From NCBI GenBank assembly GCA_963779415.1, contig CAVZYA010000002.1, positions 1,152,001 to 1,216,000 on the forward strand: a stretch of 64,000 nt of DNA, given 5' to 3'. The stretch is from an uncultured Acidobacteriota bacterium. Lineage in GTDB: Bacteria > Acidobacteriota > Thermoanaerobaculia > UBA5066. Below are positions 1 to 64,000 of this stretch, piece by piece. The first letter of the stretch is position 1. Each line of letters starts with the position of its first letter. The position numbers and the translations under genes are program-made. The notes under the pieces were generated by a model that saw only the letters and a program-made list of their open reading frames with translations, had not been told where the DNA came from and did not search any database.

Positions 1-1196
1 GTACAGAGCTGATCCAAGATGGTAGTTTTGAAAACGGTCCCGCGCATTCCGGAACCTATACATTCACCTCTGTGTCTGCTCCGTGGGTGTTCGTAGGAGA
101 CCCGCCGAGATATTGGAGTGCCAGCGCCCCCGCCGCCCATACAGGGGATTGGGCTATCTATTTTGATCCCTTTGGTCCGAGTTCAAATACTCTCTATCAA
201 TCCGTCTCTATTCCAAGCGGAACAGCAGCGTTGTCTTTTTGGTTGAAGGTCGGGACATTTGAGACGACGAGCTTTAACGTCTATGATACCTTTTCGGTGA
301 GTATTCGATCCTCTTCCGGAAGTGTTTTAAGCACTGTCGCTGTATATTCAAATTTGGACGATGTTGGTTATGCCTATCGTCAGCATTCTTTTGATGTGTC
401 CGCGTATGCTGGACAAACAGTTCGTGTTCAATTTGATAGTCACGAAGATTCAAGTAATCCCACAATCTTTATGCTGGACGATGTTTCCCTAACGTATAGT
501 GGGGGTGGTGGCCCGGGACCGACGCCAACCCCGACTCCATATCCCACGCCGACACCTACTCCTCCCTCCGGTGGGGGAATTACAAAAACACTCTATTCCT
601 TCGGCGCGGCTCATGCTGCGGGGTCCGGCGGATCTTTCTGGCAGACCGATATGACGTTCGCCAACGGGACTCCTGAAAACCTTACCGTCAAACTGTTCTT
701 GGATAATGCCGCTGGCGAGGAGACCTACAGCTTCGTGCTTACTGCCGGTCAGTCGAGAACGATCACCGATATTGTCGATGCCATCGGGCTTGTCGATGGC
801 GCGTATGTGTTGCGAACAGAGGTCGCTTGTTCTAGCTGTTCTTTGGGACTCTTTAACGTAACAGCGCGTACATACGCTCAGGGGTACGGTGGCTGGTTTG
901 GGGTGGCGCTACCGAATATTGCCCCCTTCACAGGGACCAGAATACTGGCGTTTCAGGATATTTCGAATTCACGTAAGACGTTTTACGCCTTCGGTGTTCC
1001 AGCGGGGGTAACGTATTACAGTGGCACAGGGGCATATCTCGGGTCGTACCCGATGTCTGCTTTCACGGCTAACAGGCTAACCCGAATTCCTTTAGCAGAG
1101 AATGTCTCGTATGTGCGGGTGACTACCGATGAAAACACTGTGTGTTATGGAACACAGGTAGACAACATCACGCAGTCACAAATAGTAATTTACTAA
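1..1196 (+). CDS. Secreted protein, 5'-truncated by window edge: beta-sandwich domain, Pro/Thr linker, C-terminal domain
   Basis: Frame is open from position 3 (TELIQDGSFENG...). Contains PTPTPTPYPTPTPTPP linker and AAHAAGSGGSFWQTD segment. Visibly more A/T-rich than the rest of the window. Confidence 0.7.
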   Translation, partial: TELIQDGSFENGPAHSGTYTFTSVSAPWVFVGDPPRYWSASAPAAHTGDWAIYFDPFGPSSNTLYQSVSIPSGTAALSFWLKVGTFETTSFNVYDTFSVSIRSSSGSVLSTVAVYSNLDDVGYAYRQHSFDVSAYAGQTVRVQFDSHEDSSNPTIFMLDDVSLTYSGGGGPGPTPTPTPYPTPTPTPPSGGGITKTLYSFGAAHAAGSGGSFWQTDMTFANGTPENLTVKLFLDNAAGEETYSFVLTAGQSRTITDIVDAIGLVDGAYVLRTEVACSSCSLGLFNVTARTYAQGYGGWFGVALPNIAPFTGTRILAFQDISNSRKTFYAFGVPAGVTYYSGTGAYLGSYPMSAFTANRLTRIPLAENVSYVRVTTDENTVCYGTQVDNITQSQIVIY

Positions 1197-1354
1197 GGAC
1201 GGGACGTGACGAAGCTTTCGATGATGGGAAAGGCTGGCGTTTTTGAGGCGGGCTAGAGGGGAAGTTGAGGCGTCGGTTCTTCGAGAGGATCGACATCAAG
1301 GTGGAGGCTGTAATCGGTCAGCCAGTAGAGTAGGCGGCTGACGCTGATTTTGAG

Positions 1355-1460
1355 ATGCTGCGACGGGGGCGTCTCTTGCGCGGGGTCCAGGAGGTCCTGT
1401 GCCGCTCGTCGGCGCGGATGATCGAACGCTACGTCCGCTTCGCGCCGAGTCTCAGGCGGC
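1355..1460 (+). pseudogene. Tyrosine recombinase/integrase C-terminal remnant
   Basis: Allowing one deleted base, reads GVS(L)RGVQEVLCRSSARMIERYVRFAP. Resembles integrase box II (VQELLGHSS..MTERY.H) with GH degenerated to CR. Confidence 0.6.
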
Positions 1461-1659
1461 CCGAGGGGGGGCATCGACTGGCCGGCCGGGCAGTCGTCTC
1501 CGGAAGGCTGCGCGGCCTCACGAGCGTCTGTGTAAATCCGGTAGGGGAGTAGAGTATTGGGTGAGGGCCCAGCGGGAAGTGTCAGTGCGACGGCGGTGTG
1601 CAGCGCCGTTTCGATTCGCATGCTGGCATGATGGCATGAGGGGGATCGACATACGTCAC

Positions 1660-1950
1660 GTGAGCGGCGCGGAGATCAAGGTCGTCGGGAAGAGCGGACA
1701 GATTTCGCTCGGGAAGAGTTACGCAGGAAAGGCCCTGCGGGTCGAGCATCGCCGAGACGGAGCCATCGTCCTCACTGCGGTCGCGGTGGTGCCAGAGAGC
1801 CAGGTCTGGACACTACAGGAGCCTGACCGCTCGCGGATCACGCGCGGTCTCGCCTGGGCCTCCGCGACGACGCCGGAGCAGACCGACGTCGATGGCCTCC
1901 TCGCGCGAGCCACGAGGGGAGGGATCCGTTCGCGTGGCCGCCGGCGCTAA
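1660..1950 (+). CDS. Putative antitoxin, AbrB/MazE-like
   Basis: GTG start. IKVVGKSGQISLGKSYAGK resembles a swapped-hairpin DNA-binding start. Overlaps the downstream small gene. Confidence 0.6.
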   Translation: MSGAEIKVVGKSGQISLGKSYAGKALRVEHRRDGAIVLTAVAVVPESQVWTLQEPDRSRITRGLAWASATTPEQTDVDGLLARATRGGIRSRGRRR

Positions 1951-2248
1951 GCGGGTCCGGCTCGATCTCAACAGTCCCGAGTTCCAGGAAGTGTTCTTTC
2001 GCCTCGAGACGCAGGAGCTGAAACAGGTCGTCGCGTTCCTGCGTCGGCAACGCGAACTGGACTGGAGTGGGGTCTACCGGCATACGAGCTTCCGCTGGGA
2101 GGAGATCCAGCATCTGAAGGCTCCTAACGGCGCGGGCGTTTATTCGCTTCGCCTGAGCCAGAAGGTCCGCGCTCTCGCTTTTCGGGAAGGCGATTTTCTC
2201 CGTTTCATCTCTCTGCATTCCGATCACGATTCAGCTTACCGGCGCTGA
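1934..2248 (+). CDS. Putative RelE/ParE-like toxin
   Basis: 104 aa, GTG start with purine-rich RBS. C-terminal VYSLRLSQKVRALAFREGDFLRFISLHSDHDSAY fits the RelE-fold pattern. Confidence 0.6.
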   Translation: MAAGAKRVRLDLNSPEFQEVFFRLETQELKQVVAFLRRQRELDWSGVYRHTSFRWEEIQHLKAPNGAGVYSLRLSQKVRALAFREGDFLRFISLHSDHDSAYRR

Positions 2249-2347
2249 CCCGGAGCGGCTCGCCCGCGCGGAGCGCATCGCGCCCACGAATTGAGCGGGT
2301 CGCCAGGCGCGGACATCGTCCACGCCCTTCACAATCAAGTCGTGAAG

Positions 2348-2391
2348 CCCGGGCGACACCATTCAGTCGCGCGGAACGCGTGTCGCCCGGG
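2348..2391. repeat. 12-bp perfect inverted repeat (hairpin)
   Basis: CCCGGGCGACAC (2348-2359) and GTGTCGCCCGGG (2380-2391). Confidence 0.8.
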
Positions 2392-2413
2392 TCGATTCCG
2401 TTTGGCTCCACCA
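2392..2413 (+). mobile_element. tRNA-Ala/tmRNA-like 3' fragment, candidate attR site
   Basis: TCGATTCCGTTTGGCTCCACCA comprises a T-loop half, 3' acceptor strand and ACCA end. No matching 5' tRNA half upstream. Confidence 0.65.
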
Positions 2414-2428
2414 ATTTCCGCGTCCTTT

Positions 2429-4750
2429 TCATTCCTGCGGGAAGGTGCCGCCTGGCTCCCGCAGTTTCACCAGGTCGGCTTCCCGCCCCAGCACGGCCGC
2501 GGCCTTCTCGAGCGCGGCCAGGCTGACTTCGTCGGAACAGAGCCACATGAGCGAGAAGTCGTAGCCACGGCGATCGTGGAAGAGGCGAAGGGCCTCCTCG
2601 AGAAGCAAAGGGCTCTGGTCGGCCGCCGCGAGCCCCGCCAGCGCCTGGACGAGAAGCTGTCCGCATCCGAGGCCGCGGGGCCGGCCGCGGATCTGCGCGG
2701 CCATCTGCGAGAAGGCCGCTCTCGCGGCCGCCGCATCCTTCCGGTCGAGCGCGATCCGTCCCAGTGTGCCGAGGCACACCGCGCGGAACGTGTCCCGGTA
2801 CATTCCGTCGGAACGCTCGGCGGCCTCGAGGCCCGAGAGCGCCGACGCACGCGCGGCCTCGAGATTCCCCAGGCGCCTAAGGCATTCTCCGAGATAGCCG
2901 CCGACGCCGGCCGTAGGGCCCGTCGACCCGCCGGCTTCGAGGGCGACGGCCTTCTCCAGGCACCAGCGCCCTTCGGACGAGTGTCCCAGCTCCATGTGGA
3001 TCCAGCCGAGCCCCAGCCAGGCCCAACTGTGGGCGGCATCGAGGGACACGGCGCGCTGGAGGAACGGAAGGCCTTCCTCGAACCTTCCCGAAAGGCCGAG
3101 CGAGACACCTGCGAAGTAGGCCGCATACACGGACGCCGGGTCGAGCTCCATGGCGCGACATTCCTCCGCGAGACCCTCCTCGAGTCGGTCCTGCCGGAAC
3201 AGCGCGTATCCGAGCCAGATTCTCGGCTCGGCCAGATCGGGATCGGCCGCGATGGCGCGCCGTGCGTAACCGGCCGAGATCTCGAGCTCTCCGGGATCGG
3301 TCTGGTAGGGGAACCGCATCGCGTGCACGGCCGCGAGGCTCGCGAGCGCCGGGACGTAGCCGGGGTCGGCGCCAAGCGCCTCCTCGAAGAGCCCCTGAGC
3401 CTGATCCAGGGTTCCTTTCTCGAGTCGATGAAAGAGCCGGCTCCCGCGGGCATGATTCTCGTAGGCGTCGATATGGCGTGCGGAAACTCGAGGGGCGCGC
3501 GCGGCGCTGCCCGGCCGCAGCATCCCGGCGGTCGAGGCGGCGAGCCGGTCCTGCATGAGGAAGATGTCGTCGAGGGTCCCGTCGAGCTTCTCGTTCGCCA
3601 CCGTCTCTCCGGTGGAGACGGCGATCAGCCGGGAGACGATCCGGAGCTTCCGCGCCATCCGCTGATAGCCGCCGGACAGGATCCAGCGGCAGCCGAGCAG
3701 GCGCCCAATCTCCAGAGCGTCGGGCGTCCTGCCCGCCCCGCCGGCGCGGCCGCGCTCCCGAAGCACGGACTCGCGCGGCACGACGGAGAGGCCGGAAAGC
3801 AGGAACAGGTCCGCTCCGAGGCTCTCCGCGATGCCGCTCCCGATCCAGTCGTCGTCGGGATCCCGGGAGAGGTTCTGGAAATCGATCACCGCCAGGGTGT
3901 CGGGCAGCTCGGCGACGAACTCGCCGGCCGAAACGGCGCGGAGATCGGCCAGGAAAGCGGCTGCGGAGGGATACCGCTTCGCGAGGTCCCGGGCGAGGGC
4001 CCGGCCGAGCACGGAGCGGATCTCCGGGGGAACGGCTTCACCGGAAGCGGGGAAAGGTTCGTCTGCGAGAATCGCCGCGATGCGCTGCGCGGCGGTTTCG
4101 CCGGGGAACGCCGGAGCGCCGGTGAGAGCTTCGTACACGACCGCACCCAGCGAAAAGACGTCCGTGCGCCGGTCGAGGGGCTGCCCCTTGAGCTGCTCGG
4201 GAGACATGTAGCCGACGGTGCCGAGGACTCCGCCGTCCCCGGACAGGGCGGTGGCCGTCGGCATCTCGAGCTCCTCCTCCCGGGAGACGAGGAGGCGGGC
4301 GATGCCGAAGTCGAGAAGCTTGGCCGACGCTGCGCCGGTCACCATGATGTTCTCCGGCTTGATGTCCCGGTGCAGGACGCCCGCCGCGTGAGCGTGCTCG
4401 AGCGCTTCGAGCAGGCAGCCCGCGAGGGGGAGGGCCTCAGAGACAGGGAGCGGCCCGCGGCGCAGGCGCTCCCGAAGCGTCTCTCCTTCGACGTATTCCA
4501 TGGCGAGGAAGGACACGCCGGACGCGTCGCCGGCCTCGTAGAAGGTGGCGATGGCCGGATGCTGGAGGCGTGCGGAGGCCTCAGCCTCGCGGAGGACGCG
4601 GGAGCGCAGGGATGCCGAGAGGGACGGCGGGGGGATCTTGACGGCAGCCGGTCGGCCCAGGGCGAGATCCCTGGCGAAGAACACTTCTCCCATGCCGCCG
4701 GCGCCGATGCGCCGCTCGAGCAGGTAGTGAGAGAGCGTCCGACCGATCAC
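2429..4750 (-). CDS. Ser/Thr protein kinase with TolB-like and TPR domains
   Basis: GAGGMGEV, HRDIKPEN, DFG and YMSPEQ motifs, LAVIDFQNLS segment, TPR repeats. GTG start with GAGGAG RBS. Confidence 0.92.
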   Translation of the reverse strand: MIGRTLSHYLLERRIGAGGMGEVFFARDLALGRPAAVKIPPPSLSASLRSRVLREAEASARLQHPAIATFYEAGDASGVSFLAMEYVEGETLRERLRRGPLPVSEALPLAGCLLEALEHAHAAGVLHRDIKPENIMVTGAASAKLLDFGIARLLVSREEELEMPTATALSGDGGVLGTVGYMSPEQLKGQPLDRRTDVFSLGAVVYEALTGAPAFPGETAAQRIAAILADEPFPASGEAVPPEIRSVLGRALARDLAKRYPSAAAFLADLRAVSAGEFVAELPDTLAVIDFQNLSRDPDDDWIGSGIAESLGADLFLLSGLSVVPRESVLRERGRAGGAGRTPDALEIGRLLGCRWILSGGYQRMARKLRIVSRLIAVSTGETVANEKLDGTLDDIFLMQDRLAASTAGMLRPGSAARAPRVSARHIDAYENHARGSRLFHRLEKGTLDQAQGLFEEALGADPGYVPALASLAAVHAMRFPYQTDPGELEISAGYARRAIAADPDLAEPRIWLGYALFRQDRLEEGLAEECRAMELDPASVYAAYFAGVSLGLSGRFEEGLPFLQRAVSLDAAHSWAWLGLGWIHMELGHSSEGRWCLEKAVALEAGGSTGPTAGVGGYLGECLRRLGNLEAARASALSGLEAAERSDGMYRDTFRAVCLGTLGRIALDRKDAAAARAAFSQMAAQIRGRPRGLGCGQLLVQALAGLAAADQSPLLLEEALRLFHDRRGYDFSLMWLCSDEVSLAALEKAAAVLGREADLVKLREPGGTFPQE

Positions 4751-4960
4751 ACCCGGTCTCCTCGCCCGGCGGGACGTAACGGGATCGCGGGACACGCCCG
4801 CGAACGCCGGATCGACACCTGAACGCCGGATGCGTCGAGAAGCTCCCCCCCCACGTTGAAATCGTAGCGATCGGTGCCTCCACGAGGCAACCTTTTTTGT
4901 CGGCCTCCGGCCTGCCGTTCTCGAGCCTCCATCGGATCGATCGCCAAGTCTATAATTGAA

Positions 4961-5107
4961 AAATGAGACCTGACCCTACGCTTCGGCAGACGTCACCACG
5001 CTCAAGAGCATGAGCGCGGGCGTCAGCTCGTCCAGCTCGTCGAGGTGTACATACCCTCTATGCAAACATGGAATAGGTGCCTGGAATAGGTGCCTGACCC
5101 CGATTTT
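4961..5107 (+). repeat. REP-like CCTGACCC motifs and a 13-bp tandem duplication
   Basis: AAATGAGACCTGACCC (4961-4976), TGGAATAGGTGCC x2 (5069-5094), GGTGCCTGACCCCGATTTT (5089-5107). Confidence 0.6.
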
Positions 5108-5131
5108 ATGCGGAGTCCGCCGATGCATCCC

Positions 5132-5560
5132 TTACTTGTGGGGGCTCGACCCGCCGACCACCCGGTGCCCGTGGGCCTCGGGCGACATGAGGACGAGGTA
5201 TCCCTCCTCCTGCGAGGGCCAGATCTCCGACAGCTTCATCTGATCTCCCACCCTGTCGAAGACGAACTCGGGTCCCCTGTCCGTGTCGTGGCGCTCGAGG
5301 CGCGTCAGGATGAGCATGACGACCGTCGGACCCGTCGAGTCGGTCGACCGGAGCGTGATCCGGGTGCCGTCAGCCTCGAAGTCGTACGTCCCGGCCGGAC
5401 ACGGCGTGGAGCCGGCGACGAAGGGGAAGTCGATCGTGGCCTTCCCCCTGGTTTCAGGGACAGCCGAATCCGCGAGGCTGGTCAGTGCCAGGCCGAATGC
5501 GGCGGCTGCGACGGCGGCACGAGAGAGGACCTTCAGGCGGCTCTTCGAGAGGATGTTCAT
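5132..5560 (-). CDS. Secreted hypothetical protein
   Basis: Signal peptide, IDFPFVAGSTPCPAGTY motif, AGGAGG RBS. Confidence 0.75.
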   Translation of the reverse strand: MNILSKSRLKVLSRAAVAAAAFGLALTSLADSAVPETRGKATIDFPFVAGSTPCPAGTYDFEADGTRITLRSTDSTGPTVVMLILTRLERHDTDRGPEFVFDRVGDQMKLSEIWPSQEEGYLVLMSPEAHGHRVVGGSSPHK

Positions 5561-5744
5561 GGAGACCTCCTTTTCCTGGAGGCAATCTGGCCTTCATCCC
5601 CCCGAACGTCTTGAGGGTGCTCGGATTTTTCTTGCAGGTGGCTCTGAGGAAATCGTGACGGATTCCCCGCCTAACCGGTAAGTTCTCCGTCATCTACGAG
5701 TTCTGCGACGTCCGCAGGATCCCGGGGACTTTCTTGGGAGACGC

Positions 5745-5763
5745 GGTGCCTGACCCGGATTTT
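5745..5763 (+). repeat. Second copy of the 19-bp motif
   Basis: GGTGCCTGACCCGGATTTT, 18/19 identical to 5089-5107. Confidence 0.65.
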
Positions 5764-5791
5764 GGATTCTCTTTGACCGCGGCTCGACGGC

Positions 5792-7876
5792 TCACCAGAC
5801 CCGGACGCGGTCCGCGGGGGCGAGGTAGAGCTTCTGGCCGGGCTTGACGGCGAAGGCGTCGTACCAGACGTCGAGGTTGCGGACGGTGTCGGCGCGGTAC
5901 TCGGCGGGAGCGTGGCTGTCGACGACGAGCGCCTGCCGCAATGCCGGCTCGCGGAACTTCTTCCGCCAGCTCTGCGCGAAGCTGACGAAGAACTGCTGGT
6001 CGCCCGTGAGCCCTCCGGCCTTCGGGGCCTCCCTGCCGCCGAGGGAGAGGCGGTACGCGTCGTACGCCACGGCGAGGCCGGCGACGTCGGCGAGGTTCTC
6101 GGAGAGCGTCAGCTTTCCGTTCACCTCCGCGTCGGGGAAGGGCCGGTAGGCGTCGTACTGGCGGACGAGCGCGGCCGCGGAGGCGGCGAAGTGGGCGGCG
6201 TCCTCCTTCGTCCACCAGTTCCTGAGCCGCCCTTCCGCGTCGAAGAGGGCCCCCTGGTCGTCGAAGCTGTGGCTGATCTCGTGGCCGATCGTGGCGCCGG
6301 CGGCGCCGTAGTCCATCACCGCCGGCCGCTTCGGATCGAAATACGGCGGCTGCAGGATGGCCGCCGGGAAGTTGAGCGCGTTCATGACCGGGAGGTTGAC
6401 GGCGTTGACGAGCTGCGGGTTCATCACCCACTCGCCCCGGTCGACCGGAGATCCCAGCTTCGCGAGGTTCCGCCGGTACTCGAAGAGCGAGGCCCGCTCG
6501 GCGTTTCCGAGCGCGTCGCCCCGGACGATCTCCAGCCCGGAATAGTCGCGCCACCGGTCCGGGTAGCCGACGCCCACCTTCAGGGCGGCGAGCTTGGCCT
6601 TTGCCCGCGCCTTGGTCTCCGGCGCCATCCATTCCAGCCGGTCGATCCGCTTTTCGAACGCGGCGATCTCGTTCTTCACCATCTCCGCCGCGCGGGCCTT
6701 TTCCGAGGGGGGGAACCAGCGCTCCACGTAGAGCCGGCCGACCGCCTCCCCGAGCGCGGCGCTGGTCGCGTCGACGCCGCGCTTCCAGCGGTCGCGGAGC
6801 CGCGGCGTTCCGGTGAGCGCCTTGCCGTAGAAAGCGAACCGCTCCTCGACGAAGGCCTTCGGCAGGAAGTTTCCCGCGCGCTCGAGAGCGCGGAAGGCGA
6901 GGTATTCCTTCCAGGTTTCGAGCGGCTCGGCGGCGACGAGTCGCGAGATTCCGGTCACGGCGCCGGGCTGCCAGACGACGAACGTCTTCTCTCCGCCGAG
7001 GCCCGCGGCCTCGAAGTACGCCGTCCAGTCGAGCCCGGGAGCGCGGAGAGGGAACTCCGTTCGGGCCCAGTGGTTGTTCGCCTTCAGGACGTCCTCGGAC
7101 TCCTCGCGGGGGAGGTGCGCCTCGGAGATGCGGTGCTCGAGGTCGAAGATCCGCGCGGCCTTCGGTCCGGCGTCGGCGATTCCGGCGAGCTTCAGGACCG
7201 CTTCGATGTGCGCCCTGTACCGCTCCCGGATCCGGACCATGGGCGGCGACGGATCGAGGTAGTAGTCGCGGTCGGGCATCCCGAGGCCGCCCTGAAGGAG
7301 GAAGGGCGAATAGCGCGACGGGTCGTCGAGGTCCTGTGCGACCCAGAGGCCGAACAGGTTGGGAGTGTAGAAATTCGTGGCGTTCAGGGCGTCAACGTCG
7401 GCGCGCAGGGTCGCGCCGAGAGCGCGCGCGAGGCCGGGCGCGTCGGCTACCGCGGCGATCCGGTCGAGCGCGGGGCGGAGGGGATTGAGTCCCTTCGCTT
7501 CGATCGTCTCCTCGTCCATGAAGGTCGCGTAATAGTCGCCGACCTTCCGCGCGTTCGACCCCGGAGGTCCCGGCGCCTTCGCCGCTTCGGCGATCAGGTC
7601 GGCCGTCCGCTTCGCCGTCAGCTCCGTCAGGATCTCCCCGGCGCCCCACGAGCTCTGGTCGGCGGGGATCTCGGCGGTCCGGAGCCAGCTCCCGTTCGCG
7701 TAGCGGAAGAAATCGTCTCCGGGCGCGACGGAACGGTCGAGGCCGGCGAGGTCGATTCCTCCTGCGGCCGGGGCCGCGGCAGGAGCCTCTCCCGCGACGC
7801 GGGAACTCTTCGTGAAGGCGAGAAGGGCGAAAAGGACGAGCGCGGAGGCCGTGGTCGGGCGCAGGCGAGTGATCAT
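5792..7876 (-). CDS. M13 family zinc metallopeptidase (neprilysin/PepO-like)
   Basis: VAPGDDFFRYANG, VNAVN, GHEISHSFDDQG and ENLAD motifs; signal peptide. Confidence 0.95.
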   Translation of the reverse strand: MITRLRPTTASALVLFALLAFTKSSRVAGEAPAAAPAAGGIDLAGLDRSVAPGDDFFRYANGSWLRTAEIPADQSSWGAGEILTELTAKRTADLIAEAAKAPGPPGSNARKVGDYYATFMDEETIEAKGLNPLRPALDRIAAVADAPGLARALGATLRADVDALNATNFYTPNLFGLWVAQDLDDPSRYSPFLLQGGLGMPDRDYYLDPSPPMVRIRERYRAHIEAVLKLAGIADAGPKAARIFDLEHRISEAHLPREESEDVLKANNHWARTEFPLRAPGLDWTAYFEAAGLGGEKTFVVWQPGAVTGISRLVAAEPLETWKEYLAFRALERAGNFLPKAFVEERFAFYGKALTGTPRLRDRWKRGVDATSAALGEAVGRLYVERWFPPSEKARAAEMVKNEIAAFEKRIDRLEWMAPETKARAKAKLAALKVGVGYPDRWRDYSGLEIVRGDALGNAERASLFEYRRNLAKLGSPVDRGEWVMNPQLVNAVNLPVMNALNFPAAILQPPYFDPKRPAVMDYGAAGATIGHEISHSFDDQGALFDAEGRLRNWWTKEDAAHFAASAAALVRQYDAYRPFPDAEVNGKLTLSENLADVAGLAVAYDAYRLSLGGREAPKAGGLTGDQQFFVSFAQSWRKKFREPALRQALVVDSHAPAEYRADTVRNLDVWYDAFAVKPGQKLYLAPADRVRVW

Positions 7877-7976
7877 GTCCGGGACGATAGGAAGTTCCCC
7901 TCGAACCCGCAAGGGATCAGGAGGCCGTGGACCGAACCCGGCCCTCGGCCTCCTCGCACCTTGCCCGATGGCGACC

Positions 7977-8597
7977 CTACTTGCCGGGGGTCAGGAGAAC
8001 GTTCGTGACGAGCTGAGGCCGTCCCCCCGAGTAGCTCGACAGATCCAGCTCGCCGTCCTTGAACGACGCCTGAATCATCCCGTAGATCTTCCCTTCACCC
8101 TTTCCGTCCGGGCCGACCGTGACCTCGATGATGCCGATCGGATAGTCCGTCTGAGCCGCCCCCGCCTCGACGCCAGCGAAGGAGAGAGGCCGGGCGGAGA
8201 CGAAGGCGATCCGCCGTCCACCGTTCGGCAGCACCTTCGAGCGAATGACCGGGATCGGGTAGCCGCGGCTGGGCCCGATGCGCACGTATCCCTTCTGTTC
8301 AGAGGCGTAGAGCGTGTCGACCAGCTCTCTCTGCCCCTTCTCTTTCAGGATGTTCTGGAATTTCGCGACCTCGGCGTCTGTTGTGAAGCCCTTCACCTCT
8401 CCCTGGAACATGATCGTCTGTGGCCCTGCCGATCCCATGGCGGAGATCACCCCCGAGACGCTGAGGGGCACCACCATCTGAGCCGCGGGGACTGCCGGCG
8501 CCGCGGTCGAAGCGGACGGCGTGCCGGAGCAGCCGAGAATCAGAACCGCGGGAAAAACCGCCAGAATGAGCGCACGTTTGTTTATGAGGACCTCCAA
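7977..8597 (-). CDS. Hypothetical lipoprotein
   Basis: Hydrophobic leader ending in ILGC lipobox; normal codon usage. Confidence 0.7.
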   Translation of the reverse strand: MEVLINKRALILAVFPAVLILGCSGTPSASTAAPAVPAAQMVVPLSVSGVISAMGSAGPQTIMFQGEVKGFTTDAEVAKFQNILKEKGQRELVDTLYASEQKGYVRIGPSRGYPIPVIRSKVLPNGGRRIAFVSARPLSFAGVEAGAAQTDYPIGIIEVTVGPDGKGEGKIYGMIQASFKDGELDLSSYSGGRPQLVTNVLLTPGK

Positions 8598-8752
8598 GCT
8601 CCCTCCAGATTACCTCTCCTTTCCCCTTCGCGGCGGCCATCGACGAGAATACGGCCGTTAATCGTCCCAGGTCCCGCCTTGGCGTGATGCGGGGCGCCGT
8701 CAAGACGGGTATCGATCCATCAACCGCTCACGACCAGAGGAGGATCTGACGA

Positions 8753-10400
8753 ATGCGATTTCGAACCGCTCGATTCCGCCGAATGTCCGTCGTCACTACG
8801 GCGACGGCATTCACCCTCACAGCCTTACTGGCTGCCGCAGGCCCCGCAAGCGCCGCCGACGCCAGGAAGCCGAACATCGTCGTCATCATGGGCGACGACA
8901 TCGGCTGGTTCAACATCGGCGCCTACCACCAGGGCATGATGGCCGGCAGGACGCCGAACCTCGACAAGCTCGCCAAAGAAGGGATGCGCTTCACCGATTA
9001 CTACGCCGAGGCGAGCTGCACGGCGGGCCGCGCAGCCTTCATCACCGGCGAGCTGCCGATCCGCACGGGCATGACCACGGTCGGCCAGGCGGGTGCCAAG
9101 ATCGGGCTCCCCGCCGAGGCGTGCACGATCGCCACCGCGCTGAAGGACATGGGCTATGCCACCGGCCAGTTCGGCAAGAACCACCTCGGCGATCTCAACG
9201 AGTTCCTGCCCACGGTCCACGGCTTCGACGAGTTCTTCGGCTACCTCTACCACCTCGACGCGATGGAAGACCCCGCGCACCCGGCCTACCCGCAGGAGCT
9301 GTTGAACAAGGTCGGCCCGCGGAACATGGTCCACTCGTGGGCGACGAACACGGACGACGCGACGGTAGATGCCGCGCTGGGGCAAGATCGGCAAGCAGAA
9401 GATCGAGGACGCCGGCACGCTCTATCCGAAGCGGATGGAGACGGTGGACGACGAGATCGCGGCTCTCGCCTTCAAGTTCATGGACAAGGCCAAGGCGGAC
9501 AGCAAGCCGTTCTTCGTCTGGCTCAACCCGACGCGCATGCACATCGTCACTCACCTCTCGCCGAAGTACGAGGCGCTGCGCAACTCGAAGAACGGCTGGA
9601 CCATCCACGAAGCCGGGCATGGCCCAGCTCGACGACATCGTCGGCGACGTGATGAAGAAGCTGAAGGAGATGGGCGTGGACGACAACACCATCGTCATGT
9701 TCACCACCGACAACGGCACGGAGACCTTCACCTGGCCGGACGGCGGCAATACGCCGTTCCGGGGAGAGAAAGGGACGATCTACGAGGGCGGCTTCCGCGT
9801 GCCCTGCCTCCTGCGCTGGCCCGGCAAGGTGCCGGCCGACACGGTCCAAAACGGCATCTTTCCGGCCTCGACTGGCTCCCGACATTCGTCGCCGCCGCCG
9901 GCAACCCGAACATCAAGCGACGAACTGCTGAAGGGCAAGAAGATCGGCGACCGGACCTACAAGAACCACCTCGACGGCTACAACCAGATGGACTGATCAC
10001 CGGCAAGGGGCCGTCCGCGCGCCACGAGATCTTCTATTTCGCGGAGAGCACCCTCGGCGCGGTGCGCATCGACGACTTCAAGTATCGGTTCATCGAACAG
10101 CCCCACGGCTGGATCGGCGGTCAAGGTCCATGTCGATGCGCCGGTTCTCGATCAACCTGCGTCTGGACCCCTTCGAGCGCTTCGACTATCCGGATGGGAA
10201 CGCTCACGGGCTCGCAGAAATATTTCTCACTGGTTCCAGTACGAGTTCTGGCGTTTCGTTTTCGTCCAGCAGGAAGTGGGCAAGCTCGCCATGACGGCCA
10301 TCGAGTACCCGCCCATGCAGAAGGGCGCGAGCTTCAACCTCGACGCCGTCAAGGCGGAGATCGAAGCGGCCATGAAGCGAAGCACGGTGCAGTAGGCGTA
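8753..10400 (+). CDS. Arylsulfatase, split by several frameshifts
   Basis: [17 protein letters not shown] formylglycine motif, GKNHLG, TTDNG and YEGGFRVP are spread over the three + frames. Confidence 0.88.
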
Positions 10401-10408
10401 TAGAACAC

Positions 10409-10442
10409 GCGGGCGGCTCGAAAGGGCCGCCCGCTTTCTCTT
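10409..10442 (+). terminator. Rho-independent terminator
   Basis: GCGGGCGGC/GCCGCCCGC stem followed by TTTCTCTT, directly after the sulfatase. Confidence 0.8.
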
Positions 10443-10628
10443 ACTCAGAGGACCCAAGGAGTCTCTGAAAGTCAGATTCATGACGTGGTCCCGTGCCACT
10501 CTCGTCGGAGGCGGCGCTTTACTCCTGCTGAATGGAGGCGGCAGCAAGAAATGGCCAGGCCGGTCAAGATGCCGCTGATCGGACCACCGCTTTCCTGATC
10601 GCTGCAGGAGCATGGGAGGATCGGCTCT

Positions 10629-11138
10629 ATGAGCAAGCTGACGACGACACTCAAGGAAGAGTTCCTTGCGTTGCTCCCACCGACGATCTTCTTTTTCGTG
10701 GCTCTGCATATCGTCGTGTTTGTTCGCGTGTTGATGCTGGAGGGAACCGGGCTTTCGCCACTGTCTTCGATGTCGGTGGCGGTCGCCGCCCTCATTCTCG
10801 GCAAGGCAGTGTTAATCGCGGACATGCTGCCGATCATCAATCGCTTTCCCGATAAGCCGCTGATCTACAACGTCGCCTGGAAGACCTTAATCTACCTGCT
10901 GATGGCCTCGCTCATTCACTATCTGGAGCGTCTTGTCGACTTCTGGCGACAAGCTGGCGGCTTTGTGGTCGGGCAACGAAAAGCTGCTGGCGGAAATCGT
11001 GTGGCCGCATTTCTGGGCCATCCAGATCATTCTGTTCGTGCTTGATCTTTCATGTACTGCACGATGCACGAGACTCGCGTGTGATTGGGAGAGAAGAGGA
11101 TGCTGCGGATATTCTTCGGCCCGATGCCCACGTTCTGA
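10629..11138 (+). CDS. Membrane hypothetical protein, frameshifted
   Basis: MSKLTTTLKEEFLALLPPTIFFF... hydrophobic segments continue in other frames (WPHFWAIQIILF; MLRIFFGPMPTF*). Confidence 0.7.
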
Positions 11139-11143
11139 ATCGG

Positions 11144-12421
11144 ATGGCTCTGATGACGGGCCGACGGCTCGTTCTTCTTCCGGTCGTCCTGGAAATGGGT
11201 CTGTCAGCCGGCGTCGCCGCACAGGAGGTGCCCCGGCCGGATCCGGCTCCTGCCGCGCCGGCCGCCGCGACGGCGCATCGCCCCTGGAACGAAGTCGAGA
11301 CCTCCTGGATCTCGGTCCGGCTCGGCATGGCGCTTCTGGAGGACGGCGCCTTCTACTCGCAGAACGCCGCGAGCATCCATCAGGTCGGCAACATCCCCTC
11401 CGAGGCGCTCTTCCGCGTCGACGACCTGTCGCTCTCCGGAGAGATCAAGCTTCCTCATCCGTGGCGCTACGAGGTCTCGGGCAACTACAAGGGCCTCGAC
11501 CCGACGGATACACGGGGCTGGACGTTCACCAACATCAACGTCTCCATCCCGCTCGGCGCCTTCGGATCGGTGACGGTCGGCAAGCAGAAGGAAGGCGTTG
11601 GGATGGAGATGATGGCGAACGCCCGGGACCTCCCGTTCATGGAACACTCCACGATGACGACGGCAGCCACGTTCGTCGGGTCGCACGTCGTAGGAGTCCG
11701 GCTCTTCGGGTCGCCGATGGCCGGCCGCCTGACCTGGTCGGTGGGCTGGTTCAACAACTGGCTCGAAGACGGAAAATCGGCGAGCCAGAGCGGCAACATC
11801 TTCGCGGGGCGCGTCACGGGCCTCGCGGTCGAGGAGCACGGAGGCTCAAGGCTCCTCCACCTCGGCGCTTCTGCGGTCTACCGTGAGTCTCAGGATGGGA
11901 GGTTCAGGTCGAAGAGCGTTCCGGAGGTCTACGAGGCCCCGGACTTCGTCGACACCGGCTCCTTCCCGGCCGACCACGCGACGTCGTACAGCGCCGAGCT
12001 GGCCGCGGCCGAAGGTCTGGTCACGCTCTCGGGCGAAGTCACGCGGACGAGCGTCTCCGCTCCCGAGAAGGGGAACCCGGAGTTCTACGGTTTCTACGTC
12101 ATGGCGTCGTGGACGATCACGGGAGAGAGACGTCCCTACCGTCACGCCACGGGCACTTTCGGGGCGATCAGCCCCGCGTCTCCCTTCTCGTTCCGGCACG
12201 GCGGATCCGGCGCCTGGGAGCTGGCCGCCCGTTACTCGGGCGTCGACCTCACGAGCGGTGCGATCCAAGGCGGACGGTTCGACCGGCTGAGCGGAGCCAT
12301 CTCCTGGCGCCCGACGAGGCCGTGGCGGCTCGAATTCAACTACGGCTACGGCACTCTCGACCGCTTCGGGCTGCGGGGCCGGACCAGCTTCTACCAGCTC
12401 CGCCTCCAGTTCGAACTCTGA
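11144..12421 (+). CDS. OprO/OprP-like phosphate-selective porin
   Basis: VGKQKEGVGME, SWTITGERRPY, GAWELAARYSGVDL motifs and C-terminal RLQFEL. Confidence 0.85.
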   Translation: MALMTGRRLVLLPVVLEMGLSAGVAAQEVPRPDPAPAAPAAATAHRPWNEVETSWISVRLGMALLEDGAFYSQNAASIHQVGNIPSEALFRVDDLSLSGEIKLPHPWRYEVSGNYKGLDPTDTRGWTFTNINVSIPLGAFGSVTVGKQKEGVGMEMMANARDLPFMEHSTMTTAATFVGSHVVGVRLFGSPMAGRLTWSVGWFNNWLEDGKSASQSGNIFAGRVTGLAVEEHGGSRLLHLGASAVYRESQDGRFRSKSVPEVYEAPDFVDTGSFPADHATSYSAELAAAEGLVTLSGEVTRTSVSAPEKGNPEFYGFYVMASWTITGERRPYRHATGTFGAISPASPFSFRHGGSGAWELAARYSGVDLTSGAIQGGRFDRLSGAISWRPTRPWRLEFNYGYGTLDRFGLRGRTSFYQLRLQFEL

Positions 12422-12511
12422 GCGGGTCCCGGGAGTCGGTCGCGGACGCCGCCGTCGGTACCCGCTCGTCCCTCGACGCGGAGTGGCCGAAGCTCCGGTG
12501 ACGGAGCTATC

Positions 12512-14569
12512 GTGGAAGAAGGAAATCCCTTGCCCGTGAGAGCGCCGCTGCGCAAGGTTTCGTCTCTTCGCCCCCTTCTCGCGGTCGCGGCGTCGGCGGT
12601 CCTGGCGGCGCCGGCCTTCGCCTTCGACAGCAAGGGGCACAACGTCATCGAGGCGACGGCCTACCGGTCGCTCATGGAAGGCCACGGAGGCCAGCCCCCT
12701 CGTCCCGACGTCCTCCGCGACCTGATCAACGACGGCGCCCTCGACGCTCCGTGGTGCTTCGGACGGGGCGACAAGCCGCCACGCGACTGCCGCGACGCGC
12801 CGAACGAAAACCCGCTCCTCTGCTGGCCGCAACCCGAGACCGACCGACCCGATGCCTTCTTCCGGCGCCAGTTCAGCGACCCCGGCCAGTGCTTCCACTA
12901 CATGGGAACGCTCACGGACAGCCTCTCGGAGACGCTCCCCGGCACGACCACCCCCCGCGCGCTCGCGACGAGCGCCGTCGTCCGCTGCAACGACCTCCTC
13001 GACGGCCTCCTCCGGCAGGTCGTCGTGGACGGCGGCCCCGGCACGCGCCGGAGCGGCTTCGGCCTCTACGAGATGATGCACGCGGTCGAGGACTCCTTCT
13101 CGGGCTCGCACACGGAGCGGGAGGGGGACAAGGTCGCATCTCTCCGCGTCTGGAAGCCGATCGAGAAGATCGCCGGGATCCCGACCGAGCGCGCGAAGAA
13201 AATCCCCGACAGCGTCTTCCACAAGTGGGACGACCACCGGGACAAGACTTACGTGAAAGAGGGGGGCGAGGACGCGTGCGAAACCCGCACGGCCCATCCG
13301 TACGACGTCCCGTACGAGTGCCTCTCCGACGAGGGAGAGCGCGCCCGGCAGGCGATCGTCGGGCTCCTCGTCCTCGTGAGGGACCTCCGCCTCGCGCAGC
13401 TTTCGGCGCCCCCCGGGACGGACACGCACCCCGAGAAGTCGGAGGCGTGGCAGCAGTACCGGGCGACGTGGTTCACCCCCGTCCATCCCTGCGAGGGAGC
13501 CGAGTGCGACGTCCGCCAGCCCTCCGAGGTCTCCACCGGCAGGTACGCCTTCCTCGGACTCGACACGCGCTACAACCCGACCGGCCGCTTCTTCGACGTC
13601 GCGGCCCGCGGCACGGTGCTCCGGTACGCGGAGGACATCAATCCGTTCGTCTATGCGCTGAGCGCGAGCCTCGGGTACCGGCATTACAACGGTGGGGGAA
13701 ACGCCGGGTTCCTAGGCCTCGGATTCGACTTCGTTCTGCCCCTCGGGTACAAGGCCGCGATCGGGTTCACCCCTGCCGAGCTGCGCACAGTCTTCGGAGG
13801 CCCCAGCGACGGCGCCGAGCTGGTGACGCGCCTCCTCCACTTCAACTACGCCCTGAGCGAGAAGCTCCTCCTCTCGGTCGAGGCGCCGCTCGAGGTGAAC
13901 TGGCGGAAGCCGCAGGCGCAATGGTCGTTCGCGGTCGGGATCAGCTACGCGCTCTCCACGCCGCGCCTCGTGGGAGGCAGCACCCTTCTCTACCACGAGG
14001 AGAAGGTGGAGCGGAAGGACGCGGAATGGGTGCCGCCGCCGGCCCCTTACGGCCGGCTTCAGGGCCGGATCGCCACCCTCTACGCGATCGTGGGCGTTTC
14101 TGTGGCGACTCCCCCCGCCGATGCCGTCGAGGGGAAGAACTACGGCCTCGGGATGCTCGGTGCCGAGATGAGCTGGGACCGCGACCGCTGGGGGGGCCGA
14201 TTCGCCTTCACCCCCGTCGTCTCGCTCGCGGCCGGGTTCCGCGCGACGTCGGGCGAGTCGGTCTACTTCACCGGGACGCTCGGCCTCGGCGTCCGCTGGT
14301 ACTTTCTCGGGCCCCTCGGCCTCTCCGTCACGGCGGTCCGCGTCGAAGGGGGGCCGAAGATCCGCGGCACGGGCGAGACCGACACCTCGGCAGGCGTCCA
14401 CGGCTCTCCGGGAAGCGAGTACTACCTGCTGGCCGGCTCGCGGCTCGGCCTCGCTCTCCGCCTCGGCATCTTCGACCTTCTCGTCGAGGGGCCGACCTTC
14501 GCATGGACTTCGGATCCCGTCGGCAACAACGAGATCCTCAGCTTCCGCCTCGGTATCCGACTGAAGTAG
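12512..14569 (+). CDS. Secreted protein: putative Zn-dependent phospholipase C/P1-nuclease-like domain plus C-terminal beta-barrel-like region
   Basis: Signal peptide, FDSKGH at the mature N-terminus, FHY, HAVEDSFSGSH; amphipathic strands ending FRLGIRLK. Confidence 0.6.
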   Translation: MEEGNPLPVRAPLRKVSSLRPLLAVAASAVLAAPAFAFDSKGHNVIEATAYRSLMEGHGGQPPRPDVLRDLINDGALDAPWCFGRGDKPPRDCRDAPNENPLLCWPQPETDRPDAFFRRQFSDPGQCFHYMGTLTDSLSETLPGTTTPRALATSAVVRCNDLLDGLLRQVVVDGGPGTRRSGFGLYEMMHAVEDSFSGSHTEREGDKVASLRVWKPIEKIAGIPTERAKKIPDSVFHKWDDHRDKTYVKEGGEDACETRTAHPYDVPYECLSDEGERARQAIVGLLVLVRDLRLAQLSAPPGTDTHPEKSEAWQQYRATWFTPVHPCEGAECDVRQPSEVSTGRYAFLGLDTRYNPTGRFFDVAARGTVLRYAEDINPFVYALSASLGYRHYNGGGNAGFLGLGFDFVLPLGYKAAIGFTPAELRTVFGGPSDGAELVTRLLHFNYALSEKLLLSVEAPLEVNWRKPQAQWSFAVGISYALSTPRLVGGSTLLYHEEKVERKDAEWVPPPAPYGRLQGRIATLYAIVGVSVATPPADAVEGKNYGLGMLGAEMSWDRDRWGGRFAFTPVVSLAAGFRATSGESVYFTGTLGLGVRWYFLGPLGLSVTAVRVEGGPKIRGTGETDTSAGVHGSPGSEYYLLAGSRLGLALRLGIFDLLVEGPTFAWTSDPVGNNEILSFRLGIRLK

Positions 14570-14594
14570 CGCGGCTCCGGAGCGCCCGCTCCCT

Positions 14595-14822
14595 TCAGTC
14601 GCGGCCTCCGTTCCGAAGAGCGACGGGATGAGAGGCGTTCCGGAGGCCCATCGTCCGGCGATCCCTCAGCCTCTCGAGAAGGGCCTGAGCGTCGGCCCTC
14701 TCCTGCCCGACCGCGGAGAAGAGGCCGGTCAGCCATTCACGCTCGAAGGCCTCCGACGTGACGCGGTAATCGACGCCGTTCGTCCAGCCCTCCGGATCGG
14801 AATCCCGCCACCTCTCTCCCAT
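14595..14822 (-). CDS. Small hypothetical protein
   Basis: 75 aa with GGGGTG upstream; no recognisable motif. Confidence 0.35.
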   Translation of the reverse strand: MGERWRDSDPEGWTNGVDYRVTSEAFEREWLTGLFSAVGQERADAQALLERLRDRRTMGLRNASHPVALRNGGRD

Positions 14823-15017
14823 CGTTCACCCCCGTTGGCGCTTGTTCCCCTTGAGTGACGTCCGGCCCCCCGTCCGGTTGACACGGAACGACAAGAAGTG
14901 CACCGCCGGGCCTCCTGCTAACAAGGTGCGTGCCAGCCGATCGGTGCCGTTTCGGCCCCGATTGTTTCGAGAACCGGTCTCAATCAACCGATCGAGAGCC
15001 GTCGTCGTCCCGCTCCC

Positions 15018-17102
15018 TCATCCGGGAACGAGATCCGCGTAAAGGACCGCGACGGAATGAGCCTCGGTCCGGTACGCGAGTCCCCCGACCGAGGGGGCGC
15101 TGCGCAGGGGGACGATGTCGTCCGGAGAGTCGAGGGCCGTATCGATCCAGCGGCGCCACGGTCCCGGCCGCCCCGGCCCGGGAGGCGCCAGCTCGAAGTC
15201 GAGAGGCTCCCGCCAGGCGTTCAGGATCAGGTGGATAAGGAGCCTTTCCATCGGGATCTCCGCGGAGAGGGCGAGGCTGTGGGACGCGTCGCTCCAGTCC
15301 GGCTCCCCCAGCCGGACGCCGTGCCACTCCTTCTTCGCGTCGCGGAGGAGGCGATTCAGGCTGAGGGTCGAATCCCCCGCGTCGAGGTTCCGGCGGACGC
15401 GACGCGCCGCCAGGAGGCTGACGAACCGGTGGACGTCGGCGTGCGCCGAAAGGAGGCCCCAGTCGAACCAGATCGTCTCTTCGTCGAGGCAGAAGGGGTT
15501 GTTGTTTCCCCCCTGGCTCCGCCGCACCTCGTCGCCCATCAGAATCATCGGCATCCCGAGCGAGAGGAGCGTGAAGGTCAGGAAGCTCTTCACCTGCCGG
15601 TTGCGCAGGCGCTCGATCGCCCCATCGTCCGTCGGTCCCTCGACGCCGCAGTTCCAGCTCCGGTTGTCGTCCGAGCCGTCGAGGTTCTCGAGCCCGTTCG
15701 CCTCGTTGTGCTTCCGGTCGTACGAGACGAGGTCGTTCAGCGTGAAGCCGTCGTGGCAGGTGACGAAGTTCACGCTCTGCTCCGCTTCGCGCTCCTCGTG
15801 CCCGTAGATCTCCGGGCTGCCGAGGAACCGGTCGGCGACCCGTGTCACGAGCCCCTCCTCGCCGCGGAAGAAGCCCCGGACGTCGTCGCGGAACCGCCCG
15901 TTCCACTCCCTCCAGCTGTCCCCGAGGAAACTCCCCACCTGGTAGAGGCCGGCCGCGTCCCACGCCTCGGCGATCAGCTTGCTCCCGGCGAGCGCCGGGT
16001 CCGACTCGATGTCCCAGAGAACGGGGGGGCTCGGAAGCGGCTGACCCGACTCGTCCCGCGAGAGGATCGACGCGAGATCGAACCGGAAGCCGTCCACGTG
16101 CATCTCCAGGGCCCAGTAGCGGAGGCTGTCGAGGATCATCCGGCGGACGATCGGATTGTTCGAGTTGAGCGTGTTGCCGCAGCCGCTGTAGTCGGCATAG
16201 CGCGAGCGGTCGCGTTCGAGGATGTAGTAGGCGTCGTTGTCGAGGCCGCGAAACGAGATCGTCGGTCCCTCGTGGTCCCCTTCGGCCGTGTGGTTGTAGA
16301 CGACGTCGAGGAGGACCTCGAGGCCCGCCCGGTGGAGCGACTTGACCATGTCGCGGAACTCGTCGAGGACCCCGAGAGGGTGCGGGCACGAACCGTAGGC
16401 CGGGTGGGGCGCGAAGAAGGAGACGGGCTGGTAGCCCCAGTAGTTGACGTGCCCCGGCGGGGCATCCTGAGGATCGAACGCGAAGACGGGCATCAGCTCG
16501 ACGGCCGTCACGCCGAGGCCGGTGAGATACGGGATCTTCTCGACGAGGCCGGCGAAGGTCCCGCGCCGCCCCTCCGAGACTCCGGAAGAGGGATGGCGGG
16601 TGAACCCGCGGACGTGCATCTCGTAGACGATCGTCTTCGAGGCGGGCGTCCGGAGCGGGCGATCCCCTTCCCAGTCGTAGGAGGAAGGGTTCGCGACGAC
16701 GCTCTTCATCGCCGTCGCGGCGTCGTCTCCCGGCAGCCGGGCCGCGTCGCGGCGGTATCCGTCCGGGACGGCCACGGCGAGCCCGTAGGGATCCAGGAGG
16801 AGCTTCCCGGGATCGAACCTCTGCCCGCTCGCGGGGTCGAACGGGCCGTGGGCGCGATACCCGTAGAGCTGTCCCGCCCCGACTCCCGGCACGAAGAGGT
16901 GCCAGTAGTGGTACGTCCGGTTCTTCACGGGGTCGATCGGGATCACACGGGACGGCCTGGCGTCGTCCACGCGGTCGAAGAGGACGAGATCGATGCCGGT
17001 CGTGGTCCGCGAGTAGACGCAGAAATTGACGCCGCCGCGCCGGACCGTGGCCCCGACGGGAAACGTCCTGCCGGGCGTGGGCGCGCTCACCGGCGCCGTC
17101 AC
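15018..17102 (-). CDS. glgX: Glycogen debranching enzyme
   Basis: YEMHVRGFT, NYWGY, DVVYNHTAEG, VDGFRFDLA, EAWD, HDGFTL motifs. GTG overlaps the pgl stop. Confidence 0.95.
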   Translation of the reverse strand: MTAPVSAPTPGRTFPVGATVRRGGVNFCVYSRTTTGIDLVLFDRVDDARPSRVIPIDPVKNRTYHYWHLFVPGVGAGQLYGYRAHGPFDPASGQRFDPGKLLLDPYGLAVAVPDGYRRDAARLPGDDAATAMKSVVANPSSYDWEGDRPLRTPASKTIVYEMHVRGFTRHPSSGVSEGRRGTFAGLVEKIPYLTGLGVTAVELMPVFAFDPQDAPPGHVNYWGYQPVSFFAPHPAYGSCPHPLGVLDEFRDMVKSLHRAGLEVLLDVVYNHTAEGDHEGPTISFRGLDNDAYYILERDRSRYADYSGCGNTLNSNNPIVRRMILDSLRYWALEMHVDGFRFDLASILSRDESGQPLPSPPVLWDIESDPALAGSKLIAEAWDAAGLYQVGSFLGDSWREWNGRFRDDVRGFFRGEEGLVTRVADRFLGSPEIYGHEEREAEQSVNFVTCHDGFTLNDLVSYDRKHNEANGLENLDGSDDNRSWNCGVEGPTDDGAIERLRNRQVKSFLTFTLLSLGMPMILMGDEVRRSQGGNNNPFCLDEETIWFDWGLLSAHADVHRFVSLLAARRVRRNLDAGDSTLSLNRLLRDAKKEWHGVRLGEPDWSDASHSLALSAEIPMERLLIHLILNAWREPLDFELAPPGPGRPGPWRRWIDTALDSPDDIVPLRSAPSVGGLAYRTEAHSVAVLYADLVPG

Positions 17103-17788
17103 GGCAGCTCTGCGGCGGCGCGGTCGGCGAGAACGAGGGCGTCGTCCGGACGGACCCGGCCGGCAGGGATCGTCTGGTCGTGAGCGAGGAGGCGCTTCAG
17201 CATGGCGACCTTTTCCCCGCCGGTGACGAGCCAGAGGACCTTGCGGGCCCGGTTCAGGACGGGATAGGTCAGCGTCATCCGCCGGCGCCCCTTGTAGAGA
17301 CCGGTCAGGGCGACGCTTCGGTCGGCGACGGCGAGGACGGGGTCGTTCGGGACGAGCGACGCCGTGTGGCCGTCGGGGCCGAGGCCGAGGTGGGCGAGGT
17401 CGAGGACCGGCGGCGAGCCGGCGAGCTTCTCGAGCATGCTCGCGTATTGGCGTGCGGCGACGCCGGGATCGGCGGCCTCCACCGGCATCGCGTGAAGCTG
17501 GGCCGGAGGGAGCGGCGCACGGGAGAGGAGACTTTCCACGAGGTGCGTGAGGTTCCGGTCCGGATCTCCCGCCGGAGCGATCCGCTCGTCGATCTGGAGG
17601 ACGTGGACGGAGGGCCAGGGGACGTCCTCGTCCGCGAGGGCGCGGAGCATCACCCACGGGGTATGACCACCGCTCACCGCAAGGACGAAGCGGCCGCGGG
17701 ACCGGACGGAGGCGCGGGCCTCGGCGGCGAGATGGGCCGCACCCTGTCGGGCGACGGAATCGGCGTCGGCGAGAACCTCGATCTTCAC
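17099..17788 (-). CDS. pgl: 6-phosphogluconolactonase
   Basis: SGGHTP, DER, GLGPDGHTASL, RMTLTYP motifs. Confidence 0.93.
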   Translation of the reverse strand: MKIEVLADADSVARQGAAHLAAEARASVRSRGRFVLAVSGGHTPWVMLRALADEDVPWPSVHVLQIDERIAPAGDPDRNLTHLVESLLSRAPLPPAQLHAMPVEAADPGVAARQYASMLEKLAGSPPVLDLAHLGLGPDGHTASLVPNDPVLAVADRSVALTGLYKGRRRMTLTYPVLNRARKVLWLVTGGEKVAMLKRLLAHDQTIPAGRVRPDDALVLADRAAAELP

Positions 17789-17808
17789 GCGTGCATCTCC
17801 GGTCGGAA

Positions 17809-19185
17809 TCAGCGGTTCACGTTTGGGTCGCTCCAGCCGCCGGGGGGCGAGAGCTTCTGCTCCGCCTCCGCGGGGCCCCACGTGCCGGGAGCGTAGTCGA
17901 AGACCGGCGTTCCGGCCTTCAGGACCGGGTCGACGATCCGCCACGCCTCCTCGACGTAGTCCTGGCGCGCGAAGAGCGTCGAATCCCCTTCGATGGCGTC
18001 GGTCAGGACCCGCTCGTAGGCGTCCGCCTCGCCGGCCGCCGGGTGGCGGCTCGCCACCAGCTCCGTCGTCTGGCCGCTCAAGTCGTCCGAGGCTCCGAGG
18101 ATCATCGTGCCGAGGGCGACCGTCGGCTCGGGGCTGATCCGGAACCGAAGGTAGTTCGGGTCGATCTTGCTCTCCTTGATGACCGTCGGCGGCTTCTTGA
18201 GCCGGCCGAGGACTTCCGTGCAGGTGACGGGGAGGGACTTCCCGGCGCGGATGTAGAAGGGGACGCCCTTCCAGCGCCAGGAGTCGATCTCGAGCTTCAG
18301 GGCGGCGAACGTCTCGGTCTTCGACTCCTTCGCGACGCCCGGCTCGGAGAGGTATCCGGTGAACTGCCCGCGGACGAGGTCGGCCGCCTCGAGCGCCGGG
18401 ATGGCTTTCAGCATCTTGACCTTCTCGTCGCGGATCGACTCGCTGTCGGTCCGGACGGGAGGCTCCATCGTCAGGTTGCAGAGGACCTGGAAGAGATGGT
18501 TCTGGACGACGTCGCGGATGGTGCCCGTCTGGTCGTAGAAGGCGCCCCTCCCCTGGACGCCGAAGCTCTCCGCCATCGTGATCTGGATGCTATCGACGTA
18601 GTTCCGGTTCCAGAACGGCTCCATGAAGGCGTTCGCGAACCGGAAGACGGTGACGGCCTGGACCGGCTTCTTCCCGAGGAAGTGGTCGATCCGGAAGATG
18701 GCGCTCTCGGGAAACTCCGAGAAGAGAATCCGGTTCAGCCGCTGCGCCGAGGCGAGGTCCGTCCCGAACGGCTTCTCCACGACGACGCGGGCGTTCTTCG
18801 AGAGGCCGGACGTTCCGAGCTGCTCGATCACCCTGGCGAAGAGGAGGGGCGGGATGGCGAGGTAGTGCGCCGGCCGCTCCGCGCCCCCCAGCTCCTTCCG
18901 GATCGCCGCAAAGGTGGCCGGGTCGTTGTAGTCGCCGTCCACGTAGCGGAGGAGGCCCGTCAGCTTCGTGAACGCCGAGGGATCGAGCCCGCCGTGCTTC
19001 TCGAGGCTGTCCTTGGCCCGCGCCCTCATCTGGTCGAGGTTCCAGCCCGCCTTCGCGACGCCGATGACGGGGACGCCGAGGTGTCCCCGCTTCAGCATCG
19101 CCTGGAGCGACGGGAAGATCTTCTTGTACGCGAGGTCGCCCGTGGCCCCGAAGAAGACGAGTGCGTCCGACCGGGGAGCGGTCAT
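17809..19185 (-). CDS. zwf: Glucose-6-phosphate dehydrogenase
   Basis: GATGDLA, EKPFG, RIDHFLGK, DVVQNH motifs. Confidence 0.96.
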   Translation of the reverse strand: MTAPRSDALVFFGATGDLAYKKIFPSLQAMLKRGHLGVPVIGVAKAGWNLDQMRARAKDSLEKHGGLDPSAFTKLTGLLRYVDGDYNDPATFAAIRKELGGAERPAHYLAIPPLLFARVIEQLGTSGLSKNARVVVEKPFGTDLASAQRLNRILFSEFPESAIFRIDHFLGKKPVQAVTVFRFANAFMEPFWNRNYVDSIQITMAESFGVQGRGAFYDQTGTIRDVVQNHLFQVLCNLTMEPPVRTDSESIRDEKVKMLKAIPALEAADLVRGQFTGYLSEPGVAKESKTETFAALKLEIDSWRWKGVPFYIRAGKSLPVTCTEVLGRLKKPPTVIKESKIDPNYLRFRISPEPTVALGTMILGASDDLSGQTTELVASRHPAAGEADAYERVLTDAIEGDSTLFARQDYVEEAWRIVDPVLKAGTPVFDYAPGTWGPAEAEQKLSPPGGWSDPNVNR

Positions 19186-19195
19186 GCCCTGCTCC

Positions 19196-20212
19196 TCACT
19201 TCGCCGGCTTCTCGTGATGCCCGCCGAACTGGAAGCGCATCGCCGAGAGGAGCTTGTTCTGGAAATCCGCCTCGCCGCGGGAGCTGAACCGCTCGTAGAG
19301 CGCCGTCGTCAGGACCGGCGCGGGGACGGCCTCGTCGATGGCGGCCTTGATCGTCCAGCGCCCCTCGCCCGAGTCGGAGACCCGTCCTTCGAACTTCGCG
19401 AGGGCCGGGTCCTCGGCGAGGGCCGAGGCCGTCAGGTCGAGGAGCCACGACGCGATGACGCTTCCGCGCCGCCAGACCTCGGCGATGTCGGGGAGGTTCA
19501 GGTCGTACTCGTAGTGCCCGGGATCGCGGAGCGGCGTCGTCTCGGCATCGGCCGCGTGGTCTTCTTTCCCGACGTTCGCGGCGCGCAGGATGCCGAGCCC
19601 CTCGGCGTAGGCGGCCATCAACCCGTACTCGATCCCGTTGTGGACCATCTTGACGAAGTGGCCGGCACCGTTCGGTCCGCAGTGGAGGTAGCCGTCTTCC
19701 GCGGTTCCCTTCGCCTTCTCGCGTCCCGGCGTCTTCGGGATCTCCCCCTTGCCGGGGGCCAGGCGCCTGAAGATCGGGTCGAGACGTTTCACGACGTCCG
19801 GTTCGCCGCCGATCATCATGCAGTAGCCCCGCTCGAGGCCCCAGACGCCGCCGCTCGTCCCGACGTCGACGTAGTGGATTCCCTTCGGAGCCAGCTCCTT
19901 CGCGCGGCGGATGTCGTCGACGTAATACGAGTTCCCGCCGTCGATCAGGGTGTCTCCCTTCTCGAGGAGAGGGAGGAGGTCGGCGATCGACTTGTCGACG
20001 ACGGCCGCGGGGACCATCAGCCAGATGGACCGCGGCTTGGCGAGCTTCCTGACGAAATCGGCCAGGGAGGAGGCTCCAACGGCCTTCTCTTTCGCGAGCT
20101 GGGCGACGGCCTTCGGCGACATGTCGAAGACGACGCACTCTTGGCCGCCGCCGATCAGCCGGCGGACCATGTTCGCCCCCATCCGTCCGAGACCGATCAT
20201 TCCGAGCTGCAT
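19196..20212 (-). CDS. gnd: 6-phosphogluconate dehydrogenase, short decarboxylating type
   Basis: [39 protein letters not shown] motifs. Confidence 0.95.
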
Positions 20213-20925
20213 GACGTGCTCCTTTTCCTTCTCTTCCCCGGCATCGTCCCGGCTCCTTCCCAGAGTCGGAACCCTCCCGCGAAGGCGTTCCCGTTGTCGC
20301 CGGCGCGGCACCCTTCGGGAAACTCCTTCAGCTTCTTGGCGTTTCCGCCTCCGAGGACGACGTCGTCGGGCTCGAGGGCGGCGATGAGCCTCTCGACGAC
20401 GTCTTCGACGTTCTGACGCCACTTCTTCTTCCCGAGTCTCTCGAGAGCCGCCGCGCCGACGTACTCCTCGTACGTCTTCTTCCTGTACGGAAGGTGCCCC
20501 AGCTCCATCGGCTCCACGACGCCGTCGATGATCATCGTGGTGCCGAGGCCGGTCCCGAGGCCGAGGAAAAGCATCTTTCCCCCCTTGTAGCTTCCGAGCG
20601 CCTGCATCGCCGCGTCGTTGATCACCTTGACGGGGCATCCGAAGGCGGTGGCGAAGTCGAACCCGACCCAGCCGTGGGCGAGGTTCGCCGGCTCGGCGAC
20701 GGGCCTTCCCCGGAGGACGAAGCCGGGGTAGCCGATCGAGACGGCGTCCCAGCCCCACCCCTCCGCGGCCTTCCGGACGCCGGAGACCATGAGGTCGGGA
20801 GTCAGCGTCTTCCCCGAAGGGAACCTCCGCGGCTCGCTCTCGCCCGACGCGAGGATCTTCACGTTCGTCCCGCCGACGTCCACCACGAGAACCTTCATTC
20901 CGCTCTTCTCCTTCTTTTCGGCCAT
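20197..20925 (-). CDS. ROK family / polyphosphate glucokinase
   Basis: [35 protein letters not shown] motifs. Confidence 0.88.
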
Positions 20926-20929
20926 CGGC

Positions 20930-22576
20930 CTATCCCTTCTTCAGCGCCCCGTCCACCATCTGCTGCGCTTCGCGGACGATGGCGGCGAGGTGGGCTTCAC
21001 CCTTGAAGCTCTCGGCGTAGATCTTGTAGATGTTCTCCGTCCCGGAGGGGCGAGCCGCGAACCAGCCGCTTTTCGCGACGACCTTCAGGCCGCCGATCGG
21101 AGCGTCGTTCCCCGGCGCGCGCGTCAGCCGGGCGACGATCGGCTCGCCCGCGAGGCTCGATTCCTTCACGGCCTCCGGCGAGAGCTTCCCGAGCTTCGCC
21201 TTCTGCTCGGGAGTCGCCGCCGCGTCGATCCGGGTGTAGCAGGGGGCGCCGAACTCCCGGGTCAGGTCGCGGTAGTGCTCGCCGGGGTCGCGGCCGGTCG
21301 TGGCCGTGATCTCGGCCGCGAGGAGATCCATGATCATGCCGTCCTTGTCGGTGGTCCAGACGGTGCCGTCCTTCCGGAGGAAGCTCGCCCCGGCGCTCTC
21401 CTCCCCCCCGAAGACGAAGGAGCCGTCGAAGAGCCCCGGCGCGAACCACTTGAAGCCGACCGGCACCTCGCAAAGGCGCCGCCCGAGCTTTCCGACGACG
21501 CGGTCGATCATCCCGCTCGAGACGAGCGTCTTTCCGACCCGCGACGTCCGCGGCCATTTCGGGCGGTTCTCCAGGAGGTACTGGATCGCGACGGCGAGGA
21601 CGTGATTGGGGTTCATCAGCCCCGCCGTTGCGGTCACGATCCCGTGGCGGTCCGAGTCGGGGTCGTTCGCGAACGCGACCCGATACTCGTCCGCGAGGCC
21701 GATGAGCCGCGCCATCGCGTACGGGCTCGAAGGGTCCATCCGGATCTTTCCGTCGTGGTCGACGGTCATGAACCCGAAGGTCGGGTCGATGACCGGGTTC
21801 ACGATGGAGATGTCGAGCCCCCAGATGGAGTTGATCGGCTCCCAGTAGGGGCGGGAGGCCCCTCCGAGCGGGTCGACGGCCAGCCTCAGCCCGGCCCGCC
21901 TGATCGCTTCCATGTCGAGGATGCTTCCGAGGTCCTTGACGTAGGGGAGGACGAAGTCCTCGGCGTGCGTGGTGGCCGCCTTGGCGGCTGTCGCGTAATC
22001 GACCCGCTTGACCCCGGCGTTCTTCCCCCGGAGAAACTCGTTGGCCCGCTCCTCGATCCAGTCCGTGACGTCGGTGTCGGCGGGCCCGCCGTTCGTCGGG
22101 TTGTACTTGAAGCCGCCGTCCTCCGGCGGATTGTGGGAGGGAGTGACGACGATGCCGTCGGCGAGCGGTCCCTTCCGCCCCCGGTTGTGGACGAGGATGA
22201 GCCACGAGACGACGGGGGTCGGCGTCACACCGTCGTCCTTCTGGATCACCGTCTCGACTCCGTTCGCCGCCAGCACCTCGAGGGCGGTTCGCTCCGCAGG
22301 GGCGGAGAGCGCGTGCGTGTCCTTCCCCATGTAGAGCGGGCCGTCCGTTCCTTTCGAGCGGCGGTAGTCGCAGATGGCCTGCGTCGTCGCGAGGATGTGC
22401 GCTTCGTTGAACGACCCGCGGAGCGCCGACCCGCGGTGTCCGCTCGTTCCGAAGGCGACCCGCTGGTTCGGGTCGGCCATATCCGGCTGGCGCGCGTAGT
22501 ACTCCCGCTCGAGTCGCACCGGGTCGATCAGCATCTCCTTCGGTGCCGGTCTGCCTGCGAGGGGGGAGACGCTCAT
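20930..22576 (-). CDS. pgm: Phosphoglucomutase
   Basis: [33 protein letters not shown] motifs. Confidence 0.96.
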
Positions 22577-22609
22577 CTTACTTTTCCTTTCCTCCGGACG
22601 GCGCTCGCC

Positions 22610-25120
22610 TCACGGGACCGGGCAGGCCTTCGCGTTCCAGATCTCCGCGGCGTACCCGGCGATCGTCCGGTCGCTGGAGAACTTGCCCGAGGACGCCACG
22701 TTCAGGATCGCCTTCTTCGCCCAGGCGTCGGGGTCGGCGTAGAGGTCGCAGAGCCGCCGGTCGGCCTCGAGATAGCTCGTCAGGTCCGCGAGGTGCCGAT
22801 AGTGGTCGCCCTGGTCGAGGAGGGTGTCGCGGAGCGGGGCGAAGACGCCCGGCTCGTTCCGGCTGAAGTGGTCCGAGAAAATCAGGTCGAGCGCGGAGCG
22901 GGTCTCCGGCTCGTTGTGGTAGTGCCAGTACGGGTCGTACCAGCCGCGGCTCCCGGCCACCTGGTCCGCCGTCAGGCCGAAGAGGAAAAAGTTCTCCTCG
23001 CCGGCCTCCTCGGCCATCTCGATCGTGGCGCCGTCGCGCGTTCCGATCGTGAGCGCCCCGTTCATCATGAACTTCATGTTGCTGGTGCCGCTCGCCTCGT
23101 AGCCGGCGGTGGAGATCTGGTTCGAGACGTCGCTCGCGGGGATCACCTTCTCGGCGAGAGAGGTGTTGTATTCGGGGAGGAAGAGCACGTTCAGCCGGCC
23201 GCGCACGGCCGGGTCACCGTCGATCGTCCCGGCGAGGTTGTTCAGGAACTTGATGATCAGCTTCGCCAGCCGGTAGGCGGGGGCCGCCTTCCCGGCGAAG
23301 AAGAAGGTCCGCGGGGGAATCGCGAGGCCCGGGTTCTCCCGGAGACGGTTGTAGAGGACGACGACCCGGAGCGCGTTCAGAAGCTGCCGCTTGTACTCGT
23401 GGATCCGCTTCACCTGACTGTCGAAGATCGTGTCGGGATCCACGGACCGGCCGGAGGCCGTCCGGAGCCACCCGGCGAACCGCGACTTCGCCTCGCGCCG
23501 GGCCTTGCGGAAGGCGTCGCAAAAGCCCGCGTCGTCGGCGAGCGGCCTCAGGCGCGCGAGCTGTGACAGATCGGTGGTCCACTCGTCGCCGATGGCGTCC
23601 GTGATCGTACGGGCGAGGGCCGGATTCGCGAGGAGGAGCCAGCGCCGCGGCGTCACGCCGTTCGTCTCGTTGCGGAACCGGTCCGGGTAGATCTCGGCGA
23701 GGTCGGGAAACGTCGTCGTCCGGAGGAGGCGCGAATGGATCGCGGCGACGCCGTTCGTGGAGTGGGAGCCGACGATGCCGAGGTTCGCCATCCGGATCTT
23801 CTGGAACTCGCCCTCCTCGACGAGGCTGATGCGCGCGACGCGCCCCTCGTCTAGAGGGAAGCGCTTCCGGACGTCGTCGAGAAGGCGGCGGTTGATCTCC
23901 AGGATGATCTCGAGATCGCGCGGCACGAGGACTCGGAGCCACGAGAGCGGCCATTTCTCCAGCGCCTCGGGAAGGAGCGTGTGGTTCGTGTAGGCGAGCG
24001 TCTTCTGCGTGATCTCCCACGCGTCGTCCCACCCCAGACGCTCCTCGTCGAGGAGGATCCGCATCAGCTCGGGGACCGCGAGCGTCGGGTGGGTGTCGTT
24101 GAGCTGGACGGCGACCTTTTCCGGAAAGAGGCTCCAGTCGGCGTTGCTCTTCCGGAAGCGCCGGACGAGATCGGCCAGCGAGCAGGCGACGAGGAAATAC
24201 TCCTGGACGAAGCGGAGCCCCTTTCCCTGCGTCGTCGAGTCGTCGGGATAGAGGACCCGCGTGAGGGACTCGGCGGTCAGCGTCTCGGCGAGCGCTCCGA
24301 CGAAATCGCCGCTCGAGAACTCCTGGAAATCGAAGTCCTCGGCGGCGGCGGCGGCCCAGAGACGAAGCGTGTTGATCGTCTTTCCGCCGTAGCCGACGAC
24401 GGGGCGGTCGTAGGGGATTCCGACGAGACTCGAGGGCCGTCCCGGAATCACGCGCAGCGACCCGCCCCGGATCTCGAAGGAGCAGTTCAGACGGACCTCC
24501 ACCTTCTCGTGCGGGCGGGGGACCTCCCACGGGTCGGGGCGGCGGAGCCAGTTGTCCGCCTTTTCGCTCTGCCATCCGTCCTGAAGGGTCTGCCGGAAGA
24601 TGCCGTATTCGTACCGGAGCCCATAGCCCATGGCCGGAAGCTGCATCGTGGCCGTCGATTCGAGGAAGCAGGCGGCCAGGCGCCCCAGCCCTCCATTGCC
24701 GAGGCCGGCGTCCGGCTCCTCCTCGACGATGGCGGCCGCGTCGAGGCCCTTTTCTCTCGCGGCCCGCTCCACGACCGGTTCCAGCCGGAGGTTCACGATG
24801 TTGTTGGCCAGCGACCGGCCGATGAGGAACTCCATCGAGAGGTAATAGATGCGCTTGGGGTTTTCGCGGTCGTAAGTCTCGTTCGTCCGCACCCATCGTT
24901 GGGACAGGATGTCCCGGACGGAACGAGCCACGGCCTCGAAGCGTTCGCGAGGGCCGGCGGCCGAGGGACCGACGACGTTGTCGAAGACGAGATGGCGCTC
25001 GTAGAACGCATTGGCGGTCCCGTGGAACGGAATCGGCCCGCAGCCGTATTGGCGGAAGAGATCCGTCGGATCGGCCGCGCCCTTCGCGGCGGGGGAGGAC
25101 GTCGGCTTCCTTTCGCTCAT
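22610..25120 (-). CDS. glgP: Glycogen/starch phosphorylase
   Basis: GLGNGGLGRLAAC, NDTHP, KRIHEYKRQ, EASGTSNMK motifs. Confidence 0.96.
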   Translation of the reverse strand: MSERKPTSSPAAKGAADPTDLFRQYGCGPIPFHGTANAFYERHLVFDNVVGPSAAGPRERFEAVARSVRDILSQRWVRTNETYDRENPKRIYYLSMEFLIGRSLANNIVNLRLEPVVERAAREKGLDAAAIVEEEPDAGLGNGGLGRLAACFLESTATMQLPAMGYGLRYEYGIFRQTLQDGWQSEKADNWLRRPDPWEVPRPHEKVEVRLNCSFEIRGGSLRVIPGRPSSLVGIPYDRPVVGYGGKTINTLRLWAAAAAEDFDFQEFSSGDFVGALAETLTAESLTRVLYPDDSTTQGKGLRFVQEYFLVACSLADLVRRFRKSNADWSLFPEKVAVQLNDTHPTLAVPELMRILLDEERLGWDDAWEITQKTLAYTNHTLLPEALEKWPLSWLRVLVPRDLEIILEINRRLLDDVRKRFPLDEGRVARISLVEEGEFQKIRMANLGIVGSHSTNGVAAIHSRLLRTTTFPDLAEIYPDRFRNETNGVTPRRWLLLANPALARTITDAIGDEWTTDLSQLARLRPLADDAGFCDAFRKARREAKSRFAGWLRTASGRSVDPDTIFDSQVKRIHEYKRQLLNALRVVVLYNRLRENPGLAIPPRTFFFAGKAAPAYRLAKLIIKFLNNLAGTIDGDPAVRGRLNVLFLPEYNTSLAEKVIPASDVSNQISTAGYEASGTSNMKFMMNGALTIGTRDGATIEMAEEAGEENFFLFGLTADQVAGSRGWYDPYWHYHNEPETRSALDLIFSDHFSRNEPGVFAPLRDTLLDQGDHYRHLADLTSYLEADRRLCDLYADPDAWAKKAILNVASSGKFSSDRTIAGYAAEIWNAKACPVP

Positions 25121-25162
25121 CGCGAGGCCTCCTGTGTCACGGCCGGACCTACCGCGTCCTCC

Positions 25163-25762
25163 TCAGGGACTGACATGGCGGTCGTCGTTCCAGAGCCGGA
25201 TCACCGTCCGGGAGAGGTCGTGTTCGTAGCCGACCGCGCTCAGGCTCGCGGTGCCGAGAAGGAAGTGTGCCCCGGAAGCCGGGGCCCCGACGCCGATCCA
25301 GCGCGCCGCCAGCACGCGGATGAAATGTCCGCTCGAGAAGACGAGGACGTCCCCGCCGACCGAGCGAAGGCGCGCGATGACGCGGTCGGCCCGGGCGCCG
25401 ACCTCCGCCGGCGTCTCGCCGCCGGGGCAGCCGTCGCGGAAGAGCTGCCAGTCGGGGCGGGCCAAGAGGATCTCGTCGCGGGTCTTCCCCTCGTACTCGC
25501 CGTAGTTCCACTCGACGAGGTTCCGGTCGATCTCGGCGAGAGGTCCGAAGCCGGCGAGCTCGCAGGTCCGGAAGGCGCGCTTCAGCGGGCTCGAGAAGAC
25601 CTTCACGAAGGTGAGCCCCGTCAGGCGCTCCCCGAGGCGGCGGGCGTTCCGCTCCCCGCGCTCCGTCAGGGGAAGGTCGGTCAGCCCCGTGTGCTGGCCC
25701 GTAACGCTCCAGGCGGTCTCTCCGTGCCGGGCGAGCCAGACAGCCGGTAGAGATTCAGTCAT
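25163..25762 (-). CDS. Histidine phosphatase family protein
   Basis: RHGETAWS, SSPLKRA, EWNYGEYEG motifs. Confidence 0.9.
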   Translation of the reverse strand: MTESLPAVWLARHGETAWSVTGQHTGLTDLPLTERGERNARRLGERLTGLTFVKVFSSPLKRAFRTCELAGFGPLAEIDRNLVEWNYGEYEGKTRDEILLARPDWQLFRDGCPGGETPAEVGARADRVIARLRSVGGDVLVFSSGHFIRVLAARWIGVGAPASGAHFLLGTASLSAVGYEHDLSRTVIRLWNDDRHVSP

Positions 25763-25916
25763 GGCCTGACGACTCCCTCCGTGAGTTCGACCGGGGAGAG
25801 TCGGCCCTGGCCGAGAGCGAAGGGTCGAAAAGGATCGTCACGTTCCCCCCGAGAACGAGTCTAGTACCACGACTCGTGCGGGAGGCGCGATGGTACGCTT
25901 TTCGATCGAGGAAGCC

Positions 25917-28578
<2,662 letters not shown>

Positions 28579-28665
28579 AACGCCGCGATCCCGCCGGCAC
28601 GAACGTCGATGCCGGTCAGCTGTCTCGATGGTGCAATCTGCTTCATTCCGGTGTATTCTGATGGC

Positions 28666-28923
28666 ATGGCAACAGTCGAAAAGCCGGTCCGGCAGAGCGT
28701 CAGTCTTCCGCCGCGTGTCGCCCGACGCGTAAAGGCCCTCGCGAAGACGAAGAGAACGAGCGCAAACCGCGTCGTCATCGACCTGATCGAGGCGGGGCTG
28801 GAATCCCGGGAACGCGAAAAGAATCTCTTCTTCGATCTTGCCGACCGTTGGCCCGCTCCTCCGAACGCCGCGGAGCAGAAACGCCTCAAGGAAGAACTCG
28901 CCCGCATGACCTTCGGCGATTGA
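28666..28923 (+). CDS. Ribbon-helix-helix (CopG-like) protein, putative antitoxin
   Basis: RQSVSLPPRVARRVKALAKTKRTSANRVVIDLIEAGL fits the RHH pattern. Confidence 0.75.
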   Translation: MATVEKPVRQSVSLPPRVARRVKALAKTKRTSANRVVIDLIEAGLESREREKNLFFDLADRWPAPPNAAEQKRLKEELARMTFGD

Positions 28924-28929
28924 TTAATC

Positions 28930-29010
28930 TCGTTCAAGGTCTGCGGCGAAGGGAAATTCCCGAAGACGTTTCTGCTGTCAGGCCAGCCGGCGAAGGGGCA
29001 GAGACTCTGA
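28930..29010 (+). pseudogene. C-terminal fragment of a small partner gene
   Basis: SFKVCGEGKFPKTFLLSGQPAKGQRL* with no start codon, immediately after the RHH stop. Confidence 0.5.
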
Positions 29011-29048
29011 ACAAAGGCGTCGCTCGGCACTTCGCCACATCAGAATTC

Positions 29049-29813
29049 TCAAGGACTCTGGTTCGCAAACTGGCTCAGGACCCTGAGCATCGGCTCGCTG
29101 GAGATCCGCATCAGGCCGGCTGAAAGGCTGGTCGAGCTCAAGGATCAGGAAGATGGCGCCGGAGACCGAGAGGGCCGAGACCGCAGGGAGAGGGTGGCGG
29201 TCGCGTTGGCTGGCGCGAGCAGGCTGAAGCCGAGAAAGATGAGCATGAGCCAGGTGACGACGACGATCAGGAGCGGCGCCGAAATGGACGGGACCGTTTG
29301 CGCCACCAGCTGCTCCCGAGACTGGCCGAGCTCGGCGGCGACGGTTGTCGCCTGAGCCTTCAGGGTCCGCTGCAGGTCGTCCTGCGGGGAGAGACGAAGG
29401 ATGGCGTAATAGACTTCGTCTCCCGCGTGGCGTTCCGGAGCCAGCTGGCTCAGCGTACCTTTCTCCTCGGGCCAGATCCGCCGAACAGCTCCCTCGGTCG
29501 TGACGCGCAGCCGGGAGCGGGCATCCGCCGCTTCCGGCCCGTAGGCCAGGAGCATCCGATCGAGATAAGCGACCCGGGCGGCCATCTGAATGACCTGCCC
29601 CCTCGTGGCGTCGTAGGAGCTCTTGGCCGAACTGACGAGGAATCCCAGGAGGAGGGCCGTCATGGTCGAGACAAGACCCAGGGCCAGCTTCACCGTATCC
29701 GTCGTCTCCGCACTCCGGTGAGCTTCGGGAAGGAGGCGGCGCAGGCGCCTCCCGATCAGCACCGCGGCAAGGAGGGACGCGGCGACAATGGCGGCGGTGA
29801 TCGTGGAACTCAT
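29049..29813 (-). CDS. DUF4239/bestrophin-like membrane protein, frameshifted near the C-terminus
   Basis: LGLVSTMTALLLGFLVSSAKSSYD; continues as AIFLILELDQPF...SEPM in shifted frames. Confidence 0.75.
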
Positions 29814-29919
29814 CGTGGCGTTCTCCCTTATTGTCCAGGGCCTTTGACGAAGAAGGCCGGCGAACCGCTGCGCGGAACGCCGGCCTCCCGAATCGGCCGG
29901 GTGGATCCGACCTCCGTGG

Positions 29920-32445
29920 CTATTCGCTGACCTTGTTGTTCCGCTGCGCCGCCTCGAGTTTCTTGATGTCCTCGGGGGTCAGCTTCGGCCGGTCGATCTT
30001 GAGCGTGACCTTGTTGATCTTGCCGTTGAACGCGAACGGAACCTGGTAGTCGCCGTCGTCGACCGGCGTGCCGGTGTCGGAGCCGACGTCGAGGTTCTCG
30101 TCCCACTCCAGGATGAACGGGAGCGTGTGCTCCATCGTCTGCGTGGCGACGGCCTTTCCGTCGACTTTGAGAACGCCGGTGCCGCCGCGGCCGATGCCGC
30201 TGACGTTGTTGAAGGCCAGGGTGGCCATCCCGAGGCCGTCGTAGTTGAAGTCGAACTCGAGGACGTGGCGGCCCGGCGTGAGGGCCTCGGGGCCTTCCCA
30301 GCGGATCCGCTTCACGTCGACGAGGTTCCAGAGGAAGACCGGCTTCCCCTTCATCAGGTAGAAGCCGTAGCCCGCGAAGCGGCCCCCCTCCGTGATGAGC
30401 ATGCCGCTCCCGCCCCCCTGCGGGATCTCGACGTCGGCCGTGATGGTGTACGAGGTGTTCAGGACCGATGGCGCGTCGCCATACGGCGTCCCCGTGAGGG
30501 GCCGCGTCCACGTGAAGACGTCGCGGCCGGCGGTGATGCTCGGGCGCGGCGTGACGAGCCGGGTCACGACCGTCGCGTCGAGCGGCTCGACCTGGTACTT
30601 TTCCGCCTCCTGCCAGAAGATCGCCTCGAGCTCCTTGACCTTTTCCGGGTACTTCGCGGCGACGTTGTCGGCCTGGGTCCAGTCCTTCGTCAGGTCATAC
30701 AGCTCCAGCGGGAACTTCGACGGGTCGACCCCGACGCCGCCGGCCGTGACCCAGGGCGGGCGCATGACCTTCGTCGAGAGGATCCATCCGTCGTGGTAGA
30801 CCGCGTGGTCGCCGAACATCTCGAAGTACTGCGTCCTGTGCGTGGAGGGGGCCTTCTCGTTCTTCTTGTCGAAGGTGTACATCATGCTGACGCCCTCGAT
30901 CGGGCTCTGCTTGATGCCGTCCACGTATTCGGGCTGCCGGATGCCGGCCGCCTCGAGGATCGTCGGGACGATGTCGATCATGTGGTGGAACTGGTTCCGG
31001 ATTCCCCCCTTGTCCTTGATCACCTTGGGCCAGGAGATCGCCGTCCCCTGCCGGACGCCGCCGAAGTGCGAGGCGATCTGCTTCGTCCAGGAGAACGGCG
31101 TGTCGAAAGCCCACGCCCAGGGTACCGCCATGTGGTTGTAGGTCTTGTCCGAGCCCCAGGCGTCGTAGAAGTACTTGAGCTGGGCCTCGACGGGGACGTC
31201 GACCTGGTTGAACATGGCGACTTCGTTCGGCGTCCCGTTGAGCGTCCCCTCGGAGCTGGTGCCGTTGTCTCCTTCGATGTAGATGATCAGCGTGTTGTCG
31301 AGCTTTCCCATCTCCTCGACCGCCTGGATGACGCGGCCGATCTCGTGGTCGGTGTAGGCGACGTAGGCCGCGAAGACGTCCACCTGCCGGAGGAACATCT
31401 TCTTCTCGTCCGGCGTGCACTGGTCCCACTCCTTCAGGAGCTCCTTGGGCCAGGGGGTCAGCTTCGCGTCCTTCGGGATCACGCCGAGCTTCTTCTGGTT
31501 CGCAAAGATCGTCTCGCGCAGCTTGTTCCACCCCTTGTCGAAGAGGTGCATGTCGCTGATCTTCTTGATCCACTCCGGCGTCGGGTGGTGGGGCGCGTGC
31601 GTCCCGCCCGGCACGTAGTAGACGAAGAAGGGCTGGTCGGGCGTCAGCGTGTTGACCTGGTTCATGTAGGCGATCGCCTCGTCGGCCATCGCCGTCGTCA
31701 GGTTGTAGCCGGGGTTCCCCTGGAACGGATAGATGTAGGTCGTGTTCCGGGCGAGGTTCGCCGGCTCCCACTGATTCGTGTCGCCCCCCATGAAGCCGTA
31801 GAAGTACTCGAAGCCCATGCCGATGGGCCATTGGTCGAACGGGCCGATCGAGGTCGCCTCGAAGGACGGCGTGTTGTGGTTCTTCCCGAACCACGAGGTC
31901 CGGTATCCGTGGTCCAGGAGGATCCGGCCGATCGTCGCCTTGTCCTTCGGGATGATGCTGTCGTAACCCGGGTATCCGGTCGCCTGCTCGGAGATGACGC
32001 CGAAGCCGACCGAGTGGTGGTTGCGGCCCGTGATCAGCGCCGCCCGCGTCGGCGAGCAGAGGGCCGTCGAGTTGAAGTTCGTGTAGCGGAGGCCGCTGGC
32101 CGCGATCCGGTCGAGTGCCGGCGTCGGGATGACTCCGCCGAACGTGCTCGGGACGCCATAGCCGGCGTCGTCGGTCATGATGAGAAGGATGTTAGGCGCG
32201 CCCTTCGGGGGCACGACGCGCGCCGGCCAGTACGGAACCGAGCCCGCCGTCGTCCGCTCGATCTTGCCGCCGAACTTCTCCGGCGGCGCCGGAAGCTGCC
32301 TGCCGTCGATCGTCGTCGTGGCGGCGGGGGAGCCGGGCGGGGCCGGCTGCTGCGCCGCGACTCTCCCTGGGGCGCAGAGTGCGGCAGAAATCGCGAGAGC
32401 GACGATTGTCGTCATCCCGCGGGAGAAGAGTCGGGACGGAGCCAT
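29920..32445 (-). CDS. Arylsulfatase with C-terminal LamG-like domain
   Basis: PNILLIMTDD, CSPTRAALITGR, GKNH, HAPH, GDNG motifs; signal peptide. Confidence 0.95.
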   Translation of the reverse strand: MAPSRLFSRGMTTIVALAISAALCAPGRVAAQQPAPPGSPAATTTIDGRQLPAPPEKFGGKIERTTAGSVPYWPARVVPPKGAPNILLIMTDDAGYGVPSTFGGVIPTPALDRIAASGLRYTNFNSTALCSPTRAALITGRNHHSVGFGVISEQATGYPGYDSIIPKDKATIGRILLDHGYRTSWFGKNHNTPSFEATSIGPFDQWPIGMGFEYFYGFMGGDTNQWEPANLARNTTYIYPFQGNPGYNLTTAMADEAIAYMNQVNTLTPDQPFFVYYVPGGTHAPHHPTPEWIKKISDMHLFDKGWNKLRETIFANQKKLGVIPKDAKLTPWPKELLKEWDQCTPDEKKMFLRQVDVFAAYVAYTDHEIGRVIQAVEEMGKLDNTLIIYIEGDNGTSSEGTLNGTPNEVAMFNQVDVPVEAQLKYFYDAWGSDKTYNHMAVPWAWAFDTPFSWTKQIASHFGGVRQGTAISWPKVIKDKGGIRNQFHHMIDIVPTILEAAGIRQPEYVDGIKQSPIEGVSMMYTFDKKNEKAPSTHRTQYFEMFGDHAVYHDGWILSTKVMRPPWVTAGGVGVDPSKFPLELYDLTKDWTQADNVAAKYPEKVKELEAIFWQEAEKYQVEPLDATVVTRLVTPRPSITAGRDVFTWTRPLTGTPYGDAPSVLNTSYTITADVEIPQGGGSGMLITEGGRFAGYGFYLMKGKPVFLWNLVDVKRIRWEGPEALTPGRHVLEFDFNYDGLGMATLAFNNVSGIGRGGTGVLKVDGKAVATQTMEHTLPFILEWDENLDVGSDTGTPVDDGDYQVPFAFNGKINKVTLKIDRPKLTPEDIKKLEAAQRNNKVSE

Positions 32446-32525
32446 CGTTTTTTCTCCCTTCGCCTCGCGTGCGGCGAGCGATTACATTTCGGTAGTTCGA
32501 GGAGAGTCTAACCCGGCGAATCGGG

Positions 32526-35500
32526 TCAGGTTTCTTCCGGACGCCGGCAGGGGCGGACGAGGCAGCGCCAGCGCCGGTCGTAGTGGAAGGCGCGGCCGAG
32601 GGGGACGTCGCGGAAGGCGATGTGACGGGTCAGGACCTCGATGCCGAGGCCGCGAAGGCGCGCGCCGAGGTCGTCGAGAAAAGCCGTCATGAGACCGCGG
32701 CCGCGGAGCGCCGCCGTGACGGCGACCCCGTCGAGCTGCGCGGAGGGCCCTCCCGGAAGCGAATAGGCGACCCCGGCGACGACACGCCCCTGATCGTCGA
32801 GGGCCACGAGGAGCCGGCGCCCTTCCGAGTAGGCGCGCGGGACGCCCGACCGGACGAGAAGATGGACGAGCCGCCCCAGCTCCGCCGGGTCGATCGGGTC
32901 GCGCACGGTATATCGCACGCCGATCCGGTCGGCGATGTGCGTCGTGGCGACGAGGTGCCGTCCCCCCTCGCCCACCGCGGCGAGAGCCACGCCCTGATCC
33001 GACGCGCCGCCGGGAAAGACGAGCCGGCCGAAGGCGAGGCGCTCCTCCGCGCTTCCGAGGGCCGCCTGGACGTCGGCCAGCTCCACCATCTCCGCCGGCC
33101 AGACTCCGGGCCGGTGGAGCATCGCGAGAAGGAGGGTGTCGAAGGCTTGCCGCGCCAGAAGGCCAGCCTGCGCGAAGGTGGTCTGCCGGTGGAGGTGGTA
33201 CCGGACGATCTCCGGGAAGCGGTCGAGGCGGTAGACGCGTTCGAGGCCGCGTGCCATCGCCTCGCGGGCGGAGAGGGGAGCGTCCGGCTCGAGGAGCTCC
33301 CACGCCTCGAACCGCTGGATCGCCGAGAGGAGCGGGAGAGGGGGATGGAAGGCGACTTCCAGCCGCTCCCTCTCGGCGCCGAGCTCCTCGGCGAGCGTAT
33401 GGGCGAGGCTTCCCGGCGCGTCGCGGCCGAGGACGCCGAGGAGATCGTCGAGGAAGAGACGCGCGCCGGCCAGACCGAGGGACTCCACGCAGGCGTCGGC
33501 GATCCACGAGCGCTTGAGCATCGTCCTCGAGCGCGGGTAGAGCGCGAACGTCTCCTCGAAGAAGTTCCGGACCATGGGTCCCACGAGCGACCAGGGGCCT
33601 TCGTACGGCCGATGCCCGGCGAGGGAGAGGAGGACGGTCCCCTCCCGGAAATCGTCGCGAGGGATGGCGACGTTCGCCGGCGAGACGGCCCCGGGGACGA
33701 GCCGCCGTCCGCTCGCTTCCCACGCGGAGAAGAACGCCGCGAGCGCCCGGACGAAGGGAGTGCGCCAGCGCGGCGATCCCGCCCCCTCCGGCACGGGCTG
33801 CTCCAGCTCCCAGAGCCGCATCGAGAGCGTCGGCTCGTCGACCCACCCCACCGACAGGGCCTCCAGCTCGGGCCGGAAGCCGCCGAAGGCGGGGACCACG
33901 GGCTCGCGGTCCGCCGGCGAAGCAAGAGCCTCCATCCAGAGCTTCGTCGCCCGGACGGCCTCGGCATCGAGGTCGTCTCCGATGATGAGGAGGAGGTCGT
34001 GATGCCGGCCGGAGACCGTGTTGATGCCGGCGCGGAAGAGCTGGTGCCGCCGCACGGTGGCGACCGGCGTGATCCAGATCCCGTCCGGGATCCAGCTCGT
34101 CGGGCTTCAAGGCGTCGCTGCACGCGAGTTCCAGCGCCTCCTCGAGAAAGCCGGTCCCTTCGAAGAGCCGCTCGATCCGGAGCCTCTCGCCCGAGGCGAG
34201 CCCTTCGTGGAAGGCGAGCTTCTCCCGGAACGAGGCACGCGAGGCGAGGCCCTGCTGGAACCACGCGGCCAGCTCGTCGAGCCGGGCGGCCGCGGTGCGC
34301 GCGAGGTGCGGATCGGATTCCTCGAGCGCCCACGAAGCCAGCTCCGACCGGACCGCCACGTAATCCTCGCGGTGGTTCCGGACGTGGTGGACGAGGAGCG
34401 TGAAGACGTCGGAGAGGAGGCCGGCCTGCGAGGAGGGGAGCGGCCGCGACAGGGCGACCCGGTAGCCGTGGAGACGCCGGCGCAGGGCGGTGAGCCGCTC
34501 GCCCGGCAGCCCTTCGCGCGCGATCCGCTCGATGCTCGCGGCGGAGAGGAACGGGAGCCCCGACTCGAGGAAGCTCTCCATCTCGGACGAGTCCCCAGGA
34601 GCCGGCGCGCCGAGGAGCAGGATGCGAAACGCGGCGCAGCGGACCTCGGCCGCCGGGTGGCGGGCGAGCGCCTCGAGCCTCCTCCGGATGGCCGTCCCGG
34701 TGGCGGGGTCGGCACGGCGGAGGCGCTCCTCGATCTCGGCGACGGCCTGGAGCGATTCCAGATCCCCGCCGAAAAGAGCCTCGCAGATCACCTGGTGGAA
34801 CGTCGCCAGCTCCGATGAGGCAATGCGGGCCCGCGCGGAGGGCCTGGCGAGCGAGCGGACGTCCTTCGGCAGTTTCACCCGGGGCGAGAAGGCGCCGAGC
34901 GGGAGATCCCACCCCCCCTTCAGCGGGCAGAAGGAGGCGAGCGCCGGGTTCCCCAGCCAGAGGAGAGGCTGATGGGCGAGGAGGCCGAGATCCACGACCT
35001 CCCCGGAGAGCGTGTAATCGAGATCGCCGATCCGGACCGTTCCCGGCTCCTCCGTCCGGCGCAGCGTCAGCGAGAGCCCCCGCCGCTCGTCGACGAGGGT
35101 GTCGTCCGCGTAGACGAGGTCTCCTTCCAGGATCCCGACGTCGCGGTGAAGCCAGCGCGGCACGCGGAGCGTGAGCCCCTTTCCTTCGAGCCGGACGGCC
35201 GTGCCGCGGTAGAGCGACGCGAGGACGTCGCGGAAGCTCTCTTCGATCGCCTTCCGCCGGTAGCTTCCCTTCGGCGTCAGCTCGCCCTGTTCGAGAGAGA
35301 AATCGCGGTCCAGAACGGAGAAGCCGACGACACGCTCGTGCGGCGCGAGATCGAGGTTCGCCTCGGCGACAATGCGCGCGTAATAATCGGTCCGGTTCTC
35401 CTCGGAGGCGAGGTCGGCGAGGATCGGCGCCTCGGGCTCCGGGACGATCAGGAGGACGTTGTCGTCCCGGCCGTCGCCGGCCAGAAACGTCCTGCATACG

Positions 35501-37164
35501 CCGGGGACTCCCTCGAAGAGCTGCTCCACGCGGCGCGGCGCCACCGTCTGCCCGCGGCTGTTCTTGTAGATGTCCTTGACGCGGTCGACGATCTCGAGAT
35601 ACCCGCTGGGCCGCGCGCGGAAGATGTCCCCCGTCCCGATCCACCGCTCCTCGCCCGGCGCGGGGGGCGGAGATCCCAGTTCGCGAGCGACGTACGGGCC
35701 CGAGATCTCCATCTCTCCGGTTTCGGCGAGACGGACGTGGATGCCGGGGAGCGGGATGCCGACGGTGCCGTCCTCGTATTCGCCGGGGGGCGTCATCGTG
35801 ATGCCGCCGGTTGCCTCCGTCATCCCGAAGCCGCTCGAGAGGGAGACGCCGCCCCGCTGGAAGAAGCGGAAGACCGCCGGCTCGAGGAATCCGGCCGCCG
35901 AGAGCCCCCACGCGAGCCGCCCGCCGGTGATCTCGCGGATCGCGGCGGCCTCCTCCTCCGCTCCGCCCCCCGCGCCGGCCCGCCGCTGGCACCTCTGGAA
36001 GAGCTGCTGCCAGCGCGCCGGGATGCTGATGAGCCCCGTCGGCCGGACCAGACGCAAGCCGGCGAGAAGCGTCTCTAGCGACGGGTTTCCGGCGAAGACG
36101 TACGTTCCGCCCCAGAACATCATCCCGAGAAGCTCCAGATAGCGCCCGAACGTGTGGCAGAGCGGCAGGAAGGAGAGAAGCAGCTCCCCCTCGCCGACGA
36201 ACGGGAGAGCGGCTGCGCGGGCGAAGCGCTTCGTCAGGAGATTGAACGGCGTGAAGGCGAATCCTTTCTGGGCGCCTGTGCTCCCGGAGGTGAAGAGGAC
36301 GGTCGCGGCGTCGTCGGGACCGAAGGAGGTGAGGGTTCGAAGAACGCCGTCGATCTCGTCAGCGCCGCGCCTTCCGACCTCCTCGCCGAGAACGGCCGCG
36401 TCTCCGCGCTTCAGGCGTGCGGCCGCGTCGAGGAGAACGGGCCGGAGGGTTCCCGGAAGACGGGCCGCGGCCGCCTCCACCTTCGCGAGCTGCTCCTCCG
36501 TGTCGACGACGACGAGGGTCGCGCCGAGCCTTGCGAGAATCGGCGTCAGCTCGGCTTCGGTCAGGTGCGGGGCGAGAGGCGAGACGAAGATTCCGTGAAC
36601 GAGGCAGGCGAGATCGCAGCAGGCGGCCTCGAGGCTGTTTTCCGCGACGATCGCGACCCGCGCCGGGGGGCCCGGAAGACCCGCGAGCGCCGCCGCGACG
36701 CCTCGCAGGCGCCGCGCGGTCTGGGCATAGGTCCACCGAGGCGCCTCGGGACGGGGCGAGCCCTGGAGGAAGACCCGCTCGGGATGGGAGGCGATGCGCT
36801 GGGAGAGGAGCGTCGCGAGGGAATATCCCGAGGCGCGGATCGCGCCGAACGTCGTCTCGGCCCAGCGCGTCCGCGCCGCGGCGTCGGGGAGGGCCAGAAG
36901 GAATTCGCGGCGGCGCGTCTCATCCAGATACCGATGCCACGACGGGGACGGGACCGCGCCGTCCGCGAGGGCGCGCTCCGCGGCGGCGACGAGCGCCAGA
37001 GCCGCTTCGGGGGAGACCGGCGTCGCGCCGTCCAAGGGAGCCAATCGGTCGAGGCCGTCCGCGACCGGGTCCGCTCGCTCGAGCAACGCGGCTTCGGAGC
37101 GCTCCACGGCATACCTCCGCCCGCGCCGCCTCAACCGGATCGGCACGCGGGGCCGTGAGGTCAA
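32526..37164 (-). CDS. Giant AMP-binding (acyl-CoA synthetase) - GNAT fusion protein, one frameshift near 34085
   Basis: FTSGSTGAQKG, GFGMTE, TGD, IVDRVKD motifs; C-terminal VAVTAALRGRGL GNAT motif A lies in ORF 32526..34055. Confidence 0.82.
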
Positions 37165-37207
37165 TATCCGCCCCCGGGACGGGGAAATCCATGGTTCCGA
37201 TGCGTTC

Positions 37208-37216
37208 TGCTATACT
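37208..37216 (+). promoter_or_regulatory. Extended -10 promoter of the RRM gene
   Basis: TGCTATACT about 135 nt upstream of the ATG, implying a long 5' UTR. Confidence 0.55.
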
Positions 37217-37349
37217 TTTTTCGTTCGCCCTTCCTGAGATGACGGAGCGGACCAGAGACCGAAAGGTCCCCGTCGACCTTCCCTTGTACCTCCCCACCCT
37301 CACCAGACCCGCTCCCGTCCCTCCGGACGGGCGTTTAACGAAGGAACCC

Positions 37350-37643
37350 ATGAAGCTCTACGTAGGAAACCTCTCGTACTCCCAGAACGACTCCACCCTT
37401 CGCGCTCTCTTCGAGCCTTTCGGCAATGTCGAGTCCGCCCGCGTGATCACCGACCGCGACAGCGGCGGCTCCAAGGGCTTCGGCTTCGTCGAGATGTCCG
37501 ACGCCGATGGCCAGAAGGCCATGGGCGCCTTGAACGGCCGCGAGCAGGACGGCCGCGCCCTCCGGGTCAACGAAGCCCGGCCGCAGGAGAGCCGCACCGG
37601 CGGCGGTGGCGGCGGCTTCCGCGGCGGCCGCAACCGCTACTGA
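37350..37643 (+). CDS. RNA recognition motif (RRM) protein, Gly-rich tail
   Basis: KLYVGNLSY (RNP2), KGFGFVEM (RNP1), GGGGGGFRGGRNRY tail; AAGGA RBS. Confidence 0.95.
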   Translation: MKLYVGNLSYSQNDSTLRALFEPFGNVESARVITDRDSGGSKGFGFVEMSDADGQKAMGALNGREQDGRALRVNEARPQESRTGGGGGGFRGGRNRY

Positions 37644-37672
37644 TTCCAATCCGTTTTCCGGAGCGATCCTCC

Positions 37673-37706
37673 CGGGCCGGGCTCTCACCCGGCCCGTTTC
37701 TTTCTT
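37673..37706 (+). terminator. Rho-independent terminator
   Basis: CGGGCCGGG/CCCGGCCCG stem followed by TTTCTTTCTT. Confidence 0.8.
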
Positions 37707-37712
37707 GAGAAG

Positions 37713-38369
37713 CTACTTCGTCGAGAAGCGCTTTTCGAGATCCTTTATTTTCGCCTCGAGGGCCGCGAGCTTCTCCTGGAGCCGCTCCATCTGAGCCTCG
37801 AAGTGGTCGTGGTCGAACTCGGGGATCCGGAAATCCCAGCCGTGAGGGCCCCACTCGCCCATTCGGATCTCCCGGGTCGAACCCTTGCGAGCGGCGAGAG
37901 GGACCTCCAGCGTGGCCGGTGTCCTGTCGCGAACGATGGCGAGAGAAAGCTTCTGGCCCTCCTCGGTTCTCCGGACGGCGTGCGAGAGGTCGGAGGCGCG
38001 TTCGACGCTCCTTCCGCCGGCCTTCGTGACGATGTCGCCGACCTTGAGGCCGGCCTTGGCGGCCGGGCTCCCTTCCTCCACCGACGCGATCATCACGCCG
38101 GCGTCGCGCGGAGCGCCGAAATGCTCGCGCAGCTCCGGGCTCAGGTCGGTGAGCTGGACGCCGAGGAACGTCCGTGGCCCGGTGACGATCCGGACGACGG
38201 CCGGCCCGTCGCCGGGCTCTTCACCCTCATCGATCGCGGCGGGCGGAGAAGGCGGATCGGGAGGGGCGGGAGGCTTCGGAGCCTTCGGCGGAGTGGCTCC
38301 GAGGGGAACGGCGGCGAGGAGAAGTGCGGCGAGAACGAGGAGGCCGGGACGGCGAGAAACGTGGATCAT
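37713..38369 (-). CDS. Secreted PDZ-domain protein
   Basis: FLGVQLTDL, GSPAAKAGLKVGDIV motifs; signal peptide; C-terminal coiled coil. Confidence 0.88.
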   Translation of the reverse strand: MIHVSRRPGLLVLAALLLAAVPLGATPPKAPKPPAPPDPPSPPAAIDEGEEPGDGPAVVRIVTGPRTFLGVQLTDLSPELREHFGAPRDAGVMIASVEEGSPAAKAGLKVGDIVTKAGGRSVERASDLSHAVRRTEEGQKLSLAIVRDRTPATLEVPLAARKGSTREIRMGEWGPHGWDFRIPEFDHDHFEAQMERLQEKLAALEAKIKDLEKRFSTK

Positions 38370-38493
38370 GCTCCCTCCGCGGGCGGCCGGCGGCTGCCCG
38401 GTTCATGTAGGGAGACGCGCGGCGGCGCGAAGGGTTACGGTGGGACGCGGGCAGAGGTTCGGATAACAATTCGTGCTACGGTTGGGGTCGGCC

Positions 38494-38790
38494 ATGAAGG
38501 AAGACCCGCCTCCGAGGAAGTGTTACCTCTGCGCACGCCCGGCGTCGTTTCCTGCGTGGGAGAGCGCCGAGGGGAACAACCGCTCTCCCTTTCTCGTCGA
38601 CTGCGGCGAGTGCGGGAACTACGGCATCACGGAGGAGGCGGTGAGCCGGCTCGAGATCCGGCCGCAGGCGCGCTCCGGGGTCCGGTTCGAGATCTTCCGC
38701 CTTCGCAGCCTCGCGAATCCGCGGCCGACGGTCGACCTGAAGATCGTCGAGCACTTCTCGATGGGATTCACGCCGCTGCCGGGGGGCTGA
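38494..38790 (+). CDS. Small zinc-ribbon-like protein
   Basis: CYLC ... CGEC-GNYGIT cysteine pairs. Confidence 0.6.
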   Translation: MKEDPPPRKCYLCARPASFPAWESAEGNNRSPFLVDCGECGNYGITEEAVSRLEIRPQARSGVRFEIFRLRSLANPRPTVDLKIVEHFSMGFTPLPGG

Positions 38791-39003
38791 GCGCCCCAGC
38801 AAGCGACGCCGACGCGAAGCTCCACCCGAAGGCGCCGAAGACGGGCTGAGATTGTCGTCGAGGACACGGCGAACGAGCTGCAGTTCCTCTTCTCGCAGCT
38901 CGGGATGACATCGACGTCGTGAGCGGGGAAGCTGAGAAGGCGTCGGTGGTCGTGATCGATTCCCTCTGGCGAGACGGATAGAATCTCACTCATAGGAATC
39001 CAG

Positions 39004-41853
39004 GTGAGCCTGCTTCCCGGTACGCGCCTCGGCCGCTACGAGATTCTCTCGCGCCTGGGGTCTGGAGGGATGGGTGAGGTGTACCGTGCGCGGGATACGC
39101 GGCTCGGACGCGACGTGGCCGTCAAGGTGCTGCCGGAGAAGTTCGCCCTTGAGCCGGAGCGGCTGCGGCGCTTCGAGGGAGAGGCCCGCGCCGCTTCCTC
39201 TCTGTCCGATCCGCACATCGTAACTGTCTTCGATGTGGGCGAAGCGGAGGGCGTTCATTTCTTCGCCTGCGAGCTCGTCGACGGCTCCGACCTTCGGCAC
39301 CTGCTGGAGGAAGGCCCGTGGCCGGTCCGGAAAGCGTCCGATCTCGCCGAGCAGATCGCCTCCGGCCTCGCGGCGGCGCACGAGAAGGGAATCGTTCACC
39401 GCGACCTGAAGCCGGAGAACATCCTGGTCTCAACGTCGGGGCTCGTGAAGATCGCGGATTTCGGCCTGGCGAAGCTGATGGAATCGAGCTCCGCGGCAGC
39501 CTCCCAGCTCCCGACCTCCGACGGACACCAGACCACGGCCGGGGTCATCATGGGGACCGTTGCGTACATGTCGCCGGAGCAGGTGCGCGGCCAGGCCGTC
39601 GACCACCGCTCCGACATCTTCTCGTTCGGGGCGGTTCTCTACGAGCTGCTGACGGCGCACAAGGCGTTCGAGCGGGGCACGGCCGCCGAGACGATGGCCG
39701 CCATCCTGAAGGAGGACCCGCCAGAGCTGTCGAGCGCTGATCGGACGATCCCTCCTTCGCTCGCGCGCGTGGTGGAGCATTGCCTCGAGAAGCCCCCGGA
39801 GAACCGGTTTCAGTCGTTGCGTGACGTCGTCTTTGCTCTCAGGGAGGCGGGATCGCAGCCGGTCGGCAGCGGGCCGCAAGTGCCGCCCGCCACGGCGGGA
39901 ACCTCGAGGCTCGTCGGCAGCGTTTTCAGGCGAATCGGCCTGGCGGTGGCCGCCGTGGCGCTCCTGGCAGGCGGCGCGGCACTGCTCCTTTTCTCCCGCC
40001 GAGCGCCGGCGCTGACGGAAAAGGACACGATTCTGCTGGCGGACGTGGTCAACACCACGGGAGACGCCGTGTTCGACGGGACTCTCAAGCAGGCACTCGC
40101 CACGACGCTGGGGCAGTCTCCTTACCTGAACATCTTCCCCGACACACAGGTTCGCGACACGCTGCGTTACATGGATCGCTCGCCGGACGAGCGGGTCACG
40201 AGGGAGATCGCCCGCGAGATCTGCGAGCGCCGGGGGATCAAGGCCATGCTTCTCGGTTCCATCGTGAGCCTGGGGAGCCACTACGTGATCACGCTGGAGG
40301 CGTTGAATGCCCGCACGGGCGACGCCCTGGCCCGGGAGCAGGCTGAGGCGGCGACCAAGGAGCAGGTGCTCACGACGATCGACCAGGCTGCGACGAGGCT
40401 GCGCAAGCACCTCGGTGAGTCGCTGGCGTCGATCAAGAAATTCGACACGCCGCTCGTGCAGGCGACGACGTCCTCGCTCGAGGCCCTGAAAGCCTACACG
40501 CTCGGGCGTCAGGAGGGCCTGGCGGGCCGGTTTGCCGAATCGATCCCGCTGCTCAAGCGGGCGGTGGAGCTCGATCCGAACTTCGCCATGGCCTACGTCA
40601 ATCTCGCCGTGTCGTGCTCGGACCTCGACGATGCAGTCGGCGAAAGCGTTCGCTTCGCAACGAAGGCGTTCGAGCTGCGGGATCGAGTCACCGACCGCGA
40701 GCGGCTGGCGATCAGTTCCCTCTACTACATGATCGTGACGGGGGAACTGGACAAATGGATCCAGACGGACGAATTGTCCACGCGAACCTACCCGCGTGAT
40801 CAAGGGCAAGGGCTGCGCAGCAATCTGGCGTTCGGGTACATCTGCGTCGGTGACTACGAAAGGGCTGTCGAACAGGCGAGCGAGGGGATCCGGATCAGCC
40901 CGGACGTGGCGATGCTCTACAGCAATCTCGGATGGGCGTACCGCGCGCTCGGCCGTTACGACGAGGCGAAAGCGACCTTCGAGCAGGCGCACGCGCGCAA
41001 GCTCGATTACGAAATGATGCATTACAACCTGTACCTGATGGCTTTCGCCCAGGGCGACCGTCCCGGCATGCAGCGCGAGGTCGAGTGGGCCGCCGGAAAG
41101 CAGCCGCAAGAGGCGCTCATCCTCGGGCTGCAGGCCGATACCCAGACGTTCGCCGGGCGATTCCGACAGGCGGAAGCGACGGTCAGGCAGGCGGTCGAGC
41201 TTTACCGACGTCAGGACCTGAAGGGGAAGGTACGTGAGCTTCTCGTCGACACGGCAGTGAAATATGCGTTCGCAGGCGACTGCGATCGGGCACGAAGAGA
41301 TGCGGCGAGCGCAGTGGCCATGTGGGACGGTGCCAACCCCGGCGATGCGGAGTCCGTCCTCGGTCCGGCGGCAATCAGCCTTGCGCTCTGCGGAGAGATC
41401 TCGCGGGCGGAGGCGATTCTCGGAGACCTCGTCAGGCTGCAACCAACCGATACGGTCGTCCACGCGCGGGATGTCCCGATCGTCCGTTCGGTCATCCAGA
41501 TGGAGCGAGGGCATCCGGACGAAGCGATTCATCTGCTGCAGAAGACGAAGCGCTACGAAAGGGGGCAATTCTGGGCGTTCTGGCCGCAGTACGTTCGCGG
41601 CCAGGCGTACCTGCGGCGGGGATCAGGCAACGAGGCGGCCTCGGAGTTTCAGGCCATCCTCGATCACCGGAGCCTCTCCCCCGCGGATATCCTGTTTCCG
41701 CTGTCATATCTCGGGCTCGCGAGGGCGGCCGTCCTCGCGGGCGACGCCGCGAAGAGCCGAAAGGCCTACCAGGACTTTTTCGCCCTCTGGAAAGACGCCG
41801 ACCCGGAGATCCCCGTCCTCAAGCAGGCGAGGCGCGAGTACGAGCGGCGCTGA
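39004..41853 (+). CDS. Ser/Thr protein kinase with transmembrane segment and TPR domain
   Basis: GSGGMGEV, HRDLKPEN, DFG, YMSPEQ, LTEKDTILLAD and C-terminal WKDADPEIP motifs. Confidence 0.95.
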   Translation: MSLLPGTRLGRYEILSRLGSGGMGEVYRARDTRLGRDVAVKVLPEKFALEPERLRRFEGEARAASSLSDPHIVTVFDVGEAEGVHFFACELVDGSDLRHLLEEGPWPVRKASDLAEQIASGLAAAHEKGIVHRDLKPENILVSTSGLVKIADFGLAKLMESSSAAASQLPTSDGHQTTAGVIMGTVAYMSPEQVRGQAVDHRSDIFSFGAVLYELLTAHKAFERGTAAETMAAILKEDPPELSSADRTIPPSLARVVEHCLEKPPENRFQSLRDVVFALREAGSQPVGSGPQVPPATAGTSRLVGSVFRRIGLAVAAVALLAGGAALLLFSRRAPALTEKDTILLADVVNTTGDAVFDGTLKQALATTLGQSPYLNIFPDTQVRDTLRYMDRSPDERVTREIAREICERRGIKAMLLGSIVSLGSHYVITLEALNARTGDALAREQAEAATKEQVLTTIDQAATRLRKHLGESLASIKKFDTPLVQATTSSLEALKAYTLGRQEGLAGRFAESIPLLKRAVELDPNFAMAYVNLAVSCSDLDDAVGESVRFATKAFELRDRVTDRERLAISSLYYMIVTGELDKWIQTDELSTRTYPRDQGQGLRSNLAFGYICVGDYERAVEQASEGIRISPDVAMLYSNLGWAYRALGRYDEAKATFEQAHARKLDYEMMHYNLYLMAFAQGDRPGMQREVEWAAGKQPQEALILGLQADTQTFAGRFRQAEATVRQAVELYRRQDLKGKVRELLVDTAVKYAFAGDCDRARRDAASAVAMWDGANPGDAESVLGPAAISLALCGEISRAEAILGDLVRLQPTDTVVHARDVPIVRSVIQMERGHPDEAIHLLQKTKRYERGQFWAFWPQYVRGQAYLRRGSGNEAASEFQAILDHRSLSPADILFPLSYLGLARAAVLAGDAAKSRKAYQDFFALWKDADPEIPVLKQARREYERR

Positions 41854-42020
41854 GCGGACATGGCCGACCACCCGGAATGGCTCCCCGGACCTCCCTCGCC
41901 GCAAGTCCCTAGAAATTCATCGCTTCGGGACCTTCAGAGGCGGGGATGATTCATCTGCCTCGTTCCCCTGCGAGGCCGGAAATCCTAGATTGTGGAAGGC
42001 GTTAGGGGGGCCCCGTCGAA

Positions 42021-43421
42021 ATGCCGACCACGAAGAAAGAGCGTTCGAAGCCCTATCTCCTCCCGGAATTCTGCAAAGGTTGCGGGCGATGCATCGACTC
42101 GTGTGCGAAGCACTGCATCGAGATGGGGCACGAGATCAACCCTCAGACCGGGCTCATTCCGGTCCGGATCCACCTCGAAGAGTGCAACGCCTGCGGGCTC
42201 TGCATCGACGCATGCCCCGAGCCATACGGCATGTTGCCGTTGCCGGAGGGGGCCGACTTCGAGCTCGAGAACCCCGCGAAGCTCTTCGGCCGGAAGGCGA
42301 CGAGCGCGCCGGTTCCGGTCCGGATCCCGGGGGAGGCGATCCCGCTTCCGAGGACCGAGCCGATGGTCCTCAAGGGGACGTACGCTTCGGCCGTCGGCGC
42401 CATTCTCGCGGGGTGCCGCCACGTCTTCGGGTACCCGATCACCCCCTCGACGGAGGGGGCCGAGCTGATGTCGAAGCTCCTCCCGAAGCTGGACGGCGTC
42501 TTCCTGCAGGCCGTCAGCGAGGTCGCGACCGTCAACATCATGTACGGGTGCGGGGGCGCCGGCCTGCCGTGCATGACCTTCACCTCATCGCCGGGCTTCA
42601 GCCTGATGCTCGAGGGGATCAGCTACATGGTCGGCGCCGAGGTGCCCGCCGTCTTCGTGAACGTGATGCGCGGGGGGCCGGGGCTCGGCAACATCGCCCC
42701 CGAGCAGGCGGATGTGAAGCTCTGCTGCCGCGGCCTCGGGCACGGAAACACGCACGGGATCGTCCTCGCTCCCTCGACGCCGCAGGAGATGCTCGACCTG
42801 ACGATGCTCTCCTTCGAGCTTGCGTTCCGCTACCGGAACCCGGTCATCCTCGTCTCCGACGGCTACCTCGGCCAGATGACCGGCCGCGTGACGCTCCCGC
42901 GGACCATGCTGAGGCCGCCGCTTCCGGAGTGGGCGGTCTTCGGCGACGCGATGCACCGCGGAAACCTGATCAACTCGATCGAGCTGGACGAGCACGATCT
43001 CGAGGAGAGAAACCGGCAGCTCTGCGCGAAGTGGGCCCGGATCGCCGAGACCGAGCAGCGGGCCGACGTCTTCCACGCCGACGACGCGGAGGTTCTCGTC
43101 GTCGCGTTCGGGACGCCGGCGCGTATGGCCAAGGGCGCCGTGCAGGCGCTCCGCGAAAAAGGGGTGGCCGCGGGGCTCTTCCGGCCGGTCACGCTCTGGC
43201 CCTTCCCGATCGACCGGCTCGCGCCGCTCCTGCCGGATTTGAAGCGGATCGTCGTCGTCGAGGCCTCCCCCGGACAGCTCGAGGACGAACTCCGCCTCGC
43301 CCTCTCCCACACGGGCCTCTCCCACCCGAAGATCGAGAACCTGCGCCACATGGGAGGCGTCCTCCCGCAGCAGAGCGAGATCGTCGATCTCGTCCTCGGC
43401 CGGAAGGAGGTGGCGGCATGA
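42021..43421 (+). CDS. 2-oxoacid:ferredoxin oxidoreductase alpha subunit with N-terminal 2x[4Fe-4S] ferredoxin (VorB-like)
   Basis: CKGCGRCIDSC, CNACGLCIDACP, GYPITPS, RGGPGLG motifs. Confidence 0.92.
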   Translation: MPTTKKERSKPYLLPEFCKGCGRCIDSCAKHCIEMGHEINPQTGLIPVRIHLEECNACGLCIDACPEPYGMLPLPEGADFELENPAKLFGRKATSAPVPVRIPGEAIPLPRTEPMVLKGTYASAVGAILAGCRHVFGYPITPSTEGAELMSKLLPKLDGVFLQAVSEVATVNIMYGCGGAGLPCMTFTSSPGFSLMLEGISYMVGAEVPAVFVNVMRGGPGLGNIAPEQADVKLCCRGLGHGNTHGIVLAPSTPQEMLDLTMLSFELAFRYRNPVILVSDGYLGQMTGRVTLPRTMLRPPLPEWAVFGDAMHRGNLINSIELDEHDLEERNRQLCAKWARIAETEQRADVFHADDAEVLVVAFGTPARMAKGAVQALREKGVAAGLFRPVTLWPFPIDRLAPLLPDLKRIVVVEASPGQLEDELRLALSHTGLSHPKIENLRHMGGVLPQQSEIVDLVLGRKEVAA

Positions 43422-44839
43422 GCGTCTTTTACGACCGCTTCGAGCGCCACTCGCACGGCGAGGGGTTGAAGGCGAATGCCACCCACTATTGCCCGGGGTG
43501 CGGGCACGGTCTCGCCCACAAGTACCTCGCGGAGGCGATCGAGGAGCTCGGGATCCAGGACCGGACGATCGCGATCTCGCCGGTGGGCTGCTCCGTCTTC
43601 CTCTATTACTATTTCGACGTCGGGAACTCGCAGGCCGCCCATGGCCGGGCCCCCGCCGTCGGCCTCGGACACAAGCTGGCCAATCCCGACTCGATCGTCG
43701 TCTCCTATCAGGGGGACGGGGACCTCGCGTCGATCGGCCTCGCGGAGATCGTCTGGGCCTGCCAGCTCGGGATTCCGATGACCTTCGTCTTCATCAACAA
43801 CGCGATCTACGGGATGACGGGCGGCCAGATGGCGCCGACGACGCTCATGGGACAGAAGACCTCCACGAGCCCGTTCGGGCGCGACCGCCTCTGCGGACCG
43901 CCGATGAAGATGGCGGAGCTCGTCGCCGGGCTGGAGACGCCCATCTATGTCGAACGCGTCGCGCTCTACGACTCGAAGCAGCGGATGCGCGCGAAAAAAG
44001 CGATCCTGAAGGGGATGAGGCTGCAGACCGAGGGGCGCGGCCTCTCGTTCATCGAGGTCCTTGCCGAGTGCCCGACGCACCTCAAGATGACGCCGGAAGA
44101 GTCCGAGAAGTGGGTCAAGGAGCAGATGGTCCCGGTCTTTCCGCTCGGGGTGAAGAAGGACGTCGTTGCCGAGCCGTGGTTCCATCCCGCCAAGCCGACG
44201 TTCGATCCCGCAAAGGTTCTCGGGGTCGTCGAGGGGACGACGGAGCCCGCGCCGCGCTACGCCTCCGGGTTCCCGGCGCACCTCCACGCCCACGACATCT
44301 CGCTGAAGCTGGCGGGGTCCGGAGGCGACGGCGCCCAGACGGCCGCCATGCTCATCGCCACGGCCGCGATCAACGAGGGGTTCGACGCCACGCACATCCC
44401 CAGCTACGGCCCCGAGTCGCGAGGGGGGACGTCGTACGCGGACGTCCACGTCGCCTCGGAAGAGGTTCTCTCCCCCGCGGCGCCGCATCCCGACATCCTC
44501 ATCGCGTTCAACGCGCCGAGCCTCGCGAAGTTCGGCCCGATCGTGCCGCCGGGCGGGACGATCCTCTACGACAGCTCCGTCGTCTCCACGGTGCCGGCGT
44601 TCGACCCGCGCGTGAGGGTCCTCGGCGTCCCGTTCACCGAGATCGCCGTCGGGCTCGGCAAGGCCGTCGTGAAGAACATCGTGGCGCTCGGCGCCCTCCA
44701 GGCCTCCACGAACCTCTTCCCGAAAGAGAGCTTCCTGACCGCCGTCCGGCACGCGCTCAAGGACAAGGCCAAGCTGATCCCGATGAACGAGGCGGCATTC
44801 GACGCCGGCCGTAGCGCCCTCTCTCCCGTGACGACGTGA
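43418..44839 (+). CDS. 2-oxoacid:ferredoxin oxidoreductase beta-gamma fusion
   Basis: YCPGCGHG, HGRA, GDGDLASIG..NN TPP motif, then AGSGGDG, YGPESRGG. ATG overlaps the upstream stop. Confidence 0.92.
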   Translation: MSVFYDRFERHSHGEGLKANATHYCPGCGHGLAHKYLAEAIEELGIQDRTIAISPVGCSVFLYYYFDVGNSQAAHGRAPAVGLGHKLANPDSIVVSYQGDGDLASIGLAEIVWACQLGIPMTFVFINNAIYGMTGGQMAPTTLMGQKTSTSPFGRDRLCGPPMKMAELVAGLETPIYVERVALYDSKQRMRAKKAILKGMRLQTEGRGLSFIEVLAECPTHLKMTPEESEKWVKEQMVPVFPLGVKKDVVAEPWFHPAKPTFDPAKVLGVVEGTTEPAPRYASGFPAHLHAHDISLKLAGSGGDGAQTAAMLIATAAINEGFDATHIPSYGPESRGGTSYADVHVASEEVLSPAAPHPDILIAFNAPSLAKFGPIVPPGGTILYDSSVVSTVPAFDPRVRVLGVPFTEIAVGLGKAVVKNIVALGALQASTNLFPKESFLTAVRHALKDKAKLIPMNEAAFDAGRSALSPVTT

Positions 44840-44861
44840 GCGGCGGCAAAAGGAGATCTCC

Positions 44862-45152
44862 ATGAGCGAGCCCAGGGTCACGGTCTTGCTGAGCGCGGAC
44901 GAATGGCGCTTCGTCTCGGACCTCCGGGCGCTCCCCTCGTCGCCTCTCAGGGACCGGGCGCTCGCCCTCTTCAACGCCGTTCTCGTCCTCGCGCGCGAGC
45001 CGCGCTGTGCCGAGGTCCAGGCGGACGGCGTCCCCTGCTCGACGCCGAGCCAGAGCTGCGACCAGTGCCTTCACCTCGACGAGATGCTGGATCTGCTCCG
45101 GCGGCGGGCCTTCGAAGCCGTGGAGCCGCCGGGCGCCGTCCGGAAGCGGTGA
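44862..45152 (+). CDS. Small Cys-rich hypothetical protein
   Basis: AAGGAG RBS; CAEVQADGVPCSTPSQSCDQC. Confidence 0.7.
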   Translation: MSEPRVTVLLSADEWRFVSDLRALPSSPLRDRALALFNAVLVLAREPRCAEVQADGVPCSTPSQSCDQCLHLDEMLDLLRRRAFEAVEPPGAVRKR

Positions 45153-45217
45153 GGCAAACGGCTCATGAACGGTCCGGAGCGGGGCGGGCGAGCCTTGCGC
45201 GGGAGGGTGATGCGCGC

Positions 45218-46273
45218 ATGACCGGTCGTCTCCCGGCGCTCCTCGCGGCGGCGCTTCTGCTTGCCGTCCCGACGGTTCGGGGTGTCGATGTCGCGAAGGA
45301 CGAAGTGGATACCTGCCTCTCCTGTCACGGGGAGAAGAGCCTCGAGAAGAAACTGCCGAGCGGCGAGGTGAAGTCGCTCTTCGTGGACCGCGCCACCTTC
45401 GAGAAATCGGTCCACGGCGCCAAGCTGGGCTGCACCGGCTGCCACCCGGGCTACCAGGAGATTCCCCACCCCGAGCGTCCCGCGAAGGATCTCGCCTCCT
45501 TTACGGCCTCGTTCCGCGAGACGTGCCGGAGCTGCCATTTCGCCAACTACACCAAGGCCCTCGACGGCGTCCACTTCGCGGCCCTCTCGAAGGGAAACTC
45601 GGCCGCCCCCTTCTGCGTCGACTGCCACGGCTCCCACGACATCACCAAGCCCAACGAGCCGCGGACGAGGATCTCCGACACTTGCGGGACCTGCCATTCG
45701 ACCGAAGCCGAGCAGTATGCCGAGAGCGTCCACGGCAAGGCGCTCGCGGAGACGAACAACCCGGACGTTCCCGTCTGCACCGACTGCCACAAGTCGCACG
45801 CCATCGCCGACCCGAGAGGACAGACCTGGCGCATGAGCTCCCCCGAGACGTGCGGTCACTGTCACACGGACAAGGCCCGGATGGAGAAGTACGGCCTTTC
45901 GACGAACGTCTACCGTTCGTACCTCGACGACTTCCACGGCCGGAGCGCCTCGCTCATCGCAGGGCAGAAGAAGCAGGCGAAGAAGATCGTCGCCATCTGC
46001 GTCGACTGCCACGGCGTCCACGACATCGAGCGGGTGAAGGACGCGGGCTCGAAGGTCCTCAAGAAGAACCTGCAGGCGACCTGCGCGAAGTGCCATCCCG
46101 GCGCGCCGCCGAACTTCCCGGCGGCCTGGCTCTCGCACTACGAGCCGAGCCCGAAGAGAGCGCCGCTGGTCTGGGCGACGGCGCTCTTCTACCGGATTCT
46201 GATCCCCGTGATGATCGGAGGGCTCGTCCTCCAGGTCCTCCTGCACCTCTGGCGCGTGGTGGTGAACCGATGA
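45218..46273 (+). CDS. Multiheme cytochrome c (9 CxxCH) with C-terminal membrane anchor
   Basis: CLSCH, CTGCH, CRSCH, CVDCH, CGTCH, CTDCH, CGHCH, CVDCH, CAKCH; signal peptide. Confidence 0.93.
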   Translation: MTGRLPALLAAALLLAVPTVRGVDVAKDEVDTCLSCHGEKSLEKKLPSGEVKSLFVDRATFEKSVHGAKLGCTGCHPGYQEIPHPERPAKDLASFTASFRETCRSCHFANYTKALDGVHFAALSKGNSAAPFCVDCHGSHDITKPNEPRTRISDTCGTCHSTEAEQYAESVHGKALAETNNPDVPVCTDCHKSHAIADPRGQTWRMSSPETCGHCHTDKARMEKYGLSTNVYRSYLDDFHGRSASLIAGQKKQAKKIVAICVDCHGVHDIERVKDAGSKVLKKNLQATCAKCHPGAPPNFPAAWLSHYEPSPKRAPLVWATALFYRILIPVMIGGLVLQVLLHLWRVVVNR

Positions 46274-46996
46274 GCCGGTACGTCGTCCGCTTCTCGAAAA
46301 AACAGCGCGCCGAGCATCTCATCGTCATGATGCTCTTCGTGACGCTCGCCGTGACGGGCTTTCCGCAGAAGTTCTACGAAGCCCGCTGGGCCGGGGTCAT
46401 CGTGAACGCGATCGGCGGCCTCGACCGCGTCCGGTTCTTCCACCGGATGGCCGGCCTCCTCTTCAGCGTGGCGACGATCTTCCACGTCGTGCTGATCACC
46501 GTGCTCGCCCTCGCCCGGAAGGCCGGGATGACGATGGTGCCGACACGCCGCGATTTCCTGGACGCGATCCAGCAGATCCGCTGGTATCTCGGGCCTCGCG
46601 GAGGCCCCCGCGAAGTTCGACCGGTACGACTACCGGCAGAAGTTCGAATACTGGGGGATGCTGATCGGAAGCCTCGTCATGGTCGCCACGGGCCTCGTCC
46701 TCTACCTTCCGCTCCTCTTCACGCGCTTCTTCCCGGGCGAGCTCATCCCCGTGGCGCAGGTGGCCCACAGCAACGAGGGGCTGATGGCGTTCCTCGTCGT
46801 CATCACGTGGCACATCTACAACGCCCACCTCTCGCCGGACGTCTTCCCGTTCGACACCACCATCTTCACGGGCCGCATCTCCGAGGAGCGGATGCACCAC
46901 GAGCACCCTCTCGAGCTCGCGCGGCTGACCGGCGCGCCCGAGGAAGGGGCGGGCGGCGACGACCCGTCCTCCGGCGGCGCCGCGCCCCCGGCCTGA
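46270..46996 (+). CDS. Cytochrome b (FdnI/formate dehydrogenase gamma-like), frameshift near 46595
   Basis: RFSKKQRAEH, FFHRMAG, KFDRYDYRQKFEYWG, AHSNE, WHIYNAH motifs. Confidence 0.85.
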
Positions 46997-47004
46997 AGCC
47001 GGGA

Positions 47005-47955
47005 ATGTCCGGGACGCTTCTCTCCCTCGTCGTCCAGTCGGCAGCGGCCGCGGCGTCTGACCTCCGTTCTTCTGTCGACGTGGGGCGTCCGGCGCCCGGC
47101 AGCAAGACTCCGCTTCTGGCTTCTCGCTCTCGCCCTCCCCGTCGTTCTTCCGCCCCTCTTCGCGCTCGCGGCGCCGGTTCGCGCCTCGGAGCCGTTCCGG
47201 CGGAACGTGGCTCTCTTCGTCGCCACGCGCTGGGCGATGCTTCCTCTGGGAACGGGGCGTCTCGGGGGCGCCCTGGCGGCGGTCGTGGCGGCCGCCGGCC
47301 TCGCGCTCTTCCTGCGCGATCTCGTCCCGGCGCTCCGGCAGGGCTTCCACGTCCGGTCGCACGACGACGAAAGCGATCCCCGCGGGCGAGGAGATCGGGG
47401 ATCGCGTCGCGGCCCAGGCCGACCCGACGGGCGGTCGCGCCGCCGGCCACGGCCCTCGTTACGGACGACGAGGCGGCGTATCTCTACTGCCGCGGGCTCA
47501 CGCATCCGGTCGTCGCCGTCTCGACGGGCGCGCTCGCGGCGCTCTCGGACGAGGAGCTGGACGCGGCTCTCGCGCACGAAGTGGCCCACGTCGCGGGGAG
47601 GCACCTCCTCTTCGGCTGGGGCCTGATCGCCCTCCGCTCGCTCTTCTTCTTCAACCCCGTGGCCCAGATCGTCGGCCGGACGGCCGTCCTCGAGATGGAA
47701 CGCGCGGCGGACGACGATGCGGCGGCCGCGACGGGGCGCCCGGCAACCGTCGCCTCGGCGCTCGCGAAGCTCGGCGTCATGACCGACGATGACGGACTCA
47801 ACCTGCCGGGCGGCCTCCGATTCACGGCCGTCAAGGCGCGGCTCCTCCGGCTCGCGGAGCGGAAAGAAGGGATCGAAGGGGACGGTCTCGACGCCTTCCG
47901 GCTTTCCCTCGCGGGCGTGGGGATCGCTCTTCTCGTCTTCTTCGTGGTGCCGTGA
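47005..47955 (+). CDS. M56/M48 (BlaR1-like) membrane metallopeptidase, frameshifted
   Basis: VAVSTGALAALSDEELDAALAHEVAH, FFNPV, ERAADD motifs. Confidence 0.8.
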   Translation: MSGTLLSLVVQSAAAAASDLRSSVDVGRPAPGSKTPLLASRSRPPRRSSAPLRARGAGSRLGAVPAERGSLRRHALGDASSGNGASRGRPGGGRGGRRPRALPARSRPGAPAGLPRPVARRRKRSPRARRSGIASRPRPTRRAVAPPATALVTDDEAAYLYCRGLTHPVVAVSTGALAALSDEELDAALAHEVAHVAGRHLLFGWGLIALRSLFFFNPVAQIVGRTAVLEMERAADDDAAAATGRPATVASALAKLGVMTDDDGLNLPGGLRFTAVKARLLRLAERKEGIEGDGLDAFRLSLAGVGIALLVFFVVP

Positions 47956-48524
47956 GAGACGACGCCCTGGCCGTCCCGCTCCGCCCCGTCGCGGCTCTCG
48001 TCGGAAGGTTCATCGCCGTCCTCGGGGTGGTGGCCGCCTCCCTTCTCGTTCTCGATGCCGTGCCCGGGGTTCTCTCCGGTCTCGGCCGGGACGTCACCGC
48101 GTACCGGAGCGTGGAGGCGGCCGAGGCGGCGCTCGGGGCGAAGCTCCTCCTCCCCGCCTACTTCCCGGACGCGTACCGGTGGCCGCCCGAGGCGATCCGC
48201 ACCGTCTCGAAGCCGGTCCGTGCCGCGGCGCTCCTGATCGCGCCGCGCCGCGCGGGGACGGAGAAGATCCTCTTCGTCCAGTCGCTCGACGGCGACGTCG
48301 CTCTTCCCGAGTCGCTCCTTCCGGCCGGGAAAGAGGTTCATCGGGTTGCATTCGATCTCGAAGGGACTCCGGCCGTCATGGCGGACGTCATCCTTCCGCC
48401 CGACGGGACGTTCCACGACGTCGCCTTTCTCGCGGAGGGCCGGAGTATCGTCTTTCGTTTCCAGGGAGATCCCGAGGAGATCCTGAAGATGGCGGGGAGT
48501 CTCCCTCGCGGAGAGCCGCGATGA
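47952..48524 (+). CDS. Membrane-anchored hypothetical protein
   Basis: N-terminal TM segment, LLLPAYFPD; overlaps both neighbours by 4 nt. Confidence 0.75.
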   Translation: MRDDALAVPLRPVAALVGRFIAVLGVVAASLLVLDAVPGVLSGLGRDVTAYRSVEAAEAALGAKLLLPAYFPDAYRWPPEAIRTVSKPVRAAALLIAPRRAGTEKILFVQSLDGDVALPESLLPAGKEVHRVAFDLEGTPAVMADVILPPDGTFHDVAFLAEGRSIVFRFQGDPEEILKMAGSLPRGEPR

Positions 48525-50299
48525 GCGACGGGACACCGAGAACGGGGCGCCGGCTCGAAGGGCGTGCGATCGTCCTGATGATCATCGGGCTCGCCGTCCC
48601 CGCCCTTCTCTTCGGGCTCTCCGGCTTCCGGACGCTCCGGGAGTACCGGAAGGAGATCCTCGCCGAGCGCGAGAGGCTGGCGACGGCCATCGCCGGGCAC
48701 GTCAACGCGACGCTCCATGCGTCCCTCGGCGACCTCTGGGCGCTGCAGTCGGGTTCGGTCCCCGCGGAATCGGCCCGGGCACGGCTCCACGAGGCCCTGC
48801 TTCGCTCTCCCTTTCTCGACAGGGTCTGCCTCGCGAGCGCCTCGGGCGCCGTGACATGGCACGAGCCGTCTCACGCCCCGCTCCCGCCTGCCGACGCGAT
48901 CGATGCCGCGATCGCGGAGGCCCGGCGGACGTCGCAGGTGGCGTTCCGGACGGTCCCGAAGGAGCCGGCCGGCCTGGGCCTCATGATCGTCGTCCCTCTT
49001 TTCGGTTCCGGCGGGGAAGGCGCGGTCTGCGCCGGCGCCCTCCTCGACCCCGCCCGGCCGGAGCTCGCCTCGATCCTTGAGACGGGACTCGTCGGCGTCG
49101 GGGCGTCCGTGGACGTCGTGGATGCGTCGGGACGGGTCCTCGCGTCTTCCCGTGCCGGCCGGGTCGGTCTGACGGTGATGCTGCCGGCGGCGGCCGGCCG
49201 TTCGGCCGCGGCCGTCGAGCAGGGGGAGGTCGTCGCCTCCGCGCCGCTCACGATTCTTCCTCTCGCGGTCGTCGTCCGGCAGGAAGAGGAGGAGTTTCTC
49301 GCGCCGCTCCACGCGGCCGAGCGGCGCGTCCTCGTCGCGGCTCCGTTCATCCTCGTGCTCGTGATCCTCTTCGCGTGGGGTGCCGCGCGCAGCCTGACCC
49401 AGCCGATCGCGGTCCTGACGTCGGCCGCGGAGCGAATTGCCGGGGGAGAGCTCTCTCGCGAGATCCCGCCTCTCGGCGAAGACGAGGTGGGCCGCCTCGG
49501 CCGTTCGCTCGAGACGATGCGTGGCAAGCTGTCGGAGGCCTTCGAGCGCGACCGGCGCGTGCAGGAAGAGCTGGAGCGTCGCGTGACCGAGCGGACGCAC
49601 GACCTTCTGGCGCTGACCCGCGAGCTGAAGGACCGGGACGAGCGGCGGGCATGGCTTCTCGGGAAGTTCATCCGTGCGCAGGAGGAGGAGCGAAAGCGGA
49701 TCGCCCGCGAGCTTCACGACGAGACGTGCCAGACCGTGGCGGCTCTCTCCGTTGCCGTCGACACGGCGCTCGCGATGCCGCCCGATCCCGAGCGGCGCCG
49801 GCTCGGCGAGATCAAGGATCTCGCGGCCCGCGCGCTCGCGGAGGTGCACCGCGTCATCTACGATCTTCGCCCCTCGGTTCTCGACGACCTCGGCCTCGCG
49901 GCGGCCGTCCGCTGGCTCGGAGAGAGGCACCTCGCGCCGCTCGGCATCGCGTTCCGGTGCGAGATCGAAGGGCTCGACGAGCGCCTTCCCGTCGAAGTCG
50001 AGACGGCGGTCTTCCGTGTCGTCCAGGAGGCGCTCATGAACATCGTGCGCCACGCCCGGGCCGAGAGCGTCCTCGTCCAGATGGAGCGGAGGAACCACCG
50101 GCTCGAGATCGAGGTGGAGGACGACGGGCGCGGATTCGAGCCGGAGTCGGTCACGACGCCGGAGTCGTCGGGGCGCGGCTTGGGCCTTCTCGGCATCCGT
50201 GAGAGAGTCGAGCTCCTGGGAGGGAAGGTGACGATCGAATCGGCGCCGGACCAGGGAACACGCGTGGCGGTCTTCGTCCCGATCCCCGAAGGGGCCTGA
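48521..50299 (+). CDS. HAMP sensor histidine kinase (HisKA_3/NarX-like)
   Basis: EEERKRIARELHD, QEALMNIVRHA, DDGRGF, GLGLLGIRER motifs. Confidence 0.94.
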   Translation: MSDGTPRTGRRLEGRAIVLMIIGLAVPALLFGLSGFRTLREYRKEILAERERLATAIAGHVNATLHASLGDLWALQSGSVPAESARARLHEALLRSPFLDRVCLASASGAVTWHEPSHAPLPPADAIDAAIAEARRTSQVAFRTVPKEPAGLGLMIVVPLFGSGGEGAVCAGALLDPARPELASILETGLVGVGASVDVVDASGRVLASSRAGRVGLTVMLPAAAGRSAAAVEQGEVVASAPLTILPLAVVVRQEEEEFLAPLHAAERRVLVAAPFILVLVILFAWGAARSLTQPIAVLTSAAERIAGGELSREIPPLGEDEVGRLGRSLETMRGKLSEAFERDRRVQEELERRVTERTHDLLALTRELKDRDERRAWLLGKFIRAQEEERKRIARELHDETCQTVAALSVAVDTALAMPPDPERRRLGEIKDLAARALAEVHRVIYDLRPSVLDDLGLAAAVRWLGERHLAPLGIAFRCEIEGLDERLPVEVETAVFRVVQEALMNIVRHARAESVLVQMERRNHRLEIEVEDDGRGFEPESVTTPESSGRGLGLLGIRERVELLGGKVTIESAPDQGTRVAVFVPIPEGA

Positions 50300-50300
50300 C

Positions 50301-50948
50301 GTGGCGAAGATCCGCGTCGTCATCGCCGACGATCACGCCCTCCTTCGGGAAGGGATCCGCGCCCTCCTCTCCCGCGAGAGCGACATCGAGGTCGTCGGGG
50401 AGGCCCCCGACGGGCGCGAGGCGATCGCGCGCTGCCGGACGATGAAGCCGGACGTCGTCCTGATGGACATCGCGATGCCGGGACTCGGGGGCCTCGAGGC
50501 GTCGCTCGAGATCCGCAAGGAGTGTCCCGAGACCCGGATCCTCGTCCTGACGCAGTACGAGGACCGCGAGTACGTGGCCCGGTTCCTCAAGGCCGGCGCC
50601 GCGGGCTACGTCCTGAAGCGGACGGCCGGGTCGGAGCTGGCTTCGGCGATCCGGAGCGTCCACCGGGGAGGGCTCGTCCTCGATCCGCAGGTGGCGCGCG
50701 AGGCGCTTCGCGAGAACGAGCCCGCGGTCGAGGCGGGCAGCGACCGCTACGAGTCGCTCACCGACCGCGAGAAGCAGGTTCTGAAGCTCGTCGCGGAAGG
50801 GAAGAGCAACAAGGAGGTCGCCGAGCTGCTGGGGATCTCGGTGAAGACGGCGATGTCGCACCGGGAGCACGTCATGGAGAAACTGGGCCTCCACAACCGC
50901 ACCGACCTGATCCGCTTCGCCCTCAAGGCGGGCGTCATCACGTCCTGA
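50301..50948 (+). CDS. NarL/LuxR family response regulator
   Basis: ADDH, MDIAMP, LTDREKQVL HTH. Confidence 0.95.
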   Translation: MAKIRVVIADDHALLREGIRALLSRESDIEVVGEAPDGREAIARCRTMKPDVVLMDIAMPGLGGLEASLEIRKECPETRILVLTQYEDREYVARFLKAGAAGYVLKRTAGSELASAIRSVHRGGLVLDPQVAREALRENEPAVEAGSDRYESLTDREKQVLKLVAEGKSNKEVAELLGISVKTAMSHREHVMEKLGLHNRTDLIRFALKAGVITS

Positions 50949-50951
50949 GGC

Positions 50952-52151
50952 TTACTTCTTCCCGTCTTCGGGCCTGGATCTTACGCCGGGCCGACAGAGG
51001 ACGCCGCCGGGGTTTCGCGCGTAGAGAACCGGCACGGCCCAGTCGAGCGCGTCCTCTCCGAGCGTTCCGGCGAGGCCGGCGCGCGCTTCCCGGAACGCGG
51101 TCGCGACCGGAAGCCCGTCCGCGATCGCGCCGTAGAGCTCGGCCGAGAACGCGACGGCCGCATCGTCGAAGATCCGGTACTGGTTCGCGGCGACCGCCGG
51201 GAGTCCGGCGTGAGCGAGCGCGGGGGCGACGCCGCGAAGAAAGTCGCGCCGGCCGCCGCGCCCCGTTTCGCAGGCGTTCAGGACCACGAGGAGGAGTCCC
51301 CGCCCCGACGCGAAGCGGGCGAGCGCTTCGGCGGAGAGCCGTCGCGCGCGGCCCCGCCCGTCCTCCAGAAAGAGGGCGCCGCTTCGCTCCTTCTCGTCGT
51401 ACTCGCCGTGCCCGACGAAGTGAAGGACGTCGAATTTTCCGCTCCGAAGCTTTCCGTGGAGAGTCTCCGGCGTCGCCTTCGGGAGGATTTCGAGCGAGGC
51501 GGCGCCCCGCGCGAGAAGCGGCGCGAAGGCCGCCCGCAGGGAGTCCTCTTCCCGGCGTGCCGCGAGGGGAGCCATCCCCGCCGGTCGCGCGGCGGCGAAG
51601 AGGATCCGGAGGGGGCCGCGTCGCGCGCGCGGGGCCTCGGCGGGGACGGCAGAGAAGACGTTCCGGACGATCGTGGCCGGGCCGTGCGCCAGGAACGTCC
51701 GGCGCGCCGGATCGAAGGCGAGCTCCCACGGCTTCCCGGCGACCCAGTCGAGCGCGGAGGTGAAGACGAGCGGAACGGGCGCACCCGGGGAGCGGGCGAC
51801 GGCCGCATCCCAGAGGCGCCGGATGTCGCCCGGAAAGAGCGCCTCGAAGAGCGCCGTCCCGTACCGGACGAGCTCCTTCCCTCCCGGGAGCGACGAGAAC
51901 GGCGCGCGCCCGTCGAGCGCGCGGAGGAGCCGCTCGTTCAGCTCGACGATCCGGCGCATCCGCTCTCCCGCCTCGCCCCCTTTCGTCTCGAAAGGGGTCA
52001 CGACGGTCGCGCCGGCGTACGACGCGACGAGCTGGGCCTGCGAGAGAGACTCTCCCGGCGCGAGGACGACGAGGTCGAAGCGCTCCGAGGCGGGGAAGGA
52101 TGCGCGGGTCGCTCTTCGCCGCGGCAGACGGCGTCCCTCCGTGGAGTTCAT
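50952..52151 (-). CDS. CHAT (caspase-like) domain protein
   Basis: PWEL, VLHFVGHG (His), VVLNACETG (Cys), DWAVPVLY motifs. Confidence 0.88.
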   Translation of the reverse strand: MNSTEGRRLPRRRATRASFPASERFDLVVLAPGESLSQAQLVASYAGATVVTPFETKGGEAGERMRRIVELNERLLRALDGRAPFSSLPGGKELVRYGTALFEALFPGDIRRLWDAAVARSPGAPVPLVFTSALDWVAGKPWELAFDPARRTFLAHGPATIVRNVFSAVPAEAPRARRGPLRILFAAARPAGMAPLAARREEDSLRAAFAPLLARGAASLEILPKATPETLHGKLRSGKFDVLHFVGHGEYDEKERSGALFLEDGRGRARRLSAEALARFASGRGLLLVVLNACETGRGGRRDFLRGVAPALAHAGLPAVAANQYRIFDDAAVAFSAELYGAIADGLPVATAFREARAGLAGTLGEDALDWAVPVLYARNPGGVLCRPGVRSRPEDGKK

Positions 52152-52182
52152 CGTCCCCGAGTCTAACGGGGCGGGAAACGGG

Positions 52183-52731
52183 TCACTTCTTCGGGAGGAT
52201 CGTCTCGAGCTTCGAGGTCAGCTCGGCGGAGACCGGGTCCACGCGGGAGCCGAATCGCGCCACGATCCTGCCGTCCGGGCCGATCAGGAACTTGTTGAAG
52301 TTCCACGTGATGGCCCCCGCGAACCCCTCCTGCGTCGTGAGCCATCGATAGAGAGGCGCGATGTCGCTCCCCTTGACGCTGATCTTCGAGAAGATCGGAA
52401 ACGTGACGTGGTATTTCGACGTGCAGAACTGCTTGATCTCCGGATCGGTGCCGGGCTCCTGCCAGAGGAAGTTGTTCGCCGGGAAGGCGAGGACGACGAA
52501 GCCCCGGTCCCGGTACTTCTCGTAAAGCTCCTCGAGACCGGCGTACTGCGGCGTGAAGCCGCACTTCGAAGCCGTGTTGACGACGAGGACGACCTGCCCC
52601 TTGAAGGCCGAGAGCGGCTGCTCCACGCCGTCGACCGTCTTCATCGTAAAGTCGAAGAGGGTGGTCGGGGTGGCCGCGGCCGAAGCCCGTGTGACTGCGA
52701 CGAGGGCAAGGAGCGTGACCGCCGTCTTCAT
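52183..52731 (-). CDS. Glutathione peroxidase family protein, exported
   Basis: VNTASKCGFTPQY, AFPANNF, WNFNKFLI motifs; signal peptide. Confidence 0.95.
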   Translation of the reverse strand: MKTAVTLLALVAVTRASAAATPTTLFDFTMKTVDGVEQPLSAFKGQVVLVVNTASKCGFTPQYAGLEELYEKYRDRGFVVLAFPANNFLWQEPGTDPEIKQFCTSKYHVTFPIFSKISVKGSDIAPLYRWLTTQEGFAGAITWNFNKFLIGPDGRIVARFGSRVDPVSAELTSKLETILPKK

Positions 52732-52758
52732 GGGTTTCTCTTTTCTCCTTCGGGGAAC

Positions 52759-54513
52759 CTACGACACCGTGGGTGCTGCCGGATGGCACCCGGCCGCCTC
52801 CGGCCGGGTCTCGCCCGACAGCGCCGACGCCTCCAGCACCAGGCTCCGTTGGCGAAACAGCTCGTCCAGCTGCTGTCGGACCGCCGCCTCTCCCTCCTGA
52901 CGGCGGCGGTGGCCCGCATCGACCGCCCCCAGGACGTCCTGCCGCATGCCGTCCAGTCGAACCCGCATTCCCGTCTCGAGCTGCCGGGTCAGTGCGTCTA
53001 TCCAGTCGATGAGGTGCTTGTCGATCTCGTGAAGATTGGTTCGCAGCCACTCCCGGGCGAGCGCCTCGGAACGGTCGGACGCCCTCCGGACGACGGCCCG
53101 CCTCGGGGAAAAAGTATCGAGAATCGGGATCACCCACGCCTCGACATCGAGGGCCTGCACCGGCTCGACGAACTCGAAGATCATCGCCTGCGGATCGATC
53201 GTCAGGACCTCGGGCTCGAAGCGCGCCACGGGGATGTCGAACGCCTTCGCCGCCGCCTCCGCGGTCCGGTCGATCAGGCGGTTGGTCTCGGCGCTCACAC
53301 GCTCGATCTGCTCGGCGCGGTGCCGGTCGAACTCCTCGGTGGCCCGCTTGGCCGAGTCGTCGACGAGCTTCCTGACCTCCCCGTAGGCGATCTCGCGGGC
53401 CATGCCGCGGATGCGCCCGGCACCGGCTCGGCGGCTCCGCCCGGCGGCGCGCTCGACCTCCCGGCCGATCCCGCGGACGACTTCACCCAGGAGTTCGGTC
53501 CCCCGGGCTTCCCACGCCTCCCAATCGAACCCGAAATCGGACTTGACGCGGGTGCACGCCGCGAGGACCAGGTCGTCGATGTCCCGCATGGCTTCGCGGA
53601 AGCCGTCGATCCGGCGGCCGATCTCCTCGAGCGGGGCCACGAGGACGGCGCGCTCGAGGTCGAGCTGCTGCAGCAGGTGGGCTGCGATGTGGCGTATCGC
53701 GCGCCTCGCCGATGCCTGGGCCAGCTCGGCGCCGGAGCGGGTCGCGAGCGCGGACAGCTCGAGGAGGACCGCGGAGACGCCGGGGTCCGCCCCGTCGCGA
53801 AGCGCCGCACGCGCGGAAGCGTGGATCAGGACGCCGGGGTCGTGGCCGAGCGCGCCCTGCAGGACCTGCCGCGTGAACGCCTCGGCCTTCAACCGCGTCG
53901 CCTCGCGCACCCGGTCGGACTTGTTGAGGACGATGCAGAGCCGCCCGACGTCGGGCGCCACGGCCTTTACCAGCCCGAGCTCCTCGCCCGAGATCGGCGG
54001 GTCCGAGCCCAGCACGACGACCGCGACGTCGATGCGGGGCAGGAACGAGCGGGTCACCTCGGAGTTGCTCGTAAAGACGCTTCCGACGCCGGGTGTGTCG
54101 ACGAGCCGGATGCCGGTGGCAAGGAGCGCAGCGGGAAGCTCGATCCGGACGACCCGGACACCCTTCCGGTTGCCCGGGTTCTCCTCCTCGGAGACGAAGA
54201 GGCGGACCTGGTCGACCCCGATCTCCTCCTCGCGACCGTCCTCGAACCGGACGCTCGCGCGCTCGGCCGGACCGTGCTCGACGAGCGTGATCGCGGTGGT
54301 GATGGGCGCCACGTCGGTGGGCAGGAGCTCCCGGCCGAGCAGGGCGTTGATCAGGGTGCTTTTGCCGCGCTTGAACTGACCCATCACCGCGACGTTGAAC
54401 CGACGAAGGGCCAGGGCCTCGCGGATCTCACGTGCCTCGGCGAGAATCCCTTCCTGCTTCCGCTTGCCGGCGACGAGCTCGAGATTCCGTAAGGCCTGTT
54501 GTTCCGCCTGCAT
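52759..54513 (-). CDS. Bacterial dynamin-like GTPase (paralog A)
   Basis: G1 GQFKRGKST, G2 PITT, G3 DTPG, G4 NKSD; helical C-terminal stalk. Confidence 0.9.
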   Translation of the reverse strand: MQAEQQALRNLELVAGKRKQEGILAEAREIREALALRRFNVAVMGQFKRGKSTLINALLGRELLPTDVAPITTAITLVEHGPAERASVRFEDGREEEIGVDQVRLFVSEEENPGNRKGVRVVRIELPAALLATGIRLVDTPGVGSVFTSNSEVTRSFLPRIDVAVVVLGSDPPISGEELGLVKAVAPDVGRLCIVLNKSDRVREATRLKAEAFTRQVLQGALGHDPGVLIHASARAALRDGADPGVSAVLLELSALATRSGAELAQASARRAIRHIAAHLLQQLDLERAVLVAPLEEIGRRIDGFREAMRDIDDLVLAACTRVKSDFGFDWEAWEARGTELLGEVVRGIGREVERAAGRSRRAGAGRIRGMAREIAYGEVRKLVDDSAKRATEEFDRHRAEQIERVSAETNRLIDRTAEAAAKAFDIPVARFEPEVLTIDPQAMIFEFVEPVQALDVEAWVIPILDTFSPRRAVVRRASDRSEALAREWLRTNLHEIDKHLIDWIDALTRQLETGMRVRLDGMRQDVLGAVDAGHRRRQEGEAAVRQQLDELFRQRSLVLEASALSGETRPEAAGCHPAAPTVS

Positions 54514-54565
54514 GCCGCTCCCCGCGGCCGAGCCCGGCCCGGGCCGCCTGACACCGCCTTACTGT

Positions 54566-54615
54566 GTAGGGGTCATCAGCGGTCGAACGCCGCGATTATG
54601 GCGGACTCCATCGCC
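54566..54615 (-). ncRNA. Fluoride (crcB-motif) riboswitch
   Basis: Minus strand GGCGATGGAGTCCGCCATAATCGCGGCGTTCGACCGCTGATGACCCCTAC: stem GGCG/CGCC, stem GCGG/CCGC, GCTGATG, pseudoknot GGAGTC/GACCCC. Confidence 0.88.
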
Positions 54616-54621
54616 GGCGGA

Positions 54622-54630
54622 AGCCTAGCA
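54622..54630 (-). promoter_or_regulatory. Extended -10 promoter feeding the riboswitch
   Basis: TGCTAGGCT on the minus strand, 6 nt before the first G of the aptamer. Confidence 0.55.
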
Positions 54631-54701
54631 GCCCGTGAGAAAAGTCGGAAGGGTCGCAAGGGCTCCTGGAATCGGCGTGAGATCTGGACTATGAAGAGGG
54701 G

Positions 54702-55847
54702 ATGAGACGGCGGATTCGCGCGCTCCTCCGGCACCCGGTCGTCCGGATGCTTCTCTTCGAGCGCTTTCTGATCACCGGCTCCGCCACCCTGGCGTTCTCC
54801 GCGCTCGCGATGGGGCGCGTCCGGCCCGGGGAGGTCGGGGCCCTCATGGACTGGCGGATCCTGACGCTCTTTTTCGTCCTGACCGTCGCGGTCGAGCTGG
54901 GGAAGGCCTCCGATCTGTTCGACCGGCTGGTCGTCTTCGTCATTCGGCGCGTCCGTTCGGTGCGAGGGCTGGCCTTCGCCATGGCCGGCGTCACCGGCGG
55001 GCTCTCCGCGATCCTGACGAATGACGTGACGCTCTTCCTCGTCGTGCCGTTCACGATGTCGTTCGGCAGCGTGGACGGGGTCGAACTGCACAAGCTCGTC
55101 GTCATCGAGGTGCTCGCGGCGAACCTCCTCGGCGCCGTCACGCCGATCGGAAACCCGCAGAATCTCTTCCTCTACGCGCGGGGCGGCTTTTCGCCCGCGT
55201 CCTTTCTGGAGACGCAGCTCCCGCTCGTCGGAGCGTCGGCCGTCCTTCTCGCGGCGGCCATTCTTCTCTTCATCCCGCGCCAGGAGATCACGCCGCCGGC
55301 CACCGCGTCGTTCGACGTCGACCCGGTGCTGGCCGGCGGCTTCTTCCTTCTTCTCGCCGCCGAGGTCGGCAGTCTTCTCGGGCCGCTGCCGCATCTCGTT
55401 CCGCTCGCCCTGGCTCTCCCGTCCGCGCTCCTCCTCGGGCGGCGGCTCAAGGAGGCGGACTTCTCGATCGTCATGGTCTTCGCGCTTCTCTTCATCGGCA
55501 TTCCCGGCCTGGAACGGGGCCGGCTCTACCACCACATCGATCCCGGGGTCCTCTTCGGGCACCACGCCGTCGGACTCCTCCTCTCCGGCGCCCTGCTTTC
55601 GCAGCTCGTGTCCAACGTTCCGGCCGCCCTGCTCCTGGCGCCGGCCGTCATGGGGCCGCAGGGGTTCCACGGCCTTCTCTACGGGGTCACGGCCGGGGCG
55701 TGCGGAAGCCCCATCGGCTCGATCGCGAACCTGATCGGGGCTCAGATCTACGTGGCCGAGGGAGGAAATCCCCGAACGTTCTGGCGATTCTTCTGCGGAA
55801 TCTCAGCCGTCATCCTGATTGCGCTCGTCGTCTTCGCGGCTCTCCTG

Positions 55848-55868
<21 letters not shown>
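54702..55868 (+). CDS. SLC13/ArsB-NhaD (YbiR-like) anion permease
   Basis: LSAILTND, TPIGNPQNL, SQLVSNVPA, GSIANLI motifs; many TM helices. Confidence 0.88.
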
Positions 55869-57961
<2,093 letters not shown>

Positions 57962-57965
57962 TCAC

Positions 57966-60041
57966 TCATGGCGCTCTCGGCGCGGCCTTCATTTCGCCGG
58001 CCTGCGGAGGGGCGTTTCGCTCGAACGGCTCGAGCGCCTGAAGGTCCGCCCGGAGCTTCGCCCGAGCCGCCTGATCCTGGGACGACTCGCCGCCTCGCGC
58101 CTCGCGCGCGAACGGCTCCGTGGCTCCGTGGTAGGCGCCCGCCAGGTGCTCTACGGCGTGGTCGGCCCAGTCCCTCAGCCGGTAGCCGTAGACGCGAAGA
58201 GCCTCGCGGAGCGGAACTCGGTGCGAGCCCTGAAGGCGATTGAGGAGGCGCTGCGCCGCCCACCCGGGTACGACCCCAAGGAGGAGCGGACGGCCGAGCC
58301 TCCGCTCCGGGAGCGGACCCGAAAGGTCCGCGGCGGGGAGCCCGGTGAAGTCCGGCGTGGCACGGCTCGCCGCGAAGACTTCCGAGGCCGCCGGGGCCAC
58401 GGCTGCGGCGGAAGTGGAGAGCCCGCGGTGCAGGCCCCGGAGCGCCTCGACGATGCCGCCGCGGACCGCGCCGGTCAGCAAGTCGGCGGCGAGGCCGACG
58501 AGGGCGCGCGCCTCGAGCGGCCCCGTCTCCCCCTCGTTCCAGCGCCGGACACCGTCCGAGACGGCCGCGATCAGGATCTCTCTCCAGCGCTCCTGGAGCC
58601 CGTCGGCCGCCTGCACGACCGTCCGGTGCGTCTCGGCAACGAGAGCATCCGCGCGGCGCCTCTCCTCGGAGGCGGAGCCGCTCCGGGCACTCGCGCCGTC
58701 GCCGGCGCGCACGCGGAGCGCCGCCGTCACCCCTTCGAGGAGCCGGCCCGCCATCCGGCGGATCGACTCCTCCACCAGCTCCTTCCGGCGCGCGAAGAGC
58801 GGGGCGAGCTTCGTCTCGAACCATTTCTTCACCAGTGGGCGCCCTTCGTCGATCGCGCTGACCAGGCTCACCGAGACGGAGGCCCCGAGCTCTCGCGCCA
58901 GTCCTTCCTCGACGTACCGCTTCACCTTCGATTGCGCTTCCTCGTGCACGAGGTCGGCCTTGCTGATCAGGATTTCCACGGGAATGGCGGCATCCCGGAA
59001 GAGATGGAGCAGTCCCCTCTCGTCCGGCCCGGGGGCCGAGCCGACGTCGAGAAGAAGAAGCGCGAGATCGGTTCGCGGCAGGTAGGCGAAAGCCTCCTCC
59101 GCTCCCGCAGTGGCGAGCGAGCCGATCCCGGGGGTATCGACCAGCTCGACGCCCTCGGGGAGGCCGGGCGCCGGAAAGACGACCTCGAGCCGCGCGACGC
59201 GCTTCACGTTTCCGGGGTTCTCCTCCTCCGAGGCGAGTTCCACGAGACGCGCAAGCGGAAGCGTCTCGCTCCGGCCGTCGGCGTAGCGGACCCGGGCCTC
59301 CGGCGGCGTGCCGACGTGGACACGGGCCGGCACCGCCGTCACCGGCGTCACGCCGACCGGGAGGATCGGCGCCCCGAGCAGGGCGTTGAGGAGCGACGAC
59401 TTTCCCGAGCCGACGCGCCCGAAGACCGCGACGTGGAAGCTCTGCTCCTCCATCCGCTCGAGGAGCGAGCGGAACAGCCGCCGGAACTCCACGAGAGAGT
59501 CCTCGCGGATGACGCGCTCGAGGAGGGAGAGCAGCGCGGGCTCGACGGCGGTCCGGCCGAGTCGTGCGAGGCGGTCTCCGAACTCCTCCTCGGGGCCCCC
59601 GCTCAGAAAGCGCGAAAGATCGCGGAGCGTCCGGTCGATCTCGTCACACGTCCGGTCGACCTCCGCGGCGAGCCGCGGGTCGAGCGCCCCGTAGCCGCGA
59701 AGTCGCCGAGGCCTCACGTCGTCGACCCCGATCGACGCCATTGCCGCCCGGACCGCGATGGCGTGGCGGGCGTCGAGCGGCGATCCGGCGGGATCGAGCC
59801 CGTGCCGCCCGGCGGCGGCGAGGAGCGCCCGGCGCGCTCGCTCGATGTAGTCATTGATCAGACCCGCCTGGGCCGGCGAGATGTCGCCGACGAGCGGGTT
59901 GAAGGGCGACGGATGCCGGACCGCGACGAGGATCCCCTCGATGTCGTCCAGAAGGCCGGCGATGTGCCGTACCGCCGCCGACAGGCTCCGCCGCTGGGAT
60001 TCGTTGAGCCGGGGTTCCGGGCCCTCCGCGGGCGCCGACAT
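57966..60041 (-). CDS. Bacterial dynamin-like GTPase (paralog B, N-terminal helical extension)
   Basis: G1 GRVGSGKSS, G2 PVTA, G3 DTPG, G4 SKAD; shares SEEENPGN with paralog A. Confidence 0.9.
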   Translation of the reverse strand: MSAPAEGPEPRLNESQRRSLSAAVRHIAGLLDDIEGILVAVRHPSPFNPLVGDISPAQAGLINDYIERARRALLAAAGRHGLDPAGSPLDARHAIAVRAAMASIGVDDVRPRRLRGYGALDPRLAAEVDRTCDEIDRTLRDLSRFLSGGPEEEFGDRLARLGRTAVEPALLSLLERVIREDSLVEFRRLFRSLLERMEEQSFHVAVFGRVGSGKSSLLNALLGAPILPVGVTPVTAVPARVHVGTPPEARVRYADGRSETLPLARLVELASEEENPGNVKRVARLEVVFPAPGLPEGVELVDTPGIGSLATAGAEEAFAYLPRTDLALLLLDVGSAPGPDERGLLHLFRDAAIPVEILISKADLVHEEAQSKVKRYVEEGLARELGASVSVSLVSAIDEGRPLVKKWFETKLAPLFARRKELVEESIRRMAGRLLEGVTAALRVRAGDGASARSGSASEERRRADALVAETHRTVVQAADGLQERWREILIAAVSDGVRRWNEGETGPLEARALVGLAADLLTGAVRGGIVEALRGLHRGLSTSAAAVAPAASEVFAASRATPDFTGLPAADLSGPLPERRLGRPLLLGVVPGWAAQRLLNRLQGSHRVPLREALRVYGYRLRDWADHAVEHLAGAYHGATEPFAREARGGESSQDQAARAKLRADLQALEPFERNAPPQAGEMKAAPRAP

Positions 60042-60058
60042 CGCGCCTACTCCGCCCG

Positions 60059-60121
60059 CTACTTCACGACGATGACGGCGCGGCGAACGCTACGGCTATC
60101 GAAGGATTCCGAAACCGGCAC
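60059..60121 (-). CDS. Candidate 20-aa leader ORF between riboswitch and dynamin B
   Basis: AAGGAG, 8 nt, GTG; reads VPVSESFDSRSVRRAVIVVK*. Confidence 0.4.
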   Translation of the reverse strand: MPVSESFDSRSVRRAVIVVK

Positions 60122-60141
60122 GGGAGAGACTCCTTTCGTCG

Positions 60142-60186
60142 GTAGGAGTCATCAGCCCGAAGGCGGTTCCGGCGAACTCCATCGCC
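60142..60186 (-). ncRNA. Fluoride (crcB-motif) riboswitch
   Basis: Minus strand GGCGATGGAGTTCGCCGGAACCGCCTTCGGGCTGATGACTCCTAC: stem GGCGA/TCGCC, GCC-TTCG-GGC hairpin, pseudoknot GGAGTT/GACTCC. Confidence 0.93.
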
Positions 60187-60199
60187 TCTCTTCGGGACG

Positions 60200-60205
60200 A
60201 TTATA
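60200..60205 (-). promoter_or_regulatory. -10 box feeding the riboswitch
   Basis: Perfect TATAAT on the minus strand, 13 nt before the aptamer. Confidence 0.6.
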
Positions 60206-60234
60206 GGGGGTCCGAGTCTGTTAACGTCGCGCCC

Positions 60235-60618
60235 GTGCGGCCCGCTCTCGTCGTCCTCGTCTTCGTCGGCGGCGGCATCGGATCAATCTGCCGCTACGCG
60301 CTGGCGACGAGCCTCCAACGGAGCTTCGCCGGACCGTTTCCGGTCGGCACGTTTGTCGTAAACCTCGCCGGCTGCTTCGCGATCGGCCTCGTCGGGGCGC
60401 TCGGCCTCGAGCGCGCGGCGATCTCCCCCGAGGCGCGTGTCTTCCTGATGGTGGGGATCCTCGGCGGCTTCACCACCTTTTCGTCGTTCACATGGGAAAC
60501 ACTCGGGCTTCTCACCGTGCGCGACATCCTTCGCGCCACGCTCTACGTCATGGGCTCGGTCTTCCTCGGACTCTTCGGCGCGTGGCTCGGGCGGCTCCTC
60601 GGGAGGGTCGGAACATGA
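60235..60618 (+). CDS. crcB: Fluoride channel Fluc/CrcB
   Basis: GGGIGSICRY, FPVGTFVVN, GILGGFTTFSSF motifs. Confidence 0.96.
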   Translation: MRPALVVLVFVGGGIGSICRYALATSLQRSFAGPFPVGTFVVNLAGCFAIGLVGALGLERAAISPEARVFLMVGILGGFTTFSSFTWETLGLLTVRDILRATLYVMGSVFLGLFGAWLGRLLGRVGT

Positions 60619-60968
60619 AGGATCTCGCGATGGCCAAGCTGCTCCGGATTCACTTCGGAGAGGGGGATCGGGTCCGCCATCAGCCGCTCTATGAAGCGCT
60701 CGTGGCCGAAGCGCGAGCCACGGGCCTCGCCGGGGCCACGGTCCTTCGGGGCATCGAGTCGTACGGGGCGTCGAGCGTCGTCCACCGATCGCGTATCGTC
60801 GAGCTGTCGGAGGACCTTCCGATCGTCGTCGAGATCGTGGATGCCGAGGAGAAGGTCCGGGCCTTTCTCGAGCGCGTCGACCCCCTCCTCGAAGAGGCCG
60901 GGTGCGGCATCCTGATGACAATGGAAAAGGTCGAGATCGTCCGTTACGCGGCGAAGAAGAAGAGCTGA
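60615..60968 (+). CDS. DUF190 (PII-like) protein
   Basis: LLRIHFGEGD, GLAGATVLRGIESYG, LSEDLPIVVEIVD motifs; the usual crcB neighbour. Confidence 0.92.
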   Translation: MKDLAMAKLLRIHFGEGDRVRHQPLYEALVAEARATGLAGATVLRGIESYGASSVVHRSRIVELSEDLPIVVEIVDAEEKVRAFLERVDPLLEEAGCGILMTMEKVEIVRYAAKKKS

Positions 60969-60977
60969 GCCGGCGCT

Positions 60978-62105
60978 TCAGCGCGCGGCCTTCTCCACCT
61001 TCCGGATCCGGTTGTTCTGCGCGTCGAGGATGTAGAGATTCCCGTCGCGGTCGAAGCCGAGCCCCGCCGGACCGTTCAGCCGGGCTTTCGTGGCCGGCCC
61101 GCCGTCCCCGTCGAAGCCCGCCATCTCCATCTCGCCATAGCGGTTTACTCGGCCGCTCCCGACGCGCGTCTCGATGATGCCCGTCTTCGCGTCCACGCGC
61201 CGGATGACATTGTTTCCCCAGTCGACGAACCAGATGTCGTCCCCGCGATCGAGGGCGACGGCCGTGGGGTTGTTGAGCCGCGCGGCGAGAGCCGGCCCGT
61301 CGTCTCCCGTGAGGCCGAAGCGCATCGTCCCCGCGATGCGTGTCAGTTCGTCCGTCACGGGGTTCACCTTCATCAGGACGTGATCGTCGGTCGCGGAGAA
61401 GATGACGTCGCCCTTCCCGTCGATCCGGACGGCGGTGGGAAGAGCCAGCCCCGTGTCGGTCCCTTTCCTCGTGTCGATCCGGAGCGAGACCGTACCGTTG
61501 CCGACGATCGTCCGGACGATTCCGGTCTTCGCGTCGACCTCGAGAAGCCGGTCCGCATACGGATCCATGACGAAGAAGTTCCCGGCGGCGTCGAAGGCGA
61601 TGCCGAGGGGACGGCCCACCGGCGTGGCCTTCGCCGTCGAGCCGTCGGCCGTGAACGAGACGAACCCGGTCCCCATGAAGGTGTCGATGACGCCGCTCTT
61701 CGCGTCGATGCGCCGGACTCGGTTGTTTCCGAGGTCCGAGACGTAGAGATTCCCCGCCGCGTCGAACGCGAGGTCGCCCGGCTCCCGGAGCTTCGCCGAC
61801 TTGGCGGGGCCGCCGTCCCCCGAGAAGCCCTCTTCCCCGGTTCCGGCCACGGTGAAGATCCGCCCGCTCTTCCGGTCGATCCGACGGACCCGGTTCGTTC
61901 CGGATTCCGAGAAGACGAGGTTCCCGTCCCGGTCGAAGACGACGCCCGCGGGCGTCCGTCTCAGCATCGAGAGGGGCGACTCGGTGGCGAGGACGCCGTC
62001 GGGCCCCGCGCCCTGCTCTCCGTTGCCGGCGAACGTCGTGATCGTCTGGGCGCCGGCGGCCGCGGCGGAGAGGAGCAGGGAGGCGACGGGGAGGAGGCTT
62101 CTCAT
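60978..62105 (-). CDS. Secreted NHL-repeat protein
   Basis: Repeated TVAGTG..GFSGDGGPA..A.L..P..LAFD..GNLY units; signal peptide. Confidence 0.9.
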   Translation of the reverse strand: MRSLLPVASLLLSAAAAGAQTITTFAGNGEQGAGPDGVLATESPLSMLRRTPAGVVFDRDGNLVFSESGTNRVRRIDRKSGRIFTVAGTGEEGFSGDGGPAKSAKLREPGDLAFDAAGNLYVSDLGNNRVRRIDAKSGVIDTFMGTGFVSFTADGSTAKATPVGRPLGIAFDAAGNFFVMDPYADRLLEVDAKTGIVRTIVGNGTVSLRIDTRKGTDTGLALPTAVRIDGKGDVIFSATDDHVLMKVNPVTDELTRIAGTMRFGLTGDDGPALAARLNNPTAVALDRGDDIWFVDWGNNVIRRVDAKTGIIETRVGSGRVNRYGEMEMAGFDGDGGPATKARLNGPAGLGFDRDGNLYILDAQNNRIRKVEKAAR

Positions 62106-62154
62106 CTCCGCCGATTCTGTCAGAGGTCCCCGTCGGGCACGGTAGCATCGCGCC

Positions 62155-63186
62155 ATGGGGACGCCCGGGTCCGTTCTCCGCCGCGAGATCGCGGAACAGC
62201 CGGATGCCGTGGCGCGCCTCCTTTCCCGCGAAGGAGCGCGGGTCGCGCGCCTCGCGGCGCCGATCCGCCGCTCCGGCGTCCGCTTCGTCCTCGTCGCCGC
62301 GCGCGGGACCTCCGACAACGCGGCCCGCTACTCGCAATACCTCTTCGGCATCCTGGACGGCCTTCCGGTCGCGCTCGCGGCCCCCTCGCTCACGACTCTT
62401 TACGGGCGCCCTCCGGATCCGCGGGGCGGCCTCGTCATCGGGATCTCGCAGTCGGGGCGCTCGCCCGACATCGTGGAGACCATCGCCGCCGCGCGGCGGA
62501 GAGGGGCGCCGACCCTCGCGATCGTCAACGACCCGGAGAGCCCGCTCGCCCGCGCCGCCTCCGAGGTGATCCCGCTTCACGCCGGCGAGGAGCGGAGCGT
62601 CGCGGCGACGAAAAGCTACACGACGCAGCTCGCGGCGGTGGCGCTCCTCGCCCTGTCGCTCGCGGGGAAGCGAGCGCTTCTGAAGAAGCTCGCCGCCGTT
62701 CCCGAGGCGATGGCCGTTGCCCTCGCGACCGATCCGGCCGTCCGCCGGATGGCGCGGTGCCTCGCCACGGCGTCGCGTGCGGTCGTCCTCGCCCGTGGAA
62801 TCAACTACCCGACCGCATGGGAGATCGCTCTGAAGCTGAAGGAGCTGGCGCTGATCCTCGCCGAGCCCTATTCGTCGGCCGATTTCCAGCACGGACCGAT
62901 CGCGCTCGCCGAGCCGGATCTCCCGGCCATCCTCGTCTCGGCGCCCGGGGGCCGCCCCGAGCGGGAGCTGCTCGCTCTCGCCCGGAAGCTGCGGGAGCGC
63001 GGGAGCCCGCTTTTTCCGATCGGCCTCCCTCTCCCCGGGGCGATTCCGCTCCCCCAGACGCCGGAGCTTCTCTCGCCCCTCGTCGCCGTCCTCCCCGGAC
63101 AGCTCCTCGCGTTCCACGCGGCGCGCGCGCGGGGTCTCGATCCGGACGCTCCGCGCGGCCTGAAGAAGGTCACCGAGACGCTCTGA
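62155..63186 (+). CDS. SIS-domain sugar isomerase (GlmS C-terminal-like)
   Basis: EIAEQP, RGTSDNA, SQSGRSPD, ATKSY, LKLKE, HGP, LKKVTET motifs. Confidence 0.9.
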   Translation: MGTPGSVLRREIAEQPDAVARLLSREGARVARLAAPIRRSGVRFVLVAARGTSDNAARYSQYLFGILDGLPVALAAPSLTTLYGRPPDPRGGLVIGISQSGRSPDIVETIAAARRRGAPTLAIVNDPESPLARAASEVIPLHAGEERSVAATKSYTTQLAAVALLALSLAGKRALLKKLAAVPEAMAVALATDPAVRRMARCLATASRAVVLARGINYPTAWEIALKLKELALILAEPYSSADFQHGPIALAEPDLPAILVSAPGGRPERELLALARKLRERGSPLFPIGLPLPGAIPLPQTPELLSPLVAVLPGQLLAFHAARARGLDPDAPRGLKKVTETL

Positions 63187-63236
63187 CGCTCCGGTCCGTG
63201 GAGGCCCTTCGCGAGGCGTGATGATAGGGTCGCGGC

Positions 63237-64000
63237 GTGAGCTACTCGCGCCTCACCGGCCTCTCCTGCACGAAGTGCTCCGCGCACTACGACGCCGCCC
63301 GCCTCCTCAACGTCTGCACGGCGCCGGCCTGCGGCGGGGCGCTCGTCGCGGATTACGACCTCGGGACTCTCTCGAAGGACGACACGGCCGGCCGCGACCG
63401 GACGATCTGGCGCTGGCACGAGCTGATGCCGGCCCGGAGCGCGGCGGAGATCGTCACCCTCGGCGAGGGCGGAACGCCCCTCCTCCGGGCCGAACGCCTC
63501 GGGGCGCGGCTCGGGATGGCGGACCTCTGGATCAAGGAAGAGGGAGGCAATCCGACCGGGTCGTTCAAGGCCCGCGGGCTCGCGGCGGCGGTGACGATGG
63601 CGAAGGCGCTCGGCGCCACGGCCCTCGCCCTCCCGACGGCGGGGAACGCGGGGGGCGCGGCGGCGGCCTACGCGGCGAAGGCGGGGCTCTCCTGCCACGT
63701 CTTCATGCCGAGAGACACGCCGAAGCTCTTCCGGATCGAGTGCGAGGCGTACGGGGCGGCGGTCACCCTCGTCGACGGCCTCATCGACGACTGCGGCCGG
63801 ATCGTCGCCGCACGCAAGGACGCCGAAGGGTGGTTCGACGTCTCGACGCTCAAGGAGCCGTATCGCGTCGAGGGGAAGAAGACGATGGGGTACGAGCTGG
63901 CCGAGCAGATGGGCTGGACTCTCCCCGACGTCGTCGTCTATCCGACGGGGGGCGGCACCGGCCTCATCGGGATGTGGAAGGCGTTCGACGAGATGGAGAC
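63237..64000 (+). CDS. thrC: Threonine synthase, 3'-truncated by window edge
   Basis: CTKC..C, TLGEGGTP, NPTGSFKARG, TAGNAG, EGKKTMGYE, PTGGGTG motifs. Confidence 0.88.
   Translation, partial: MSYSRLTGLSCTKCSAHYDAARLLNVCTAPACGGALVADYDLGTLSKDDTAGRDRTIWRWHELMPARSAAEIVTLGEGGTPLLRAERLGARLGMADLWIKEEGGNPTGSFKARGLAAAVTMAKALGATALALPTAGNAGGAAAAYAAKAGLSCHVFMPRDTPKLFRIECEAYGAAVTLVDGLIDDCGRIVAARKDAEGWFDVSTLKEPYRVEGKKTMGYELAEQMGWTLPDVVVYPTGGGTGLIGMWKAFDEME

Follow-up and report, generated by a model that had tools for sequence, protein, structure and literature searches.

Fluoride riboswitches in the leaders of operons encoding a subfamily of bacterial dynamin-like proteins

Bacterial dynamin-like proteins (BDLPs) are GTPases whose cellular roles are still poorly defined. 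DynA of Bacillus subtilis has a membrane repair and fusion phenotype, IniA/IniC and LeoABC are linked to membrane fission and vesicle release, and Streptomyces DynA/DynB and E. coli CrfC have roles in division or chromosome handling. Mycobacterial IniA is the BDLP of the stress-induced iniBAC operon; it is induced by chemical envelope stress and contributes to tolerance, the inducers being cell-wall antibiotics that act through a protein regulator. To our knowledge, few BDLPs have a known inducing signal, and we know of no link to fluoride for the Campylobacter jejuni proteins Cj-DLP1/2.

The main text of one review covering the fluoride regulon (PMC11139923) lists CrcB, enolase, Na+/H+ exchanger, pyrophosphatase, MutS-related and Usp classes, and that of Weinberg 2010 (PMC2864571) names mutS, K+/Cl- transport and formate hydrogen lyase; the words 'dynamin' and 'GTPase' occur 0 times each in the main text of either. 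A full-text literature search, with Baker 2012 outside its coverage, returned no paper tying dynamins to fluoride riboswitches.

The window analysed here is a stretch of 64,000 nucleotides from the genome of an uncultured Acidobacteriota bacterium, in which two fluoride riboswitches had been predicted each to lead into a dynamin-like gene. Our reading of these sequences is that a subfamily of BDLPs belongs to the fluoride regulon, which would give a whole subfamily, across several phyla, a chemically defined inducer (fluoride) written in its leader RNA. Since such an inducer is defined and easily applied, the function of the subfamily becomes directly testable.

Two riboswitch-led operons in the window

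A search of the whole window at the Rfam gathering threshold returned exactly two matches, both to RF01734 (cut-off 34 bits, model length 64) and both on the minus strand (Table 1). The crcB-motif aptamers of the original prediction, at 60142-60186 and 54566-54615, are the cores of these two matches, and the covariance model places both above the cut-off. No other RF01734 match occurs in the 4.36-Mb genome, and each aptamer belongs to the 5' leader of a gene on its own strand. When the P1 and P2 helices and the pseudoknot strands GGAGU/ACUCC were checked, RS1 followed the consensus throughout the alignment; in RS2 the strand ACCCC replaces ACUCC, leaving one A.C mismatch, and this variant recurs in the leader of the G001 ortholog.

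Table 1. Features of the two operons and of the adjoining CrcB-DUF190 pair, in coordinates of the window
Feature	Coordinates	Strand	Basis
TATAAT hexamer, candidate -10 of RS1	60200..60205	-	Read from sequence; 5 nt upstream of RS1 Rfam match
RS1 fluoride riboswitch aptamer (RF01734)	60136..60195	-	Rfam 57.3 bits, E 2.8e-13, model 1-64
RS1 candidate expression platform	60128..60150	-	GACUCCU (60150-60144, aptamer 3' strand) can pair with Shine-Dalgarno AGGAGUC (60134-60128)
20-codon leader ORF (uORF) between RS1 and DynA	60059..60121	-	Translation; GTG start 8 nt after Shine-Dalgarno
DynA-type BDLP, 691 aa	57966..60041	-	Pfam Dynamin_N 75.9 bits (cut-off 27); PDB sequence matches, AF2, Foldseek
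Second-copy enolase, RS1 operon	56552..57865	-	Pfam Enolase_N and Enolase_C; TIGR01060 651 bits
YfcE-family metallophosphoesterase	55848..56555	-	Metallophos_2; TIGR00040 60.8 bits (cut-off 56.25)
RS2 fluoride riboswitch aptamer (RF01734)	54560..54624	-	Rfam 47.3 bits, E 5.5e-10, model 1-64
DynB-type BDLP, 584 aa	52759..54513	-	Pfam Dynamin_N 90.8 bits (cut-off 27); PDB matches, AF2, Foldseek
Glutathione-peroxidase-like gene	52183..52731	-	NF007900 164.9 bits, E 1.3e-48, below equivalog cut-off 270
CHAT-domain (caspase-like) protein, last of RS2 operon	50952..52151	-	PF12770 117.3 bits
CrcB/Fluc fluoride channel	60235..60618	+	PF02537 96.7 bits
DUF190 protein, downstream of CrcB	60615..60968	+	PF02641 117 bits; start from GC3-based gene call

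A -10 box had been claimed before each aptamer. RS1 has a candidate, a perfect TATAAT with no -35 at sigma-70 spacing from it, and at RS2 only TGcTAGGCT (54630-54622) could be read; a consensus promoter scan of 50500-61200 returned 0 sites. Terminator-like sites were found in neither leader. At RS1 the aptamer tail and the Shine-Dalgarno sequence form a 7-bp helix in the MFE fold of the leader and again in the centroid fold. For the 96-nt RS1 leader the fold has a z-score of -2.18 against shuffles, the 146-nt fold is no better than shuffles (z -0.65), and neither are the folds of RS2 (125-nt leader, z -0.55; 81-nt stretch, z +0.14). The leader of DynA in the relative G012 has the same arrangement, CUCCUAG/CUAGGAG. 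The RS1 uORF stops 17 nt before the ATG of DynA, and its counterpart in G012, of 29 codons, ends in a TGA that overlaps the DynA GTG; the peptide sequence is not conserved between the two. In the RS2 leader, 46 nt separate the end of the aptamer from the ATG of DynB, which is preceded by GGGGAG.

Regulation at RS1 and RS2 appears to be translational, by pairing of the Shine-Dalgarno sequence and at RS1 through the leader ORF, rather than through a terminator. Each riboswitch would most likely act on translation as follows. Without fluoride, the 3' strand of the aptamer would pair with the Shine-Dalgarno sequence; with fluoride, the pseudoknot of the aptamer would take up this strand and leave the ribosome-binding site free. 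RS1 would thereby open the short leader ORF, coupled to DynA, and would exemplify riboswitch control by way of a coupled leader ORF, and RS2 would open DynB directly.

Because the uORF has only 20 codons, it was accurate to call DynA the first full-length gene after its aptamer; DynB is likewise the first full-length gene after RS2. The RS1 operon continues from DynA to enolase and a YfcE phosphodiesterase, whose first 4 nt lie within the end of the enolase gene; another enolase, 58% identical to this copy, lies elsewhere on the same contig. In the RS2 operon DynB is followed after 27 nt by the glutathione-peroxidase-like gene (a longer ORF spanning it had no Pfam match) and then by the CHAT gene, which also adjoins a riboswitch-led dynamin in G001 and G003. 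Pfam recovered Fluc/CrcB, DUF190 and enolase within the same 10 kb, as originally described. The enolase had been described as a neighbour and is a member of the RS1 operon. CrcB and DUF190 are divergent from RS1 and hence outside riboswitch control here.

The two dynamin-like proteins

GTPase domain, motifs and predicted fold identify DynA and DynB as bacterial dynamin-like proteins. The G1-G4 residues, reported as intact in the original prediction, are so in both and are invariant across the family alignments (DynA: G208..K214-S215, T235, D302xxG305, S360-K361-x-D363; DynB: G45..K51-S52, T72, D139xxG142, N197-K198-x-D200). DynA consists of a conserved N-terminal helical domain of ~200 aa, the GTPase domain and a helical stalk. 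Sequence searches of the PDB matched DynA to IniA, Cj-DLP and BDLP, and DynB to BDLP (2j68, top match, E 1.9e-16), Cj-DLP2 and IniA. With AF2 models of pLDDT 77.5 (DynA) and 86.3 (DynB), Foldseek aligned IniA, Nostoc BDLP, Cj-DLP1/2 and SynDLP at full length, over 580-730 columns and with probability 1.00. IniA was the best match of each, for DynB with 6j72 (E 1.7e-19 over 603 columns) and for DynA with E 1.3e-16, beside matches to BDLP and Cj-DLP1; the TM scores of the Foldseek matches were only 0.27-0.47 because the domain angles differ. Candidate membrane-binding tip loops with hydrophobic and aromatic residues, modelled by AF2 at low confidence, lie at about 559-591 in DynA and about 425-470 in DynB, and hydropathy gave no transmembrane segment in either protein. 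Genome-wide, Dynamin_N has two strong genes only, both riboswitch-led (94.2 and 79.6 bits), and two further weak matches (27.4 and 25.3 bits).

These matches bear on the proposal that the proteins serve division or the handling of the chromosome, rather than membrane integrity, when fluoride arrests growth. DynB has a weak partial match to the NCBIfam model of CrfC (31.5 bits, cut-off 1146), and MutS-domain genes occur in the same islands of relatives, but the CrfC match is confined to residues 38-88, around the P-loop, the operons contained no recognised gene for division or replication, and the top full-length folds are those of the membrane-acting IniA and BDLP. We regard such a role as highly improbable.

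Riboswitch-dynamin linkage in other genomes

The linkage of riboswitch and BDLP is conserved, though not without exceptions, specific to one subfamily, and seen in several phyla as judged by record titles. Of 61 relatives, 22 carry RF01734, with 32 matches among them; 19 of these matches, spread over 16 of the 22 genomes, are followed by a dynamin-like gene. The phylum was also sampled evenly (151 genomes; a strong match to the subfamily profile being 150 bits or more). There, 28 of 31 strong matches are preceded on the same strand by an aptamer, as are 0 of 15 weaker matches, which are other BDLPs; around those 15 loci, where roughly 1-3.5 kb was examined on each side, there is no aptamer at all. 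Of the three strong matches without an aptamer, one is at a contig edge and another belongs to a CrcB>DUF190>DynB operon (L141) that shows none in the approximately 1.4 kb examined upstream of CrcB. Counted from the riboswitch, 26 of the 66 aptamers at or above the cut-off in this sample (in 24 of 46 genomes) are followed on the same strand by a subfamily gene no more than 8 kb away. Full-length DynA-type genes occur in five of the 151 genomes, and all five have an aptamer 110-539 nt upstream.

A further set comprised the best 80 loci from 591 relatives. The query against which their similarity was ranked had been built from riboswitch-linked proteins, and most come from MAGs of a single phylum, so that the loci are not independent. 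An aptamer was found within up to 5 kb on either side of 64 of these 80, and upstream on the same strand in 59, including 20 within 400 nt. Of the 21 loci without an upstream same-strand aptamer, 14 have DynA, CrcB or DUF190 upstream on the same strand (eight with the full DynA>CrcB>DUF190), so that the leader may lie beyond the DNA examined. All 13 loci whose record titles name phyla other than Acidobacteriota pass the Rfam cut-off. The original prediction had argued for selected linkage rather than chance adjacency; a survey of other genomes now sustains that argument, with the linkage recurring in relatives, in the phylum sample and in loci titled as other phyla.

Gene maps of these loci, built with a GC3 ORF finder and a tblastn panel and showing panel genes only, contain three recurrent operons: RS>DynB, RS>CrcB>DUF190>DynB (10 of 80 loci) and RS>DynA>CrcB>DUF190>DynB (13 of 80). 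Association with the channel could suggest another role, in which the BDLPs serve Fluc/CrcB and not the membrane at large: with DUF190 they would help this small dual-topology protein to insert, cluster or stay stable, and would come under the switch by riding in crcB operons. In 35 of the 80 loci CrcB indeed precedes DynB on the same strand, and the CrcB>DUF190>DynB operon L141, with no aptamer in the DNA examined, indicates that a CrcB link is possible without the switch. However, no panel gene separates riboswitch and DynB in 26 of the 80, and CrcB of the window, like that of its genus, is divergent and unswitched while the BDLP is riboswitch-led. The link between switch and BDLP is therefore independent of co-transcription with crcB, and service to the channel seems distinctly improbable.

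DynA-type proteins form a clade with 100% support, and their N-terminal domain of about 200 aa is kept in 16 of 16 sequences, DynB-type proteins being without this extension. The two types adjoin under one riboswitch in G041 and G057, and DynA is upstream of DynB on the same strand in 27 of the best 80 homolog loci; in the window their genes are 3.4 kb apart, in separate operons. Gene order and sequence predict a heterotypic pair where both occur, in keeping with the split pair originally proposed. The pair is optional rather than obligatory, since the DynB-type profile has strong matches in many more of the 151 genomes than the full-length DynA-type, and many genomes have the DynB-type alone.

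Neighbours in the islands of relatives are established members of the fluoride regulon: CrcB, DUF190, enolase, pyrophosphatase, MutS-domain pairs and a Na+/H+ exchanger with Usp. Behind a fluoride riboswitch in these islands there is, in addition, an AAA_16 protein. A gene for cyclopropane-fatty-acid synthase (CMAS) is led by a separate fluoride riboswitch in G012; in L076 and L095 it follows a riboswitch, and in L087 it comes immediately after a riboswitch-led DynB.

Metal fluorides trap GTPases, and fluoride might accordingly act on the BDLPs themselves: Mg- or Al-fluoride with GDP would mimic the transition state and lock dynamin G-domain dimers, and the induced BDLPs would either replace poisoned GTPase capacity or use the trapped state as a fluoride-triggered membrane tether. 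Other P-loop NTPases (the MutS-domain pairs and the AAA_16 protein) stand behind fluoride riboswitches in relatives, fluoride-inhibited enolase and pyrophosphatase are present as spare copies in the same operons, and the review PMC11139923 gives overexpression as one response to fluoride inhibition. Against this, the genome is without another strong dynamin to compensate for, and no subfamily-specific change was identified in the G motifs. We consider trapping an improbable explanation.

A proposed role at the membrane under fluoride stress, and comparison with known systems

The reading that we prefer, and think fairly probable, is that the window holds two fluoride-inducible operons, that their BDLP subfamily is part of the fluoride regulon, and that it repairs, tethers or reshapes membrane under fluoride. 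As fluoride, entering as HF, accumulates, the BDLP GTPases would bind the cytoplasmic membrane and might thereby keep the potential and barrier needed by Fluc-based export and pH homeostasis, working beside the spare enolase, the phosphoesterase and the peroxidase. Elsewhere DynA and DynB would be co-transcribed with Fluc (CrcB) and DUF190; here they are split, each with its own switch. By analogy with other BDLPs, the function of the riboswitch-led proteins is probably membrane repair or remodelling.

The fission activity associated with IniA, the closest solved relative by fold, raises the alternative that fluoride-induced BDLPs, instead of mending the membrane where it is, shed vesicles carrying damaged membrane or metal-fluoride complexes. 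Co-transcription with Fluc and DUF190, in the 13 and 10 loci noted above, would place the proteins at the site of fluoride handling. We find vesicle disposal rather unlikely, as the operons examined contain no gene recognisable as vesicle-related or as cargo and Fluc exports fluoride efficiently, so that a vesicle route is not obviously needed; fission is also inseparable from fusion or repair by sequence alone. Also unlikely, in our view, is a single physically coupled, fluoride-triggered membrane machine of DynA, DynB, Fluc and DUF190, in which GDP and metal fluoride would lock G-domain dimers so that BDLPs tether or seal membrane where HF enters or, in a second form, BDLPs would pinch off fluoride-laden membrane. 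If either form is true, a pair of bacterial dynamins would for the first time have a defined physiological trigger and client.

On the preferred reading of membrane repair or remodelling, linkage in several phyla suggests that fluoride stress switches on membrane-remodelling proteins. The fluoride regulon would gain a large, seemingly overlooked member, whose operons are led by about 40% of the aptamers in the phylum sample. Together, BDLPs and riboswitch-controlled cyclopropane-fatty-acid synthase suggest that stress from fluoride or HF strikes the membrane too, beside enolase, pyrophosphatase and pH homeostasis.

Compared with known systems, these loci resemble the described fluoride riboswitch regulon in having aptamers above a curated cut-off in 5' leaders, beside CrcB, enolase, Na+/H+ exchanger, pyrophosphatase, MutS-related and Usp genes; they differ in that the first regulated gene here encodes a dynamin-like GTPase, that the channel is unswitched in this genus, and that control appears to be exerted on translation and not by a terminator. 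With Nostoc punctiforme BDLP (PDB 2j68/2j69) and B. subtilis DynA the proteins share a Dynamin_N GTPase followed by helical neck and trunk. Unlike B. subtilis DynA, a two-in-one fusion, they have a single GTPase domain, and their matches to its NCBIfam equivalog NF052648 cover the P-loop region only (54.6 and 40.5 bits; cut-off 1600), placing them in another family. The Campylobacter jejuni proteins DLP1/DLP2 (PDB 5owv, 5oxf) are likewise two paralogous BDLPs encoded together, with a full-length fold match; there too the longer member has an N-terminal helical extension (P-loop near 208 in DynA; 5owv_A match 150-217) and the other is shorter (P-loop near 45 in DynB; 5owv_C residues 63-224). 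Identity in these fold alignments, however, is only 12-15%, the DynB-type is often alone, and the DynA-DynB complex is putative. Mycobacterial IniA (PDB 6j72/6j73), the best fold match of both proteins, offers a parallel in a BDLP raised by chemical stress, although it differs in phylum and operon partners, is 16-18% identical, and answers to antibiotics through a protein regulator, where the signal here would be read by a fluoride-sensing RNA.

Two fluoride riboswitches and the operons behind them

Scanned in full against Rfam at the gathering threshold, the window gave exactly two matches, the fluoride riboswitch aptamers RS1 and RS2 (RF01734), and these are the only RF01734 matches in the window's genome (4,359,815 bases in 3 contigs, 92.4% complete). 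Genes were called with a third-position-GC ORF finder and named through Pfam and NCBIfam; the first long open reading frame (ORF) behind each aptamer carries Dynamin_N, namely DynA behind RS1 and DynB behind RS2. The original prediction of two minus-strand crcB-motif aptamers, each with a dynamin-like gene as its first full-length gene and with enolase, CrcB (the Fluc fluoride channel) and DUF190 nearby, is thus borne out by Rfam and Pfam. Dynamin_N has four matches genome-wide, the two strong ones (94.2 and 79.6 bits) falling on these two genes and the others scoring 27.4 and 25.3 bits; the genome's only two fluoride switches precede its only two clear dynamin-like genes. The enolase of operon 1 is a second copy, 58% identical to the other (G000:C2:49341-50597, in the window's genome).

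CrcB and DUF190 are divergent from RS1, the crcB start lying about 40 nt from the aptamer (gap 60196-60234), so RS1 cannot control the channel in the window, and it was rejected as the controller of CrcB because aptamer and gene lie on opposite strands. In the window's genus, the fluoride channel is outside riboswitch control and the dynamin under it. Between RS1 and crcB, TATAAT and its complement ATTATA might form a back-to-back promoter; a scan of 50500-61200 found no consensus sigma-70 promoter.

Features of the window and of loci fetched from related genomes (L-numbers), in the coordinates of each
Feature	Position	Strand	Remarks
RS1, RF01734	60195-60136	minus	57.3 bits, cut-off 34
RS2, RF01734	54624-54560	minus	47.3 bits, cut-off 34
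TATAAT	60205-60200	minus	operon 1; candidate -10, upstream of RS1
Leader ORF, 20 codons	60121-60059	minus	translation; between RS1 and DynA
DynA, 691 aa	57966-60041	minus	operon 1; Pfam Dynamin_N
Enolase	57865-56552	minus	operon 1; 100-nt gap from DynA
YfcE-family phosphodiesterase	56555-55848	minus	operon 1; overlaps enolase stop
CitMHS/NhaD-like transporter	54702-55868	plus	between operons, convergent to operon 1
DynB, 584 aa	52759-54513	minus	operon 2; Pfam Dynamin_N
Glutathione-peroxidase-like gene	52731-52183	minus	operon 2; 27-nt gap from DynB
CHAT-domain (caspase-like) protein	52151-50952	minus	operon 2; 31-nt gap from glutathione-peroxidase-like gene
CrcB	60235-60618	plus	divergent from RS1
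DUF190	ends 60968	plus	with CrcB, divergent from RS1
HAMP/HisKA_3 histidine kinase	47789-50299	plus	flanks operon 2
NarL-type response regulator	50301-50948	plus	flanks operon 2
Multihaem cytochrome c	45218-46273	plus	close beside operon 2
CHAT copy	L034 1368-2528
CHAT copy	L038 6864-8048
RS2 ortholog of G001	L030 1501-1565	minus	ACCCC variant
Leader ORF of G012 DynA, 29 codons	L031 3732-3821	minus	TGA overlaps DynA GTG
MutS-domain-V pair	L033 9920-13122
MutS-domain-V pair	L031 4097-7212
Riboswitch of G012	L031 7304-7367		leads CMAS alone
CMAS of G012	L031 7392-8606
DynA-type N-terminal match	G169:C35:19693-20142		364-aa open frame

In both the minimum-free-energy and the centroid folds of the RS1 leader, the aptamer's 3' pseudoknot strand GACUCCU pairs with a downstream Shine-Dalgarno sequence (SD), AGGAGUC; the 96-nt construct has a z-score of -2.18, and 6 of 200 shuffles fold equally well. 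Fluoride binding would pull the GACUCCU strand into the pseudoknot and so free the SD, which would make RS1 an ON switch at the level of translation. The paired SD belongs to the leader ORF and not directly to DynA, whose own GGAG and ATG come 17 nt past the leader ORF stop. A relative of the same order, G012, has a DynA leader of the same design, with CUCCUAG opposite CUAGGAGG, followed by its own leader ORF. The two leader peptides are unrelated in sequence, and the leader ORF was for this reason rejected as a conserved peptide; the comparison suggests that leader translation itself is conserved, as would fit translational coupling or protection from premature termination.

At RS2, 46 nt separate the end of the aptamer from the ATG of DynB. 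In the fold, the aptamer tail pairs with a G-rich stretch downstream and a second hairpin hides part of the GGGGAG SD, this leader folding no better than its shuffles (z -0.55 and +0.14). The RS2 pseudoknot strand reads ACCCC and not ACUCC, giving an A.C mismatch; the variant recurs in the RS2 ortholog of G001 and might adjust how tightly the switch of the DynB operon binds fluoride. No terminator-like site was found in either leader, and terminator-type control was rejected, the two such sites in 50500-61200 both lying within genes (shuffle mean 4.8).

The link between riboswitch and dynamin in other genomes

Among 61 genomes of the same order, RF01734 occurs in 22, with 32 matches, and tblastn together with gene maps shows 19 of these, in 16 of the 22 genomes, leading to a dynamin-like gene. 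In the window's genus and its sister genus the riboswitch precedes a dynamin and CrcB-DUF190 is divergent. Elsewhere the order is riboswitch>CrcB>DUF190>DynB>DynA>MFS (G041), riboswitch>DynB>DynA (G057) or riboswitch>Na+/H+ exchanger>Usp>DynA...MutS pair>enolase>YfcE (G001). G012 has five riboswitches in a 16-kb island (L031, G012:C32:76000-95999): they lead DynA-MFS, a MutS-domain pair, a cyclopropane-fatty-acid synthase (CMAS), DynB-CrcB-DUF190-Na+/H+ exchanger-DynB, and an AAA/phosphodiesterase/pyrophosphatase set. Locus L019 of G037 has riboswitch>CrcB>DUF190 without a dynamin; G037 counts as one genome in the tallies, and its L019 aptamer supplies one row out of 30 to the aptamer alignment (A2) behind our covariance model (R1); none of the claims made here rests on this genome.

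In G003 (L038), of the window's genus, one riboswitch leads a 571-aa dynamin gene and a CHAT gene, with flanking genes as in the window (50301-62318), and relative to it the window has an extra insert of about 5.6 kb holding CitMHS, YfcE, enolase, DynA and RS1. The window's DynB is 34% identical to the syntenic G003 gene over 542 residues (blastp) and 41% over a 300-residue tblastn segment, an overall range of 33-41%; such low identity suggests that DynB may have replaced the G003-type gene and come from a different DynB clade. Three members of the genus have a CHAT protein beside a dynamin that is led by a riboswitch: downstream of it in the window's genome and G003, and divergent in G001.

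We then turn to 151 genomes sampled evenly across the phylum, the window's genome included. Here 66 of 73 RF01734 rows, from 46 genomes, reached the cut-off and were used, and a profile of DynB-type proteins, those without an extension before the GTPase domain, matched in 40 genomes (46 of 55 rows used, the other 9 being second pieces of frames already counted). A same-strand gene of the subfamily lies within 8 kb downstream of 26 of the 66 aptamers (24 of the 46 genomes). Conversely, an aptamer lies upstream of 28 of the 31 strong profile matches (at least 150 bits) and of 0 of the 15 weaker ones, which are other families of bacterial dynamin-like proteins (BDLPs); a covariance-model scan of about 1-3.5 kb on each side of these 15 loci gave nothing better than E 0.2. 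Three strong matches lack an aptamer: a gene truncated where its contig ends, one in a genome without an aptamer match, and a CrcB>DUF190>DynB operon with none in the roughly 1.4 kb fetched upstream of CrcB. Five of the 151 genomes encode full-length DynA-type proteins, which have an N-terminal extension, with an aptamer 110-539 nt upstream of the gene in all five; four of these genomes also carry a DynB-type gene, and in the fifth the DynA copy ends at a contig edge.

A pattern scan of public species-representative genomes found at least 591 relatives; from these we retained the best 80 loci, selected for their resemblance to queries linked to the riboswitch. The covariance model, built from 30 aptamers of relatives and giving rough E-values, found 88 matches in these best 80 loci and at least one in 64 of them; the aptamer lies upstream on the dynamin's strand in 59, and within 400 nt of the match start in 20. 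Mapped with a 20-protein tblastn panel, and so showing panel genes only, the recurrent orders in this set are RS>DynB (26 loci, RS being the riboswitch), RS>DynA>CrcB>DUF190>DynB (13) and RS>CrcB>DUF190>DynB (10). In 14 of the 21 loci with no upstream aptamer, DynA, CrcB or DUF190 precedes DynB on its strand (the full DynA>CrcB>DUF190 set in 8), so the leader there may fall outside the stretch that was fetched. Going by record titles, thirteen of the 80 loci come from other phyla (Binatia, Thermodesulfobacteriota, Aquificales, Deltaproteobacteria, Desulfobacteraceae, Gemmatimonadales, Gemmatimonadaceae, Methylomirabilia, Kofleriaceae, Myxococcales and one unclassified bacterium), and all 13 have RF01734 above Rfam's cut-off at the positions found by the covariance model. 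Terriglobia-type operons (many of L050-L118) show three consecutive DUF190 tblastn matches between CrcB and DynB, which could be three genes in a row or a single protein with several domains.

A maximum-likelihood tree of 77 sequences has one DynA clade (100% support) and three DynB clades, the window's DynB falling in a small divergent clade with G001, G012, L040 and L141. BDLPs of the same phylum without a riboswitch lie on the other side of a weak branch (52), where the root was placed by choice. The counts include kin that are not independent, and most records are MAGs; the 151-genome sample with its other-BDLP control is the least biased evidence. The original prediction had preferred selection to chance adjacency, and the comparative counts reject chance: the association with the fluoride riboswitch and with Fluc/DUF190 is conserved and specific to this subfamily.

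The dynamin-like proteins and their putative role

Both proteins match Nostoc BDLP (2j68), C. jejuni DLP2/DLP1 (5owv), M. smegmatis IniA (6j72) and mitofusins in sequence, and the G1-G4 residues are invariant in 44 DynB-type and 16 DynA-type sequences. The 80 loci supplied 79 clean DynB ORFs, of which 37 went into the DynB-type alignment (A4) together with 7 from the window and its relatives; L039 and L091 were left out, having a stop within the ORF coordinates. The AlphaFold models on the family alignments are confident (DynB, pLDDT 86.3, pTM 0.71; DynA, pLDDT 77.5), and in them a GTPase domain leads into long helical bundles. Foldseek aligned IniA, BDLP, SynDLP and Cj-DLP1/2 over essentially the full length with probability 1.00 and modest TM scores (0.27-0.47), as expected for hinged proteins. 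DynA and DynB are BDLPs; NCBIfam offers no model for either, only partial matches of P-loop size. The N-terminal part of DynA-type proteins is a conserved helical domain of about 200 residues, and the G169 frame, whose match is confined to this domain (profile positions 3-152), could be a stand-alone copy. Hydrophobic segments of transmembrane grade are absent from both proteins; in the models, the tips of the stalks are low-confidence loops rich in hydrophobic residues, which makes membrane binding plausible.

We propose that fluoride would switch the dynamin genes on and that their products would act on the cytoplasmic membrane, a statement that, taken whole, we hold to be more probable than not. 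Membrane surveillance, repair or remodelling is the favoured role, a tentative one whose own chances we put slightly short of even. It is favoured because the closest structural relatives act on membranes, because CMAS has its own fluoride switch in G012, because Fluc export and pH homeostasis need an intact, energised membrane, and because fluoride enters as HF at low pH (PMC11139923). The rival readings are vesicle release, direct action of metal fluoride on the GTPase, a role in Fluc assembly, and a role in division or in the nucleoid. L076 and L095 likewise place CMAS downstream of a riboswitch, and in L087 it comes immediately after a riboswitch-led DynB, so that membrane lipid modification, judged from gene order, looks to be under fluoride control as well. 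That DynA and DynB may act as a pair is supported by their adjacency in other genomes and their joint occurrence in four of the five DynA-bearing genomes; DynB-type genes are commonly found alone.

Comparison with known systems

MutS-domain-V proteins, in pairs and each of about 500-560 aa, also stand behind fluoride riboswitches, including in several of L039-L118. Like BDLPs they are P-loop NTPases, and they agree with the mutS association of the crcB motif noted in 2010 (PMC2864571). A full-text literature search returned no paper on dynamins and fluoride riboswitches, although the gene tables of Baker et al. 2012 may already list dynamin-family GTPases; the words dynamin and GTPase are absent from the main text of the 2024 fluoride-resistance review (PMC11139923) and of the first description of the crcB motif (PMC2864571). 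Riboswitch and protein superfamily are each known, and their link was not found described; it defines a BDLP subfamily by its putative inducer. Within the superfamily, the N-terminal domain of DynA resembles the longer partner of the Campylobacter pair, its match to 5owv_A spanning residues 150-217 of that chain.
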